A stretch of 64,000 nt of DNA from an uncultured Acidobacteriota bacterium (lineage in GTDB: Bacteria; Acidobacteriota; Terriglobia; Acidiferrales; UBA7541), in contig CAVRFZ010000025.1 of assembly GCA_963720655.1 (NCBI GenBank), positions 24,444 through 88,443 on the forward strand, given 5' to 3'. Positions 1 to 64,000 of the stretch are shown here, piece by piece. Position 1 is the stretch's first letter; each line of letters opens with the position of its first letter. The position numbers and the translations under genes are program-made. The notes beneath the pieces were generated by a model that saw only the letters and a list, made by a program, of their open reading frames with translations, had not been told where the DNA came from and made no database searches.

Positions 1-1161
1 ACGGGACTCGGCATGCTCGCTCTCGCTTTGATCGTTGTTTTCGCGCGCTATGTGAAAAAAGTGCCAGGCTATATCGTGGCACTCTTTATCGGAACGGCGA
101 TCGTCGCTATTCTCAAGCTGCCGGTGGAAACCATCGGCACGCGCTTCGGAGGAATTCCCTCCGGCTTGCCAAAATTGCAAGTGCCGCAATTTCGTTTTGA
201 CCTGCTGCGACCGCTGATTTCTCCGGCCGTCACCGTCGCAATGCTGGGAGCGATCGAATCGCTAATGTCCGCGGTAGTTTCTGACCGCATGAGCGGGGAT
301 AAACACAATCCGAACGTCGAACTCGTGGCGCAGGGCGTTGCCAACATTTTTTCGCCGCTCTTCGGAGGCTTGCCGGCCACCGGGGCGATCGCTCGCACTG
401 CGACGAACATTCGCTCGGGCGCCAGGACCCCGGTTGCCGGAATGATTCATGCACTCACGTTGCTTGCGATTGTTCTATTCGCCGCGCCACTTGCCCGTTT
501 TATCCCCCTCGCGGTGCTCGCCGCGATTCTCTTCGTGGTTTCTTACAACATGGGCGAGTGGAGAGAAATTCCTGAGTTGCTGAAGCTGTCGCATCTGGAA
601 ATTGGGACCTGGGCGGTCACATTTCTGTTGACTGTGTTCGCAGATCTGACCGTTGCGGTGGAAGTCGGGATGATACTTGCCGCGCTCGTATTCATCCGTA
701 AGGTTACTTCCACAACCACCGTCTCCCAGGTGACCGAAGAATATGTTCGCGAAGGTTACGCGCACATGCTGCAGCACAAGGAAATTCCGCCGTACGTAAC
801 CATTTTCCGTATTCACGGTCCATTTCTTTTCGGCGCGACCGATAAGATCGAAGAAATCTTCTCGCAAATTGCGGAATTGCCGCCAATCGTAATTCTGCGA
901 CTGCGCAACATGACCGCGATTGACGCCACCGGACTACAAGCCTTGGAAAAACTTGCGGACGTGATCCACAGCTCCGGCCGGGAGCTCGTCCTATGCGGCG
1001 CGCGCGAACAGCCGGCGCGGCTAATGAGGCAGGCTGAGTTTGAGCAGCACGTCGGCGCAGAAAACATTTGCCGCAATGTGGAAGAAGCCCTGGAGCGAGC
1101 TAAGGCGCTTCACGCGGAGATGGCACCGCAGCGTGCGGGGGCAGTCGTTCTGGAAAGCTGA
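1..1161 (+). CDS. SulP-family anion transporter, C-terminal part with STAS domain (5' end outside window)
   Basis: The frame is open to base 1. A multi-TM core (GAIESLMSAVVSD, GGLPATGAIARTA) is followed by a STAS-like tail (FRIHGPFLFGATDKI, LRLRNMTAIDATGLQALEKL). Confidence 0.85.
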   Translation, partial: TGLGMLALALIVVFARYVKKVPGYIVALFIGTAIVAILKLPVETIGTRFGGIPSGLPKLQVPQFRFDLLRPLISPAVTVAMLGAIESLMSAVVSDRMSGDKHNPNVELVAQGVANIFSPLFGGLPATGAIARTATNIRSGARTPVAGMIHALTLLAIVLFAAPLARFIPLAVLAAILFVVSYNMGEWREIPELLKLSHLEIGTWAVTFLLTVFADLTVAVEVGMILAALVFIRKVTSTTTVSQVTEEYVREGYAHMLQHKEIPPYVTIFRIHGPFLFGATDKIEEIFSQIAELPPIVILRLRNMTAIDATGLQALEKLADVIHSSGRELVLCGAREQPARLMRQAEFEQHVGAENICRNVEEALERAKALHAEMAPQRAGAVVLES

Positions 1162-1216
1162 AAAGGCGAGACAGAACGAAAACATTTGGAGGGCCCCGGT
1201 TTAACCTTGGAGGCTG

Positions 1217-1744
1217 TTACGCGTTCGACTCCTGCGGCTTCCCCGCTTCTTTGGCGGTTTTGGCGCCCTCGTCGCGCGCTCGCTTCTTCTGTAGATATTC
1301 CCGCCACGTAAGGTAAATCAGGATGAGGTCGAAGATCGTAAGCAACACCAGAAAAATCGAATGCGTGTGCGTGAATCGATGCATCTGGTAGACGCAAAAC
1401 ACGCCGAACACAACCATCGTCAGCGGATAGGCCCACAATTTGTTCATCCAGAGACCGGCTACGAGCAAGGCCTTCGACAGTCCGTGCGTAATCAGATAAA
1501 TCGAAGCGAATTCCCTCCCGCCATTCGCGAGAGATTGGGTCCAATGAAAAAGGTGGGCAACAATCACTTCGTCGTACTTGCCCGGCAGGTCATGCAGTGC
1601 GGCAAACCGGAAAAATTCATTCATCGCGCTCGGCTTGATAAACCAGATCAGCACGCCGCCGATGCATTCGAGCAGGCCGTCGAATCCCTTGATCGCGATT
1701 CCGGCCTGGAAACTCTTATCGAGGAGTGAGCCGCCAAGTTTCAA
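1217..1744 (-). CDS. DUF2127-like small membrane protein
   Basis: 175 aa with four hydrophobic helices and a basic C-terminal tail. The pattern resembles DUF2127; the family call was made by eye only. Confidence 0.6.
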   Translation of the reverse strand: MKLGGSLLDKSFQAGIAIKGFDGLLECIGGVLIWFIKPSAMNEFFRFAALHDLPGKYDEVIVAHLFHWTQSLANGGREFASIYLITHGLSKALLVAGLWMNKLWAYPLTMVVFGVFCVYQMHRFTHTHSIFLVLLTIFDLILIYLTWREYLQKKRARDEGAKTAKEAGKPQESNA

Positions 1745-1754
1745 ATGAATCCCG

Positions 1755-2408
1755 TCAGGTTGCGTGTTCGAGCGATTTCAATTCTTCGCGGAGGTAGTCT
1801 CGCCAACTTTCGGGCAGGGCTTCCAGATTCGCTGCGCGTCTCAAAAGGTTAGCATCTTTCCCGCCATCTCTGTAGAGCGCGTTGATCTCGGCGATACTGA
1901 TTCTTTCGGGGTCTTCGTGAATTCTTTGGATTGGGTCACCGGCTCTTACGATTCCTTGTTGCTCCACCGCAAGATAAAATCCGGATCGTCCATTCGTGAG
2001 CATGCGTTTCAGCATGTCGTCGCGCTGGAATTTCAGCGCGAGTTTGTAGCACGGAGTTCGCGGTTGCGTCACGATCACGATTGCTTCGCCGATTCGAAAT
2101 TTGTCCCCGATGTGAATTTCGTCCTCCAGCATTCCTTCGGTCGTGAGGTTCTCGCCGAACATTCCCCAGGGCAGCGCCATCTCCGACAGTTCGGTTTTCC
2201 AGAGCGGATAGTGCTCCGACGGGTATGCATACACCGCTTTAGCCGGGCCGCCGTGGACGGTCAAGTCAGCCTGGCGATCGCCGTCGAGGTTCAAGCGTCG
2301 CATCATCACAGGTCCCTCGATTGGTTCTTTGAAGATTCCGGTGCGGACTTGGTGGCCTTTCCAGACCACGGTGCGCGGCACGGCCACGTTGAGCGAAATA
2401 AGCTTCAT
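1755..2408 (-). CDS. MOSC domain protein (YiiM-like)
   Basis: 217 aa with GDRQADLTVHGG and the conserved Cys motif QPRTPCYKL typical of MOSC/YiiM proteins. Confidence 0.85.
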   Translation of the reverse strand: MKLISLNVAVPRTVVWKGHQVRTGIFKEPIEGPVMMRRLNLDGDRQADLTVHGGPAKAVYAYPSEHYPLWKTELSEMALPWGMFGENLTTEGMLEDEIHIGDKFRIGEAIVIVTQPRTPCYKLALKFQRDDMLKRMLTNGRSGFYLAVEQQGIVRAGDPIQRIHEDPERISIAEINALYRDGGKDANLLRRAANLEALPESWRDYLREELKSLEHAT

Positions 2409-2424
2409 TGAGGAATTCTCTCTG

Positions 2425-3426
2425 TCACGACCTGCAATCCAGCACTGCCGCGCCGTTGATGCGATCCGCCTTCAAATCATTCAAGGCACGATTGGCTTCG
2501 CGCAGCGGAAAGAGAGTAACCTCGCTGCGGATCGGAATTTCGGCCGCGACTCGTAGGAAATCCTTGCCATCGTTGCGTGTGTTGTTTGCGACGCTTCGTA
2601 TCACGCGCTCCTCGTAGAGCAAACCGTAGTCGAATTCCGGAATCGGGCTCATGTGAATTCCGCCGAGGACCAGCACTCCGGCTTTCTTCAGCGCCTTCAG
2701 CGCCGGCGGAACTAATTCACCGGCCGGCGCAAACATGATGGCCGCGTCGATTTTGTCCGGAGGTGCGTCGGCGGCTTCGCCTACCCACACGGCGCCCAGT
2801 TTGCGAGCCAGCTCCTGATGCTTTTTGCCGCGTGTGGCCGCGTAAACTTCCGCGCCCCAATGCCGCGCCACCTGAATTGCCACGTGCCCCGCGGCGCCAA
2901 AGCCGTACAACGCAAGGCGTCCGCCTTTTTTGATTCCCGAAATCCGTAGGCAGCGGAAACCGATGATTCCGGCACAGAGAAGAGGAGCGGCCTGTTCATC
3001 GTCAAAGCTTTCCGGAATCTCGTATACAAAATCCTCCAGCGCCACGGCGTACTCCGCGTAGCCTCCATCCACGGTGTAGCCGGTAAACTCCGGATGGTCG
3101 CAGAGATTTTCCATTCCTGCGCGGCAGTATTCGCAGCTCTGATCCGTGCTATGAAGCCACGCAATTCCCACGCGCGCCCCCACGCGAAATCGCCGAGCCC
3201 CCTCTCCGCATTTCTCGACTGTGCCAACGACCTGGTGCCCGGGGATCACAGGAGATTTTCGCGGCGGCAATTCGCCTTCAACCACGTGCAAGTCAGTGCG
3301 GCAGACTCCACAAAAATGCACGCGGACCAGTATTTCACCCTTTCCGGGATGCGGAACGGGAACGTCGGCAAATTCCAGCGGATTCGTTTCAATCCGTGCT
3401 GCGGCCCGCAGAACGCACGCTTTCAT
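2425..3426 (-). CDS. zinc-dependent alcohol dehydrogenase (MDR family)
   Basis: CGVCRTDLH catalytic-zinc motif, [12 protein letters not shown] structural-zinc motif, GFGAAGH Rossmann motif. I placed the start at MKACVL (3426) rather than at the ORF-track start 3468. Confidence 0.85.
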
Positions 3427-4318
3427 TTTTCGATCCTTCTTTTCCCAGCCCCGCGTCTTCGGACACATTCAGCGCGATGGCGGACCAATCGAGATCGCCA
3501 CGGCCTTTGGCGACCGCTGAAACCCAGCGGTCATGCATCAGGCTGCCGAGCGGCAGGGGCGTGGTGCTGGCGGCGGCCATCTGCAAAATCAGATTGACGT
3601 CCTTCAACCCCAGCGTGAGCCGGAAGCCGGCGGGTTCAAAGCGCTGTTCGGCTATCTGGTTGGCGTAACCGGCGTGCAGAGGGGAAAATTTGCCGATCAT
3701 CTCCGCGACGGCTTTCTTGCTCACGCCGCTCTTTTCCGCGAGAGTCAACATTTCCGCGAGCGTCTCGATGGTTGCGGCCACCATGAAATTTCCGCACAAC
3801 TTGACCACGTTGGCGGCGCCGGGATCCTCGCCGAAATCGAATAGGCCCTGGCCGATGGCGTTTTGAATCGGCTCGGCGCGCTGCTTGGCGGCGGCCGCAC
3901 CGGACGTGCAAACCCACAGGCGCTTTGCCGCCGCCGCATCGGGGCGGCCGAACACCGGCGAGGCCACATAGGCCACTTGATGTTTGGCATGATGCTCGGC
4001 CAAGCGACGGGAGGTTACGGGCGAGATAGTGCTGAGCGAGACGTGAATTCCGCCGGGGCCCAGCCGTTCGACGAATGAGCCGCTCGCCAAGCACAAATCC
4101 TCCAAGGCACGGTCGTCCGCTACCATCGTCACGACGATCCCGCCGGACTGCGCTGCGTCCGCTGGTTTCGACGCAAGTGTGGCGCCTTTTTCGACGAGCG
4201 CAGCAGCTTTTGCAGCCGTTCGGTTGTACACCCGCAGGCCATAACCGGCCTTGAGCAGATTCGCAGCAATCGGTGCTCCCATGTTTCCCAACCCTATAAA
4301 TCCGAGTGTCTCTGGCAT
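3389..4318 (-). CDS. NAD(P)-dependent oxidoreductase, 3-hydroxyisobutyrate/6-phosphogluconate dehydrogenase family
   Basis: N-terminal [13 protein letters not shown] dinucleotide fold, 309 aa, HIBADH-like length. Its 3' end overlaps the ADH start by about 38 nt. Confidence 0.85.
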
Positions 4319-4478
4319 TGTGGATGTCCTCCGTCGGACGCTTATTTGCTGAGCAGGTCGCTATTCAATGGATGCGCCTCGCGATTAGTATGACTCATTT
4401 CCAGACTGTTAAATCTCGGTGCCGCTGGTTGCCGCGCGAGGGCGCGCTCTTCCGTGATTTAATGTCCCGGGGGCAGCG

Positions 4479-5441
4479 ATGGCGAAGAAGAGTTTCAAAC
4501 AGCTTTCCGAGCGGGAAATTCTGGCGCTGGCTATTTTTCTCGAGGAAGAAGACGGGCGCGTTTACGGCGATTTCGCGGACGGCCTTCGCGAGAGCTATCC
4601 AGCCACCGCCAAGATGTTCGAGGAGATGCAGGCGGAGGAGTCAGGGCACCGACAGGCGCTAATCGATCTCTATCGCCAGAAATTCGGCGAGCACATCCCG
4701 TTGATTCGCCGGCAGGATGTGAAAGGTTTTATCGAACGCCGTCCTGAATGGCTCGTGCGCCCGCTGGGAATCCAGAATGTCCGCAAGCAAGCCGAGGTGA
4801 TGGAACTTGAAACACGGCGCTTCTATGAACGCTCTATCAGCCACGTAACGGATGCTTCGATTCGCAAGCTTCTGGGCGACCTGGCGGAGGTCGAGCGGCA
4901 GCATTACGCCAAGGCAGAATCGCTCGAAAAGCAGCAGGTCACTACGGGCGCGCGCGGCGAGGAAGAAAAGGCCGGCCGGCGAATGTTCATGCTGCAGATT
5001 ATTCAGCCGGGGCTCGCGGGATTGATGGACGGCTCCGTGTCGACGCTGGCCCCTATCTTTGCCGCAGCGCTCGCGACGCATAGCAGTTGGGACGCGTTCC
5101 GCGTCGGACTTGCAGCATCGCTCGGCGCCGGAATTTCGATGGCATTTGCCGAGGCGCTTTCAGACGATGGCTCGCTCACAGGGCGAGGGCGCCCGGTGAT
5201 CCGCGGCCTTGTGACAGGCCTAATGACGGCTGCAGGCGGAATTGGACACACGCTGCCATTTCTCATCACAAATTTTCATGCGGCGCTCGTTGCGGCGATG
5301 GTCGTGGTGGCGATCGAGCTGGCGATTATCAGCTATGTCCGGCATCGTTATATGGACACGCCCCTCTTTGCGTCTTCACTGCAGGTGGTGGTGGGAGGCG
5401 GTCTCGTGTTTGCTGTGGGAATCATAATCGGGAGTTCGTGA
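4479..5441 (+). CDS. erythrin-VIT1 fusion (ferritin-like domain + VIT1/CCC1 iron transporter domain)
   Basis: The N-terminal half has rubrerythrin/ferritin-like ExxH pairs ([16 protein letters not shown]). The C-terminal half is Gly/Ala-rich TM helices typical of VIT1/CCC1. Confidence 0.8.
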
Positions 5442-5458
5442 TTACAAAGGAGCCGTTG

Positions 5459-6469
5459 ATGATGAATCGGACCGTAGTAGGATTCGCGCTCGCGCTGTTT
5501 TGCGCGCCGCTCGCTTGCGCTCAAAATGTGGTGAAGTATCACACGACGATGGACGACGTGAAGTACACCTACAACAGCACCTCGGCGCCGGTCGCAAAAT
5601 TAGCCCCCGAAGACATTCTCGAAACGAACACCGTGGACGCCTTCGGCAACGCGCTTCAAAAGCCAGGCGACACGTTGGCGCTCGTAAAAGGCGACAACCC
5701 GTTGAGCGGACCCTTTTATATCGAGACCGCGGAACCAGGCGACACACTCGCGATTGAATTTCTCAAGATGGAGGTGGACTCTTCGCAGGGCGTTGGCGCG
5801 TTCGCTCCGGGTTTCGGCGCGCTGAATGAGACGTTCTACACGCCGATGGTCCATCCTCCGCTGCCCGAGCGTATTTGGTTTTATCCGATCGACAATGCGG
5901 CGGGCACCGCCACGTTTCACGCCCTCGACTCAAATTTTTCCGTGAAGTTCCCGTTGCATCCGTTCTTAGGCTGCATCGGAGTGGCGCCCGCAGGCGCCGA
6001 GGCGCGCAGCTCAGTGGTACCGGCTGAGTTCGGCGGCAATATGGACGCGCCGGAAGCGAGCGTGGGCAACACGCTCTACCTTCCCGTAAACGTTCGCGGC
6101 GCGCTGCTCTACATGGGTGACGGACACGCGGCGATGGGCGACGGCGAAGTGGCAGGCACAGCGGTTGAGGTTCCGCTGCGAGTCCGGATGCGTGTCTCGG
6201 TGATTAAGGGCAAAAAGATCGATTGGCCGCGCTTCGAAAATACCGACGAAATCATGGCCGCCGGAATCTACCGCCCGCTCGATGATTCGCTGCGAATCGC
6301 GTTCACGCAGCTAATTAGCTGGATTCATGCCGATTACGGGCTTTCGGAGCTCGACGCGTATGAACTGCTCTCAAAGGTGGCGAAGATACACCTCACCGAG
6401 ATGGTGGATCCGAACTACGTGATCATTGCGAAGATCGAAAAGAAATACCTTCCAGCCAAGATTCACTAA
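5459..6469 (+). CDS. acetamidase/formamidase-family amidohydrolase with signal peptide
   Basis: The start is set at MMNRTVVGFALALFCAPLACAQ (a signal peptide). GGNMDAPE and YMGDGHAAMGDGEV motifs match the FmdA/AmdA family. The upstream ORF extension overlaps the VIT1 gene. Confidence 0.8.
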   Translation: MMNRTVVGFALALFCAPLACAQNVVKYHTTMDDVKYTYNSTSAPVAKLAPEDILETNTVDAFGNALQKPGDTLALVKGDNPLSGPFYIETAEPGDTLAIEFLKMEVDSSQGVGAFAPGFGALNETFYTPMVHPPLPERIWFYPIDNAAGTATFHALDSNFSVKFPLHPFLGCIGVAPAGAEARSSVVPAEFGGNMDAPEASVGNTLYLPVNVRGALLYMGDGHAAMGDGEVAGTAVEVPLRVRMRVSVIKGKKIDWPRFENTDEIMAAGIYRPLDDSLRIAFTQLISWIHADYGLSELDAYELLSKVAKIHLTEMVDPNYVIIAKIEKKYLPAKIH

Positions 6470-6507
6470 CGAACCTTATCCAATGGTCGGTAGCGACAGG
6501 CCAATTG

Positions 6508-6602
6508 TGTCGATTAGACCCAGATTTCTAATCGAGACACCACGATTAAAAATGCCCGTATCTAGCTTAAAAACATACATTTGCAAATTTCTAATCGAGA
6601 CA
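6508..6602 (+). promoter_or_regulatory. repeat cluster: TGTCGATTAGA (inverted) plus two direct copies of ATTTCTAATCGAGACA
   Basis: The 16-nt motif is exact at 6524-6539 and 6587-6602 (63 nt apart). An inverted partial copy lies at 6508-6518. The cluster sits in an AT-richer spacer between the formamidase stop and the DUF3147 genes. Confidence 0.4.
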
Positions 6603-6766
6603 AAAAAGCCTTTTCGTTGTGGAGCTCGTATCGAGTGAGAAATCGCGGGAAAGGCTCAGAGGCGCGCCAGCATACCGAGAAGTGCTGATTTCAATATGCC
6701 GAGAGCTGCGCTGTAATCTCCCCGTAACATTTGCGATGGCGTGTAATTTTGCCGAGCAATCGACCC

Positions 6767-7105
6767 ATGCAAATCCTATTCCGCTTCGTCATTGGCGGTC
6801 TTGTCGTATCGCTGTTCGCTGCGTTTGCCGACGCATTGAAGCCCAAGAGCTTTGCCGGCCTCTTCGCCGCGGCGCCTTCGGTAGCGATAGGCACTCTTGG
6901 GTTGACGATTTTGAGCGAAGGGAAATTATTCGCGGCTACCGAAGCGCGGTCGATGATCTTTGGCGCGATTGCTCTGTTCTTCTACGCGATGGCGGCGATG
7001 CGGCTGATGATGAGGTACAAGCTGAATGCTGCTCCAGCAGCGTTCTCAGCCATTGCGGTGTGGATGATTTGCGCGATGGGAGTTTGGTACGTGTTGTTGC
7101 GCTGA
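6767..7105 (+). CDS. DUF3147-like small membrane protein
   Basis: The start is taken at MQILFRFVIGG. There are four hydrophobic helices, and the gene abuts a paralogous downstream gene. Confidence 0.6.
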   Translation: MQILFRFVIGGLVVSLFAAFADALKPKSFAGLFAAAPSVAIGTLGLTILSEGKLFAATEARSMIFGAIALFFYAMAAMRLMMRYKLNAAPAAFSAIAVWMICAMGVWYVLLR

Positions 7106-7591
7106 TTGCGAATGAGAGTTCACTTCGACATTTCGGATTTGAAAGATACGAAATGGTATGAGTTAGCCACGCGCTTTCTCTTCGGAGGCGCGATCACCGC
7201 TATCACCGGAATACTAGCGAACCGCTACGGACCCGTGTTCGGCGGTTTGTTCCTCGCTTTCCCTGCCCTTTTTCCCGCGAGCGCCACTCTGCTCGAGAAA
7301 CACGAGCGAGAAAAGAAAAGAAGAGCGGGAATAGCAAACACCAGTCGCGGGCGAGAGGCTGCTGCTCTGGATGCGCGCGGCGCAGCGATCGGAAGTATCG
7401 GCCTCGCCGGTTTCGCACTTATAGCGTGGAAGCTCGTGCCCATGTCGAACGGCGTGATCGCGCTTTTTGGAGCGCTTGTGGTGTGGGCCGCGATTTCAGT
7501 TCTGATCTGGCGTCTGCGCAGGCACCGCCTTTTTCTCCGCAAAGGTCACGCTGGCACTGCCTCGCACGCGCCTGTTTCGCCAAAGGGTTGA
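7106..7591 (+). CDS. DUF3147-like membrane protein (second paralog)
   Basis: TTG at 7106 or ATG at 7112. The RFLFGGAITAITG helix resembles the upstream paralog. A central basic loop is followed by C-terminal helices. Confidence 0.55.
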   Translation: MRMRVHFDISDLKDTKWYELATRFLFGGAITAITGILANRYGPVFGGLFLAFPALFPASATLLEKHEREKKRRAGIANTSRGREAAALDARGAAIGSIGLAGFALIAWKLVPMSNGVIALFGALVVWAAISVLIWRLRRHRLFLRKGHAGTASHAPVSPKG

Positions 7592-7592
7592 C

Positions 7593-8162
7593 TTACGCTT
7601 TGCGGCGAGCCGCTTTTCTGCCGTCTTCGATTCGACGCCATGCTTCTGCGGGACCTTTTACGTCGAGAATTCGATATTTCTTACCCAGATGCCTGTGGTA
7701 GTTGACGAAGAACTCTTCTAGTTCCTGCACGAATTTCTTGCCCAGGTCATCAATGTGCTTGACGTAGGCGTAGCTGTGATTTTCTTCCTCGACGCCGACG
7801 ATCCGATCGTTGCGCTGCCCTTTCTTTTTCTTGCCCTGCTCTCCTTCAATCACCCCGATCACCCGGCATTTCACGAGCACTCCGGGAAAAGCGGGCTCGT
7901 CCATTAGAACCAAAACATCCGTAGGATCGCCGTCCTCCGCTTTGGTCGAGGGAATAAAACCGAAGTCGTAAGGAAACGTCATGCCGGCGGGCAGGACCTT
8001 CGCGAGCGCGAACACTTCCTGTTCCGGGTCAAACGCGAATTTGTTCCGGCTGCCTTTGGGAGTTTCGACGATGACCTGGATCCTGCTTTGGAGGTCTTTA
8101 TCGAATGGCGCGAGGCGCGTCGGGTCGGCGAGAACGCCGCGTGATTTGATTTTTGTGGGCAT
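7593..8162 (-). CDS. ppa: inorganic pyrophosphatase
   Basis: VIVETPKGSRNKF, YPYDFGFIP-like (FPYDFGFIPST) and DGDPTDVLVL are family I PPase signatures. Confidence 0.9.
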   Translation of the reverse strand: MPTKIKSRGVLADPTRLAPFDKDLQSRIQVIVETPKGSRNKFAFDPEQEVFALAKVLPAGMTFPYDFGFIPSTKAEDGDPTDVLVLMDEPAFPGVLVKCRVIGVIEGEQGKKKKGQRNDRIVGVEEENHSYAYVKHIDDLGKKFVQELEEFFVNYHRHLGKKYRILDVKGPAEAWRRIEDGRKAARRKA

Positions 8163-8452
8163 CGGTCAGTCGTTGTTGAACAAACTACCAGCGGCTTTCA
8201 AGGTTCCACAACTTCGCGTGCGGGCTCTCTCGCGGGAGAGCCTCCTGAGTCGAACATGAAATCCTATCGAGCGTCCTCCCCGTCCGTCGATACAGTGAAA
8301 GGCTTACTTTTTGCTGCCACATTGCTGGTGAAGGCCCGGCAACACGGGCAGCAGCAAAAAAAACTGAAGAGTGTATTGCGAAGCGGCACGGGAGCAAAGT
8401 ACTCTGGAACCTAGCGAATCGCCTTTTGTTAATAGGAAATCGGAGGAAATCG

Positions 8453-8704
8453 GTGGCTAAGACATTCGAAGTGGAAATCAAGTTTGAGGATCGCGAGAAG
8501 GGGCCGGGAACCGTGGCGGGGAAAGCCATCGTTACGGCCGGCACCATGGCGGCGGCAATCGGAAAAGGCGTGCGCGAGATTCTCGATAAGACGGATCGAA
8601 AGCAGAATTTCGACATGCAGAAACACGGTGTCGAAATTTTGGTGCGGTCTTCTGCGGACGCGGGCGAGTCTGACGAAGCAGCCGAGTCAGCGGCCGGCGC
8701 ATAA
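8453..8704 (+). CDS. hypothetical small protein (83 aa)
   Basis: A GTG start lies 6 nt after GGAGGA. I recognised no family. The C-terminal tail is acidic. Confidence 0.4.
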   Translation: MAKTFEVEIKFEDREKGPGTVAGKAIVTAGTMAAAIGKGVREILDKTDRKQNFDMQKHGVEILVRSSADAGESDEAAESAAGA

Positions 8705-8883
8705 CCGCAGAAAAATTCGGACCGTCATCTGCTCTAGTTTCTGGACGACGGCCGAGCTCCGTATTCGACTCACCCGAATAATCAAACCTCCAAATTTTAA
8801 GGGCCTTTGGCTACGTGGCGCGAACTCTCGTCGTGGGCTAGGGCGTAGCGCACCCGTCCGTTGACACGCAGGCGCGTTGACAT

Positions 8884-10371
8884 GTGGGCGCGTCGCACCT
8901 AGAATCGCGGCCTAAATCGCACAGGCCAGGCTCTGATTCGAGAATTAGTGCGATTCTCGCGGAGCCGCTAATAGCGGAGACAGCCATCACACCCGGTCCG
9001 GGTAGGCCCAAAATAGCGATTGTGGACGACGATGCCGGGTTGCGCGCAAAGATTGCGTCTGCTCTGCGTTCAGATTTTGAAGTTCTCGAAGGCGAGGACT
9101 ACGACGCAGCGGTAAAGTTGCTGGAAGAGCGAGAGTTGGATGTGTTGCTGTTGGGGTTGCCCATCGCGTCCGGCGGCGTGCGGGAGTGCACTGAGTTGTT
9201 GTCAAGGCTGGACGGAAGCAACATCGACACGCTCGTGATCGTGCTGAGTTCCGATGAAAAGAAATCCACCGCGCTGAAGGTCATCGACGCGGGCTCTTAC
9301 GACTACTTCATCAAGCCAATCGACACGGACGTGCTCCGGCACCTGCTCGAGCGCGCAGTCGAGAAGCTGCACATCCAGCGCGAGAACCGGCTGCTGCGCG
9401 AGGAAATCAGCCGGAAGAACGCGCTCGGCGATCTGATCGGGACAACGGACTCGATGCGGCATGTGTTCGACTCAATCAAGCGGATGGCCCGGGCGACGAC
9501 CAACGTGATAATTCGCGGAGAGAGCGGCGTCGGAAAAGAGCTGGTGGCCCGCGCCCTCCACGAGCAGAGCCCGCGGCGAAACCGCGCTTTCATCAGCGTA
9601 AATTGCGCGGCGCTGCCCGAGGGGCTAATGGAGGCTGAGCTTTTTGGGTACGAGAAGGGGGCCTTTACAGGAGCAGTGGGAACGAAAGAAGGCCGCGTGG
9701 AGCTGGCCCATCAGGGAACACTGTTCCTCGATGAGATTGCAACGTTGACGCCACCATTACAGAGCAAGCTACTGCGGGTGCTGGAGGACCGGTCGCTGAC
9801 GAGGTTGGGCGGAAAGAAGCAGATCAAGGTGGATTTCCGGCTAATCAGCGCGACGAACGAGGACCTGGAAGAGATGGTGCGGGACGACCGGTTCCGCGAG
9901 GACCTGTATTACAGGATCCATGTGGTGCCGATTTTCGTGCCCGCGTTGCGCGAACGGGTAGAGGATATCCCTGTGCTGGCGGAGTATTTCGTCAGCGTCT
10001 ATTGCGCGGCCAATAGCTTTCCGGCGAAGCGTATCGCCGACGACGCCATGCAAGCGTTAAAACGCTACCCGTGGCCGGGCAACGTGCGCGAACTGGAGAA
10101 TGCGATTCAGAGGCTGGTGATCATGACGGACGGAGAAACGATTGAGCTCAAGGATCTGCCGATCGACATCATGCAGGTAGTCAGCCGGGACAGGGGACGG
10201 GTTAGGCTGTCGGGAAACGGGATCAATCTGGACAGAGAGATCGAGGCCTTCGAGCGACGGTGGGTGCAGGAAGCATTGGAACAATCGAAACAGGTAAAGT
10301 CAGAGGCGGCACGACTGCTGGGTGTCGATCGGAACCGATTGAACTACCTGTGCCGTAAGTACAGCCTGTGA
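8884..10371 (+). CDS. sigma-54-dependent transcriptional activator (receiver-like domain + AAA+ + Fis-type HTH)
   Basis: Walker A GESGVGKE, sigma-54 contact loop GAFTGA, C-terminal HTH AARLLGVDRNRLNYLCRKY. The receiver-like N-terminus has DVLLLGLP where the phospho-Asp is expected. The start codon is uncertain. Confidence 0.9.
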   Translation: MGASHLESRPKSHRPGSDSRISAILAEPLIAETAITPGPGRPKIAIVDDDAGLRAKIASALRSDFEVLEGEDYDAAVKLLEERELDVLLLGLPIASGGVRECTELLSRLDGSNIDTLVIVLSSDEKKSTALKVIDAGSYDYFIKPIDTDVLRHLLERAVEKLHIQRENRLLREEISRKNALGDLIGTTDSMRHVFDSIKRMARATTNVIIRGESGVGKELVARALHEQSPRRNRAFISVNCAALPEGLMEAELFGYEKGAFTGAVGTKEGRVELAHQGTLFLDEIATLTPPLQSKLLRVLEDRSLTRLGGKKQIKVDFRLISATNEDLEEMVRDDRFREDLYYRIHVVPIFVPALRERVEDIPVLAEYFVSVYCAANSFPAKRIADDAMQALKRYPWPGNVRELENAIQRLVIMTDGETIELKDLPIDIMQVVSRDRGRVRLSGNGINLDREIEAFERRWVQEALEQSKQVKSEAARLLGVDRNRLNYLCRKYSL

Positions 10372-10430
10372 TCCGGGTCTGCTTGCACAGGAGACTGGTA
10401 TCCGTATTTGCACATGGTGAAAAATTCATT

Positions 10431-10450
10431 GGCGTTGAGTAAATCAACAC
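10431..10450 (+). promoter_or_regulatory. candidate enhancer (UAS) inverted repeat GGCGTTGAG-N4-TCAACAC
   Basis: GTTGA-N5-TCAAC palindrome about 100 nt upstream of the -24/-12 promoter at 10543. A related GCGTTGAA/TTCAAC set lies upstream of the second sigma-54 promoter. Confidence 0.35.
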
Positions 10451-10542
10451 GGTAAAGACATTGGGGCAGAAGCAATCCGGGACGCAGAATTCGATCAAAC
10501 ACATTCCACGAGACTTATCGGGCGACTCGAGTCTCGAGGTGA

Positions 10543-10558
10543 TTGGCAACTTGATTGC
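10543..10558 (+). promoter_or_regulatory. sigma-54 (-24/-12) promoter
   Basis: TGGCAACTTGATTGCA matches TGGCAC-N5-TTGCA, with GG and GC exactly 12 nt apart. It lies 52 nt upstream of the peptide-1 ATG. Confidence 0.7.
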
Positions 10559-10609
10559 AAGATAGAAAGCATCGCCCCAGAGGGGCAACTTGAGAGGGAG
10601 AACAAAGAC

Positions 10610-10678
10610 ATGGCAAAGAAAACCTTGAAGAAGTCCAAGAAGCTCGAATCGACCAAGCCGTTGATCAGCCGCGGATAA
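10610..10678 (+). CDS. small Lys-rich peptide 1 (22 aa, MAKKTLKKSKKLESTKPLISRG)
   Basis: A GAGGGAG Shine-Dalgarno sits 9 nt upstream, a sigma-54 promoter lies upstream, and two hairpin terminators follow. It shares the KKLE..K.LI.R motif with two paralogs. The ORF is below the ORF-track size cutoff. Confidence 0.6.
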   Translation: MAKKTLKKSKKLESTKPLISRG

Positions 10679-10738
10679 TTTTTAGGTGCGCCCGAAATAG
10701 TGGCGCACTTTGCGGAGAAGGATTCTTGAAATGAGAAG

Positions 10739-10764
10739 AGGCCGCTCCTAGGAGCGGCCTTTTC
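10739..10764 (+). terminator. rho-independent terminator after peptide 1
   Basis: AGGCCGCTCC-TA-GGAGCGGCCT stem followed by TTTCC. It is preceded by a second hairpin, GTGCGCC-N9-GGCGCAC-TTT, at 10686-10711. Confidence 0.7.
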
Positions 10765-11003
10765 CACGTTAGGGCCAGAAAGTTAAAGGCCAAAGTCAGG
10801 GCAGAAAAATTCTGAAGATCGGCTTCTTGACCGTACCCTGGGCCGATTGGCTCAAGAGTCCGCAGGATCAGACCTGTAAGTGCCAGTATTTTAGTCATTT
10901 AGGAAACGGCACCTCTATGGATTAAGTTGGTTGCGCGTGATTCCGCGGCAGATTAGACTTTCTATCGTAGATGGAGCTCAACTTTTCATAACACGGTGCA
11001 AAA

Positions 11004-11099
11004 ATGAAGTCCAAACCGAAGCCAAAAACCCTTAAGAAGTCGACCAAACTCGAACCCTTGAAATCCCTCATCGTCCGCGCTCCTTGGGCCTCAAAGTAG
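11004..11099 (+). CDS. small Lys-rich peptide 2 (31 aa, MKSKPKPKTLKKSTKLEPLKSLIVRAPWASK)
   Basis: It is a paralog of peptide 1 (TLKKS.KLE..K.LI.R) with synonymous codon differences. An in-frame TAA lies 12 nt upstream of the ATG. The SD is weak (GGTG) and no clear promoter was found. Confidence 0.5.
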   Translation: MKSKPKPKTLKKSTKLEPLKSLIVRAPWASK

Positions 11100-11122
11100 C
11101 GACGGTTCCGTCAACCAGCCAG

Positions 11123-11917
11123 CTATTTACCCCTCTTACGAGCCAAGTACATCGTTCGCAGACCTGTAGATACTCGTCGGTTGCTGGGGGGCGCGGCGAG
11201 ATCGCTAAAATCCAGAACACGAACTAGTTCCAGCCCAGCCTGCCTGAGGTGGCGGATTATATCGGCATGGGGCCACTCGATTTCTTCCAGCAGGTCATCG
11301 TGGCGCTCCCAAAGGTCCTTTCGACCACGAATGAACCAAGTTACTCGATTCCAGCCTTTACCCCTCTTGCGGTCGAATCCGCCGTGCTCGACTGCAAAGA
11401 AATTCGGTCCTTCACCATAATTGGTTATGGACCAGTGCTGTTCGTAAAGGAGCCGCTGGTGCAAATCGAAGTAGAAATAGCCCCCGGGACGAAGCGCGCG
11501 GGCAACGGCCCGGGCAACTTGAGCCAATTGGGAGCGGTTGGGCAGGTGATTTATCACGCCCCATTGCGAGCAAACCAGATCGACTGGCTCGGGAAGGCTG
11601 AAGGTGCGCATGTCCGCCCGCCAGACACGTACGCGGAGCCCCGTCGCGCGCACCTTCCCACGCGTGACGCGGCACATTTGTGGGGATAAATCGACGGCAT
11701 AGACTTTCAGGCCCCGTCGCGCGAAATCAATGGCAGCCGTGCCGCTTCCGCAGCCAAGCTCACACACGCTTTTGACTCCGGGAAGAATCGAACGGAGCAA
11801 TTTTTCCCGGTTGCGAACCCAAGACTTTTCATAGAGAGGCCAGATCTCGTCGTAAACGGGGCCTAGTTCGGCGTAGGTGTTCGGTTTTGGCGCGATCTTT
11901 GTGGATGGGCGGGGCAA
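11123..11917 (-). CDS. class I SAM-dependent methyltransferase
   Basis: Motif I VCELGCGSGTAAIDFA, then acidic D in VYAVDLSP, and motif-IV-like LVCSQWGVINHL. Confidence 0.85.
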   Translation of the reverse strand: MPRPSTKIAPKPNTYAELGPVYDEIWPLYEKSWVRNREKLLRSILPGVKSVCELGCGSGTAAIDFARRGLKVYAVDLSPQMCRVTRGKVRATGLRVRVWRADMRTFSLPEPVDLVCSQWGVINHLPNRSQLAQVARAVARALRPGGYFYFDLHQRLLYEQHWSITNYGEGPNFFAVEHGGFDRKRGKGWNRVTWFIRGRKDLWERHDDLLEEIEWPHADIIRHLRQAGLELVRVLDFSDLAAPPSNRRVSTGLRTMYLARKRGK

Positions 11918-11981
11918 CAGGGCTCCTAAACGAGCGCCCTTTATATCAGGGGAGCGTGATTTTGCCCACCGCTAAAGGGGC

Positions 11982-12028
11982 GGCGTTGAAACGTTGGATT
12001 TTTCAACAACATGAGCAAAATTCAACGC
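11982..12028 (+). promoter_or_regulatory. candidate enhancer (UAS) half-sites GGCGTTGAA / TTCAACAAC / TTCAACGC
   Basis: Inverted GCGTTGAA (11983) and TTCAACGC (12021), plus an internal TTCAAC (12003), lie 85-125 nt upstream of the sigma-54 promoter at 12110. Confidence 0.35.
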
Positions 12029-12109
12029 TTACTGAGCTCAAATCAGAGGGTAGGCGTGCGCCGCCGTGCCTAAGTGGTTTGATTTTAAGCCAGGAGAGGG
12101 AATTGTGTT

Positions 12110-12125
12110 TGGCGCGCGAATTGCA
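12110..12125 (+). promoter_or_regulatory. sigma-54 (-24/-12) promoter
   Basis: TGGCGCGCGAATTGCA has GG and GC exactly 12 nt apart. It lies 53 nt upstream of the peptide-3 ATG, the same geometry as at peptide 1. Confidence 0.7.
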
Positions 12126-12177
12126 CTTGCTCTGAACAAGCCCGGGCAGGGACGAGACCAAGAAAAAGGGACGAATC

Positions 12178-12288
12178 ATGAATCCAACCGCGAAGCCAGT
12201 AAAGAAAAACAAGAAAGTCGAGCCGGCAAAGAAGCTCGAGCGTAAAACACCGCTGATGTCCGTGCGCAGTCTCACGGTGAAGTGGTAG
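12178..12288 (+). CDS. small Lys-rich peptide 3 (36 aa, MNPTAKPVKKNKKVEPAKKLERKTPLMSVRSLTVKW)
   Basis: AAGGGA SD about 8 nt upstream, sigma-54 promoter upstream, two hairpins downstream, and the shared KKLE..K(T)PL motif. Confidence 0.6.
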   Translation: MNPTAKPVKKNKKVEPAKKLERKTPLMSVRSLTVKW

Positions 12289-12372
12289 GGGATTAAGTCG
12301 TCCCGAGATTTTAACGATCTTCCGACCTTGCGCTCCGCTAGGTCGGGAGTTTGAAGTAGCAGCAACCCCGAA

Positions 12373-12406
12373 GGGCCGCCGTCCCAGGAACGGCGGCCCT
12401 TTCTTT
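12373..12406 (+). terminator. rho-independent terminator after peptide 3
   Basis: GGGCCGCCG-loop-CGGCGGCCC stem followed by TTTCTTT. A further hairpin CCGACCT/AGGTCGG lies at about 12333-12357. Confidence 0.7.
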
Positions 12407-12429
12407 GTGACCGCGTCCAATCCCCACAA

Positions 12430-14577
12430 TCACCACCAAACCTGAGAACGCAACCAGTGCCAAGCGCTTCGACTCATCTGCCAGGCCAACGGCCTGCTCT
12501 TCGCTGTAATCTTGGCGACACCGGTCATCCCGGCGCTGAGTGAGCCGTCGGAGTTCGGAAATACCATCACGACGGCGAAGCGGTTAGTCAGTTCCTGCCC
12601 TAGTCGCGTTAGCTTTTGCGTGTCAGAGATGGGCGCATCGGTAGCGGCGGCGGGAAGAATCTGCTCCACATGGCCTGTGTAGGTGCGAAAAGCGTAGGGC
12701 AGAACTTTCACTCTTACAGGAGCACCGGCACGAATGTCGTTCAGATCGCGATCAGAGACGAAAATGCGCGCTTTCATCGTGCGAGCGTCAGAGAGGCGGC
12801 AGAATTCTTCGCCAGCGGCGAGAAACTGGCCGACTCGCTGGCGAATTTCGGAAGTTGTCACGATGCCGTCAAAGGGGGCGCGAATTTGTAGCGCGTCGAG
12901 ATTGGATGTGGCGACGGCGAGTTCTTTCTGAAGACGGATGCGTTCGCGCACGGACTGGGCAGACTTCCCGGATGCAGGCTGGTCCTGATTCTCTCGAAGG
13001 TTGCTGCTAGCCAAGGTGAGTTCGATGGTGGTCTTTCTGGCCTCCGCTTCAATCTCCGGGTTCTGCAGAACGGCGAGGAGTTGACCCGCCTTAACCTCTT
13101 GACCCTGGCGAACGAATACCTCTGAGATTGTTCCGGCAACTGAGGTGCGGAGATGCGCGGCCTTACCGGGCTCGAGGAGGAGTTCGGAGGAGACGCTGGT
13201 GGGGATAGGAGGCACGAATAAGAGCAAAGCGACTCCTAAGACGCCGAAAGTCTGAGCGCGCGTTAATCTCCAGGTCATGTAGGACCCCCCCTGTTTTCGA
13301 ATCCATGCGCGGGCGACAGGCACGGATGATTTGATCCCCTTTCGCGCGAAAAAATAAAGCACACCGGCAAACAAGAAATAGCCCCAGTCTCCGAACTTTG
13401 AGACGAGCACATTCTTCGCGAACAACAGGACCACGGCCAGCAGGGCGGCACTGTAGATGATTGCTGTGACGCCGAAAATGAAGAAGATTCGCCGGTGGCG
13501 GCGGCTGGAAGGAGGAAGATCAATATCCCGGCGAAAAATGTATTTCTGCGCCCAAACGCGCAGGAAAGCGAATGCGTCTTCGCGCAAGTTGTCGATATCG
13601 AGGAACTGCGAGAGGGCGTAATAACCATCGGCTTTGATGAGCGGATTCAGGTTTAAAACAGCGCCCTGTATGCCGCTGAGAAGCATCATCTTGTACGCCA
13701 AGTCACTAACGATAGTGCCGGGTGCGGTGAAGTGCCAGATCACGGCTGAAGTGCTGCAAAGAAGAAGCTCCACCCAGATGCCGGCGAAGATCACCCATTG
13801 GCGGCGTGAAGTGCGATCAAAGAGAAGGATATCTGTGGTGTCGGTATAAAAGGCGGGCGTCAGGTAGATCAGCAAAAACCCCATTTGGTGAACGTCGCCG
13901 CCGAAGTGCTTGCAGGTAAGCCCGTGGCCGAACTCGTGGACTGCGCCGAGCAGCAGAAGCAGGATCCAAAACGCCCACACATCGTAGGCGCTCTTTTCGG
14001 CGAAGGAATAAAGCGATGAAGTGTCGCGCTGCACCCGGCTCCAGTCGCCAGCTACAAAATAGGCCGCCGTGACAAACAGGAGGATGCAAAAAAACACGAA
14101 CTGAGTAGTGTAAATCCAGCTGAGATAAGGATCGAGCTTCGCGAGGGTTTTATTTGGGTCCCAGGCCTTGAAGCTGATGTATAGCATGCTGGACTGGTCG
14201 ACGCGGCCTTTGCGTTCGTCGCGGATGCGTTCAAGAACCGCGAGATTTTTTTCGCCCAGGGACCGTTCCCACATGGCGGGCTCAATTGAATCGAGAAATT
14301 CGAGAACTTCGGATTCCGCGATCGCAGAATCGGGGTCTTGTTCGGCGAGCGCCTCGGATATCTCGGCCGGTGTACGTGTTCCGTCGCACAGCAAAAGCAG
14401 CTGATATTCGAATTCACCGTAACGGTTGTAGGAATTGGTTTCGTAATTCTTGATGACGTAACTCTTTTCGCCATTCACGGTCTGTTCGCTGATGCGCAGA
14501 TCGGAGCGAAGCTTGGGGCGCCGCAATCCTTTGGAGAGGACGCTCGAGACCTGAATACTGGTGGGGCCAAAGCGCAT
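12430..14577 (-). CDS. triple-fusion protein: PqqD-like RRE domain + M50 site-2-protease membrane domain + HlyD-type periplasmic adaptor domain
   Basis: The N-terminus SYVIKNYETNSYNRYGEFEYQLLLLCDGTRTPAEISEALAE...VLEFLDSI is PqqD-like. HEFGHGLTCK (HExxH) and LNLNPLIKADGYY (NxxPxxxxDG) are M50 motifs within a multi-TM block. The C-terminus has a lipoyl-like hairpin (VAGTISEVFVRQGQEVKAGQLLAVL ... IRAPFDGIV). Confidence 0.8.
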   Translation of the reverse strand: MRFGPTSIQVSSVLSKGLRRPKLRSDLRISEQTVNGEKSYVIKNYETNSYNRYGEFEYQLLLLCDGTRTPAEISEALAEQDPDSAIAESEVLEFLDSIEPAMWERSLGEKNLAVLERIRDERKGRVDQSSMLYISFKAWDPNKTLAKLDPYLSWIYTTQFVFFCILLFVTAAYFVAGDWSRVQRDTSSLYSFAEKSAYDVWAFWILLLLLGAVHEFGHGLTCKHFGGDVHQMGFLLIYLTPAFYTDTTDILLFDRTSRRQWVIFAGIWVELLLCSTSAVIWHFTAPGTIVSDLAYKMMLLSGIQGAVLNLNPLIKADGYYALSQFLDIDNLREDAFAFLRVWAQKYIFRRDIDLPPSSRRHRRIFFIFGVTAIIYSAALLAVVLLFAKNVLVSKFGDWGYFLFAGVLYFFARKGIKSSVPVARAWIRKQGGSYMTWRLTRAQTFGVLGVALLLFVPPIPTSVSSELLLEPGKAAHLRTSVAGTISEVFVRQGQEVKAGQLLAVLQNPEIEAEARKTTIELTLASSNLRENQDQPASGKSAQSVRERIRLQKELAVATSNLDALQIRAPFDGIVTTSEIRQRVGQFLAAGEEFCRLSDARTMKARIFVSDRDLNDIRAGAPVRVKVLPYAFRTYTGHVEQILPAAATDAPISDTQKLTRLGQELTNRFAVVMVFPNSDGSLSAGMTGVAKITAKSRPLAWQMSRSAWHWLRSQVWW

Positions 14578-14589
14578 GGGTCGCGGTGC

Positions 14590-15528
14590 CTATGGTTTCG
14601 CTTTTGCAGTGCCCGGCCAAATCACATGTACAGCCATGCCGGGCCGCAAATCGGAAATTCCGGTTCCGACAAGCTGCGCGGTGACGTCGTAGCTGTCACT
14701 TGCGGGATCGACGGTGGGACTAACCTTCACCACGCGGGCTGAAAACGTGCGGCCGGAATTATCGACAAGCGAGAGATCGACGGGCGCGCCACGCTCGGGA
14801 CGCCTGGGGGAAGCTTCGGAAACCTGAAATTGGACCTGAAGGGGCGAAAGCTGGCTGATGCGAAAACACTTGTCATTCTTGGCCACCGTCTGACCTTCAC
14901 GAACATAGCGGCGCACGACGACACCGCTGAATGGGGCGCGCAGTCGGGTTTGGTCCAGTTGAATTTCGAGGCGATGAATTTCCGAATGGCTGCTTTCGAC
15001 CAGGGCTTGCCATCCATGCATATCGTATTCGGCGCCTTTTGCTTCAAACTCGGCGGCTTCCAGATCGGCTTCGCTTGAAAGCCCATATTCACGCAGCTGC
15101 TGTTGGCGTCTTAGAGCCGCGGCTTTGGCCTTGAGCTCGGCCTCTTTGAATTTCACGTTATTCTCGGCAACGGTGAGATCGTTGCGGGCCTTGTTGAGCT
15201 CCATCTGAAGGCTGCGGTCATCGAGCTGCCCTAGAATTTCACCGGCTTTGACGGCGCTGCCTTCGTCTTTCGCGAGGGAGGTGACGACACCGTCGCGCTC
15301 GGCAGAGAGATCCACTTGGTGCTCCACGGAGAGCACGCTGAGAACGTCGTTTGGCTCAGGAGGCTTGACGGTGGCGGTTGGTCCCGGCGGTTGTGACGGT
15401 CGCGAAGGCACGGCCGAAGACGGAGGTGGAGCGGCAGAAGTGGAATCCGGCGCGTGAGAAGAATCGCCACAGCCCGCCAGCGCGAGCGCCAAAGTTACGA
15501 TTGGAAGATACGTTGAACGTCTCATCAT
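14590..15528 (-). CDS. HlyD-family periplasmic adaptor lipoprotein
   Basis: Lipobox LALAGCGD, a Pro/Ser-rich linker, then barrel-sandwich and coiled-coil motifs (AERDGVVTSLAKDEGSAVKAGEILGQLD ... LRAPFSGVVV). Confidence 0.8.
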   Translation of the reverse strand: MMRRSTYLPIVTLALALAGCGDSSHAPDSTSAAPPPSSAVPSRPSQPPGPTATVKPPEPNDVLSVLSVEHQVDLSAERDGVVTSLAKDEGSAVKAGEILGQLDDRSLQMELNKARNDLTVAENNVKFKEAELKAKAAALRRQQQLREYGLSSEADLEAAEFEAKGAEYDMHGWQALVESSHSEIHRLEIQLDQTRLRAPFSGVVVRRYVREGQTVAKNDKCFRISQLSPLQVQFQVSEASPRRPERGAPVDLSLVDNSGRTFSARVVKVSPTVDPASDSYDVTAQLVGTGISDLRPGMAVHVIWPGTAKAKP

Positions 15529-15546
15529 GTCCCCTGCCCCTTCAGC

Positions 15547-17976
15547 TTACGGAAGCCAGCTCCAGACCTTCTGCCAAATCCAGCGAAATGGATCACGAAA
15601 TAGTGCGTAGCCTATCGGGTACCATCCGGTATGGAACCATTCGAGCGGGCCGCCTGCGGCGCGGATGCGAACGCGGCCAACCATTCCGTCGCGAGCGCGC
15701 CCGCCGGAATTCGAAAAGAGAGCGCGTACTAGAAAGTATTGGTCCCCAGCATCGGAATGAGTTTGAGCGCCGATACGATCGACGGTCCCGAAGAATGTTG
15801 CCGTCGGGAAGGCATTGAGCTTAAGGGCGACTTCCTTGCCAGGATGGACGAGGGCCAAATCCGTTTCAGGCACGCTCATTTCGGCGGCCATCCGTTCCTG
15901 GTCGACGATCTCGGCGAACGGATCTCCTGCCTTGACCATCACGCCAGTTTTCTCTTCAATTTTCGGCGTCACAACCACACCAGCAATCGGCGCACGAAGA
16001 TCCGCAGAGGCGACGCGCTGCTGTTCGAGTTTCACTTCGGCAGCATGAAGGTCGGCGCGCATTTTGGCTTGTCCTGCGGCCGATGGATCGTTACGAAATT
16101 CCGCTTCCGCAATTTCACGGCGAGCCTGCGCGAGAGCGGCTTCGGCTTGGGCAAGCTTGATGCGATCTTCGCTGTCGTCAAGCTGGGCAAGAGATTGGCC
16201 CGGCTGCACAGTTTCGCCTTCGCGAACGAAAACGTGCCGCACGACTCCGCCTTCGATCGAGCTAACAATGCGGCGCTCAGCGGGGACCACGGTAGCATCC
16301 GTACGCACGCGCACAGGCCATGGCACCAGAATAAGAATGGCGGCAACAATGGCGGCGCGCTCAGCATATAGGCGCCAGCGCTCCTTCGGCATCGCGGCAG
16401 CCAGGCGCTTTTTCTGTTCGGCAAGCGGCTGGAAAATATTCGCGAGCGGAACCTGCTGATAAAGCTGCGCATTGCGGATTGCAACAGTCGTCTGGTTGGC
16501 GAGAATCGAGACAGTCTCTTTGTTGGCGTCGGTGAGGAAGTCTGCGTCGCTGCTAAGAAGTATCATCGCGCCAAGAACGCCCTGATCGTCGCGCAGCGGC
16601 AAGGCATACGTGCCGTTGAGCTCGTAGGCTTCGAGGTATGAAACGAGCTGCGCGCGAGCATCTTCCGGATCGGCGTGCCAGCCATCGTCGTATTTATCGA
16701 CGGCGACGGGGCCTTCCTGCTGGGATACCCATTCCAGCCGGTCGCGCAGTTCGCTCATCTCGCGCGTTTTTGGAACCTCCGCTTCGCCCGAGACGGCGCC
16801 AAGAACGAATTTACGCCGATCGAAAAAGCCGATGACTAATTTGTCGAACGGAACTACGGAGGCGGCTTGCTGGGCGACAGTGGAAAGAACGTGATCGAGG
16901 TCCAGCGTGGATGTGATTTCCTGCGAAATTTTTAGAAGAGCGTCAAGGGCGTAGACCTTACGTTCGGATTCAAGAAGATTCGCATTGTGCAAGGCGACAG
17001 CAGCCTGCTCGCTGATGCTTTCGAGGAAAAAAAGATCTTCTTCGTTAAAGGGAGTGCCGTCTGCTTTGTTCACCAGCTCGACGATGCCGAGAACCTCGTT
17101 TTCCTTTCGTAGCGGCGCCGCCATCCACGACTCGATCTCGAATTCTCCGCCAGCCTTGATGCGCTCTTCGAGACCCGGTTCTTCCGATGGCGTTTCAAGG
17201 AGCTTCGGATTTCCCGCCTGGGCAATTTCACCGAGCAGCCCTTCGCTCGCGGAAACACTCGCACCTTGCTCCACCGTCGGATCCACTCCTGCGGTATTGG
17301 CCAGACGAAGTTCGTCTCCCGCCGCGAGCCACAGATTGCAGCCCTCAGCTCCGAGAATGTCTTTGATTTTGCCGGCGACGATGGGCAGCAGCTCTTCTAA
17401 CTCGAGTGTGGATGTGAAGGTGCGGCCAAGGTCGTAGAGAGCAGTGAGGCGTTCGAGAGTTGCGAGCTGGGCGTGGCGCTCGCCTTCTATAGCTTCGAGA
17501 TTCGTGAGAGCCTGGCCTGCAAGCCGCGCCGCTTCTTCGAGAAAATGCGCGTCTTGCTCTGTAAAGTTCCCGGCTCTCTTGTTCAGGACCTCGACCACGC
17601 CTTCGGGCCCTTCGACGCCGGGAAGGGAGGCAAACATTGCAGATTTGACGCGGACCCGGCTCGTCTCCTCCAGATGCTCGAGATCATCAAGCGACAGATC
17701 CTGCGCGCTAAGGCGGCTGGTGCTTGCCGACTCAAACACGATGGCGAGAGGACCTTCAGTGACCGGTTCGCTGGAGGGCACAATCCGCTCGCCGGTTTCG
17801 GTCCAGCGCGTACGGCATGCAAGCCCTTCCGATTCAGAATCGTGAATCCACACGAATACGGCGCGCGCTCCGAGCGTGGTGCCCACGCGAGCGGCAAACG
17901 TCTTCAAAAGCGTGTCCTGATCGCGACACGCTAGAGACACGCTCGCGAGTTCGAAGAGCGCCGAAGATGTTTCCAT
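15547..17976 (-). CDS. GAF-domain (about 3 copies) - TM - HlyD-type adaptor fusion protein
   Basis: The start is set at METSSALFEL with a GGGAGA SD. About 520 cytoplasmic residues carry repeated GAF-like units. A single TM (AAIVAAILILVPWPV) follows, then HlyD motifs (IEGGVVRHVFVREGETVQPGQSLAQLD ... LRAPIAGVVV). Confidence 0.8.
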   Translation of the reverse strand: METSSALFELASVSLACRDQDTLLKTFAARVGTTLGARAVFVWIHDSESEGLACRTRWTETGERIVPSSEPVTEGPLAIVFESASTSRLSAQDLSLDDLEHLEETSRVRVKSAMFASLPGVEGPEGVVEVLNKRAGNFTEQDAHFLEEAARLAGQALTNLEAIEGERHAQLATLERLTALYDLGRTFTSTLELEELLPIVAGKIKDILGAEGCNLWLAAGDELRLANTAGVDPTVEQGASVSASEGLLGEIAQAGNPKLLETPSEEPGLEERIKAGGEFEIESWMAAPLRKENEVLGIVELVNKADGTPFNEEDLFFLESISEQAAVALHNANLLESERKVYALDALLKISQEITSTLDLDHVLSTVAQQAASVVPFDKLVIGFFDRRKFVLGAVSGEAEVPKTREMSELRDRLEWVSQQEGPVAVDKYDDGWHADPEDARAQLVSYLEAYELNGTYALPLRDDQGVLGAMILLSSDADFLTDANKETVSILANQTTVAIRNAQLYQQVPLANIFQPLAEQKKRLAAAMPKERWRLYAERAAIVAAILILVPWPVRVRTDATVVPAERRIVSSIEGGVVRHVFVREGETVQPGQSLAQLDDSEDRIKLAQAEAALAQARREIAEAEFRNDPSAAGQAKMRADLHAAEVKLEQQRVASADLRAPIAGVVVTPKIEEKTGVMVKAGDPFAEIVDQERMAAEMSVPETDLALVHPGKEVALKLNAFPTATFFGTVDRIGAQTHSDAGDQYFLVRALFSNSGGRARDGMVGRVRIRAAGGPLEWFHTGWYPIGYALFRDPFRWIWQKVWSWLP

Positions 17977-18183
17977 TGCTCTCCCTGGAGGGGCGTTCTC
18001 ACACCCGCCCCCGCGCCGAGCCCGGAGACCGGGGGAAAGAGAACGCGCGGAGCCTAACAAAAGGGGCTGTAGCGCGTCAAGGAACTGTCCCCTAATGGCC
18101 CCGATAAACAGGACATACGAGAGTGCAAACCCTTGATTGCGGAGCGCAATTCAGTTAGCTTTGCAACTCGCTGTGAGGTACCT

Positions 18184-18519
18184 GTGAATATTGGTATTCG
18201 CAAAGCCGGACAAGCCACGATCCTGGATCTTGAGGGCCCCCTCAAACTTGGTGAGGCGGAAGAGGCATTCCGCAGTCAGATTCAGCAACTGATGGATGCG
18301 GGATCCACTCGCGTTGCCGTGAACCTGGCGGGTGTAACCGAGCTTGATAGCTCGGGAATTGGCGCTCTCGTCCGTTCTTTTACGATGTTGAAGCGGGCGG
18401 GCGGAAAATGCACGTTTTTCGCGCCGAGTAAGCGCGTGATGATGCTGCTGAAAATGGTGCGCCTGGATTCGATATTGGACCTTTCGGAAGACGAAGCCAC
18501 AGCGCTAACGCGCATTTAG
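18184..18519 (+). CDS. STAS-domain protein (anti-sigma-factor-antagonist type)
   Basis: GTG start after GAGG. ILDLEGPL...VAVNLAGVTELDSSGIGALV is the SpoIIAA/RsbV pattern with the conserved Ser. Confidence 0.8.
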   Translation: MNIGIRKAGQATILDLEGPLKLGEAEEAFRSQIQQLMDAGSTRVAVNLAGVTELDSSGIGALVRSFTMLKRAGGKCTFFAPSKRVMMLLKMVRLDSILDLSEDEATALTRI

Positions 18520-18603
18520 CTTTCGCTTTTGGATTCGAGCCTCATCCGCCTGAGATTGAACAATTCGCGTTCCCTCCTGTTTGTCCTATAGTTCCAGGCC
18601 GAG

Positions 18604-19422
18604 ATGCGTGCTTCGGAATGGATCCAAATCGCTTTTGCAATTGGGATTGGTTTGCTGGCGTGGACGCGACCCCTGGAAAAGCGACGGCGATTGCGCATTG
18701 CAAAGCTTGCCGTCATCGTGCCGGCGGCGATCTTAGGGGCACGATTTGCCTTTCACGGATTCGCGGGCTCCTTAGTGCGCGATTGGCTCCCGGCTGCGCT
18801 GTTGCTCATTCCTTACTGGCAAGCGGGGCAATTTTTTACCGGTCCCGACGAACGAATTCAGAACTGGCTGGCGCAAACAGACGAGAAAGTGTTGCGCGTG
18901 CTCCAACGGACAATCGGAAGCAACGAGAATGGGGGATGGGCCAGATATTTTGAAACAGCCTACCTGATGTGCTATCCGTTGGTGCCGATCGGACTGGCGA
19001 CTCTGTATCTGGGACATCACCGTGCGGCAGCCGATTTCTACTGGATCGTCGTCGTCTTAGCGAGCGACATCTGCTTTGCCGTCACGATTTTTGTTCCAGC
19101 CATGCCGCCTCGTTTGGTTCCTGAGCAAACTGGTGACTTCCGCGTGGCCGCGAATGAGGTTCGCAAGCTGAATTTAGAAGTCCTGAATCGCGGCAGCATT
19201 CAGGCCATCACGTTCCCGAGCGCGCACGTGGCGTCAACAATGGCGGTGGCGCTGGTGCTGACGCGATTCTTGCCGACGACCGGCGCGATATTCGTCGTTG
19301 TCGCAGTGAGCATCGCGCTCGGCGCGTTTCTCGGCCGCTACCATTACTTTCTCGACGTAGCGCTGGGCGCGATAGAAGCGGTGATTATTTTTCTGGTGTG
19401 CGTGCTGGTATTTCGACCGTAG
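18604..19422 (+). CDS. PAP2-superfamily-like integral membrane protein
   Basis: Six or more TM helices. FPSAHVAS and GRYHYFLDVALGA resemble the PSGH and SRxxxxxHxxxD motifs of PAP2 phosphatases and transferases. Confidence 0.55.
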   Translation: MRASEWIQIAFAIGIGLLAWTRPLEKRRRLRIAKLAVIVPAAILGARFAFHGFAGSLVRDWLPAALLLIPYWQAGQFFTGPDERIQNWLAQTDEKVLRVLQRTIGSNENGGWARYFETAYLMCYPLVPIGLATLYLGHHRAAADFYWIVVVLASDICFAVTIFVPAMPPRLVPEQTGDFRVAANEVRKLNLEVLNRGSIQAITFPSAHVASTMAVALVLTRFLPTTGAIFVVVAVSIALGAFLGRYHYFLDVALGAIEAVIIFLVCVLVFRP

Positions 19423-19442
19423 TTCCAGGCGAAACCGCGCCG

Positions 19443-20108
19443 CTAACGGCGGTCGAGAGCGGGGTGGCGGACGTCGCGGCCGGCAACAAAGTAGATAACG
19501 TCCTCGGCGATGTTCGTGGCGTGGTCGCCAATGCGCTCGAGATTCTTGGCAACGAGAATCAGCTCGAAAGCGGCAAACACCACCGCAGAATTTTCCATCA
19601 TGTAAGTAAGCAACTCGCGAAAGAGCTGATCACGCAAGCGATCCACCTGGTCGTCGCGCTGAAGAACGCTGCGGGCAAGATCAATATCGCCGCGGACCAG
19701 CGCATTCAAGCTATCGCGCACCATCCCTTCGGCGAGTTCGCTCATGCGGGGCAGATCGACGTAAGGCTTTACCTGGGGATGGCGCAGAACGCGCATCGCG
19801 GACTGCGCGATGTTGACGGCCTGATCGCCGATGCGTTCGAGGTCGCCGTTAATACGCGAGACCGCCAAGAGAAAACGCAGGTCGGCAGCCATCGGTTGCT
19901 GCAATGCGAGCAGCCGCTGTACGCGCTCGTCAATTTCGATCTGCATTTCATTGATCGCATCTTCTTCGCTAAGCACAATTTCAGCGAGGTGTTCTTCGGC
20001 GTCCAACACGGCGTGCACAGCCTGGTGTACCGCGCGCTCGGCCAGACTTCCCATCCAGAGCAGACGCTGCTTCAGTTCTTCGAGGTCGCGTTCAAAATGG
20101 CGTTCCAT
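19443..20108 (-). CDS. phoU: phosphate signalling complex protein PhoU
   Basis: Two PhoU repeats, each with E(D)xxxD motifs (INGDLERIGDQAVNIA, VAKNLERIGDHATNIAEDV). It lies immediately downstream of pstB. Confidence 0.9.
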   Translation of the reverse strand: MERHFERDLEELKQRLLWMGSLAERAVHQAVHAVLDAEEHLAEIVLSEEDAINEMQIEIDERVQRLLALQQPMAADLRFLLAVSRINGDLERIGDQAVNIAQSAMRVLRHPQVKPYVDLPRMSELAEGMVRDSLNALVRGDIDLARSVLQRDDQVDRLRDQLFRELLTYMMENSAVVFAAFELILVAKNLERIGDHATNIAEDVIYFVAGRDVRHPALDRR

Positions 20109-20166
20109 GTAATCTCAGTCCCCTTCACTCGAAAGCCGGAAACCGGGCCCAAAGCAGCACAGAGAA

Positions 20167-21006
20167 TCATCCGAAACGGCCGGTGATGTACGCTTCTGTG
20201 CGCGGGTCGGTCGGCGTTGTAAACAGTTTCGAAGTCTCGCTGTGCTCGATCAGTTTTCCGTCCAGCATGAACGCGGTGAAATCGCTGGCGCGCGCTGCCT
20301 GTTGCATGTTGTGCGTCACAATGGCCATCGTGCAGCTGTCTTTGAGCTGGAACATCAACTCCTCGATTTTGGCCGTGGTTACGGGATCGAGAGCGGAGCA
20401 CGGCTCGTCGAGCAAAAGAACTTCAGGATCGACAGCGAGAGCCCGCGCGATGCAAAGGCGCTGCTGCTGCCCGCCAGAGAGCGCAAAGGCCGACTTCTTG
20501 AGGTAGTCTTTCACTTCTTCCCACAGGGCAGCGCGACGCAAGCTTTTTTCCACGAGATCGTCGAGGCGTCCTTTGAAGCCATTCACCCGCAAGCCGTAGG
20601 CCACATTCTCGTAGATGGATTTGGGAAATGGGTTCGGCCGCTGGAACACCATGCCAACCCGGCGGCGCAGTCCGACCACATCCATTCCGTGAATATCTTG
20701 CTGGTCGAGCAAGATTTCGCCCTGCACACGGGTGTTCCGGATTGTTTCGTTCATGCGGTTGAGGGTACGCAGAAACGTCGACTTGCCGCAGCCCGATGGT
20801 CCAATTAGCGCGGTAATCTTGTTGGTCGGAATGTTCAAATTGAGACCGAAGACCGCCTGTTTGGGTCCATAGAAGACGTCGAGGTTCGAAATCTTAAAAC
20901 GCAACGGTGAGCTTTTTTCGGAACCCGTTGGTGTCGGCTCGGTCATCCGGACCTCCGTCGCAATCCGCTCAGCGGCGGGATTCTTTCCTTGAGTTGCTGA
21001 TGCCAT
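20167..21006 (-). CDS. pstB: phosphate ABC transporter ATP-binding protein
   Basis: Walker [10 protein letters not shown], signature [14 protein letters not shown], Walker B LLLDEP. The start is taken at MASATQ, 1 nt after the pstA stop. Confidence 0.9.
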
Positions 21007-21007
21007 G

Positions 21008-21862
21008 TCATACGCTCCGAGCATTGCCGCCGCGATTCAGGGCAAGACGGCAACCAAGATTTGCGAGGAGGACGAGTGCTAAGAGAACCAGGCCAGCGGC
21101 CCAAGCTTGGCGGTGCCAATCATCATAAGGCGCAATCGCATAGGTGTAAATCATCACCGGAAGCGAAGCGATTGGCTGGGACCATCCCGGACTCCAATAG
21201 CGATTGCTGAAGGCGGTGAACAGCAACGGAGCCGTTTCTCCGGCTACGCGCGCCAATGCCAGCAGCATACCGGTCAGAATTCCACCACTCGCAGCCGGCA
21301 GCACTACGGTGGCGATTGTCTTCCACTTGCTGGCGCCCAAAGCCATTGCGCCTTCGCGGAGAGTTCCCGGAATCGCTCGCAGAAACTCTTCCGTGCTGCG
21401 GACCGTAATCGGAATCACCATTATTCCCAAAGCGAAACCGCCGGCGAGAGTTGAGAAATGTTTCACGGGAAGCACAACCAGTGAGTACGCGAATATGCCG
21501 ATGACGATAGACGGCACACCGTTGAGCAAGTCCGTGGTGTAGCGAATCACGAAGGAAAAAGTCTGGCCGCCGAATTCCGCGAGGTAGACGCCGGCCATCA
21601 GACCGACCGGCAAACCGAGAACGGCGGCGAGCAACAAAAGCTTCAGGCTGCCGACGATGGCGTTGGCCATTCCTCCGCCCGTCTCACCGACGGGTTTTGG
21701 CAACTGCGTGAAGAAATTCCAATTGAGCGATGCACCACCATGCCAGATCAGATAACCGAGGATCAGGAACAAGACGGAGACGACCGATAAAGCAGCCACA
21801 CCCGTAAGGGTTAGCATTATGACGTTGAGGGATTTTCGCCACATTAAGAGCGCGCGGTTCAT
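21008..21862 (-). CDS. pstA: phosphate ABC transporter permease PstA
   Basis: Six-TM permease with an EAA-like loop ([14 protein letters not shown]). Position within the pstSCAB order supports the call. Confidence 0.9.
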
Positions 21863-22857
21863 GCGGGACGTCCTCCGCCGCGCTCAGTTGCCACGATCAG
21901 AATTCGAGCGAGACCATTCAGGATGAACGTCATCAGAAACAGGACGAGACCGAGTTCGATCAGCGCGCTCAGGTAAAGATCGCCGGTTGCTTCCGTGAAT
22001 TCATTGGCGATTACAGCGGCGATTGTGTAGCCCGGATGGAGAAGCGAGGCGCTGATCTTCGGGTCGTTGCCGATGACCATCGTGACGGCCATCGTTTCCC
22101 CGAGCGCACGCGCGAGGGCGAGGAATATCGAGCCCATAATTCCCGTCCGAGCCCACGGAACCACCACCTTCCATGTGGATTCCCACCGCGTGGCGCCCAG
22201 TGCGAGGGCTGCTTCGCGCTGCTCGCGCGGAACCGTCAGCAACACTTCGCGTGACACGGAAATAATGAACGGGACCACCATAATAGCCAGCACAATTCCC
22301 GCCGTAAAGAATCCCACTCCGTAGTTCGGCCCCGCAAATAGCTTTCCTATTCCTGGAAGTTTTCCAAGAGTGTTGATGAGAAGAGGACCGAGCCAGGAGC
22401 GCATCAGCGGAACGACTACGAAGATGCCAAGCAATCCGTAAATGACGCTGGGAACGGCAGCGAGCAGGTCGATCAGGAACGAAACAGCGTCACTGATTTT
22501 TCGCGGCGCAAGCTCAGAGAGAAAGATCGCGCTTGCGAGCCCGAGCGGGACCGCAAGCGCGAGTGCAACCACGGACGTCACAAGCGTCCCATAGATAAAC
22601 GGAGCTGCTCCGAAATTGTCGAAAATCGGGTCCCAGGTTGTCGTCCAAAAAAAGTGCCAACCGAATTTGGCGCGGGAAAGGTGGGAGTTCACCCACAATT
22701 CCCAAACCAGCATGGAGGTAATAAGAAGAATCGCAGCGGCGAAAGTGAGCGTAATAAGGTGAGCCATTTCATCGCCGTGCTGGAATCGCCGAACGAACGA
22801 ACGCGGCCCCGAATAGGGAGGAGCCGCGTGCGGAATCGTGGTGGCCGGTGATGTCAT
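21859..22857 (-). CDS. pstC: phosphate ABC transporter permease PstC
   Basis: Permease with an EAALALGATRWE loop. Its stop overlaps the pstA start by 4 nt. Confidence 0.9.
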   Translation of the reverse strand: MTSPATTIPHAAPPYSGPRSFVRRFQHGDEMAHLITLTFAAAILLITSMLVWELWVNSHLSRAKFGWHFFWTTTWDPIFDNFGAAPFIYGTLVTSVVALALAVPLGLASAIFLSELAPRKISDAVSFLIDLLAAVPSVIYGLLGIFVVVPLMRSWLGPLLINTLGKLPGIGKLFAGPNYGVGFFTAGIVLAIMVVPFIISVSREVLLTVPREQREAALALGATRWESTWKVVVPWARTGIMGSIFLALARALGETMAVTMVIGNDPKISASLLHPGYTIAAVIANEFTEATGDLYLSALIELGLVLFLMTFILNGLARILIVATERGGGRPA

Positions 22858-22858
22858 G

Positions 22859-23878
22859 CTACTGGATGAGCGAAATGGCCTTCATTTCCTTTTCGACTAC
22901 CGGTTTGGGCAGGCGAGCGTAAGCGAGACCTTCATTATATCCCTGTCCATCCGTCAGCATCCATTTCAGGAAACCCTTGATCGCATCGCGTTTCGTGGCA
23001 TCCGAGATTTGCGCCGGGATCAAGAGCCATGTAAAGCTGGAAACGGGATACACGGTCGGGCCGGGTTCGTTCGTGATCGACACGCGAAAGTCGGCCGGCA
23101 TGTCTTTCGCCGCCGCCGCTGCCGCGGCAGTGACGCCCGCCAAGTCCGCTTTCACAAACTTCCCGGAAGCGTTCTGAACCTTTCCGAAAGTGATGCCATT
23201 CTGAACGGCATAGATGAGTTCCACATATCCGACCGAACCGGGCGTTTGCTTTACGAGGCCGGATACACCTTCGTTTCCCTTGCCGCCCAGCCCAACTGGC
23301 CACTGCACGGATGTACCTTTACCGACTTTGTTCTTCCAGTCGTCGCTTACCTTGGAAAGGAAATCCGTCCAGATGTAGGACGTACCGCTGCCATCCGCCC
23401 GGTGAACAACGACGATATCGCTTGCCGGCAGATTCACTCCCGAATTTGCCTTGGCAATTTCCGGGTCATTCCATTTTGTGATTGTCCCCAGATAGATACC
23501 GGCCAGTGCTTTCTGAGTGAAGTTCAATTCCCCCGACACTCCAGCGACGTTGTAGATCGGAATCACGGCACCAAGTACGGTGGGGAAATGCAGAATCTTG
23601 AATTTTGCTTCTTTCAACTGGTCATCGGTCATCGGCCCGTCAGAGGCGCCGAAGTCTACTGTGCCGGCGAGAAGCTGGCGGATTCCGCCGCCTGAGCCAA
23701 TCGACTGGTAGTTAATCTGAACGTTGGGGTCCTTCTGGTGGTAAACATCAAACCACTTGGAGTAAATGGGATACGGGAAGGTGGCGCCTGCGGCATTCAG
23801 CAATATCGTGCCGGGGTGCGCTGCAACTGCAATTGCGAGAGCCAACAGGATCGACAGAACGAGAGAAGTCTTCTTCAT
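22859..23878 (-). CDS. pstS: phosphate-binding protein PstS
   Basis: Signal peptide, then GATFPYPIYSKW, GSGGGIRQ and SDGPMTD motifs of PstS. Confidence 0.9.
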   Translation of the reverse strand: MKKTSLVLSILLALAIAVAAHPGTILLNAAGATFPYPIYSKWFDVYHQKDPNVQINYQSIGSGGGIRQLLAGTVDFGASDGPMTDDQLKEAKFKILHFPTVLGAVIPIYNVAGVSGELNFTQKALAGIYLGTITKWNDPEIAKANSGVNLPASDIVVVHRADGSGTSYIWTDFLSKVSDDWKNKVGKGTSVQWPVGLGGKGNEGVSGLVKQTPGSVGYVELIYAVQNGITFGKVQNASGKFVKADLAGVTAAAAAAAKDMPADFRVSITNEPGPTVYPVSSFTWLLIPAQISDATKRDAIKGFLKWMLTDGQGYNEGLAYARLPKPVVEKEMKAISLIQ

Positions 23879-23918
23879 GGTGGCAGTACTCTCCTTAGGA
23901 GCGTATCTTTTGTCGGGA

Positions 23919-23940
23919 TTGTTACAGCTGCGTTACATAC
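23919..23940 (-). promoter_or_regulatory. candidate Pho box upstream of pstS
   Basis: The minus strand reads TGTAAC-GCAGC-TGTAAC (direct repeat, 11-nt period), 43-59 nt upstream of the pstS ATG. Compare the E. coli CTGTCAT-N4-CTGTCAT arrangement. Confidence 0.45.
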
Positions 23941-24210
23941 ACAACAATTGGAAGTGAAATAGGAAAAGCTCCTCTGCAAAAAAATGAGGAGGCGCGGCCC
24001 CGGGGGTTGTCCAGGCCGCGCCTCCTTGGTGGGCGCAGGTCGTAGACTGCATTTTCCAGCGCAAAATGCTGTTGCGCCAGAACTTGTCAAGCCGAACCCA
24101 TCAGCCGCCCGCGACAGAAGTCTTATCGTCGCATCCGTCCGGCTACAAAATCGATGGCGCAGCGTAGGCGCTCGTGTTCACTGCCGGATGACCGATGCGT
24201 GAAAAAACTG

Positions 24211-24915
24211 TTACGACGCTTTTGCGTCTTCCTGGGTGTCCATAAGCCGCGCTCGGCCGTGCCGTACCTCAAGACCGCGGACCCAAAACAGGACGTCCTC
24301 CGCAATATTCGTGGCGTGATCGGCGATTCGCTCCAAGTGCCGCGAGGCCAGAACGAAATGAAGGTTCGGCGCGGCGAGCGACGAATCCTTCGTCATTCCT
24401 GCGAGAAGTGCCTCGAAGACCTGATCGCGGTATTGGTCCACGATATCGTCGCTCTCAAGGACTTGTGTTGCCAGATCCACATTTTGGTAGATCAGAGCTC
24501 CAAGGCATTTCGAAACCATGGCGCGAACAGCTGTTGTCATTGGCTCGAGTTCGGAAGGCGTCTCAATCTTACCCATTCCGGCTAGAGAGATAGCGCGCTC
24601 GCTTAAGTTGACGGCCAGGTCACCCATGCGCTCGAGATCGTTATTTATCTTGAGAGTGGCCACGATCAAGCGAACGTCGGTTTCAAGAAGATTCGGCTGC
24701 CGCAACATGCGAATCGCATGTTCATCGATCAGGATCTCCATTTCGTTGATCCGGGGCTCGGTCAGAAACACTTCGCTGGCAAGCCGTTCGTTGCGCTCCA
24801 TCAACGCCCACAGAGCGCGGTTCAGCGAAGACTCCACAGTGCGCGCCTGTGAGATCAAGTAGTTCACCAGCACGTTCTGAAAAATCGCCTCCGAATTGGC
24901 CTTTGTTCCCGCCAC
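24211..24915 (-). CDS. PhoU-family protein (second paralog)
   Basis: Duplicated PhoU repeats (INNDLERMGDLAVNL, ASRHLERIADHATNIAEDV). Confidence 0.85.
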   Translation of the reverse strand: MAGTKANSEAIFQNVLVNYLISQARTVESSLNRALWALMERNERLASEVFLTEPRINEMEILIDEHAIRMLRQPNLLETDVRLIVATLKINNDLERMGDLAVNLSERAISLAGMGKIETPSELEPMTTAVRAMVSKCLGALIYQNVDLATQVLESDDIVDQYRDQVFEALLAGMTKDSSLAAPNLHFVLASRHLERIADHATNIAEDVLFWVRGLEVRHGRARLMDTQEDAKAS

Positions 24916-25050
24916 GTTGCGTTCCTCCCAGGGCCCTATGGGTATGCGCCCAGCCGTATCTTTTTCCAGCCACTACATGATTAGGGGCGGATGTTGCAAG
25001 AGGTTGAATCCGTCGTGAATGTTTCGAGACCGCGGAAGTAGGGGGGCCGG

Positions 25051-26862
25051 CTAATTAGCCAGGGGAATCGAAAAGGAGAATCGCGAGCCTTCGCCTACGG
25101 TGCTTTCCACCCACAGACGTCCGTCGTGCGCGTCGATGATGTGTTTGGCGATGGATAGGCCCAGGCCTGTGCCGCCTGCTTCCCGGGAACGGGCCGCGTC
25201 CACGCGATAGAAACGCTCGAAGATCCGCTCCTGGTCAATAAGTGGGATCCCGATTCCAGTATCCATAACCTCGATCACCATTTCGTTGGAATTGACGCGG
25301 GCGCTTACCCGGATCCGGCCGCCAGGTGGCGTGTACTGAATTGCGTTATCGACCAGATTCTGAAGAACGTCACGCAGCAAGCTGGCATCGCCGCGAACCG
25401 GTGGAAGTCCCGGCGGGATCTCTATGTCGAGGGTTATCTGTTTGCGGCTGGCTTTCATCAGAGCTGTTTCCGCACAGCGCTCGATAAACTCGATCACACC
25501 GACCGCCGAAAACTCCAGTTCGAGCTTCCCTGCTTCGATGCGTGCGAGCTTTAAGAGATCGTCCGTCAATCGCGCCAGCCGATTGGCGTGATCGCGCATG
25601 ATTTCAAGGAATCGCCGGTTGTTTTTTGGATCTTCGAGCGCTCCGCCCAACAGTGTTTCCGCAAAACCCTGGATCGCTGTGAGAGGAGTCTTGAATTCAT
25701 GAGAGACGTTGGCTACGAAATCTTGCCGGACGCGTTCGAGCCGCCGCAGCTCAGTGACATCGTGAAGCACAACCACCGCGCCTGATGGTTTTTGCGAAGG
25801 AAACGTTACGGGAGACGGCCGGTTCGCGTTGGACGCCGCGGCTGTGGGTTCGAGCGCCTTCACGGGAGCAGCCGTCACAGAGAAACTCTGCTGTGACACG
25901 ATACCGGTTACGATGTCGCTCTGAAGCCCTTCCTCTCCGCCCAGAGCCTTGCGGATCAGTCCGGTTAATTCCGAATTGCGAACCACCTCGATGAGCGGGC
26001 GCCCTTCGCTGCTTTTCGAATCTATGTTCAGAATTTCCGAAAACGCGCGATTGCAAAAGACGAGCCGCTCCTGCGCATCAATCACCGCCACACCTTCCAC
26101 CATGCTTCGGAGGATCGCGCTCGAACGATTGCGCTCGCCACTCAGCAGCCGGATCTCGGATTCGAGGCGCCGCGCCGTTTCGTTGAGCGATGCACCCAGC
26201 TCTGCGAGCTCATCGCTCGAGTTTTCACCGGGCAGCGGGCGGAAATCTCCTTCTGCGACGCGCTTTGAGAATTCCGTCAGGCGTTCCACGCGGGCCGAAA
26301 ACATCCGCGAAATCATAAGAGACGCGGCGAGTCCCATTAGAAATATCAGCAGAGAGGCGAACAGCAGCCGGTCACGCAGCTCGGTTAGCGCCACATCAAG
26401 GCTGGTTAATGGTTTCGCCGCGCGAATCACTACCGGAGCTCCGCCCGGAGGCTCGTAACGTATCGCTTGATAGACCGCCTGGCCCTCTAAGGCCGTGCTG
26501 AGCCGAAGGGATTGCCCTTGCCCGTTCGCGAACGCCTGCTGAACTTCCGGGCTGGTGGAGCGTTCTCCGAGTGTCTCGAGATCTTGTGCAGAGTCAGCAA
26601 GCACTTTGCCGCCGTTCTCGATCACGGTTACGCGGGCCCCCGATTGCGACATCCAGTCCACCCAAGAGCGAAGCTGGGAAATATCATTGATTGCGGGCGG
26701 ACGCGTGCGGGCGAGATTAAGAAGCGAAGTGAGTTCTTCGTTGGTTTTGCGAATGTATTCGCGGCGCAGTACTTCCGCAGAGTAGAAATCGACCGCCAGC
26801 AGAACTCCGACCAGGAGGGCTAGATACGTCAGCCCAATCTTCCAGAAAATCCTAGCTCGCAC
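25051..26862 (-). CDS. phoR: phosphate-regulon-type sensor histidine kinase (TM-HAMP-PAS-HisKA-HATPase)
   Basis: H-box VANVSHEFKTPLTAI, N-box LVDNAIQYT, G-boxes DTGIGI and GGTGLGLSI. Adjacent to and overlapping the OmpR-type regulator. The symbol is assigned from context. Confidence 0.8.
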   Translation of the reverse strand: MRARIFWKIGLTYLALLVGVLLAVDFYSAEVLRREYIRKTNEELTSLLNLARTRPPAINDISQLRSWVDWMSQSGARVTVIENGGKVLADSAQDLETLGERSTSPEVQQAFANGQGQSLRLSTALEGQAVYQAIRYEPPGGAPVVIRAAKPLTSLDVALTELRDRLLFASLLIFLMGLAASLMISRMFSARVERLTEFSKRVAEGDFRPLPGENSSDELAELGASLNETARRLESEIRLLSGERNRSSAILRSMVEGVAVIDAQERLVFCNRAFSEILNIDSKSSEGRPLIEVVRNSELTGLIRKALGGEEGLQSDIVTGIVSQQSFSVTAAPVKALEPTAAASNANRPSPVTFPSQKPSGAVVVLHDVTELRRLERVRQDFVANVSHEFKTPLTAIQGFAETLLGGALEDPKNNRRFLEIMRDHANRLARLTDDLLKLARIEAGKLELEFSAVGVIEFIERCAETALMKASRKQITLDIEIPPGLPPVRGDASLLRDVLQNLVDNAIQYTPPGGRIRVSARVNSNEMVIEVMDTGIGIPLIDQERIFERFYRVDAARSREAGGTGLGLSIAKHIIDAHDGRLWVESTVGEGSRFSFSIPLAN

Positions 26863-27547
26863 GGGTCTCGAATAAATACCCGGCGCCGCGAATCGTTTTC
26901 ATATAAGCCGGGTGCTGGGGATCGGCTTCGATTTTTTCCCGCAAGCGCCGTACATACACATCCACGCTGCGCGGCGTAACAAACCGCTCCGTTCCCCACA
27001 CGCCATCCAGTAATTGGTCTCGCGTGAAGACGCGGTTGGGCCGGGCGGCGAGGAAATACAACAGGCGAAATTCCAGCGTGCTCATCGGCACCGGTTTTCC
27101 CGCGCGCGTAACGCGATACGCGGCCGGATCAATCCGCAGAGCTCCGATTTCGAGAGCTTTCTCAGAGGGCGTTCCCGGATCGGCGCGGCGAAGAAGTGCC
27201 TTCACGCGCGCTGCGAGCTCGCGAGGACTGAAAGGCTTCGTGACGTAATCGTCGGCGCCCAATTCGAGGCCCACGACGCGATCCGCCTCTTCACCTTTGG
27301 CGGTCAAAATCAGGATCGGAAGCCGGTTCAAGCTAACGTCCTTGCGAACCTCTTTGCAGATCTCAAGACCCGACAGCTTCGGCAGCATCAGGTCGAGAAT
27401 CAGAAGATCGGGCGGAGTCTTGCGAAGCTGAGCCAAACCGGTGGCCCCATCGCCGGTCGCGCCCACCTGGTATCCATCCTTCTCCAGGTTGTACCGAACC
27501 AGCTCGATAATGTCTTTGTCGTCTTCAACAACCAGAATCCGCTTCAT
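26852..27547 (-). CDS. phoB: OmpR/PhoB-family response regulator
   Basis: The start is at MKRILVVEDD. Receiver Asp in LLILDLMLP, and a winged-helix C-terminus (RVFTRDQLL...VDVYVRRLREKIE...IRGAGY). The symbol is assigned from context. Confidence 0.85.
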   Translation of the reverse strand: MKRILVVEDDKDIIELVRYNLEKDGYQVGATGDGATGLAQLRKTPPDLLILDLMLPKLSGLEICKEVRKDVSLNRLPILILTAKGEEADRVVGLELGADDYVTKPFSPRELAARVKALLRRADPGTPSEKALEIGALRIDPAAYRVTRAGKPVPMSTLEFRLLYFLAARPNRVFTRDQLLDGVWGTERFVTPRSVDVYVRRLREKIEADPQHPAYMKTIRGAGYLFETRAS

Positions 27548-27852
27548 AGTTTTCTCTCTTTGGACGCCCTCAACATACGGGAAACACAGTCCCCGAAGCA
27601 AGCTGACGCTTGTAGCATCTTTTGATTAACGGATTGTTAAGAGCAGTTCCTCGGCTTCTGTTCCATTCTTACTCAGCCAGCTTCAAGAAACATCCTCAAG
27701 CCTTCCCATTTCGGTGCAGTTAGCTGAGACGATTTCGCCGTCCATTCCCCCCTGCAAGATCCTTTCGCGAACGTGGAGAGCCACCCAAATCCCTCGAAGC
27801 AGTGCGATGCCGATTCTCCAACCTGCCGATAAAAGGTGCAGGGGAGGCGTTT

Positions 27853-29019
27853 ATGAACGCTTGCGCTGGAAAGCGACTGGATCCGGGGCGGAAAAGCCCT
27901 GAGTCAATGGGGTTCGAGGGAGGGCTGCGGCGGAAGATTGTAGGGCAGGACGAAGCGGTGCAGGCCGTCGTAGACCTGTACCAGGTGTTTCGTGCCGGCC
28001 TGAACTCGCCGGGGCGGCCGGTGGGGAACCTGTTGTTCCTCGGGCCTACGGGAGCCGGCAAGACGCGCGTGGTGGAAGCCACGGCCGAGGTGCTGTTCGG
28101 CGATCCGCGGGCGGTGATCAAGGTGGATTGCGCCGAGTTTCAGCACTCGCACGAAATCGCGAAATTGATTGGGTCGCCTCCAGGGTATTTGGGGCACCGG
28201 GAGACGCATCCGCTAATCACCCAGGAAGCGCTCGCGCAATATCACACGGAGAAGCTGAAAATCTCGTTCCTCCTGTTCGACGAAATCGAGAAAGCGTCGG
28301 ATGCGCTATGGCAGCTGCTGCTGGGAATTTTGGACAAGGCCACACTCACGCTGGGAGACAACCGGCGAGTGGATTTGTCGCAGACGATGATTTTCATGAC
28401 CTCGAACCTGGGCGGCGGGGAAATCACGGAACTGATGACTGGCGGAATGGGGTTCGCGCCGACGGTACCGGCCGATTCCAAGCCGCGCCTCGATGAGAAG
28501 GTGGAAAAGACAGCATCGGAAGCGGCGAAGAGGAAATTCGCACCGGAGTTCATGAACCGGATCGACAAGACAATCGTGTTTCATCCGCTACGTTCAGAGC
28601 AGCTGGAACAGATTCTCGAGATCGAGCTGGGCATGGTGCAACAGCGCGTACTCGAGACAGCCAAGGGTCGTTTCTTGTTCCGCGTGATGCCAGGCGCGCG
28701 GCAATTCCTACTTCGCGAAGGTACAGACCTCAAGTACGGAGCCCGCCACTTGAAACGTGCCATCGAGCGCAGGCTCGTTTACCCAATCGCGAATCTGCTC
28801 TCAACCGAACAGGTGCGCCTGGGAGACATGATTTCGGTGGATTGCAGTGGCACTGACAGCGACCTTGTGTTTCTAAAAGAAGCCGAAGGCGCGCTGATCC
28901 CCCTCCCTGCTCTGCAAAAAACAAATGAGGCTGTCTCTGCCAGTTCAGGAGGCCGGGCGATACCGGTCGAGCCAGGAGTGGCGGTCGCCGAACGGCTACC
29001 GCTTCGGCCAACGCGCTGA
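27853..29019 (+). CDS. stand-alone Clp/Hsp100 D2-type AAA+ ATPase
   Basis: IVGQDEAV...RPVGNLLFLGPTGAGKT Walker A, LLFDEIEKA Walker B, sensor and arginine regions (FAPEFMNRID, GARHLKRAIE). No N-domain, D1 or middle domain. ATG follows a GGGGAGG SD. Confidence 0.75.
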   Translation: MNACAGKRLDPGRKSPESMGFEGGLRRKIVGQDEAVQAVVDLYQVFRAGLNSPGRPVGNLLFLGPTGAGKTRVVEATAEVLFGDPRAVIKVDCAEFQHSHEIAKLIGSPPGYLGHRETHPLITQEALAQYHTEKLKISFLLFDEIEKASDALWQLLLGILDKATLTLGDNRRVDLSQTMIFMTSNLGGGEITELMTGGMGFAPTVPADSKPRLDEKVEKTASEAAKRKFAPEFMNRIDKTIVFHPLRSEQLEQILEIELGMVQQRVLETAKGRFLFRVMPGARQFLLREGTDLKYGARHLKRAIERRLVYPIANLLSTEQVRLGDMISVDCSGTDSDLVFLKEAEGALIPLPALQKTNEAVSASSGGRAIPVEPGVAVAERLPLRPTR

Positions 29020-29100
29020 GGCGCTGCCGTTCTCGCGGAATCCAGGCCATACCTGACCTTTCCGACCGGCGATGCCAAAACCAAATATGCAGGGGGAAAA

Positions 29101-31125
29101 ATGTTGGAGTTCCTAACCAGCCGCGTCAAAGGGCGCTCAACTGGTCTATTCCAAGCCGCGCTCTGCGTGGCGGTTTGCGCGCTCTTCGCATTGCCTGCAA
29201 GGTCACAGCAGAAGCCCACTGATCTTGCGGATTCCAGCCTCGAAGATTTGATGAATGTTCAGGTCACCTCGGTTTCCAAGACGGAGCAGAAGATATCGCA
29301 GGTAGCGGCAGCCATTTTTGTGATTACGCAGGAGGACATTCGACGCTCAGGTGCAACCAATATCCCGGACCTGCTTCGCATGGTGCCGGGGCTCGACGTG
29401 GCGCAGATCAATGGCAACACCTGGGCTATCAGTTCTCGAGGCTTCAACCTTCAGTTCGCGAACAAACTTCTGGTGCTTATCGATGGCCGAGCGGTTTACT
29501 CACCGCTTTTCGGCGGCGTTGACTGGGACACACAGGACGTGCCGCTGGAAGACATCGCACGAATCGAGGTAATTCGCGGTCCGGGAGGAACTGTCTGGGG
29601 CGCCAACGCAGTGAATGGGGTAATCAACATCATTACGAAAAAGGCGGCAGATACTCACGGCGGGATGGTAGTAGCGGGCGGAGGCAACGTCGATCAGGAA
29701 TTCGGTACCGTTCAGTATGGGGGCGCAGCTAAGAACACGGACTACCGAATCTTTGCGAAATATCAGAACTACGATCGTTTTCTGGACTTGAACAACCAGG
29801 ATGGACAGGACGGTTGGCATTTATTGCACGGCGGATTCCGCATGGACTCGAATCTTTCCGCTAAAGACTCTTTGACAACAGAGGGAGATCTGTACAGCGG
29901 AAGCGAAGGGGCGATCATTGTCCATAGCGAATTTAACCCGCCTGACAATGTCAATGTTGCTCGCCTCACCGGGCTCTCGGGCGGAAACATCCTGAGCCGC
30001 TGGCAGCACACTTTTTCGAACGGGTCCGACGCCACCCTGCAGGTCTATTTCGACCGTTACGCGCGCTCGGGACCCGAATCGCGCGAGGATCGCAACACTG
30101 TTGACCTCGAATTTCATCATCACTTTGCGTGGGGCTCGCGGCAGGATTTCATCTGGGGCTTTGGTTATCGTCACACCTCGGATCAGACGGCAGGCACGAT
30201 CGATCAGTCATTTGTTCCCTCGGACTTTGCCGGTGAACTGTTCAATTTCTTCGTTCAAGATCAAATCACCCTAAAACCAGATCGTGTGTTTTTGACGATT
30301 GGAACGAAGCTTGAAAATGAGTATTTCACGGGATTTGATCCAGAGCCCACCGCTCGCGTCGCTTGGACTCCCAGCGGACAGCATACTTTCTGGGCCGCGG
30401 TTTCACGTGCGGCTCGCACCCCCACTCGTCGTGACAGAGGACTCGATGCGGTTCTCGCCGCATTGCCCGGACCGGCCGAGGTTGTGCTGTTGGGCGATCC
30501 GGACTTCCAAGCGGAACATGTTGTAGCTTACGAAGCCGGCTACCGCGCCCAGCCGCTTGCCCGTCTCTCGGTCGACGGGACGATTTTTTACAATAGCTAC
30601 ACTTCTCTTGAAAGTGTCGAGCCACTCCCTGACGTCGTTCAATCCAATCCTCCTCTCCTGATCCATCCGCAAACTTTCGGTAATGGCCTGTACGGTGAGA
30701 CTGAAGGCGTCGAAGTATTTGCGAGTTGGAAGGTGACTAATCGATGGACGCTCAGTCCGGGATATGCCTTTCTGGAAATGCATCTTCACGCCGCTCGGAG
30801 CAGCCAGGACACGACGAGCATTTCTGACATTCAGGGCACAAATCCGGTTCACCAGGCCCAACTTCGGTCTCACGTCGCGATGCTCCATGGTCTTTCCTGG
30901 GATGCTGCCGCGTACTTTGTAGATCGCCTCCCCGATCCGCAGATTGCCGCTTATACCCGCGTGGATACACAACTGAGCTGGCGAATCGCGGAATCCGTGG
31001 ACTTGAGTGTAGTCGGTCAAAACCTGCTCCACGATCATCACGTGGAGTTCAACGATCCACTCCAGAGCGTGAATTCCTCGCAGGTGGCACGCAGTATCTA
31101 CTCCAAATTTACTTGGCGGTTCTAG
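29101..31125 (+). CDS. TonB-dependent outer-membrane receptor
   Basis: Signal peptide, plug-domain motifs (DLMNVQVTSVSK, IEVIRGPGGTVWGANAVNGVINIITK), and a C-terminal aromatic end (SKFTWRF). Confidence 0.85.
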   Translation: MLEFLTSRVKGRSTGLFQAALCVAVCALFALPARSQQKPTDLADSSLEDLMNVQVTSVSKTEQKISQVAAAIFVITQEDIRRSGATNIPDLLRMVPGLDVAQINGNTWAISSRGFNLQFANKLLVLIDGRAVYSPLFGGVDWDTQDVPLEDIARIEVIRGPGGTVWGANAVNGVINIITKKAADTHGGMVVAGGGNVDQEFGTVQYGGAAKNTDYRIFAKYQNYDRFLDLNNQDGQDGWHLLHGGFRMDSNLSAKDSLTTEGDLYSGSEGAIIVHSEFNPPDNVNVARLTGLSGGNILSRWQHTFSNGSDATLQVYFDRYARSGPESREDRNTVDLEFHHHFAWGSRQDFIWGFGYRHTSDQTAGTIDQSFVPSDFAGELFNFFVQDQITLKPDRVFLTIGTKLENEYFTGFDPEPTARVAWTPSGQHTFWAAVSRAARTPTRRDRGLDAVLAALPGPAEVVLLGDPDFQAEHVVAYEAGYRAQPLARLSVDGTIFYNSYTSLESVEPLPDVVQSNPPLLIHPQTFGNGLYGETEGVEVFASWKVTNRWTLSPGYAFLEMHLHAARSSQDTTSISDIQGTNPVHQAQLRSHVAMLHGLSWDAAAYFVDRLPDPQIAAYTRVDTQLSWRIAESVDLSVVGQNLLHDHHVEFNDPLQSVNSSQVARSIYSKFTWRF

Positions 31126-31159
31126 AGAGGAGTGAAAGCGATTTAGGCCGGGACAAACC

Positions 31160-31795
31160 ATGGGACCCTCCTGCCAGCAAGCGAGCGCTGCCGTGCCGCG
31201 CGTCCCCGCGATGTGCATGAGGCTCGTGCTCGCTTTCATCATTCTGATTTCGCATTCGATCGCGGATTCGTCAGCCCTTATTGCTCAAACGAAGACGGCC
31301 ACTGAATATCAGGTGAAAGCCGCGTTCCTCTACAATTTCGCTAAATTTGTTGAGTGGCCGCCATCCGCTTTTAGCGATGCGAAGCAACCGCTCGACATTT
31401 GTGTCTACGGACGCGATCCGTTCGGAAGTGCTCTGGAAGATGCGCTGCTCGGAAAGACGATAGGTGAACGCCGCGTTGGCCTTGGACGGGCCACGCAATT
31501 CCAAGACCTTGCGGGTTGCCAGGTGGTTTTCCTGGGCGCCCCGGCGCGCGAATCCGCGGCGGAGTTGGCCAATCGGCTAAAAGGCCGCGCGGTTCTACTC
31601 GTTGGTGAAAGCGACGGCTTCGCAGCCTCCGGCGGCACGATCCAGTTCACGATCGAAGATAACCGCGTACATTTCGTCATCAATCCAGACGCGGCGGATC
31701 GAGCGGGCCTGAAGATCAGCTCAAAACTTCTGGCCCTGGCCAAAATCGTGCGCGATTCGAATCGGTCGGTTGCCGCCGGGAGCCCACTGCGATGA
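31160..31795 (+). CDS. YfiR-family (DUF4154) periplasmic protein
   Basis: YQVKAAFLYNFAKFVEWP and KISSKLLALAK are hallmark DUF4154 motifs. The start may be at 31208. Confidence 0.8.
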   Translation: MGPSCQQASAAVPRVPAMCMRLVLAFIILISHSIADSSALIAQTKTATEYQVKAAFLYNFAKFVEWPPSAFSDAKQPLDICVYGRDPFGSALEDALLGKTIGERRVGLGRATQFQDLAGCQVVFLGAPARESAAELANRLKGRAVLLVGESDGFAASGGTIQFTIEDNRVHFVINPDAADRAGLKISSKLLALAKIVRDSNRSVAAGSPLR

Positions 31796-34700
31796 TGCCA
31801 TCGAGCAGATATTCGATTCGGCGCAAGATCACGGAACTGGTTCTGGTCACCTGCGCGGTGGCAGTCCTTGTGGCCTGCGGTGTTTTTGCGGTCTACGACA
31901 TCGTGAGCTCCCGAGAGGCGCTCGCGCGCGACCTTATGACTATCGCGCAGATCACCGGATCCAACAGCACCGCCGCTCTTACGTTCGATGACGCTCAATC
32001 CGCCAATGAAATTCTCAGTTCGCTTAGCTCCAAACCACACATCGTCGAGGCGTGCATCTATAGGCGCGACGGAAGCGTTTTTGCCAAGTACAGCAGCGAC
32101 CCCTCCGCGGCGGATTTCTTGCCGCCTCCGGTTTCTCCCGACGGCGTGCGATCAATTAACGAATTCATGGAGGTTTTTCGTGAAATTCGTTTGAAGAACG
32201 AGGTTGTGGGCGCGATTTATGTGAAATCCGACCTTAAGGAGCTCAGCGCCCGCGAGGTTCGTTTCGCCTGGACGATTCTTGGAGTGATCTTACTTTCGTT
32301 CTTGTCCGTATATTTCTCCGCAGCCAAGTTGCAGCGGCTCATTTCCGATCCGATTCTGGATTTGGCCCGTGCCGCCTTCGCCGTTTCTACCGGAAAAGAC
32401 TATTCGCTCCGAGTCAGGAAGTGGAATGACGACGAAATCGGTTTTCTGTTTGACCGTTTCAACGAAATGCTGGGCCAGATTCAGGAACGCGACGTCGCTC
32501 TTCAGCAAGCGCGCGAGAGCCTGGAACTGCGCGTTCACGAACGCACGCTAGACTTGAAAAAAGAGATCGTCCAAAAGACAGCAGCCCAAGAGAAGCTTCA
32601 GCGCTCTCTCAGGGAGTTGGAAGATCTCAAATTTGCCCTTGACCAGCATGCCATCGTCGCCCGAACCGACGAGCGCGGAATTATCACCTTTGCCAACGAC
32701 AAGTTCTGCTCCGTTTCCCAATACAGCCGCGAAGAGCTGATCGGACAGGACCATCGGATTCTGAACTCCCGCTATCACAGCAAGGAATTCTTCGCCGGAT
32801 TGTGGGAAACGATCAAATCGGGAGAGGTGTGGAAAGGAGAAGTCAAGAATCGCGCGAAGGACGGGAGCTTTTACTGGGTTGACTCCACAATCGTTCCCTT
32901 CTGTGACGGCATCGGCAAGCCCAAGCAGTTCATCGTAATTCGCATGGACATCACAGGGCTCAAACAAATTGAAGAAGAATTGCGAGCCGCCAAGGACGTT
33001 GCCGAAGGCGCGAGCCGCGCGAAGAGCGAGTTCCTGGCCAACATGAGTCACGAAATTCGCACGCCAATGAACGGAATCATCGGCATGACCGAGCTGGCGC
33101 TCGATACGCAGTTGACCATCGAACAACGCGAATACCTCAACATGGTCAAGACCTCCGGCGTCTCGTTGTTGACACTCATCAACGACATCCTCGATTTCTC
33201 CAAGATCGAGGCGGGAAAACTAGACCTAGACGTGAGCGATTTTCCCCTGCGGCAAAGCGTCGGCGAGACCTTAAAGGCTCTCGGTTTCCGCGCGCATCAG
33301 AAGGGCCTCGAACTTGCGTGGCGCGTGGCGGAGAACGTGCCGGACCATCTGGCGGGGGACGCCAGTCGCGTGCGGCAGGTGCTTGTAAATCTGGTTGGAA
33401 ACGCAGTGAAGTTCACCGAAAAAGGAGAAATAGTCGTCGAAATCGAGCGGGATCCTAAGTCAACTGAGCAGACGATCCTTCTTCATTTCTGCGTGCGCGA
33501 TACGGGCATCGGAATTGCGAAAGAGAAACAGGACATGATCTTCGGGGCATTTACCCAAGCCGATAGCTCCACGACGAGAAGGTATGGCGGGACCGGACTC
33601 GGATTGGCGATTACAAGACGCCTCATAGATCTGATGGGCGGGAAACTGTGGCTGGAGAGCGAGCCAGGCGTGGGCAGCGCATTCCATTTTACGATTCAAT
33701 TCCAGCGAGCATCGGCCCAACCAGTTTCTGATTATCCGGATCCCCAAATCCTGTCGCACGCCTCGATTCTCGTCGTCGATGACAACGAGACAAATCGCAT
33801 CATCCTGGTTGAGATGCTCGGACGATGGGGGATGCAGATCGTGACCGCGAAAGATGCCAGAGAGGCCCTCGAAATCCTTGTACGCAGTGGAAACCGAGCC
33901 CCTCCTTCTCCGCAGTCATCTCAGATTTGCAGATGCCGGATATGGACGGATTCGAACTCGTAGAAAACATCCGCAAGAGTGTTCAGTTCGGTCAAATTCC
34001 GGTGCTCCTGCTGAGTTCGAGTGTGCAGCAAGGTGAGCACGAACGGTGCCGGCAACTGGGGATTTCAGCGTATTTGGCCAAGCCAATTCAGCCGTCGGAG
34101 CTTCTCAATGCGATTTTGAGCGCGCTGTCGCTGCATGCCAGTGAGCCGAGCCAGACGCAGGAAATGACGCAGGACAAGCCGCAGGAAGTGTTGCCACAAA
34201 GCGACCGGAGGCAAGGAATGAAAGTCTTACTTGCGGAAGATAACGCGGTCAATCGCACGCTCGCCACTCGCCTGCTTCAGAAACACGGCCACACCGTCGT
34301 TGTGGTCGAAAACGGACGCGAAGCTCTGGAAGCGCTCGAACGCGAAACCGTGGATCTGGTGTTGATGGACGTGCAGATGCCGGAGATGGACGGCCTGGAA
34401 GCCACGGCAGCGATTCGCGAAAAAGAGAAAAAGACGGGCCATCACTTGCCCATCATCGCGCTCACCGCGCACGCAATGAAAGGAGACCGCGAGAAGTGCC
34501 TGGCCGCCGGCACGGACGATTACCTGACCAAGCCGATTCGCACGGCGGATCTCTTTGCAGTTGTCGAGCGCTTGAGAAACGCAAAAACAAATACCACTTC
34601 CGAAGCACCCGCCATCACCAAAGCGCCGGCGACAAATGGTTTTGACAGCGATGCAGCGCTCAGGCACGTGGAGGGCGATCGCGACTTGCTCGATGAAATC

Positions 34701-34979
34701 ATCCGAATTTTTGCGGATCAATTCCCGAAAACACTGTACGAAATTCAGAATGCCATTCGCGCCGCCGACCTTCCTGCTCTCGAGCGAGCCGCCCATTCCC
34801 TGAAAGGCTCAGCGTCCAACCTTTTCGCGACCGGCGTGACTCAGGCTGCCGCAAAACTGGAAGAATCCGCGCGCTCCGGCGACTCTTCACGCTCTCGCGA
34901 ACAGTTTCAGGCGCTTGAAAGCGAAGTGGAAAAACTTCTGCGCGAACTCGAAGCTCTCTCGCGAAAGGTGGCCAGTTGA
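31792..34979 (+). pseudogene. hybrid sensor kinase (CHASE8-like sensor, HAMP, PAS, HisKA, HATPase, REC, REC, HPt) with an apparent -1 frame break inside the first REC
   Basis: ORF 31792-33963 ends in ILVVDDNETNRIIL...LVRSGNRAPPSP. The REC domain continues in ORF 33825-34979 as FSAVISDLQMPDMDGFEL. The break lies near the CCCC run at 33900-33905 and may be a sequencing error. Confidence 0.8.
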
Positions 34980-37135
34980 CATCGCTCTCGATTTTCGCGA
35001 GGAAGTCGCCTTCGGATTGGTTCCGCGGGAAATCCCCGGCCTCTTTCAGCGAGGCGATCCAGTATCGTCTGGTGATTGCGCTCGGATTCACCGTCCTTTA
35101 CGTAGCGTTGGATCACTCCGTCGTTTTTTTTCAGATATGGGAGGGAATCAGCGCCTGGTACCCTCCCGCCGGACTTGCCCTGGCGCTTCTCGTAGGACTT
35201 GATCTTGCTTACGCACCGCTTCTGTTGATCGCGGGGATGATCGCGGCAGGCGTCAACTATCCTCTGTCAGCGTTTTCGGTGGGATTTTGGGTTGTCAACT
35301 TCGTCGTCGCGATCGGATACACGTGCGCTGCTTACATGTTGCGCCGTCTCCGCGTTAACATCGCTTTCCGTTCTCTCCGCGATGTGAATCTGTTTGTGAT
35401 GGTGGCATTGGCAGCTTCATTTTGTGTCGCGGCTGCGGGCTCGGCAGCCTTCGTTTGGGCTGGAACGCTGCGACAAGCCGATTATCCCAAAGCGGTATTG
35501 AATTGGTGGATTGGCGATGCAGTTGCGCTGATTTGTCTCACGCCGTTTCTGCTCGTTCATGTCACTCCCTGGCTGCGCCGACGAGCTTTCCCCAAAGATT
35601 CGGTACTTTCACAACCTGATTCACCGCCATCCATCCGAGCGGTGAGCGGTTCTCCGGTCACCCGCACAATTGAAAGTTGCGCCCAAGGCGCCAGCATCCT
35701 TCTTTCCTTGTGGTTTGTGTTTGGCTGGAACCTGCTGAAGAGCTATGACCTTTTCTATCTTTTCTTTTTGCCAATTCTTTGGATTGCGGTTCGCCGCGGA
35801 TTGCGAGGAGCCACCAGCGCAGTGGTGCTGCTCAATTCCAGTGCGATGCTGATGCTTCGCATCTATTCGTCGGACTCGCAGCGGCTGACGCTCTTGCAGA
35901 TTTTGATGTTGATCGTCTCGCTCACCGGACTCTCGATCGGAACGGTGATCTCCGAGCGTGAGCTCGCCGAGCAGGAATCGAGGGAAGGTGAGGCGCGGCT
36001 CGAGGCTCTCGTGAAGTCCATTGATGAACTGGTGTTTGAATTTGATGCCGATAATAAATACAAGAACGTCTGGACGAACGACGAAACACTTCTTTTGCGG
36101 CCTAAAGGTGATTTGATTGGACGAAAGGTTACCGCGTTTCTCGATGAAGAGAGCACGCGCCCATTTCCTCCGATTTTTCAGCGGGTGCTGCGTACCGGCC
36201 GGGGCGAGAGTGTTGAATATCGCATACCCTTTCCTTCCGGGGAGCGCTGGTTCTTGGGCCGGGTTACTGCGATTCCGACGGCGGGAGGCGTGCCTAAAAC
36301 GGTTTGCATGACGGCGCGCGACATCACCGGCCTCAAACGAGCCGAACAAGATTTGCGCAGCGCCCGCGATGCCGCCGAAGCAGCGAGCCGCGCGAAGAGC
36401 GAATTCGTCGCCAATATGAGCCACGAAATACGCACTCCCATGAACGGGATTATCGGGATGACCGAACTGGCCCTTGATACCGAATTGACCGCCGATCAGC
36501 GCGAATATATGGAGCTTGTGAAGCTTTCTGCCGATTCATTATTGGCGCTTCTGAACGATATTCTCGATTTCTCCAAAATCGAAGCCGGAAAGATGGACTT
36601 GGACCCGCTGGAGTTCGCGGTGCAGGAGAATCTGGACGAAGCCTTGAAACTGATGCGATTTCGAGCCCGGCAGAAAGCCCTCGTGTTCGAATGGCGGATC
36701 GCGTCCGACGTCCCGCCGGTATTGATTGGCGACCCCGTAAGGTTGCGACAGGTACTGATCAATCTGGTGGGGAACGCGATCAAGTTTACAGAGCGCGGGG
36801 GCATCGATGTGGACGTCGCTTGCGGTCATCGCGAGGGTCAAAGTCTCGAGGTGGTATTCCGGGTGCGCGACACGGGGATTGGAATTCCCTCCGAAAAGCA
36901 GGCTCTGATTTTTGACGCCTTCACGCAAGCGGATAGTTCCACAACGCGAAGGTTCGGCGGCACCGGTCTCGGCCTCGCGATATCAAGCAGCCTCATCAAG
37001 TTGATGGGAGGCCAGATCTCGGTGGAAAGCGAGCCCGGAAAGGGCAGCACCTTTATGTTTACAGCGAAATTTGGACTACCGGCTGCCGAGTACTTGAATG
37101 CGATCCAGCCAAACCATCCAGAGAGGGTACGATGA
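34976..37135 (+). CDS. membrane sensor histidine kinase (MASE1-like TM domain, PAS, HisKA, HATPase)
   Basis: About 300 aa of polytopic N-terminus, then PAS, H-box [15 protein letters not shown], and [10 protein letters not shown]. The start overlaps the upstream stop by 4 nt. Confidence 0.8.
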
Positions 37136-38100
37136 TGATGGACCAAAAAGAAAACAAAGAGCGCATCCTCATTGCCGAGGATGATCCTGTTTCGCGACGC
37201 GTGCTCGAGACCCTGCTCAAAAAATGGGGCCACGAAATCGTGGTCGCAAACGATGGTCTGGAAGCAGTGCGCCTGCTGGAGAGCCGGGAGGCTCCGCGAC
37301 TCGCCGTTCTGGACTGGATGATGCCTGGCTTGGAGGGCGTTCAGGTCTGCCAGCGAATTCGCCAGGACACTACGCGACCGTATATGTACCTGCTGCTGCT
37401 CACCGCGCGCAGCCAAAAGGATGATCTCGTGCGCGGACTGGAGTCCGGCGCCGACGACTATCTGACCAAGCCCTTCGACGCACAGGAATTGCGAGCGCGC
37501 CTGCACGTCGGGAAGCGAATTTTAGAATTGCAGGACAATTTGATCGCTGCCCGCGAAAAGCTGCTCTACCAGGCCACTCACGACGCGCTCACGGGAATTT
37601 CCAATCGCGGAGTGAGTCTGGACGCGCTTCGCCGTGAGCGCTCTCGCCAAACCCGAGAAAGCGGTTTCTTCGCGATCGCGCTGCTCGACATCGATCATTT
37701 CAAATACGTCAACGACACATACGGCCACCTCGCCGGGGACGCGGTACTTACCGAGGCGGCTCAGCGAATCAAGAGCTGCATTCGGCCCTACGACACTTTA
37801 GGACGTTATGGAGGTGAGGAATTCCTGATTGTCCTTCCTACAGCCGATGGGCCCGGAGCTGCGTGTGTCGCCGAGAGAATCCGCGCAGCATTTGAATCGC
37901 AGCCAATCGTCACCGAGCGTGACAAGATCGCGATTACCGTAAGCCTCGGAATCGCCGCGAGTGGAGGACAGAACTCCTTCGATGCGGAATCGCTCTTGCA
38001 GAGGGCAGACGAAGCGCTCTATCGCGCGAAGCAGATGGGACGCAATCGTGTGGAAGTCGCAGTCCCATCGATAGAGGATGAGGGCGTGACCTCAGCCTAG
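37132..38100 (+). CDS. response regulator - GGDEF diguanylate cyclase
   Basis: Receiver ([25 protein letters not shown]) followed by a GGDEF domain with the active-site RYGGEEF. Confidence 0.9.
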
Positions 38101-38170
38101 TTGCCGGTTGCTAATGACGCAATCAAAGCTGAATCGCTCTGAACCATTGGCATGAGACACTACGACGAAT

Positions 38171-38662
38171 ATGGGCCGCAAGAGGGTCTTCGTCGCGCAA
38201 TCAATAATTAATGCGCCTGCGGAAGAAGTTTTTCGCTGGCACGCCGAGGCCCGTGCGCTTGAGCGATTGACGCCGCCCTGGGAGCCGCTGGAAGTGCTGC
38301 AGCCGGCGCCTGGTATACGCAACGGCGACCGCGGAATGCTGCGAGTGAAAGTCGGCCCGTTTCGCGTCCGCTGGGAATTCGAGCACCGCGACTACGTGGA
38401 GGGACGTCAATTTCGCGATGTCCAGATTCGAGGTCCATTTCGACGTTGGGACCACACGCATCGCATGATGCCGGAAGGCCCTAAGTCCTGCCGGCTCGAG
38501 GATCGCGTCGAATATGAATTGCCCCTTGGATTTATTGGCAGTCTCCTCGGAGGCTGGTTTGTAGACAAGAAGCTGCGGAAATTATTTCGCTATCGGCACA
38601 ATGTCACGGCAGAAGCAATGGCCGATCAGAACAATAGCAGTGCGACGCCGGAAGTGGCTTAA
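38171..38662 (+). CDS. SRPBCC-superfamily (cyclase/dehydrase-like) protein
   Basis: 163 aa. INAPAEEVFRWH...W(E)FEH...F.D.Q..GPF..W.H.H follows the polyketide_cyc2-like pattern. Confidence 0.65.
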   Translation: MGRKRVFVAQSIINAPAEEVFRWHAEARALERLTPPWEPLEVLQPAPGIRNGDRGMLRVKVGPFRVRWEFEHRDYVEGRQFRDVQIRGPFRRWDHTHRMMPEGPKSCRLEDRVEYELPLGFIGSLLGGWFVDKKLRKLFRYRHNVTAEAMADQNNSSATPEVA

Positions 38663-38681
38663 TCAGGGCATCTTATTTGTA

Positions 38682-38697
38682 CATACGGTACCGTATG
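38682..38697. promoter_or_regulatory. perfect 16-bp palindrome CATACGGTACCGTATG upstream of gltA
   Basis: Exact dyad symmetry, read directly from the sequence, about 140 nt upstream of the citrate synthase ATG and 20 nt after the SRPBCC stop. Confidence 0.35.
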
Positions 38698-38838
38698 GTG
38701 ACGCTGGCATTAACATCTGGTAGCGTCGGGGCGATTCCAGTTTCGCAAGCACAGGAAATTGGTATACATTTAGCGTAGAGAGGTAGCGACTGCGCACGCG
38801 CAGAGCGCCGTGGATGTAAGGCGCGAAGGGATTGAGCG

Positions 38839-40179
38839 ATGAATCCTGCCAAGTCAGAATCTGTGGTGAGCGCAAATCCAGCGGCCACCGGTCGCCGCGA
38901 CTCGCTGACAATCACCGACAACCGCAACGGCCGCCAATACGAAGTTCCCATCAAGCACGATACGATTCGCGCCATCGACCTGCGCCCAATCAAAATTGAT
39001 CCCTCTGACTTCGGAATGATGAGCTACGATCCGGCGTACTCGAATACGGCGTCGTGCATCAGCAAAATCACGTTTATTGACGGAGATAAAGGAATTCTGC
39101 GCTATCGCGGGTACTCGATCGAGGAGCTTTCCGAAAAGAGCACCTATCTCGAAACGGCTTACCTTCTACTCCGCGGCGAACTCCCCACTAAATCGCAACT
39201 TGCCGACTGGTCCTATCACGTCACTCATCACACCTTCATTCACGAAAGCATTAAAAAATTTCTCGACGGATTTCACTACGATGCGCACCCGATGGGCATG
39301 CTGATTTCCACTGTCGCCGCGCTCTCCACTTTTTATCCCGACGCGAAGGATATCTTCAATCCCGACTCGCGACTTAAGCAAACCTATCGCCTGGTCGGAA
39401 AGATGCCCACCCTGGCAGCGTTTGCCTATCGCCATAGCTTGGGCATGCCCTTCGCCTACCCCGATAACGATCTCAGCTATACCGGCAATTTCCTGAACAT
39501 GCTCTTCCGCACCACGGAACTGAAATACCGGCCGAATCCCACTCTCGAGCGCGCCCTGGACATTCTTTTTATTCTTCACGCCGATCACGAGCAGAATTGC
39601 TCCTCGAGCGCCATGCGGGGCGTAGGCAGTTCCCACGTCGATCCTTACTCGGCAACTGCCGCGGCCACCGCGGCGCTTTACGGCCCGCTCCATGGCGGCG
39701 CGAATGAGCAAGTGCTCCGCATGCTTCTCGAGATCGGCTCGGTGAAGAATGTGCCGGCGTACATCAAGAGCGTCAAAGCCGGCGAAAAGCTTCTGATGGG
39801 CTTCGGCCATCGCGTATACAAAAACTACGATCCGCGAGCCAGGATCGTAAAGCACATCGCCTATGAAGTTTTCGACGTGATGGGCCGCAACCCTCTCATC
39901 GAGATTGCGCTCGAATGCGAACGCATAGCGCTCGAAGATGAGTACTTCGTCACACGCCGCTTATATCCCAATGTGGATTTCTATACGGGTCTCATCTACC
40001 AGTCGATGGGCTTCCCCGTAACGATGTTTCCGGTCCTTTTTGCGATTCCACGCACTTCGGGCTGGATCGCGCAATGGGAAGAGATGTTGCTAGACCCTGA
40101 GCAAAAAATTTCCCGTCCGCGCCAGATCTATCTAGGACACGATTTGCGCGGGTACGTTCCACTTGACGACCGCAGCTGA
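38839..40179 (+). CDS. gltA: citrate synthase
   Basis: GILRYRGY, LHADHEQNCS, GPLHGGANE and GFGHRVYKNYDPRA are citrate synthase signatures. Confidence 0.95.
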   Translation: MNPAKSESVVSANPAATGRRDSLTITDNRNGRQYEVPIKHDTIRAIDLRPIKIDPSDFGMMSYDPAYSNTASCISKITFIDGDKGILRYRGYSIEELSEKSTYLETAYLLLRGELPTKSQLADWSYHVTHHTFIHESIKKFLDGFHYDAHPMGMLISTVAALSTFYPDAKDIFNPDSRLKQTYRLVGKMPTLAAFAYRHSLGMPFAYPDNDLSYTGNFLNMLFRTTELKYRPNPTLERALDILFILHADHEQNCSSSAMRGVGSSHVDPYSATAAATAALYGPLHGGANEQVLRMLLEIGSVKNVPAYIKSVKAGEKLLMGFGHRVYKNYDPRARIVKHIAYEVFDVMGRNPLIEIALECERIALEDEYFVTRRLYPNVDFYTGLIYQSMGFPVTMFPVLFAIPRTSGWIAQWEEMLLDPEQKISRPRQIYLGHDLRGYVPLDDRS

Positions 40180-40313
40180 AAACTGCTCTCTCCCCGTCCC
40201 GCTTTGACTCATTCCGCTGTGGCCTTAGTCCATCGGTTTTTTTCCGAAAAGTGATTGCATTCGGGCCTAATCTCTGGCAAAACACCCTGCACGCCTGCAG
40301 GGGGCCTCTGTAA

Positions 40314-40673
40314 ATGGAACTATCTACACGTGATTCCGGCACAGCCACGATTGTTGACGTGGTCGGCGACATTACGCTCTATAACTCGCCGGACATGCGC
40401 AAAATGCTCATCGATCTGCTGAAGACGCAGCGCAAACCTCGCGTGATCGTGAATATGCTCAGTGTGAAATATATTGATAGCGCGGGCGTTGCTTCTCTGG
40501 TAGAAGGTCTAAAAATTGCTAGGGATCTGAAGAGCACATTTGCGCTTTTTGGTCTCAGCCGCACGGCTCGAGAGGTACTCGAGCTCACGCGCCTGATAAA
40601 GGTTTTTGAAGTCTATAACAACGAACAAGAAGCTCTGCAGGGTGGCGGCGCACCAGCCGCTCCCGCGAGGTAA
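40314..40673 (+). CDS. STAS-domain protein, MlaB-like by position
   Basis: STAS pattern (IVDVVGDITL...VIVNMLSVKYIDSAGVASLV). It lies directly upstream of mlaE-mlaF-mlaD on the same strand. Confidence 0.7.
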   Translation: MELSTRDSGTATIVDVVGDITLYNSPDMRKMLIDLLKTQRKPRVIVNMLSVKYIDSAGVASLVEGLKIARDLKSTFALFGLSRTAREVLELTRLIKVFEVYNNEQEALQGGGAPAAPAR

Positions 40674-40732
40674 TTTCCGGTCGGATTCGGCGGGCAATTT
40701 TCGGGGATGCCGCCACCCGCCGGGTTTCACCA

Positions 40733-41527
40733 ATGGCATTTACTGAATCAGTCGGCGCAGCGACAATTAACGGCCTAGCCTACGTTGGTGGCTTGGCTCG
40801 CATCACGGGGGGCGCCGCCAAGGCCCTCTTCGTCGAACCCGGTCGCGTTGGAAAGCTCCTCAGTCGCTCGATTCATCAAGCGATGGCTGTCGGCGTGGAA
40901 GCCATTCCCATCGTTTCGCTCATTTCTTTCTTCATCGGATTGATTTTTGCGCTTCAAAGCGCCTATCAACTTCGCAAACTTGGCGCTCTCCAATTCGTTG
41001 CCGCGGCAGTCGCCATCGCAATCACGCGCGAGCTTGGCCCCCTGATGACGGCGGTCATGGTGATTGGCCGTTCCGGTTCTTCTTTCGCCGCAGAAATCGG
41101 CACAATGAAGGTCAACGAAGAAATCGATGCGATGGAAACGATGGCGCTCGAGCCAGTCCGTTTCCTCGTCGCTCCTAAATTGATCGCGATGATGCTCATG
41201 CTGCCCTGCCTCACCACCTGGGCCGATTTCATGGGCGTCGTAGGCGGAGGAGTGTTCGGCGTCACCAGCGGCCCCTTCACGTGGCATTCCTATTTCCAGG
41301 CCACGCTAGACGCACTGGTGAGGCGCGACATTCTCACAGGTTTGGTCAAGAGCATCATGTTCGGCGTTGTGATCACCGCCGTCGGCTGCATGGAGGGATT
41401 TTCGACCGGCCTCGGTTCCGAACAGGTGGGCCGCTCCACAACTTCGGCGGTCGTTAAATCAATTTTCATGGTCATTTTTGTAGACGTCATTTTTACAGCC
41501 ATTTTTTATTTCGCGATGCCGGACTGA
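40733..41527 (+). CDS. mlaE: MlaE-family ABC transporter permease
   Basis: REL(G)P..TA....GRSGS..AAEIG.M...EEIDA is the MlaE signature (ITRELGPLMTAVMVIGRSGSSFAAEIGTMKVNEEIDAM). Confidence 0.85.
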   Translation: MAFTESVGAATINGLAYVGGLARITGGAAKALFVEPGRVGKLLSRSIHQAMAVGVEAIPIVSLISFFIGLIFALQSAYQLRKLGALQFVAAAVAIAITRELGPLMTAVMVIGRSGSSFAAEIGTMKVNEEIDAMETMALEPVRFLVAPKLIAMMLMLPCLTTWADFMGVVGGGVFGVTSGPFTWHSYFQATLDALVRRDILTGLVKSIMFGVVITAVGCMEGFSTGLGSEQVGRSTTSAVVKSIFMVIFVDVIFTAIFYFAMPD

Positions 41528-41534
41528 ACGGACT

Positions 41535-42383
41535 ATGTCACCCGACCCTATCGTGAAACCGCCAGAGAGCCGCGCCGACGGTGGCCCCGCGATCTCCGTG
41601 CGCAACTTGCGCGTGAATTACGGCGAGCGTGAGATTCTGCACAGCATCAGCTTCGACATCAGTCCCGGCGAGACGCTCGTGATCCTCGGCGGCTCGGGCT
41701 CTGGCAAAAGCACGTTGTTGCGCACGCTGGTGGGACTTGAAAAACCCAGCGGCGGCGAAATCTGGATTCGTGGAAAGAATTTTGCGGCGCTGGACGACGC
41801 GAGCCGCGACGAGCTTTTGAAAAAAATGGGCATGTCGTTTCAAGGCGGCGCCTTATTCGGCTCGATGACCGTCGGCGATAACGTCGCGCTTCCGCTTCGC
41901 GAGCACACCCCTCTCGACGACTCCACAATTGAAATCATGGTCCGCCTGAAACTCGATCAGGTTGGCCTCTCAGGATTTGAGAATTACATGCCCGCACAGC
42001 TCAGCGGTGGAATGAAAAAGCGCGCCGCCATTGCGCGCGCCTTGGCCATGGATCCGGAGATTCTCTTCTTCGACGAACCATCCGCTGGTCTCGACCCGAT
42101 CATCGCCGCCGGCATCGACGAACTCATCCTGAAATTAAAAAAAGCGTTTCGCATGACGATCGTCGTCGTCACCCACGAACTCGCCAGCGCCTATTTGATC
42201 GCCGATCGAATGATCCTTCTCGATAAAGGCGTCATCGTCGCCAATGGAACTACGGCCGAGCTGCAAAAGAGCCTGCAGCCGCGCGTGCGCCAATTTCTCG
42301 ATCGCGTTCCGGAGCCGGAAATTTCAACGGAGCTGGATTATCTGCAGATGTTGACGGGAGAGATTCCGCCGTTGCGGCAATGA
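41535..42383 (+). CDS. mlaF: MlaF-type ABC transporter ATP-binding protein
   Basis: Walker A GGSGSGKST, signature LSGGMKKRAAIARA, Walker B ILFFDEPSAGLDP. Confidence 0.85.
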   Translation: MSPDPIVKPPESRADGGPAISVRNLRVNYGEREILHSISFDISPGETLVILGGSGSGKSTLLRTLVGLEKPSGGEIWIRGKNFAALDDASRDELLKKMGMSFQGGALFGSMTVGDNVALPLREHTPLDDSTIEIMVRLKLDQVGLSGFENYMPAQLSGGMKKRAAIARALAMDPEILFFDEPSAGLDPIIAAGIDELILKLKKAFRMTIVVVTHELASAYLIADRMILLDKGVIVANGTTAELQKSLQPRVRQFLDRVPEPEISTELDYLQMLTGEIPPLRQ

Positions 42384-42465
42384 TGGAGGGCGCGGAGCTC
42401 ATGCTATACTCCGCGCGCCTGAGGGGGACCTTCCCGAAACATCGGGCGGGATATTAAGGAAGCCA

Positions 42466-43432
42466 ATGGAATCGAAGCGAGAACAGGCACTCGTCGGATT
42501 ATTCGTAGTCGTGGCATCGGCATTACTGATCGCCACCATCTTGTATCTTTCCGGCAGCCTCTCCAGCGGGTTGGTCCCGTATCGCACCTATTTCAAGAAC
42601 GCGGGCGGAATGATTCCTGGCACCGAGGTTCACTACGCCGGCGGTCCGAAAATAGGGCGCGTCACGAAGGTCGCTCCAGATCCGAAAGATCCCACGCGCA
42701 TGGAGGTCGATTTCTGAATTGAGCCCAGCGTTCCGGTTAAGACCGACAGCTAAAGCGACGGTCGCCAGCACCAGTCCCCTGGGAGAAAATTTTCTTGGTC
42801 TTCTCGCCGGGACTCCTCCGGCCCCGCACGCGCCGCCGGGTTCGACGCTTCCCTCCAAAGAATATGTCAGCTTTGCAGACATCGGTGACATGCTCTCCGG
42901 CCTCGGCCCTTCCGCTCAGGAGCTAATCACCCATTTGAATGATCGCGTAATGGAGATGAAGGTAACGCTGGCGCGCGTGAATGACGTGCTCGATGACGAG
43001 AATCGCGCCAACATCAAAGCTACCATCGGCAACATAAAAGGCATGCTCGCTGAAAATCGCCCTGCCATTCGTTCGTCGCTGAATCACATAAACGATGCGA
43101 GCGCAAAGCTCAGCCCTCTCCTCGATAAGTTCAACAACCTCTCCGACAAAGCCAACGAGCTGATCGCCCACATGGACGGCGTCATCACCGATCCCAACGT
43201 CAAGGAGTCCATCGATAAGTTGAAGCAAACTCTAACGCAAGCGAACGAATTGACCACCCGGCTGAACAACCTGATGGATGCCAATTCCGAGAACCTCGAC
43301 GAGATCATCGACAACCTCCGCGCCGTCTCGAACAACATGCGCGAATTCACCGAAACCATTAAGACTCGTCCGTACACTTTGATTCGCACCTCAAGCCCGA
43401 AGCCGCACCAGACGGGTCAGGCGCCGAAGTAA
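42466..43432 (+). pseudogene. mlaD: MlaD/MCE-family protein disrupted by an in-frame TGA (42715) and a +1 shift (about 42751)
   Basis: Frame 1 reads ...RMEVDF*IEPSVPVKTDS*. Frame 2 then continues KATVASTSPLGENFLGL..., which together form one continuous MCE-domain motif. This may be a sequencing error or a pseudogene. Confidence 0.7.
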
Positions 43433-43466
43433 GGCTGAAGAGACAGGAGCTTTGAAAGGAACATTA

Positions 43467-44096
43467 ATGCGTCGCGCGAACAGTGCTGTGCTGGTGGCGG
43501 TACTTGTAGGAGTTCTGTCAGGATGTGGCGGCACGCGTCCTACCAAATACTACGTGCTCGACGTTCCCGCTCCGCCCACCACTCAGTCGTCCACCGCGTA
43601 TCCTGTCTCCCTGCTTGTCGCCAGGCCCGTCACCTCGCACCTCTATCGCGATGACCGCATCGTTTTCGGCGCGGGTCCGGTGGAACTTGGCACTTATGAG
43701 TTTGAGCGCTGGGCTCAATCCCCCGCCGACATGATGCAGGATCTCCTCGTCAGCTACTTGCGCAACTCCAAACAATACCGCTCCGTTCTTCGCCCCGGAA
43801 GTAATGCGAGGGGTGATTACATTGTTCGCTCTTACCTGCGCTCACTCGCTGAGATTGACTCACCGGATTTTGTCGCCCGCTTTGCCATCCATCTCGATCT
43901 ATACGATCCGAAGAAGGGCGCCACTGTCTGGAGCGGCGACTACTCCCATGACGAACCTGTGGGAAGCAAGACCGTTACGGCGGTTGTCGAGGCACTCGAC
44001 AAGAATGTTCGCGCCGGGCTGCAGCAACTCACCTCGGAAATGGGCCAGTACTTCGCCGAGCATCCGCCTACAGCGCCGTCACAGGCCGCCAAATAG
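43467..44096 (+). CDS. ABC-type transport auxiliary lipoprotein (DUF330 / PqiC-like)
   Basis: Lipobox VLSGCGG followed by KYYVLD. It lies directly downstream of the Mla/MCE genes. Confidence 0.7.
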   Translation: MRRANSAVLVAVLVGVLSGCGGTRPTKYYVLDVPAPPTTQSSTAYPVSLLVARPVTSHLYRDDRIVFGAGPVELGTYEFERWAQSPADMMQDLLVSYLRNSKQYRSVLRPGSNARGDYIVRSYLRSLAEIDSPDFVARFAIHLDLYDPKKGATVWSGDYSHDEPVGSKTVTAVVEALDKNVRAGLQQLTSEMGQYFAEHPPTAPSQAAK

Positions 44097-44248
44097 CGGC
44101 TCGGTCTGGGCGGCCCGTTCCATCTCTGCCAAATCCGCTGTTTCGTTTTGAAATTTCCCCACTGATGCGTATTGGCTCATCTATTCGCTCCTAGCTGCCG
44201 ATACGACATTCAAGGCGCCTTTGTCACAGGTGTCGTTGCGGGGGACCC

Positions 44249-46207
44249 TTGGATTTCCTGAGGCAGCTTTTCGGCTCGGGCGACTTCCAGCCACACGGCT
44301 TCTGCTATCTCTGGAACGCCCGGCTGGTCTGGCTGCACGCGATCTCAGATCTGCTGATAGGGCTCGCGTATCTTACGATTCCGGTCACGCTCGTCTGGTT
44401 CATTCGCAAACGGCGGGATCTTCCCTTCAGCTGGATCTTCGTCTGCTTCGGAGTATTCATCGTTGCCTGTGGCGCCACGCACGTCTTGGAAGTCTGGAAT
44501 CTCTGGCACGCGAACTATTGGCTCGCCGGCGTGATCAAGGCCATCACAGCGGCTGCCTCCATTCTCACTGCGATCCTTCTGATTCGACTGGTGCCGCAGG
44601 CCCTCGATCTTCCCAGCTCTAAGCAGTGGCTCCTTGCCAACGCCGCGCTTCAGCAGGAGGTGCAAGATCGGCGTGAACTCGAGCTCACTCTCCGCATCAG
44701 CGAGTCGATGTATCGCGAACAGGCCGAACTTCTCGAGCTAACTCACGACGCTATTTTCGTCCGTAGCCTCGAGAAGAAGGTTCTCTACTGGAATCGCGCA
44801 GCCGAGCGGCTCTACGGCTGGCAAAAGGAAGAGGCCCGCGGAAAAATTACTCACGAGCTTCTTCATACTGTTTCCCCGAAACCCTTGGAAGAAATTCAGG
44901 CCGACGTATTTGAAAAAGGTTACTGGGAAGGCGAACTCATTCATACCCGCCGCGATGGAGCGCAAATCACAGTCTCCAGCCGCTGGGCTTTGCGCGTGGA
45001 TGCCAATGGCAAACCGCTTTCCATTCTCGAAAGCAATCGAGATGTTACCCATCGCAAGTTGGAAGAAGCGAAGTTTCGGAATCTTCTCGAATCGGCCCCT
45101 GATGCAATCGTGATCGTCGACGAACACGGCCGCATCGTTCTGACGAATGCCCAAACGGAGAAATTGTTTGGTTATCCGCGTCACGAATTGCTGCACGAGC
45201 CCATCGAAATCCTCATTCCGCCTCGGTTTCATGGCCAGCATGCCGTACATCGCACCAGCTATGCTCATGCGCCTCGCCCTCGGGCTATGGGAGCTGGTTT
45301 GGAACTTTACGGCCGCCGCAAGGACGGCACTGAGTTTCCCGTTGAAGTCAGTCTGAGCCCGCTCGAAACAGAAGAGGGCAAGCTCGTCTCCAGTGCAATC
45401 CGCGATGTTTCTACCCGCAGGCAAGCCGAACAAGAGGTCGAGCTCCGCAGACAGGAATTGGCCCGCTCCAACGCCGATCTAGCCGCCGTCAACCAGGAGC
45501 TCGAAGCCTTCAGTTACTCCGTCTCTCACGATCTGCGCGCTCCCTTGCGCCACATTGATGGGTTCGCCCGCATTTTGAAAGAGGAGCATGCTGCAGAGCT
45601 GTCCGAAGAGGCTCAGCGCTATCTCGAACGCATCCTCCATGGCGCGAATCATATGGGCCAGCTTGTGGATGACCTCCTGAATCTCGCCAAGGTCGGAAGA
45701 AAAGAGCTGGTCCGCCAAAGAACGAAGCTCGACGTGCTTGTTCGGGAGACGCTTGCCGACTTGCCTGAAACGGAAAACCGTGCCGTTGAGTGGCGCGTTG
45801 AACCGTTGCCGGAAGTTGACTGCGACCCCGGCTTGCTCAAATTAGTCTTCAACAATCTTCTTGGCAATGCCCTCAAATTTACGCGCGGCCGCCAGCCCGC
45901 CGTGATCGAAATCGGCACACTCGACTCCGCTGAGATGACCACAATTTTTGTCCGCGACAATGGTGTGGGCTTCGATCCCAAGTATGCCGATAAACTTTTT
46001 GGAGTCTTCCAACGCCTTCATCGCCAAGAAGACTTCGAGGGCACAGGCATCGGCCTGGCTACCGTTCAGCGAATTATTCGCAGGCACGGTGGCGAAGTTT
46101 GGGCCGAATCTGAACTGGATCGTGGCGCCACATTCTGTTTCTCGCTCGGCGGTCGGTCATCAGCCGCACGCGAGCCCCGGCCTGTGGAGGTGAGTGACCG
46201 TGCCTGA
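44249..46207 (+). CDS. histidine kinase with N-terminal ETR1-like ethylene-binding domain (EBD), two PAS, HisKA, HATPase
   Basis: TTG start. ISDLLIGLAYLTIPVTLVWFIRKRRDLPFSWIFVCFGVFIVACGATHVLEVWNLW aligns with Arabidopsis ETR1 [52 protein letters not shown]. H-box VSHDLRAPLRHI. Confidence 0.85.
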   Translation: MDFLRQLFGSGDFQPHGFCYLWNARLVWLHAISDLLIGLAYLTIPVTLVWFIRKRRDLPFSWIFVCFGVFIVACGATHVLEVWNLWHANYWLAGVIKAITAAASILTAILLIRLVPQALDLPSSKQWLLANAALQQEVQDRRELELTLRISESMYREQAELLELTHDAIFVRSLEKKVLYWNRAAERLYGWQKEEARGKITHELLHTVSPKPLEEIQADVFEKGYWEGELIHTRRDGAQITVSSRWALRVDANGKPLSILESNRDVTHRKLEEAKFRNLLESAPDAIVIVDEHGRIVLTNAQTEKLFGYPRHELLHEPIEILIPPRFHGQHAVHRTSYAHAPRPRAMGAGLELYGRRKDGTEFPVEVSLSPLETEEGKLVSSAIRDVSTRRQAEQEVELRRQELARSNADLAAVNQELEAFSYSVSHDLRAPLRHIDGFARILKEEHAAELSEEAQRYLERILHGANHMGQLVDDLLNLAKVGRKELVRQRTKLDVLVRETLADLPETENRAVEWRVEPLPEVDCDPGLLKLVFNNLLGNALKFTRGRQPAVIEIGTLDSAEMTTIFVRDNGVGFDPKYADKLFGVFQRLHRQEDFEGTGIGLATVQRIIRRHGGEVWAESELDRGATFCFSLGGRSSAAREPRPVEVSDRA

Positions 46208-46652
46208 AGCCGTCGAAATCTTGTTGGTCGAAGACAATCCTGCTGACGCCGAGCTGACGATTCACGCTCTCCGGAAAAGCAAGCTGGTCAATCACATTTG
46301 CCTTCTGCAGGACGGCGCCGAGGCTCTTGATTTTCTCTTCTGCCGGGGCGCCTACTCCATGCGGAGATTCGACACTCCTCCCCGTCTGATCCTCCTCGAT
46401 TTGAAACTCCCCAAGGTCGACGGCATTGGAGTCCTCGAACAAATAAAAAGCGACACACGAACGAAAGCTATTCCGGTGATCCTTCTCACTTCCTCTAAGG
46501 AAGAGCGTGATGTGGCAAGAAGCTACAAGCTCGGCGTGAACAGTTACATCCAAAAACCGGTGAGTTTCACGGAGTTTCAAGACGTTGTGAGGCAGCTCGG
46601 CCTGTATTGGCTGATAGCCAATAGCAAGCCACCAGCTTCCGCATTCTCTTAG
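46194..46652 (+). CDS. single-domain response regulator (CheY/Rcp1-like)
   Basis: ILLVEDNPADAEL, LILLDLKLPKVDG, LTSS and IQKP are receiver motifs. It overlaps the kinase gene by 14 nt. Confidence 0.85.
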   Translation: MTVPEAVEILLVEDNPADAELTIHALRKSKLVNHICLLQDGAEALDFLFCRGAYSMRRFDTPPRLILLDLKLPKVDGIGVLEQIKSDTRTKAIPVILLTSSKEERDVARSYKLGVNSYIQKPVSFTEFQDVVRQLGLYWLIANSKPPASAFS

Positions 46653-46665
46653 GAGTCTCGACTCG

Positions 46666-48699
46666 ATGTCGGAAATCGCGTCCGAAAAAGAACCGCTTCG
46701 AGCAAAATCGCCGCTTCGTCTGCTCCAGGTGGAGCATGAGGCCGACGATATAGAACTCTGCCTGCGCGAGTTGAAGAAATCCGGGCTTCACTTTGAAGTT
46801 GACACCGTCGCCGCCAGGGAGCTTTACGTTCAGAAACTAATCGAGAAGCCTTTCGACGTCGTCATCGCCGACTATCGCCTGCCTGGCTGGACGGGAATGG
46901 ACGCGCTAGCCGAAATCAAGCAACGCGATCTCAATATTCCGCTAATTCTCGTCACGGGCACGCTGGGTGATCGTCTCGCAGTGGAATGTATCAAGGAGGG
47001 AATCACCGATTACGTCTTGAAAGACCAGTTGGCCCGCCTTCCCGCTGCCCTGATTCGAGCGCGCGAAGAAAAGGAGTTGCGCGACGCCGAAACCCGCGCC
47101 ATGGACGCGCTTCGTGCCAGCGAAGCTCGCTATCGAGGCCTGGTCCAAAACGCAACTTACGGAATGCTCTGGGTCACCGGCGAAGGGAATCTTCTCGCCG
47201 TAAATCCGGCATTCGTCCGCATGCTGGGATACAACTCCGCCGAAGAACTTCTCGCCATTGGTAACACCACTGCGCTTTACCGTGATCCCGCGGCATCGAC
47301 GAAACTCCGCGAAAGGTACAGGGCCAGTGGGCACGTAGAGGCCACCGTCGAATGGAAACGCAAAGACGACAAAATCATCACCGTACGGCTCAGCGGCCGC
47401 CGCGTCATCGACCCCGAACAGAATGGCGAGTGCGCGGAAGTCATCGTCGAGGATGTTACCGAGCGCCTGGCTCTCGAAAAACAACTGATGCAGGCTCAAA
47501 AGTTCGAAGCCATCGGCCAGCTCGCCGGTGGAATCGCCCACGACTTCAACAACATGATCGGAGCCATCATGGGCTGGTCCGATATTGGGATGGAAGAGAC
47601 CGAAGAAGGCGCTCGCCTCCGCCGCCATTTTCAAAAAATCCACCAGCAGGCCGAACGCGCCGCCGCGCTCACTCGTCAGCTCCTGGCTTTTGCTCGCCGC
47701 CAGATTCTAGAGCCGCGCAATATCGACCTGAACCAGAGCGTCACCGAAACTCTCAACCTCCTCGAAAAGGTGATTGGCAGCAATATCGAGATCAAGACCA
47801 TCCTCGCGCCAGCTCTCTCCCTCGTTCGCGCTGATCCCACGCAAGTCGAGCAGGTGCTCATGAATCTCTGCATCAACGCTCGCGACGCCATGCCCGAGGG
47901 CGGTTCCTTGCTCATCGAGACCGCGCTTGTCATCTTCGACACGGAATACTGTGCCCACCAACCATTCGCCCGCCCCGGCGACTACGTGATGCTCTCAGTC
48001 ACCGATACGGGAACGGGAATGGACACGGCCACCATCGATCGCATCTTTGAGCCGTTTTTCACCACCAAGGAACTGGGCAAGGGCACCGGTCTTGGCCTCG
48101 CCACGGTATACGGCATCGTCAGGCAACACGGCGGATTCACCCATGTGTATAGCGAACTGGGCGTCGGAACTACATTTCGCACATATTTTCCAGCCGCACC
48201 GCTCGCAACCAAATCCGTTGAAATAGTCGAGGACACGCAACCGGTTCGCGGCGGCGTCGAGACGATTCTCGTTGTAGAAGATCACCCCGGGCTGCGCGAA
48301 CTTGCTTTCGAAACTCTCACCAACCTCGGCTACAAAGTGATTCTCGCCTCTGACGGCGAGCAGGGGCTGCATGAATTTGAAAGCCGCCGCGACCAAATCA
48401 ATCTTCTTCTCTTGGATGTTGTTCTGCCCAAATTGAGCGGCCCGCAAATTTACTCGCGTATTTGCGAAATCAAGCCCGATGTTTCCGTGATTTTCGCAAC
48501 GGGTTACAGCGCTGATATCGCCTCGCTTCAAAAGGCCCAACAGAAAGGCTTGCCGGTGCTGCAAAAGCCCTACTCCCCGCGAAGCTTAGCGCGGAAGGTC
48601 CGCGACACCTTGGATCAACCCCGGGTTCCCGTTGTGCAAGAAAATGTGCAAGAAAAGCCCTGTAATTCGCCTCACCCCGCCGCACTTCATCACGATTAG
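46666..48699 (+). CDS. hybrid kinase: REC - PAS - HisKA - HATPase - REC
   Basis: N-terminal receiver (VVIADYRLPGWTG), PAS, H-box GGIAHDFNNMIGAI, GTGLGLATVYGIV, and a C-terminal receiver (LLLLDVVLPKLSG). Confidence 0.85.
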   Translation: MSEIASEKEPLRAKSPLRLLQVEHEADDIELCLRELKKSGLHFEVDTVAARELYVQKLIEKPFDVVIADYRLPGWTGMDALAEIKQRDLNIPLILVTGTLGDRLAVECIKEGITDYVLKDQLARLPAALIRAREEKELRDAETRAMDALRASEARYRGLVQNATYGMLWVTGEGNLLAVNPAFVRMLGYNSAEELLAIGNTTALYRDPAASTKLRERYRASGHVEATVEWKRKDDKIITVRLSGRRVIDPEQNGECAEVIVEDVTERLALEKQLMQAQKFEAIGQLAGGIAHDFNNMIGAIMGWSDIGMEETEEGARLRRHFQKIHQQAERAAALTRQLLAFARRQILEPRNIDLNQSVTETLNLLEKVIGSNIEIKTILAPALSLVRADPTQVEQVLMNLCINARDAMPEGGSLLIETALVIFDTEYCAHQPFARPGDYVMLSVTDTGTGMDTATIDRIFEPFFTTKELGKGTGLGLATVYGIVRQHGGFTHVYSELGVGTTFRTYFPAAPLATKSVEIVEDTQPVRGGVETILVVEDHPGLRELAFETLTNLGYKVILASDGEQGLHEFESRRDQINLLLLDVVLPKLSGPQIYSRICEIKPDVSVIFATGYSADIASLQKAQQKGLPVLQKPYSPRSLARKVRDTLDQPRVPVVQENVQEKPCNSPHPAALHHD

Positions 48700-49021
48700 C
48701 GTTGACACCATTTCTTCCCTCGTGGTATTTCAGAATTAATCCGTGGACACCGGCTTCTTGCCGGGTTGCTGGGTCGTCAGACGCGGAAGTACCACCCAAA
48801 GGACGATCCGGCAACGAGCCCACCCACCCCGGGAGGTGGAATGCCGCTTGGCTTTCACCTCCCTTTTTTATGCCTGTCTTTGTAATGCCGGTTTTCTGCT
48901 GATTGCGGCGCAGTGGCGCGCCGCCTCGCGATCGCTTGCTTACTCAAGCACTTGCGGGGTTATAATGCGCACTCGGCAGCCACTTAGGATCGCGCCAGTA
49001 TTTGAATGTGGGGGAGGGGAC

Positions 49022-49384
49022 ATGGGCCTGCAAATTGCCGCGCGTAAAGCCGGAAACGTCACCATCCTCGATCTGCAAGGCCGTATTACAATCGGCACCA
49101 GCAATGACGCTCTTGGTGCCGAATTGCGACGCCTCGCCGAAATCGCCCCCTGCGACATCCTTGTCAATCTCTCTGGCGTTCAACAGGTAGACAGCTCCGG
49201 CATCAGCACGCTGGTTCGTTCCTTCGTCACGCTCGAACGCAACGCCGGCAGCCTGAAGCTTCTCAATCCCACCGGCCACGTCCGCGAAGTCCTCGAACTC
49301 ACGCGCCTCATCCAATCCATCCCCACCTACACCGACGAAGCAAAAGCCGTCGCCAGCTTCCGCGGCGGCGCCGCCCTGGCCTAA
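49022..49384 (+). CDS. STAS-domain protein (anti-sigma-factor-antagonist type)
   Basis: ATG after a GGGGAGGGGA SD. ILDLQGRITIG...ILVNLSGVQQVDSSGISTLV. About 50 percent similar to the STAS protein at 18184. Confidence 0.8.
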   Translation: MGLQIAARKAGNVTILDLQGRITIGTSNDALGAELRRLAEIAPCDILVNLSGVQQVDSSGISTLVRSFVTLERNAGSLKLLNPTGHVREVLELTRLIQSIPTYTDEAKAVASFRGGAALA

Positions 49385-49465
49385 TCCGGCCGCAAGCAGT
49401 ATTTGATTTCGTGAAAGTAGTTTCGGAAAAAGAAAATAAACCGGCGGGATAAATTAAGTGAAGAC

Positions 49466-50053
49466 CTAAGCGTTCTTCTTCAGGTCCGCCAGCACGAGCT
49501 TCGCGACTTCCTTCAGCGTGTCAAACACACCCTGCCCGGTAACTGCAACCGCCTCCATCGAAGGCTCACCCTTCACGCTAAGCTGTTTCTGTAATTCCTC
49601 TACGGGCAGCACGTTCGGCAGATCGCGCTTATTCAACTGCAACACGTAAGGAATCGTATCGAAATTCAAATTGTGATCCTTCAGATGTTCGCGCAGGTTG
49701 TCGAGTGTTTCGAGGTTCGCATCCAGCCGCTCTTCCTGCGAATCCGCCACGAACACCACTCCATCCGCGCCCTTCAAAATCAATCGTCGGCTCGCCTCGT
49801 AAAACACCTGCCCCGGAACGGTATACAAATGAAAACGAGTCCGAAATCCGCGCACAGTCCCCAGGTCGAGCGGTAGAAAATCGAAGAAAAGCGTGCGATC
49901 CGTCTCGGTGGCGAGCGACACCATCTTTCCCTTTTGGTTCGACCCCGTGTGCTCGTAGATCCACTGCAGGTTCGCGGTCTTCCCGCCAAGGCCGGGGCCA
50001 TAGTAGACAAGCTTGCAGTTAATTTCGCGCGCGGGAAAATTAATAAACGGCAC
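49466..50053 (-). CDS. mglA: MglA-like Ras-superfamily small GTPase
   Basis: GTG start 4 nt after GAGGAA gives [44 protein letters not shown] and LNKRDL all match the MglA family. About 195 aa. Confidence 0.85.
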
Positions 50054-50298
50054 AATTTCCTCAGTTTTGCAGCCGAGGTTACTTATAGCACAGCCTCGCA
50101 CCACCGCCAACGCGACCGCCACCCCGTGCTTCGCAATTGACAACTCTCCGCCGCACTGCCAGTTAGCAGGAATTCACCCGCGGACTGACATTCTGTGTCC
50201 AATCCGCCAAAAATCAGCCCGCCACCTACCTTGAGCCCTGCATTGACGCAGGTGCCCGACTTTGCTATGTTTCCTCGACAGTAATACGGAGCCACCAC

Positions 50299-50913
50299 GT
50301 GAAGCATCGCGCAGCCCGCACCTCTCGATCCCCGAGAAGTAGCCAGAAGATGCTGAAAACAAAGAGCTTGAAAGCGATCGCCAAGGCAAAAGTCATGCCT
50401 CCCGATCCCGAGGCGGGCGCCAAGCTCGCTCAGCTCAAATTCTACGAAGAGGCTCTTAAGTATTTTCAGCAGCAGAAGTTTCAACGCGCCAAGCAGTCCC
50501 TGGAACGCGCCCTGGAAGGTCCCAGCAGGGAACTCCGCGATCGCGCGCAAGTTCATGTCCGCATTTGCGAACAGCGCATCTCGCGCCTGCCGGCTGCTGC
50601 GCCAAAATCCGCCGAGGATCACTACACGCAGGGCGTCGCGCTCATGAATCTGGGCCGCTGGGACGAAGCCCGCGAGCATCTTGATCGCGCCCGCAAATCC
50701 GCCCCTAAAGCCGACCACATCGTGTACGCGATGGCCGCGCTCGATTGCCTCACCGGCGAAGCTGATTCTGCCATGCAGAATCTGAAAATCGCCATCCAGC
50801 TTCGCCCCGAAAATCGCTACCACGCCCGCAATGACGAGGACTTCGCATTCTTGCAGGAAGACCCTCGATTCACCGAGCTGCTCTACCCCGAGCGAGACGG
50901 TTCGAGCGCCTAG
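50299..50913 (+). CDS. TPR-repeat protein
   Basis: TPR-like helical repeats (YEEALKYFQQQKFQRAKQSLERAL, HYTQGVALMNLGRWDEAREHLDRA, AMQNLKIAIQLRPEN). The start may be at 50350. Confidence 0.6.
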   Translation: MKHRAARTSRSPRSSQKMLKTKSLKAIAKAKVMPPDPEAGAKLAQLKFYEEALKYFQQQKFQRAKQSLERALEGPSRELRDRAQVHVRICEQRISRLPAAAPKSAEDHYTQGVALMNLGRWDEAREHLDRARKSAPKADHIVYAMAALDCLTGEADSAMQNLKIAIQLRPENRYHARNDEDFAFLQEDPRFTELLYPERDGSSA

Positions 50914-50928
50914 CCTCAATTTTCTTCC

Positions 50929-51948
50929 GTGAAAAATAGTTCGCACCCTCGCGTCCGCCCAGTTCGCATCGTGGCACTCGGCGGCGGCACCGGACTCTCC
51001 ACAGTCCTGCGCGGACTCAAGCAGCACATCGGCGATCCCAAACGCGGGATCGAGCGGCCCATCTCGGATCTCGCCGCGGTCGTCACCGTCACCGACGACG
51101 GCGGAAGTTCTGGCCGTCTTCGCCGCGATTATCGCGTCCTCCCGCCGGGCGACATTCGCAATTGCATGGTCGCGCTTTCAAAAGACGAGGACCTCCTCGG
51201 CAAATTATTTCAATACCGCTTTTCCGCCGGCCGAGGCCTCGCCGGCCACAGCTTCGGCAATTTATTTCTCACCGCCCTCACCAATATCACCGGCGATTTC
51301 CCGGAAGCAGTGCACGTTTCCTCGCAGGTGCTCGCAATTCGCGGACGCATCTTTCCTTCGACGACCGAGAACGTCACCCTCGAAGCCGAGCTCGAAGATG
51401 GTTCCCTCGTGGCCGGCGAAACAAGAATTTCCCGCTCGAAGCAGCGAATCCGCCGCATTCGTCTCGTCCCGCGCCGCGTTCGTCCGCTCTCCGAAGTGCT
51501 CGCCGCGCTTCACTCCGCAGACTTGATTCTCGTCGGCCCCGGCTCGCTCTACACCAGCATCATTCCCAATCTCCTGGTCGAGGGCGTCACAAAAGCGATC
51601 GCCCGCTCGAGCGCCAAATGCGTTTACATCGCCAACCTCATGACGCAACCTGGCGAGACCGAGCACTACTCCGTCGCCGATCACGTCCGCGCCATCTACG
51701 AACACACCCGCGTTCCCATATTCCACTCGGCGGTGATCAATCGCACTCCGGCCTCCCCGCAAATGTTGCGCCGCTATCGCAAACAAGGCGCCGAGATTGT
51801 GAAGCCTTCGCTCACTGAACTGAAGCGGATGCGTTTGCCCTATATCACCTCCGATCTTCTGCAACAGCGCGGCAAGATCCGCCACGATACCAGCCGCCTC
51901 GCTAAACTCCTCCTGCGCGAATTCGTCACGCAGCATCCCCGCCACTGA
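50929..51948 (+). CDS. YvcK/CofD-family gluconeogenesis-morphology factor
   Basis: IVALGGGTGLSTVLRGLK, VVTVTDDGGSSGRLR, PPGDIRNCMVAL, GPGSLYTSIIPNLLV. Confidence 0.85.
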   Translation: MKNSSHPRVRPVRIVALGGGTGLSTVLRGLKQHIGDPKRGIERPISDLAAVVTVTDDGGSSGRLRRDYRVLPPGDIRNCMVALSKDEDLLGKLFQYRFSAGRGLAGHSFGNLFLTALTNITGDFPEAVHVSSQVLAIRGRIFPSTTENVTLEAELEDGSLVAGETRISRSKQRIRRIRLVPRRVRPLSEVLAALHSADLILVGPGSLYTSIIPNLLVEGVTKAIARSSAKCVYIANLMTQPGETEHYSVADHVRAIYEHTRVPIFHSAVINRTPASPQMLRRYRKQGAEIVKPSLTELKRMRLPYITSDLLQQRGKIRHDTSRLAKLLLREFVTQHPRH

Positions 51949-52134
51949 TTGCTGTCCTGTTTTGCGTCAGTCTAAAGGCACTTTCAAAAAGCCTTTTCTT
52001 GCGCCTCGTTCCCCCTGTTCGTATACTTGCCCGCGCTGTTTATGAGCCATATTGGCGTAATTTGTGACTGCCTATAACAACGTCCATTTCCGAACGCTTT
52101 CATTCATGCTCGTCAGATTCCTCCAGGAGGTGTC

Positions 52135-53403
52135 ATGTCTGCGGCTGCGCAGGATGAATTAAACGTTTATCAGTCTGCGGAAGCGCGCTTCGAAATCGCT
52201 GCGCATAAGCTGAATTTGGAAGATGGCCTCTACCGCTATCTGAAATATCCCAGCAAGGAAATCACGGTTTACATTCCAGTTCCGCTCGACAACGGCAAGC
52301 TCGAAGTCTTCACCGGCTATCGCGTGCTGCACTCCACGATTCGGGGTCCCGGTAAAGGCGGCATCCGCTTCGACCCAAACGTCAGCCTCGATGAAGTCCG
52401 CGCCCTCGCCGCTTGGATGACTTGGAAATGCGCGGTCGTCAATATTCCTTTCGGTGGCGCGAAGGGCGGCGTGATCTGCGATCCGAGCAAACTCTCAAAA
52501 ACCGAAATCGAGCGCATCACCCGCCGCTATACCGCCGAGCTGAGCGAATGGTTCGGGCCCGAGCGCGATGTTCCCGCGCCGGACATCGGCACCAACGCGC
52601 AAACCATGGCCTGGGTGATGGACACCTACGCCATGCACGTCCGTCAGGCTACCACCGCCGTCGTCACCGGCAAGCCGCTTGAACTCGGCGGCTCACAAGG
52701 CCGCACCGAGGCTACCGGCCGTGGCTTAATGATTTGCTGCGACAAAGCCATTCAGAAACTCGGAATGCAGCGCCGCGGCGCTCGCGTCATCATTCAGGGC
52801 TTTGGCAACGTCGGCTCCCAGGCCGCCGACCTGATGCACAAGGCGGGCTACAAGATCATCGGCGTTGCGGACATACACGGCGGTCTTTACAACGAAGGCG
52901 GCTTCGACATCCCGAAACTAGTCGAATGGGTCTACGGCCAGCGCAAACCACTTCCTGATTTCCCGGGTGGCGGCGAGAAAATGAGCGCGCAGGAAGTGCT
53001 TTTCCACCCCTGCGAGATTCTCGTTCCCGCGGCCACCGAAAATCAGATCACCACGAAAAATGCTCACCGCGTGGATTGCAAAATCCTGTGCGAGGGCGCC
53101 AACGGCCCCACCACGTCGCACGCCGACCCGATCATCGAGAAAAAGGGAATCTTTATCATCCCGGACATTCTCGGCAATGCCGGCGGCGTCACCGTCAGCT
53201 ATTTCGAGTGGGTGCAGGATCGCCAGGGCTTTTTCTGGCGCGAGAGCGAAGTGAATGAACGCCTGCAGGACGTGATGGAACAAAGTTTCGATCAAGTTGT
53301 GCTTTACGCCGAAACCCACGGGGTGAATAATCGTATCGCTGCATACATTGTGGCGATCGATCGCGTGGCCCGCGCACTGAAATTGCGCGGCATCTACGCA
53401 TAG
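52135..53403 (+). CDS. gdhA: Glu/Leu/Phe/Val-family dehydrogenase, glutamate dehydrogenase type
   Basis: GPGKGGIRF, catalytic-Lys region PFGGAKGG, Rossmann [10 protein letters not shown]-terminal SYFEWVQ. Confidence 0.9.
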
Positions 53404-53416
53404 CGACAGCCGCACA

Positions 53417-53440
53417 GTAGGGGCACGGCATGCCGTGCCC
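53417..53440 (+). repeat. REP-like element: GTAG(G) head + palindrome GGCACGGCATGCCGTGCC
   Basis: Perfect 18-20 nt palindrome 14 nt after the gdh stop. A near-identical inverted copy lies at 58921-58944. Confidence 0.6.
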
Positions 53441-53509
53441 GATCGACCGGTGGGAAGAAGCTGCCCATCGTCATCTTGAATGTAAGCGTCGTTCGCGACG
53501 GAGGCAATT

Positions 53510-54313
53510 CTGTACCCTGAAGCCATTTCGCCGGGCGCTCTAAAAACCGAGGACGAACACCGCCGCGACATTTGCGCCGTCGGCCGCTGGATTCACGATC
53601 GCGGCTACGTTGCCTCCACCGACGGCAACATCTCGCTCCGCCTCGACCCTCGCCGCATTCTCACTTCTCCCACCGGCATCAGCAAAGGCATGATGACGCC
53701 CGACGATCTCGTCGTCACCGATCTTCAAGGTCACAAGCTGAGCGGCCGCCGCAACGCCAGTTCCGAACTCGGCATGCATCTCCTGATTTACAGCCGCCGG
53801 CCCGACATCAATGCCGTTTGCCATGCGCACCCGCCTGCTGCCACTGGCTATGCGGCTGCCGGCATTCCGCTTAACAAAGCTATCCTTTGCGAACTCGTTC
53901 TCTCCCTCGGCTGCATTCCGGTCGCGCGCTACGGCACTCCCGGAACCAGCGAACTCACCGAAGCTCTCGAACCGCTCGTCCAAAGCTACGAAGCAATCTT
54001 GATGGCCAATCACGGCGTGGTCTGCTACGGGCAGGATCTCCTCTCCGCTTTTTTCCGCATGGAGACCACCGAACACTTCGCTCGCGTCTCCCTCGTAACC
54101 GAATTAATCGGCAAACAAGTCTTGCTTTCCAGCGGAGATGTGGAAAAATTGCTCGCGGCGCGCGCCCGTTACGGCGTTCAAACAGCTTCGTCAATCGGCC
54201 CAGACTGTCCAGTCACGGCAGACGCCGCCGATTCCGAGCGAATCACGCTGACGCGTCGCGAACTCGAAGCGCTCGTGGATGAAGCCGTACAGAAAGAGCG
54301 CTCGCGCCGCTAG
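53510..54313 (+). CDS. class II (zinc) aldolase/adducin-family protein, fuculose/rhamnulose-1-P aldolase-like, with C-terminal amphipathic extension
   Basis: DGNISLRL, TPTGISKG, AVCHAHPP, MANHGVV. The frame is open upstream of the ORF-track Met. The only plausible start is CTG at 53510, 5 nt after GGAGG (no in-frame ATG/GTG/TTG), so the start is uncertain. Confidence 0.75.
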   Translation: MYPEAISPGALKTEDEHRRDICAVGRWIHDRGYVASTDGNISLRLDPRRILTSPTGISKGMMTPDDLVVTDLQGHKLSGRRNASSELGMHLLIYSRRPDINAVCHAHPPAATGYAAAGIPLNKAILCELVLSLGCIPVARYGTPGTSELTEALEPLVQSYEAILMANHGVVCYGQDLLSAFFRMETTEHFARVSLVTELIGKQVLLSSGDVEKLLAARARYGVQTASSIGPDCPVTADAADSERITLTRRELEALVDEAVQKERSRR

Positions 54314-54348
54314 CGCAACAGGCCGTGTTCGAATTTTCGAAAAGCTTT

Positions 54349-54372
54349 GTAGGCCGCGGTTTTAACCGCGGC
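54349..54372 (+). repeat. REP-like element: GTAGG head + palindrome GCCGCGGTTTTAACCGCGGC
   Basis: Perfect palindrome 36 nt after the aldolase stop. Confidence 0.55.
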
Positions 54373-54390
54373 AATTGCCAAACCAGAAAA

Positions 54391-54419
54391 AAGGGGCTTT
54401 AGCCCCTGAAGTACATCAG
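54391..54419 (+). repeat. hairpin element AAGGGGCTTTAGCCCCTGAAGTACATCAG (copy 1)
   Basis: AGGGGCT/AGCCCCT stem. A second copy lies at 54945-54976, so the BMC-H gene is flanked by direct copies. Confidence 0.55.
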
Positions 54420-54475
54420 GCCTGTTTCAGACGGACACCAGACAACGTTCAGAAGTGGTTGCCGGAGGATCCAGA

Positions 54476-54772
54476 ATGGGCGAAGCACTCGGTATGATCG
54501 AAACGCGCGGCATGGTTGCGATGATCGAGGCCTCAGACGCGATGGTAAAAGCGGCCAAGGTCACGCTCGTCGGTTGGGAGAAGATCGGTTCCGGCTACGT
54601 CACCGCGATGGTCCGCGGCGATGTGGCTGCCGTGAAAGCGGCCACCGACGCCGGCGCCGCCGCTGCGCGCCGCGTGGGCGAATTGATCGCCGTCCACGTC
54701 ATCCCGCGGCCGCATCAATCGCTCGAGGATGTGTTGCCCATCGGCAAGACCCCGATGGTAGCCGCCAAGTAG
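54476..54772 (+). CDS. bacterial microcompartment shell protein, BMC-H (Pfam BMC/PduA-CcmK type)
   Basis: ATG after a [34 protein letters not shown]...[20 protein letters not shown] is the canonical BMC-H fold signature. Confidence 0.9.
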
Positions 54773-54886
54773 CCGTCGGCAAAGCGCCGAGGCTCGGCGC
54801 ACCAGCGCGCAACTGTCACCGGTCGTCGTCGGATGTCATGGTCTGGTCGTTGTCGAAGAATTGGTTTGGTTGGTTTCCGGTCGGAG

Positions 54887-54976
54887 CCCCCTGCTTTAGC
54901 AGGGGGAGCTGGACTTCAGTCCAGCGGAAAAAGCGCCCAAGAACAAGGGGCTTTAGCCCCGGGAAGTACGATTCAG
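54887..54976 (+). repeat. array of three stem-loops in the BMC-H / BMC-P spacer
   Basis: CCCCCTGC-TTTA-GCAGGGGG (54887-54906), GCTGGACT-TC-AGTCCAGC (54908-54925), and AAGGGGCTTTAGCCCCGGGAAGTACGATTCAG (54945-54976, copy 2). Confidence 0.55.
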
Positions 54977-55126
54977 AAATGATCACAAACTCGAACCCGA
55001 TTGCGCCGCAAATTCACGCCTGTCGCCAGTTTCGCAGCTCAGGCGAGCGGAATTGACCTGAGGCCTTTGACGCAAGCTGAAAGCCTGATCGGGACGTAAA
55101 AAGCTTTATCAGAACAAATCAATCTC

Positions 55127-55431
55127 ATGCTTCTCGCTCGCATCGTCGGCACCGTCGTTTCCACTCGCAAAGACCCGCGCCTCGAAGGCAAAAAGCTGCT
55201 CATCGTAAAGCCCATCAATCCCGAAGGCGGCGACGAATCCGGCTACTTGATCGCCTTGATACCGTTGACGCCGGCTTCCGCGAAACCGTCCTCGTCGTCT
55301 CCGGCAGCTCCGCCCGCCTGGCCGCCGAATGCAAGGACCGCCCCGTCGACGCCGCCATCATCGGCATCGTCGACACGATCCAGCTAGACGCCCACCACGA
55401 AGCCGAACTCGCCGCCGCCCGAAAGAAATGA
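55127..55431 (+). pseudogene. BMC-P (EutN/CcmL-type pentamer) shell protein 1 with an apparent 1-nt deletion near 55258
   Basis: MLLARIVGTVVSTRKDPRLEGKKLLIV...GYLIAL, then the -1 frame reads DTVDAGFRETVLVVSGSSARLAAECKDRPVDAAIIGIVDTI. The uncorrected frame gives low-complexity P/S/A sequence. Confidence 0.75.
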
Positions 55432-55461
55432 CCCAACACCCGCTTACAGTAGGGCAGAAGC

Positions 55462-55746
55462 ATGATTCTCGGCCGCGTCATCGGCAAAGTCGTCGCTACC
55501 ATGAAAAACGACACACTCATCGGCCAACGCCTGCTCATCGTGCAGCCAATCGACCGTCACGGCCGCGATAAAGGTAAAGCGATTGTCGCGCTCGATTCGG
55601 TAGGCGCCGGAGCGGGTGAAACCGTTTACTGGTGCCGAGGAAAAGAAGCCAGCTTTCCATTTCTTCCGGTCGAGGTTCCCACGGAAGCAACAATCGTAGG
55701 AATCGTCGACGAAATCAACGTCCCCACAGAATCCGGGAATTCCTGA
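55462..55746 (+). CDS. BMC-P (EutN/CcmL-type) shell protein 2
   Basis: MILGRVIGKVVATMKND...LLIVQP...VALDSVGAGAGETV...ATIVGIVDEI. Confidence 0.85.
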   Translation: MILGRVIGKVVATMKNDTLIGQRLLIVQPIDRHGRDKGKAIVALDSVGAGAGETVYWCRGKEASFPFLPVEVPTEATIVGIVDEINVPTESGNS

Positions 55747-56028
55747 ATGCTGATCGCGCGCGTCGTCGGTGACATAGTCGCCACTCAAAAAGATCCGTCG
55801 CACCACGCCCGAAAAATCCTGCTCGTGCAGCCGCTGAATCTCGACGGCTCCGATCGCGGCGAAGCTGTTGTCGCCCTCGATGCCGTGGATGCCGGAATCG
55901 GTGAGCGCGTGCTGCTTTCCGCCGAAGGCTTTTGCGCGATGACCGCCGTCGGCCGCCCCAACTCCCCCATCGACACCGCCGTAATCGGCATAATCGACGA
56001 AGTAACGCTGATCGAAAACATAAAGTAA
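55747..56028 (+). CDS. BMC-P (EutN/CcmL-type) shell protein 3
   Basis: MLIARVVGDIVATQKD...ILLVQP...VALDAVDAGIGERVLL...DTAVIGIIDEV. It starts immediately after the stop of paralog 2. Confidence 0.85.
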   Translation: MLIARVVGDIVATQKDPSHHARKILLVQPLNLDGSDRGEAVVALDAVDAGIGERVLLSAEGFCAMTAVGRPNSPIDTAVIGIIDEVTLIENIK

Positions 56029-56037
56029 CGGATCCCA

Positions 56038-56060
56038 GTAGGAGCGGGTCTCAGACCCGC
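56038..56060 (+). repeat. REP-like element: GTAGG head + palindrome GCGGGTCT-C-AGACCCGC
   Basis: It lies 10 nt after the BMC-P3 stop. Confidence 0.5.
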
Positions 56061-56223
56061 CCGCGCAGCCCACTCCACCACCGCGCCACCCACATCCGAT
56101 CTTGCCTGTCCTCTGACGATCGCAAAACCAAGTTCACGCAAACGCCACAATCGCGGCGCAAGTCCGAAATGGCGAGGCGCTTGTTCTGAGCCTGTTATTT
56201 GATTGCTTTGAAACAACTCACCC

Positions 56224-56259
56224 AAAAAAAAGGCAGCGCTCGCTGCATCGAGCGCTGCC
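56224..56259 (-). terminator. rho-independent terminator of the 56300-56680 gene
   Basis: GGCAGCGCTCG-CTGCA-(T)CGAGCGCTGCC stem followed on the minus strand by T8. Confidence 0.7.
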
Positions 56260-56299
56260 CATTCCGCGACCACCAACAAATCCCAGCTGCGTCAGATCG

Positions 56300-56680
56300 T
56301 TACTTTCCCGCTACCGTGCCACTCGTCACCGAAATGTATTTGGCCTTGCCGCCAAAATGAACCTCGGCGATTTGGTTGCTATCCAGCACGACGGAGGTGT
56401 ACGAAGCCTTGCTCTGCCCGTCTTTCCACTCGATCGGTGCTTCCGCCACCACTTTTCCATCGCGTGAGATCGTCATTTTCGTTTCATCTGCCGACACTTG
56501 ATACGTTCCGGGCTTGAGATCTTTGCCGGCCAGCGTCGCGGAGCTATGTAGATCGACGGCAATATGAGAAACCGGCTTGACTGTTTTTGAATCGTCGGCG
56601 CGAGCTGCGATTGGAATCGCCAGAGCAAGCGCCGCCAGGATTGTCACCACAAAATTCATTCGACGATGTTCCATTTTCAT
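56300..56680 (-). CDS. small secreted hypothetical protein
   Basis: Signal peptide (NFVVTILAALALAIPIAARA), then a beta-rich 95-aa domain. No family recognised. Confidence 0.55.
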   Translation of the reverse strand: MKMEHRRMNFVVTILAALALAIPIAARADDSKTVKPVSHIAVDLHSSATLAGKDLKPGTYQVSADETKMTISRDGKVVAEAPIEWKDGQSKASYTSVVLDSNQIAEVHFGGKAKYISVTSGTVAGK

Positions 56681-57105
56681 TTCTCCTTGTTCTCACTCGC
56701 CCCTTGCAATGCTTAGACGCGATGATTCCTGCACCGAGAGCGCCATTTCAAAAGATTCATAAAAAAAGCCTTGCAGCAATCGTTACAACTAAATCACTCC
56801 GTATGCGGACACCATGCGTGCGAAAGCGAACAGCTTGCTCGGGCCAGCGAGTAAAAATGGGTAAAAAATCAACACTCTCCGAATTTTCGGAGAAATGCCA
56901 AACGCTGCAAAATGCGTTTTCGCTGCGCTCTTCTTGTATACGGAGCGCTGCGGCGATTAGTTCCGGCGTAATAGAAAATTAACAATATTTATCAAGATTC
57001 GGATTTGTGTTGCTGATTAGGTTGCACCCTTTTGGTGCATACGCCTTTTCTGGCCTGCGGGGCCCAGATTGACACCCTGACCACGCTCAGGAATAATCGC
57101 TCGAC

Positions 57106-57732
57106 ATGATCGGTTCGCTTCGCGGCAAGCTCATTGAGAAACGGCCTAACCAGCTCCTCGTTGACGTGAATGGCGTGGGCTATCAGGTGCAGATTCCGCT
57201 CTCCACGTTCGCGAGCCTCGCTGCGCTCCACGCCGAAACGAACCTGTTGATTCACACGCACGTACGCGAAGACCAGCTCACGCTGTACGGCTTTGCAACG
57301 GCACGCGAAAAGCAGTGTTTTGAGCTGCTGATTTCCGCGTCTGGCGTGGGGCCTTCGCTTGCGTTGAAGATTTTGTCCGGGATGAGCATCGAAGAGCTGG
57401 TTCCCGCAATCCGCAAAAGCGATCTCGCGCAGCTCGTTAAAATTCCGGGCGTTGGCCGCAAGACCGCCGAACGAATCGTCGTCGAACTGCGCGACAAGCT
57501 CGTCGTGATTGACGTTCCGGAGGCGGGCAAGCCGAGCACGCGCTCTCAGCTCGAGGACGACGTGGCGTCTGCTCTTATGAATCTTGGTTACGATGCGAAG
57601 TCTGTCGAACGTGCCGTTGAAAAATCGCGCGCGGCAAGCGGCAACGATTTCGAAAAATTGCTGCGTTCATCGCTCCAGATTCTCGGCAGCTCCGCCATGC
57701 AAAAATCGGCCCGCGCAGGTCGCGACGAATGA
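57106..57732 (+). CDS. ruvA: Holliday junction branch migration complex subunit RuvA
   Basis: MIGSLRGKL...[10 protein letters not shown]...FGF...ERQ-like [17 protein letters not shown], and HhH motif [16 protein letters not shown]. Confidence 0.95.
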
Positions 57733-58758
57733 CCGACAATCGCAGCCGGATCATCTCCGGTAAAGCGCTCGAGGAAGACGCGCGCATTGACGCAACCGTG
57801 CGTCCGCAGAAAATCGAGGACTTCATCGGCCAGTCGCGCGTAAAAGAAAATCTGAAAATCGCCGTGGACGCCGCGCGCAATCGCGGCGACGCGCTCGATC
57901 ACGTCCTGCTCTACGGCCCGCCCGGCCTGGGCAAGACCACGCTCGCGCAAATTCTCGCCAATGAAATGGGCTCAGCCATCAAAATCAGCTCCGGCCCGCT
58001 GCTGGAAAAAAAGGGCGACCTCACCGCCGTGCTCACATCGCTCGACGCGCGCGATTTTTTCTTTCTCGACGAAATTCACCGCCTGCAGCCGGCGCTCGAA
58101 GAAATTCTCTATCCCGCGATGGAGGATTTCCGCATTGACCTGATCATCGGCCAGGGCCCCGGCGCGCGCGTTCATCCGTATCAGCTGAACCGCTTCACGC
58201 TGATCGGCGCCACCACGCGCGCGGGCCTGATCATGGCGCCGCTGCGCTCGCGTTTCGGCATCGTTCATCGCCTGGAATTTTATTCGCCGGAAGATTTGCA
58301 GCGCATCGTGCGAGCGCTCCGCAAAAATTCTCGGCATCACGATGGACCGCGAAGGCGCCGCCGAAATCGCGCGCCGCAGCCGCGGCACTCCGCGCGTCGC
58401 GAATCGTTTGCTGCGCCGCGTGCGCGATTTCGCCGAAGTGCGCGCCAAAGGCCACATCACGCTCGGCGTTGCGCGCGACGCGCTAGCAATGCTCGGCGTC
58501 GACGAGCACGGCCTCGACGAAGTGGACCGGAACCTGATGCTGACTATTATTCAGAAATATTCAGGCGGCCCCGTCGGCCTGAATACGATTGCCGCGTCGC
58601 TCAGCGAGGAAGAAGACGCCATCGAAGAAATCTACGAGCCTTACTTGATGCAACTCGGGCTGCTTGACCGCACGCCGCGCGGCCGCGTGGCGACGGCGCT
58701 GGCTTACAAGCATTTCGGCTTTGATGAGCCGCGCCGCCAGCCTGCGCTTTTCAGCTAG
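57729..58758 (+). pseudogene. ruvB: Holliday junction DNA helicase RuvB with an apparent 1-nt insertion near 58314
   Basis: [31 protein letters not shown], ...QRIVR, then the +1 frame reads [42 protein letters not shown]. Most likely a sequencing or assembly error. Confidence 0.9.
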
Positions 58759-58920
58759 CCGTCCAACTGGCATTTGCGCCAGTCCCCCCTTTTACCGCCG
58801 ATTAGAATTTCGTCAAATTGCTGATTCGTGGCGGTTTGCCGTGAATTTTAATCGCGGTACCGTGTATTAAAACTCGCGGTCGGTAACCCCAAGTGGCGCG
58901 GCCTTGCTCATCGCGCGTTC

Positions 58921-58944
58921 GGGCACGGCATGCCGTGACCCCAC
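58921..58944 (-). repeat. REP-like element, inverted copy (minus strand GTGGGGTCACGGCATGCCGTGCCC)
   Basis: It has the same GCACGGCATGCCGTG core as 53417-53440, in the ruvB / LssY-like spacer. Confidence 0.55.
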
Positions 58945-59134
58945 GGAATACAGCACTGCTTCTTTAGATGCGTGGCTAGCTTAGCCGGTAGCTTCGTGGC
59001 GAGAAATCTCTGCCTCGTGCTTGGGTGTTGCCAATTTCCACAAGGTAGACCTGCAAAGTCGATGGCATCCACTTGGAGGTGTGGCAACATCGAAGTACCG
59101 GTACGAAGAAAACTGCTCGGGGTGTGGTGTCGGC

Positions 59135-60692
59135 GTGAGAGCGAAGAGAAGCTGGAAGCAGAGAGTTGGGGATTGGCGACCGATCATTCTGGCTGCGGTC
59201 GCAGCGTTTCCTGCTGCTGCGGGAGCGGGCGCGTGCGATCAGATACCGGCGGGGCAGACGTTTGAGAGTCAGGCTATTGCAGCCGCTCGCTTCGTACAGC
59301 TCGAAGCCTAATACGAGCGTTCGGGCTCTTCTGGTTGAATCTCCGCAGTGCGATGGGTCAGCCGTTTTTCCGATTGGCACGATCGTCGAAGGATATATCC
59401 AGTCCGTTCATCGTGTGGGCATGGGAATCCGCCATGAGACTGCTGCGCTTCACGTGGTATTCAACCGGTTTTCCAACGGCAACGGTGAATCGTCGGAAAT
59501 GCAGTCACAAGTGGTGGACGTGGACAACGCCCGCGAGAACGTGAAGAAGGGCGTGATTCAAGGCGTGCTGGGAACGCAAACTCCGCAGGGACGCATCACC
59601 AGCCGGCTGAAATATCTTCCGACGATCAATCCCTATTCTGATTGGTTTCTGCTCGCTTATCGGGCAACTTTCCCAATTTTCCCCGAGCCGGAGATTTATT
59701 TTCCTGCGGGAACGGACATGCGCCTGGAATTAACGTCTTCGATGCCTGTGATCAACCGGCCGCCGGCGGAATCAATGGTGAGCGAGTTCGACCAGTCAGA
59801 AAAGGACGAGCTGAGCATGATGGTGCAGTCGCTTCCCGAGCGTACGTTCACGAGAAAAGGCCAAGAAGCGGACGCAATCAATCTTGTTTTTCTGGGATCT
59901 CGAGAGCAGGTGGAAAATTCTTTCGCGGCGGCGGGCTGGCGAGGCAGCGATGCGTCATCGAAGCGCGCGTCGTTTCGGCAGTTTCACGCGTTTTTGGCGC
60001 TGAAGAACTATCCTACCGAACCGATGTCGCAGCAATTCTTCGAGGGGCGCGCGACGGACATGACGCGGCAGAAAAGCCTGAACAGCTATGCGAAGCGAGA
60101 TCATTCGCGGGTGTGGAGCACGGGCGAACGATGGGATGGGCAGCCGGCGTGGGTGGCGGCGGGAACGCGGGATACGGACGCGGTGCTCTCCCTTCGCCAG
60201 AAAAAACTAATTCATCGTGTGGAAGCAAATATTGATGAGGAACGCGACAAGATCGTGCGGGACCTCTCCGTGGCCGGCTGTGTGGATGCGGTTTTCGTAG
60301 CTGCGCGGCCGGGAGCTTCGCGAGCCCTTGAAAATGCCACGAGAGATGACATGCACACCGATGGCGGCGTGAGTGTGGTGAAGCTGAAAAACTGCGAACG
60401 GCCGGATTTTGCGCAGGCAGAGACCGAGACAAATTTGCAGGCGCGGCCGCGGTCGAAATTTGCGCGTTATTTTCGGATGCAGGTGCTTTCGTTCCGCGGC
60501 GACGTGCTGCGCGGCAATATTATTTACGGAGTTTTTGACCTTAGCCGGATGAGCATTCGCGCCTTACGGAGCGACCGCGCGCGCAACGCGGAAGCTCGAG
60601 AATATGCGCGTTCGCTGCGGGCTCCTGCGAGCGCTCCTCCTGAAACCTCGCACGCGCCGGCCTCCCTGGCCCTGACTTCCTCGACCGATTAA
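59135..60692 (+). pseudogene. LssY-C-terminal-domain-like secreted protein with a possible 1-nt insertion near 59267
   Basis: The ORF from 59166 has DAINLVFLGSREQVENSFAAAGW...RDHSRVW, an LssY_C-like pattern. The upstream frame encodes a signal-like WRPIILAAVAAFPAAAGAGA...IPAGQTFE that joins onto VRLLQPLASYSS. The N-terminal reconstruction is inference. Confidence 0.55.
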
Positions 60693-60785
60693 ACTTGGCT
60701 TTGTTGACAAGCGACGGCAAGCCACCCTTCGGCTCCGCCAGGACAGGTTGCGCTCTGAATAGTTACGTCTCGCGGCGAACGGTTT

Positions 60786-61193
60786 TCAGATCTTCTTTCG
60801 GTCTTCACGACCGTCAACGGAGAGCGCGCCTGCTGACAGGCCGCCGACGGCAATTCCGCCCGCAGCCAGGCCGCCCATTGCGATCGCGCCCAGCGCCAAG
60901 CCGCCCATCGCGATTAAACCAACCGAGATTCCACCTAGTGCGACAACTCCCATTGCTTTGCCGCCGAGGGCCAGGATGCCGCGAGCGCTACCGCCGAGAG
61001 CGATGTATCCGCGAGCGGAGCCGCCCATCGCGAGCCAGCCGCGCGCTTCGTCACCAATGGCGATGATGCCGTGGGCTTTGCCGTGAGGTTCGTCGAGATC
61101 CGGATCGGGGCCGAGGGCGACATCGACGAGCGGCAATCCGGCGAAGGTTCGTTTTGAGCGGCTTCGAATTGTTTTTTGCGAGTGGTTTTTCAT
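60786..61193 (-). CDS. decapeptide-repeat protein (8 tandem units, consensus x-I-A-[LM]-G-G-x-A-x-G)
   Basis: IIAIGDEARG WLAMGGSARG YIALGGSARG ILALGGKAMG VVALGGISVG LIAMGGLALG AIAMGGLAAG GIAVGGLSAG after a basic 40-aa N-terminus. Confidence 0.55.
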   Translation of the reverse strand: MKNHSQKTIRSRSKRTFAGLPLVDVALGPDPDLDEPHGKAHGIIAIGDEARGWLAMGGSARGYIALGGSARGILALGGKAMGVVALGGISVGLIAMGGLALGAIAMGGLAAGGIAVGGLSAGALSVDGREDRKKI

Positions 61194-61316
61194 ATATTTT
61201 CTGTCACTTTGAGGCTACGTTGGCGGACGGAGGGTGTCAACGGTTCCCCCCGAGCGCGCAGGACCGCCAGTCCACTTTGGCTCTACCTGCATTTTTAATG
61301 GCAGCTACCATCCGCT

Positions 61317-61829
61317 ATGCGCGACATCCACATTCGTTCTGCTGTTCGGAGCGACCTTCCGCGGCTCACCGAGATTTACAACCACTACGTAATCCATACG
61401 CCGATTACATTTGATCTCGCGCCGCATACGGTGGAGGCGCGCGTGCCTTGGTTCGAGCAGTTTGCCGCTACTGGCCGGCATCGTCTTCTGGTGGCGGAAG
61501 AAAACGGCATCGTGGTCGGTTATGCGGGCACCACGCGATTTCGCAATAAAGCGGCGTATGAGACGAGCGTTGAGACTACGGTTTATTGCAGCCATGATGC
61601 GCTTGGGCGCGGCATTGGGAGCCGTCTTTACGCCGCGCTTTTTGAAGCGATCGCCGGGGAAGATATTCACCGGATCATCGGCGGCTACACACTGCCTAAT
61701 GCGGCCACGCTTGCGTTGCATGAGCGATTCGGATTCAAGCAGGTTGCGGTGTTCAGCGAGGCAGGGCGAAAATTTGGGCGCTACTGGGATGTGGGATTTT
61801 CCGAGCGGCCGCTGCGATTACTGACCTAG
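61317..61829 (+). CDS. GNAT-family N-acetyltransferase (phosphinothricin acetyltransferase-like)
   Basis: IR.A...D...I..IYN.YV...T.TF, and an acetyl-CoA motif GRGIGSRLYAALF, matching PAT-like length and pattern. Confidence 0.8.
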   Translation: MRDIHIRSAVRSDLPRLTEIYNHYVIHTPITFDLAPHTVEARVPWFEQFAATGRHRLLVAEENGIVVGYAGTTRFRNKAAYETSVETTVYCSHDALGRGIGSRLYAALFEAIAGEDIHRIIGGYTLPNAATLALHERFGFKQVAVFSEAGRKFGRYWDVGFSERPLRLLT

Positions 61830-61944
61830 CGCTATTCCTCGAACAAGTTGTGCCGATAAATGGATACGAGTGTTTGCGCGTGGCGGTTTCCGCGAAATTT
61901 AGAGTGTACCGTCTTGAGACATCGTTCCTTCCGGGAAGAGAAGC

Positions 61945-62478
61945 GTGGAAATGAAAAGTCTTCCTGAAAAAACGGCGAGCGCCAGATGCAGTTTGGCGTC
62001 CAAAGAGCGGAGGCACCACGATCGGCTTGCATTCACGGCATCCGTCGTTGCGATCGAACCAGTTTCTGGCACGCGAATCGACGCGCGAACTACGGACGTC
62101 TGCCCGGGCGGATGCTACGTAGATTCGATGAGCCCGTTTCCAGCCGGAACCGTCTTGCAGCTGCGGCTAACGAAAGATGGAAAGTCATTTCATTCCAGTG
62201 CGCGAGTGGTGTCGTCGGATGCGGGCGTTGGAATGGGCGTCAGCTTTTCATCTCCTGCTCCCGATCAGGGGGAGCTTTTAGAAAGCTGGCTCGCGGGATC
62301 GGTGCGCTGCGAATCCGCGTCATCGAAGGAGTTGCAGCCGGACGAGCAGGGCACGGAAGGCTGCCTGCTCAAAGAGGACCAGGGCTACGTCTTGAACGAA
62401 TTGCTGATCAAGCTGATGCGCAAAGGCGTGCTCAGTGAAGAAGAAGGTGAAGATATGTTGCGGAAGCTTCACCATTAG
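61945..62478 (+). CDS. PilZ-domain protein
   Basis: ERRHHDR (RxxxR) and DVCPGGCYV (D.S..G-like) motifs. GTG at 61945 or ATG at 61951. Confidence 0.7.
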   Translation: MEMKSLPEKTASARCSLASKERRHHDRLAFTASVVAIEPVSGTRIDARTTDVCPGGCYVDSMSPFPAGTVLQLRLTKDGKSFHSSARVVSSDAGVGMGVSFSSPAPDQGELLESWLAGSVRCESASSKELQPDEQGTEGCLLKEDQGYVLNELLIKLMRKGVLSEEEGEDMLRKLHH

Positions 62479-62561
62479 CCCAGCCGATTGGTTTTAATCC
62501 TCTCTGTTTTCCTGGTTCTGCTCTGTTCCGCCAAACACAGTGGCTCGAGATCCATTGGTGA

Positions 62562-64000
62562 TTATTCGCAGCGCAGGGAGACCATGGGGTCGATGCGGGC
62601 GGCGCGGCGGGCTGGGATGTAACTGGCGAGAAGCGCAATCAGGGTGAGAAGCGCGGCGATTGCGACGAACGTCAGCGGGTCTGTGGAACGCACGCCGAAA
62701 AGCAGGCTGCGCATCAGGCGGGTGAGCGCGAAGGCGCCAGCGAGGCCGATGGCTACGCCCGTTAGCGCGAGAATCATTCCCTGGCGGACGATGAGATTGA
62801 GAATGTTCTTCTGCGTTGCGCCCAGCGCGAGGCGGATTCCGATTTCGCGCGTGCCTTGATTCACCATGTAGGCCATCACACCGTAGATGCCGATCGTCGC
62901 GAGCGCCAGTGCGAGAGCGGCAAAAAGCCCCAACATCACCATTGAGAAGCGGCGGCGGGCCAGGGATTCCTGGACGCGGTCGTCCATCGTGCGCACGTTG
63001 TAGATGGGAAGATCGGGGTCGAGCTCGCGAATTTCTTTTTTTATGGCGGAGGTGAGGGCGGCGGGCGCGACGTTGCTTCGCAGGACGACGTTCATCGCGG
63101 GCGTGGTGTACTGCGAATGCGGAAAATAGAAAGCGATGCGCGAATCGGAATCGAGCGCGTCCTGCTTCACGCGGCCAACCACGCCGACGATCGTGATCCA
63201 CGGCTCTTTGGAATCGAGGCCGCCCGTGCGGATTCGTTTGCCGAGGGGATCTTCGTGCGGCCAATACTGCTGGGCGAAATATTCGTCGATGATCGCGACT
63301 TTCTGCGTGGTAGGCGTGTCGAGGTCATTGAAGAATCGGCCCTGGCGCAACGGGATTTGCATCGCTTCGAAATAGTGGCCGCTGACGATGCGTTCATCGG
63401 CATTGATGAAATTTTCGCCGGGGGGCGGCGTGCGTCCTTCGATGGTGATGGGACCCCAGGCAAACATTTCGCTGAGCGGAAGCGACGTGACGGCGCCTGC
63501 GGCTGAGACGCCGGGGATGCGTTCGAGGCGATCATTGAGCTGGCGATAGGTGGCGAGGACGGTGGGACGATCTTTGTAGCGCAGGCCGTTGGTGGTGAGT
63601 TCTAGCGTGAGGACGTTGTGCGGATTGAAGCCGGGCGCGACGTTTTCAAGACTTGCGAAGCTGCGAATCAGCAGGCCGGCGCCAATCAGCAGCACCACCG
63701 AAAGCGCGAGTTCGGAGACAACGAGGAGACGGCGGAGATTGTTGCCGCGTCCCCAGACGGCGCCCGTGCCGGCTGAGCCGCGCGTGCCGTCGCTCAGTAT
63801 GGCGTGCATATCGAGGCGCGCGATGCGCAGAGCTGGAGCGAGGCCGAAGAGAATTCCGGAAAGAACGGAGAGCGATAGCGTGAAGAGCAGGGCCTGGCGG
63901 TCGACGCCGATGTCGCTCAAGCGCGGGACGCTTTTCGGGCCGAGCACGTGAATCCAGTGGACACTGAGAATCGCGAAGATAATTCCCAGCGCGCCACCGC
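62562..64000 (-). CDS. FtsX/MacB-type ABC transporter permease, ADOP-like (5' end outside window)
   Basis: The frame is open to the window end (..[17 protein letters not shown]..). A large periplasmic loop is followed by a C-terminal FtsX 3-TM block ([22 protein letters not shown]...[11 protein letters not shown]). Confidence 0.85.

Follow-up and report, generated by a model that had tools for sequence, protein, structure and literature searches.

Is a microcompartment locus that encodes a shell and a single enzyme part of a larger system, a new kind of organelle or the normal form of a known type? The question is raised by a five-gene cassette located at positions 53510-56028, on the plus strand of the window, by which we mean the whole 64-kb stretch of DNA analysed. 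Full-length Pfam matches were obtained for all five genes and identify a class II aldolase (PF00596), one BMC-H hexamer (PF00936) and three paralogous BMC-P pentamers (PF03319 for each), the latter sharing 36-44% pairwise identity. The preliminary description of this DNA had proposed this gene content and had recognised a microcompartment locus from the aldolase and the pentamer triplet; the Pfam matches bear out both statements. Both shell domains are represented among the four shell genes, with a single basal hexamer to build the facets and three pentamer paralogues of ancient origin to cap the vertices. Codon differences with the relative L004 (synonymous/nonsynonymous) amounted to 51/0 for the aldolase, 11/0 for BMC-H, 7/1 for BMC-P1, 20/0 for BMC-P2 and 14/1 for BMC-P3, compared to 81/5 and 39/3 for the reference genes gdh and ruvA. 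Judging from these codon counts, strong purifying selection acts on all five cassette genes, and all five are intact in relatives.

The cassette is surrounded by genes encoding CofD/YvcK (50929-51948) and Gdh (52135-53403) on its upstream side, and by a 126-aa hypothetical protein with a signal-peptide-like N-terminus (56300-56680, minus strand), RuvA (57106-57732) and RuvB (57729-58758) on its downstream side; these coordinates agree with the neighbourhood first outlined, gdh and yvcK upstream and a hypothetical gene and ruvAB downstream. Searching the 64-kb window by tblastn retrieved no further BMC-H or BMC-P gene and no acylating aldehyde dehydrogenase (AldDh), and a Pfam scan of essentially all window ORFs of at least 200 aa, together with several smaller ones, detected no PTAC, acetate kinase, 2-hydroxyacid dehydrogenase, DeoR regulator or BMC-T. 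The core enzymes, initially reported to be missing for at least 5 kb on each side, are absent over 53 kb upstream and 8 kb downstream of the cassette. Two neighbours were considered and set aside. The gdh gene is often adjacent to the cassette in relatives, with a gap of just 11 nt in L093; as its product is an ordinary 422-aa Gdh without an EP-like extension (EP, encapsulation peptide), this proximity was treated as synteny only and not as a functional partnership. The putatively secreted 126-aa hypothetical protein was rejected as a cassette member because its gene is encoded on the other strand and is missing in L093 and L020, and because the protein matches no family and has a signal-peptide-like N-terminus. 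An Rfam scan of positions 53300-57200 returned nothing (one chance snoRNA match, E 0.5), and a promoter and terminator scan gave no signal above background.

We then asked how the cassette is distributed. The DNA belongs to the Acidobacteriota, class Terriglobia, order Ca. Acidiferrales, its best genome matches being Acidobacteriota, Ca. Acidiferrales and Ca. Acidoferrum MAGs. The order aldolase-H-P1-P2-P3 was found in about 60 acidobacterial species-level genomes, in which each pentamer matches its positional orthologue, those of P2 and P3 occupying the matching position in about 55 loci each. These gene orders were taken from tblastn; ORF clustering gave noisy results, since in such GC-rich DNA the short pentamer genes were displaced by antisense ORFs. 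Every Terriglobia locus sampled (~26 species-level genomes) contains the bare five-gene cassette, including that of MAG SbA4, which is catalogued as ACI with BMC-T satellites. In the full loci, of the Vicinamibacteria type, a TPR protein (202 aa), a YHS-like protein of 82 aa, an EP-Cys protein of 72 aa and a dehydrogenase flank the cassette. By tblastn, none of these four genes is present anywhere in the window; likewise, the EP-Cys, YHS-like and TPR genes of the full locus L046 have no match in Terriglobia loci, and the hydroxyacid dehydrogenase is absent from all Terriglobia-type loci and present in 17-20 Vicinamibacteria-type loci. No AldDh gene was found within 10 kb of any acidobacterial cassette. 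When the protein database was searched with an EP-bearing acylating AldDh from a non-acidobacterial locus (cluster c20), the best 120 matches listed were all close HO/SPU-like relatives with at least 56% identity, and were therefore not informative.

The ACI type was defined by Sutter, Melnicki, Schulz, Woyke and Kerfeld (2021, Nat Commun 12:3809) and comprises 125 loci, exclusively from Acidobacteria and primarily from subdivisions 4 and 6. According to these authors, ACI loci are characterised by (i) a pfam00596 aldolase with a C-terminal EP, most similar to the HO and MIC3 aldolases, (ii) a BMC-H with standard motifs and (iii) a BMC-P triplet whose green, grey and orange clade members are encoded adjacently. 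The main locus also encodes a hydroxyacid dehydrogenase (pfam00389/02826) and proteins of unknown function, including one of ~80 aa that has three Cys and an EP at its N-terminus, and the AldDh (pfam00171, EP near the C-terminus) is located on a satellite locus, "consistently" in the main text and in "most genomes" elsewhere (Sutter 2021). Our literature search retrieved no experimental study of the ACI organelle.

The cassette shares with this type an acidobacterial host, an EP-tailed pfam00596 aldolase (PF00596 match; tail motif in 66 loci; low-confidence AF2 helix), a single basal BMC-H (PF00936; KAAx, here KAAK, and PRPH motifs), a BMC-P triplet in the same order (three adjacent PF03319 genes with positional orthologues in full ACI loci, P1 being frameshifted as read) and the location of AldDh outside the locus. 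The absence of AldDh from the window and from the 10 kb around acidobacterial cassettes is consistent with a satellite AldDh; as this arrangement is the rule in ACI, a remote AldDh is not an oddity. However, the cassette differs from the full ACI main locus by the absence, over the whole window and by both tblastn and Pfam, of the 2-hydroxyacid dehydrogenase, by the absence of the accompanying proteins (EP-plus-Cys, YHS-like and TPR), by its Terriglobia/Acidiferrales host in place of subdivisions 4 and 6, by its position between gdh and ruvAB, and by its CTG-started aldolase. Taken together, these comparisons make it probable that the cassette is the main locus of an ACI-type microcompartment in a bare Terriglobia form, with an EP-packed aldolase and an AldDh encoded on a distant satellite. 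It is an ordinary member of an already catalogued type and not a new minimal compartment: the suggestion that it might be unusually minimal is not needed, since the same bare cassette occurs in all ~26 Terriglobia loci sampled, the ACI-listed SbA4 among them.

The cassette had also been likened at first to the PVM and PVM-like fucose/rhamnose loci, but it is not a PVM locus. In PVM loci, which are hosted by Planctomycetes and Verrucomicrobia, the aldolase is accompanied by AldDh, PTAC, acetate kinase, an enzyme resembling lactate/malate dehydrogenase and a DeoR regulator. The host of the cassette is a member of the Acidobacteriota, and its 64 kb encode no PVM enzyme or regulator of this set. 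Comparable loci of Ca. Solibacter usitatus were filed as PVM-like (Axen 2014), and the genome was later filed under the separate type ACI (Sutter 2021).

The signature cargo enzyme of the cassette is a metal-dependent, FucA-like class II aldolase of 267 aa (53510..54313, plus strand), whose Aldolase_II match (PF00596, E 1.4e-47) spans 53507/53510-54313. Its nearest solved structures are L-fuculose-phosphate aldolases (6btd, E 7e-28), and it has in common with E. coli FucA and other L-fuculose-1-phosphate aldolases (PDB 1fua, 6btd, 4c24) the fold and the metal- and phosphate-binding motifs SSE, HxH and NHG, which align. However, it differs from FucA by an additional tail of ~43 residues bearing the EP, and it scores far under the equivalog cutoffs: 118 versus 264 for the FucA equivalog NF005302, 74.5 versus 400 for TIGR01086, and 118.6 versus 250 for the 3-oxo-tetronate-4-P decarboxylase model, a score equal to that for FucA. 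As none of the NCBIfam equivalog cutoffs is reached, the substrate of the aldolase is not assignable. There is no in-frame ATG, GTG or TTG upstream of 53690; the start is a CTG at 53510-53512, the coordinate already given as the gene start, which is invariant in 8 genus-level sequences and with which an ATG aligns exactly in L019, L020, L021 and many database homologues. From a CTG, weak translation initiation would be expected for the cargo enzyme. The use of CTG had not been mentioned in the preliminary description.

The tail of the aldolase (54182..54298, plus strand) extends past the fold, the alignment with PDB structures stopping near residue 224, and consists of a variable linker (residues 225-243) followed by a putative encapsulation-peptide helix (residues ~244-263, RITLTRRELEALVDEAVQKE). 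Among 66 loci, the 51 unique tails align without gaps along the motif xEIRLTYRELtALIEDAVrxL, which follows a P/A/G-rich linker whose length varies and has a hydrophobic moment of 0.51, among the highest within the aldolase. AF2 predicted a helix at residues 249-266 with pLDDT <50, which lends weak support (model mean pLDDT 42, 25 homologues); the poor quality of the model results from a shallow alignment with 77-99% identity. An HMM of the motif matched the aldolase as the sole ORF in the window (E 1.4e-7), and a similar EP is found at the N-terminus of the small Cys protein in full ACI loci. Encapsulation peptides are typified by such a conserved amphipathic C-terminal stretch following a variable linker, and the motif could be used for genome-wide fishing of the missing cargo.

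The BMC-H gene (54476..54772, plus strand; PF00936, E 6.6e-30) encodes a 98-aa EutM/PduA-like hexamer shell protein in which the interface motifs KAAK and PRPH can be read directly, which has a GSG pore and which scores 149 bits against the NCBIfam EutM model (cutoff 133). Its identity is 100% with the BMC-H of the Acidobacteriota MAG MFD00125.bin.2.36, 99% with that from a Ca. Acidiferrales MAG and 85-98% with those of full ACI loci, and a metagenome collection lists the identical protein in 550 blocks. The 64 kb contain a hairpin repeat exactly twice, once on each side of BMC-H (chance expectation 0.02): copy 1 (GGGGCTTTAGCCCC core; 54383..54415, plus strand) lies 60 nt upstream of the gene, and copy 2 (54937..54970, plus strand) within the 354-nt spacer that separates BMC-H from BMC-P1. 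In relatives the motif is likewise found only beside BMC-H. Copy 1 lies within an 83-nt insertion that some strains do not have, and the BMC-H/BMC-P1 spacer varies from 104 to 362 nt among strains as palindromic elements are inserted or absent. The repeats are terminator-like on the minus strand only.

We propose that the aldolase would be packed into the shell through its C-terminal peptide, where it might cleave a ketose-1-phosphate of the L-fuculose-1-phosphate or L-rhamnulose-1-phosphate kind into DHAP and an aldehyde. The aldehyde would then be consumed inside the shell by an encapsulation-tagged acylating AldDh provided by a distant satellite locus, as catalogued for ACI genomes, and the aldehyde-processing enzymes are expected to be encoded elsewhere in the genome. 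The GRM2 shell reportedly lacks BMC-T. Shells composed of BMC-H and BMC-P only are known to close, and the structure of the GRM2 pT=4 shell has been solved (Kalnins 2020; PMC6971018).

Other readings of the cassette have to be weighed against an ACI main locus. It is doubtful that the bare cassette constitutes a distinct Terriglobia-wide subtype, vertically inherited beside gdh and ruvAB, regulator-free and with a CTG-started aldolase, that either is devoid of AldDh or relies on a partner set unlike that of Vicinamibacteria ACI; if true, this subtype would be the simplest natural metabolosome known. We also regard it as unlikely that the five genes represent the whole Terriglobia organelle, self-sufficient and with no encapsulated AldDh or dehydrogenase partner, and the associated idea that the shell confines the aldolase alone, as might serve to control a reversible condensation or to sequester a reactive aldehyde for export, is improbable to the same degree. 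Several observations fit such an aldolase-only compartment: no other ORF of the 64 kb bears the EP motif, in the ~26 Terriglobia loci the 10 kb to either side of the cassette contain no enzyme partner, the neighbours of the cassette are housekeeping genes (gdh and ruvAB here, glmS/glmU/uvrD-like genes in L018 and L064) and include neither regulators nor transporters, and the AldDh satellite is present in most but not all ACI genomes (Sutter 2021). However, the main text of the same study places the ACI AldDh "consistently" on a satellite, and its catalog lists further BMC satellites in the Terriglobia genomes Ellin6076, SbA3 and SbA4 (Sutter 2021). Absence within 10 or 64 kb is moreover uninformative for a genome of ~5 Mb. 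To our knowledge, there is no precedent for a metabolosome in which an aldehyde is made in the shell without an enzyme to consume it.

The converse reading, in which the genome has a complete canonical BMC locus elsewhere and the cassette supplies it with shell proteins as a satellite module, is very unlikely. It draws on the aldolase and BMC-P satellites of HO type I, MIC3 and MUF2, in which a recurring pfam00596 aldolase is likewise found beside members of the BMC-P triplet, on the C-terminal EPs that MUF2 aldolases also have, on the similarity of the ACI aldolase to those of HO and MIC3 (Sutter 2021), and on the 34-44% identity between the cassette aldolase and the aldolases of HO/MIC-like loci. 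In contrast to the cassette, these modules have no basal BMC-H or lie beside a main locus with AldDh and BMC-T. The cassette includes a BMC-H, the only basal one seen for the lineage, and is the only shell locus detected for it; among the best 80 genome matches to this BMC-H, no genome appeared twice. A satellite BMC locus is defined as encoding one of the two domains PF00936 and PF03319 but not the other, in a genome that also has a non-satellite BMC locus (Axen 2014). Since the cassette has both shell domains it is not a satellite by this definition, and the preliminary suggestion of a satellite shell locus fails on this count and on the presence of the signature enzyme. The cassette thus reads as the main locus, with the enzymes as its putative satellites.

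The pentamer genes bear on the integrity of the locus. BMC-P2 (55462..55746, 94 aa; PF03319, E 6.1e-27) and BMC-P3 (55747..56028, 93 aa; PF03319, E 1.3e-24), whose start codon abuts the P2 stop, are read intact on the plus strand, whereas BMC-P1 (55127..55431, plus strand), as read, lacks one G after position 55255 compared to six of six aligned relatives. This deletion causes a frameshift, so that the literal ORF (55127-55387) ends in a nonsense tail; once repaired, the gene encodes 101 aa and matches PF03319 over its full length (E 3.4e-29). The frameshift had not been noted previously. All relatives have an intact 101-aa P1, and in the repaired frame codon conservation continues 3' of the indel (7 synonymous and 1 nonsynonymous differences with L004). 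The frameshift is most likely an assembly error, a long-read error being likely as ruvB also carries an indel, at position 58309. That the locus is a remnant decaying by pseudogenisation, as the 1-nt deletion in P1, the aldolase without an ATG, GTG or TTG start and the palindromic elements inserted in the spacers might suggest, is extremely improbable, since P1 is intact in every relative, the housekeeping gene ruvB of the same window has a similar single-base indel, related assemblies bear their own frameshifts in CofD, gdh, ruvA and P3, the nearest genome, a MAG, comes from Nanopore sequencing within the Microflora Danica project, purifying selection is at least as strong as on gdh and ruvA, also 3' of the indel, and the CTG is conserved and aligned with ATG in relatives.

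Judged by the PDU/EUT/PVM paradigm the cassette would seem incomplete, but for its own type it is normal, and it provides a cautionary example. Acidobacteria are among the most abundant soil bacteria, and the identical BMC-H of the genus occurs in hundreds of metagenome-collection blocks. The window adds a clear description of the stripped-down Terriglobia form, which, with four shell genes and one tagged enzyme, is attractive as a minimal system in which to attempt co-expression and substrate discovery.

The five-gene microcompartment locus was found as delimited in the preliminary description (53510–56028, plus strand), and the products of all five genes matched their expected Pfam families: a class II aldolase (53510–54313; PF00596, E 1.4e-47), a BMC-H hexamer (54476–54772; PF00936, E 6.6e-30) and three BMC-P pentamers (PF03319), P1 (55127–55431 after frame repair; E 3.4e-29), P2 (55462–55746; E 6.1e-27) and P3 (55747–56028; E 1.3e-24), all on the plus strand. 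The three pentamers are old paralogues, with pairwise identities of 36–44%. The flanks were likewise as claimed, the order being CofD/YvcK, gdh, the cassette, a 126-aa hypothetical gene on the opposite strand, ruvA and ruvB. Core enzymes had been reported as lacking near the cassette, and this absence holds for the whole window: tblastn detected no further shell gene and no acylating aldehyde dehydrogenase (AldDh) in the 64 kb, and Pfam searches of the remaining ORFs identified no PTAC, acetate kinase, 2-hydroxyacid dehydrogenase, DeoR regulator or BMC-T. Among these ORFs are genes for transport, signalling and phosphate uptake, citrate synthase and Mla genes, and the like. Two gene groups have no connection with the cassette: an unremarkable pstSCAB-phoU-phoR-phoB phosphate-uptake cluster (20167–27601), and a stretch (29101–38100) densely packed with histidine kinases and response regulators, together with a GGDEF protein and a YfiR-like protein.

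The cassette is not an anomaly but a member of a known, uncharacterised type. By definition, the ACI type is restricted to Acidobacteria; its pfam00596 aldolase carries an encapsulation peptide (EP) at the C-terminus, its shell genes include one or more standard BMC-H and a BMC-P triplet lying side by side, and the AldDh is consistently encoded at a satellite locus (Sutter et al. 2021). The window has the EP-bearing aldolase, the BMC-H and the BMC-P triplet in common with this type, and because ACI loci consistently have their AldDh encoded at a satellite, a locus devoid of it is the norm rather than an oddity; among the loci compared, no acidobacterial cassette had an AldDh within 10 kb. Comparison of the flanks split these loci cleanly in two. 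The full, Vicinamibacteria-type locus encodes a TPR protein, an 82-aa YHS-like protein, the aldolase, the hexamer, the three pentamers, a 72-aa protein whose EP is N-terminal and whose cysteines are C-terminal, and a 2-hydroxyacid dehydrogenase, whereas all sampled Terriglobia loci (∼26 species, from Acidiferrales, Bryobacterales, the peat MAG SbA4 and others) consist of the five-gene cassette only. In contrast to the full locus, the window carries none of the four accessory genes at any position. In the Acidobacteriota MAG MFD06229.bin.2.89 (L029), a BMC-H lies beside the TPR, YHS-like and EP-Cys genes (∼9000–10600) with no aldolase or pentamers nearby, which gives the impression of an ACI locus that has been split. 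Ca. Solibacter Ellin6076, SbA3 and SbA4 are catalogued as ACI with BMC-T satellites (Sutter et al. 2021); since the SbA4 locus (L017) is of the bare five-gene form, this form is already within the published type, without a separate description. The association with PVM-like loci made in the preliminary description is explained by the filing of two Solibacter loci as PVM-like (Axen et al. 2014); it is thereby partly right in historical terms, but the catalog assigns the Ca. Solibacter genome to ACI.

The GRM2 shell, made of hexamers and pentamers alone, is reportedly closed; as such shells close, the four shell genes of the cassette would in principle be sufficient for a closed shell. A structural precedent is the GRM2 pT=4 shell (Kalnins 2020, PMC6971018). 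A minimal compartment with the aldolase as its only enzyme, close to what had been proposed, appears improbable, as the catalog would lead one to expect an EP-tagged AldDh elsewhere in the genome. The other proposal, a satellite shell locus, fails the published definition, which admits one shell domain but not both (Axen 2014): both PF00936 and PF03319 are present together with the signature enzyme, and the cassette is therefore a main locus.

Beyond the aldolase fold, which extends to about residue 224, there is a variable tail terminating in RITLTRRELEALVDEAVQKE. In 66 loci, with aldolase identities of only 40–100%, the ∼22 C-terminal residues align without gaps to xEIRLTYRELtALIEDAVrxL, after a variable P/A/G-rich linker of ∼20 to 70 residues. 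The segment has a high helical hydrophobic moment, and AF2 placed a terminal helix there, although in a poor model that deserves little weight. An HMM of the motif retrieved the aldolase as its sole match in the window (E 1.4e-7) and weakly recognised ELRALVREAVAR at the N-terminus of the small Cys-rich protein that full ACI loci encode (L046, 11134–11352, and L029, L034, L042 and L055). The aldolase peptide ELEALVDEAVQK is the same motif as ELRALVREAVAR; a single targeting motif is thus C-terminal in one cargo protein and N-terminal in another, which suggests that one EP motif is shared among several of them. The SSE, HxH and NHG motifs, which in FucA are metal- and phosphate-binding residues, align with those of L-fuculose-phosphate aldolases. 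No equivalog cutoff was reached, and a 3-oxo-tetronate-4-phosphate decarboxylase model scores equally. Most likely, the enzyme would cleave a ketose-1-phosphate into DHAP and an aldehyde inside the shell, and the aldehyde would then be oxidised by a remotely encoded, tagged AldDh. The genomic context, with its housekeeping neighbours only, contains no kinase, isomerase, transporter or regulator and so gives no hint of the substrate.

The aldolase has no in-frame ATG, GTG or TTG before 53690. The CTG at 53510 does not vary within the genus, is also found at the aldolase start of L022, and aligns exactly with an ATG in the more distant L019, L020 and L021 and in many database homologues. Initiation therefore very likely occurs at this conserved non-canonical codon, and the start coordinate first proposed is right. 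In L001–L003, L008, L010 and L011 an ATG lies four codons upstream of the CTG, where the window has ACG (start region 53498–53512).

The same gene order and flanks were found in at least 12 metagenome contigs (90–97% nucleotide identity). In a survey of one genome per species searched with BMC-H, the protein was 100% identical in one Acidobacteriota MAG and 98–99% identical in Ca. Acidiferrales and Ca. Acidoferrum MAGs; the order Acidiferrales belongs to the class Terriglobia. A closed 5.43-Mb Acidiferrales contig carries gdh-aldolase-H-P-P-P-ruvA-ruvB, in which a mere 11 nt separate gdh from the aldolase. Among the best 80 loci, the order aldolase-H-P1-P2-P3 recurs in ∼60 acidobacterial ones, in which the best match of each pentamer is its positional counterpart. 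The ruvAB genes lie 3′ of the cassette even where RuvA is only 47–49% identical: the housekeeping neighbours are conserved over long evolutionary distances. Three ACI cassettes (L028, L052 and L071; BMC-H 88–96% identical to that of the window) come from contigs assigned to Verrucomicrobiia or Acidimicrobiia MAGs, for which mis-binning or contamination seems more likely than transfer. In L001–L003, L011, L013 and L019, a 160-aa gene of PF05635, the family of the 23S rRNA intervening-sequence protein, a four-helix bundle, is inserted between P1 and P2; the 30-nt gap of the window lacks it.

The spacers contain further elements. A hairpin repeat, AAGGGGCTTTAGCCCC, occurs only directly upstream and downstream of BMC-H (54383–54415 and 54937–54970), as it does in L001–L013, and is surrounded by blocks of further small palindromes; it may contribute to differential hexamer expression. 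Between strains the aldolase-H spacer varies from 79 to 560 nt and the H-P1 spacer from 104 to 362 nt, owing to palindromic elements being inserted or absent. A perfect 20-nt palindrome, GGGCACGGCATGCCGTGCCC, lies just past the gdh stop (53421–53440), with a one-mismatch copy just past ruvB (58921–58940); further copies lie between genes on related contigs, which makes it REP-like.

The BMC-P1 frame is lost after codon 43: one G is missing after 55255 compared to all six aligned relatives (GCC-TTGAT in the window, GCCGTCGAC or GCCGTTGAC in the relatives). This frameshift is probably an assembly error, a reading we hold with fair confidence because the relatives' assemblies have frameshifts of their own (in CofD, gdh, ruvA or P3), the nearest genome at species level is a MAG of Microflora Danica, a deep Nanopore sequencing project, and codon conservation persists 3′ of the indel once the frame is repaired. 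In ruvB (57729–58758), a single extra G near 58309 relative to L005 yields two frames. Together with the P1 deletion, it suggests that the window contains long-read indel errors, and the overlapping ORF pairs 4479–5441/5087–6469 and 31792–33963/33825–34979 may be further cases.

Codons were compared with those of L004, a related contig with ∼91% nucleotide identity across the aligned region. Synonymous and nonsynonymous differences numbered 51 and 0 in the aldolase, 11 and 0 in BMC-H, 7 and 1 in repaired P1, 20 and 0 in P2, and 14 and 1 in P3, compared to 81 and 5 in gdh and 39 and 3 in ruvA. The constraint on the cassette is at least that on the neighbouring housekeeping genes and, by these evolutionary criteria, the cassette is functional. 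The shared EP motif could serve to find the missing cargo proteins. What makes the locus interesting is how simple the Terriglobia form is, and that the ACI organelle is abundant in soils yet without experimental test.
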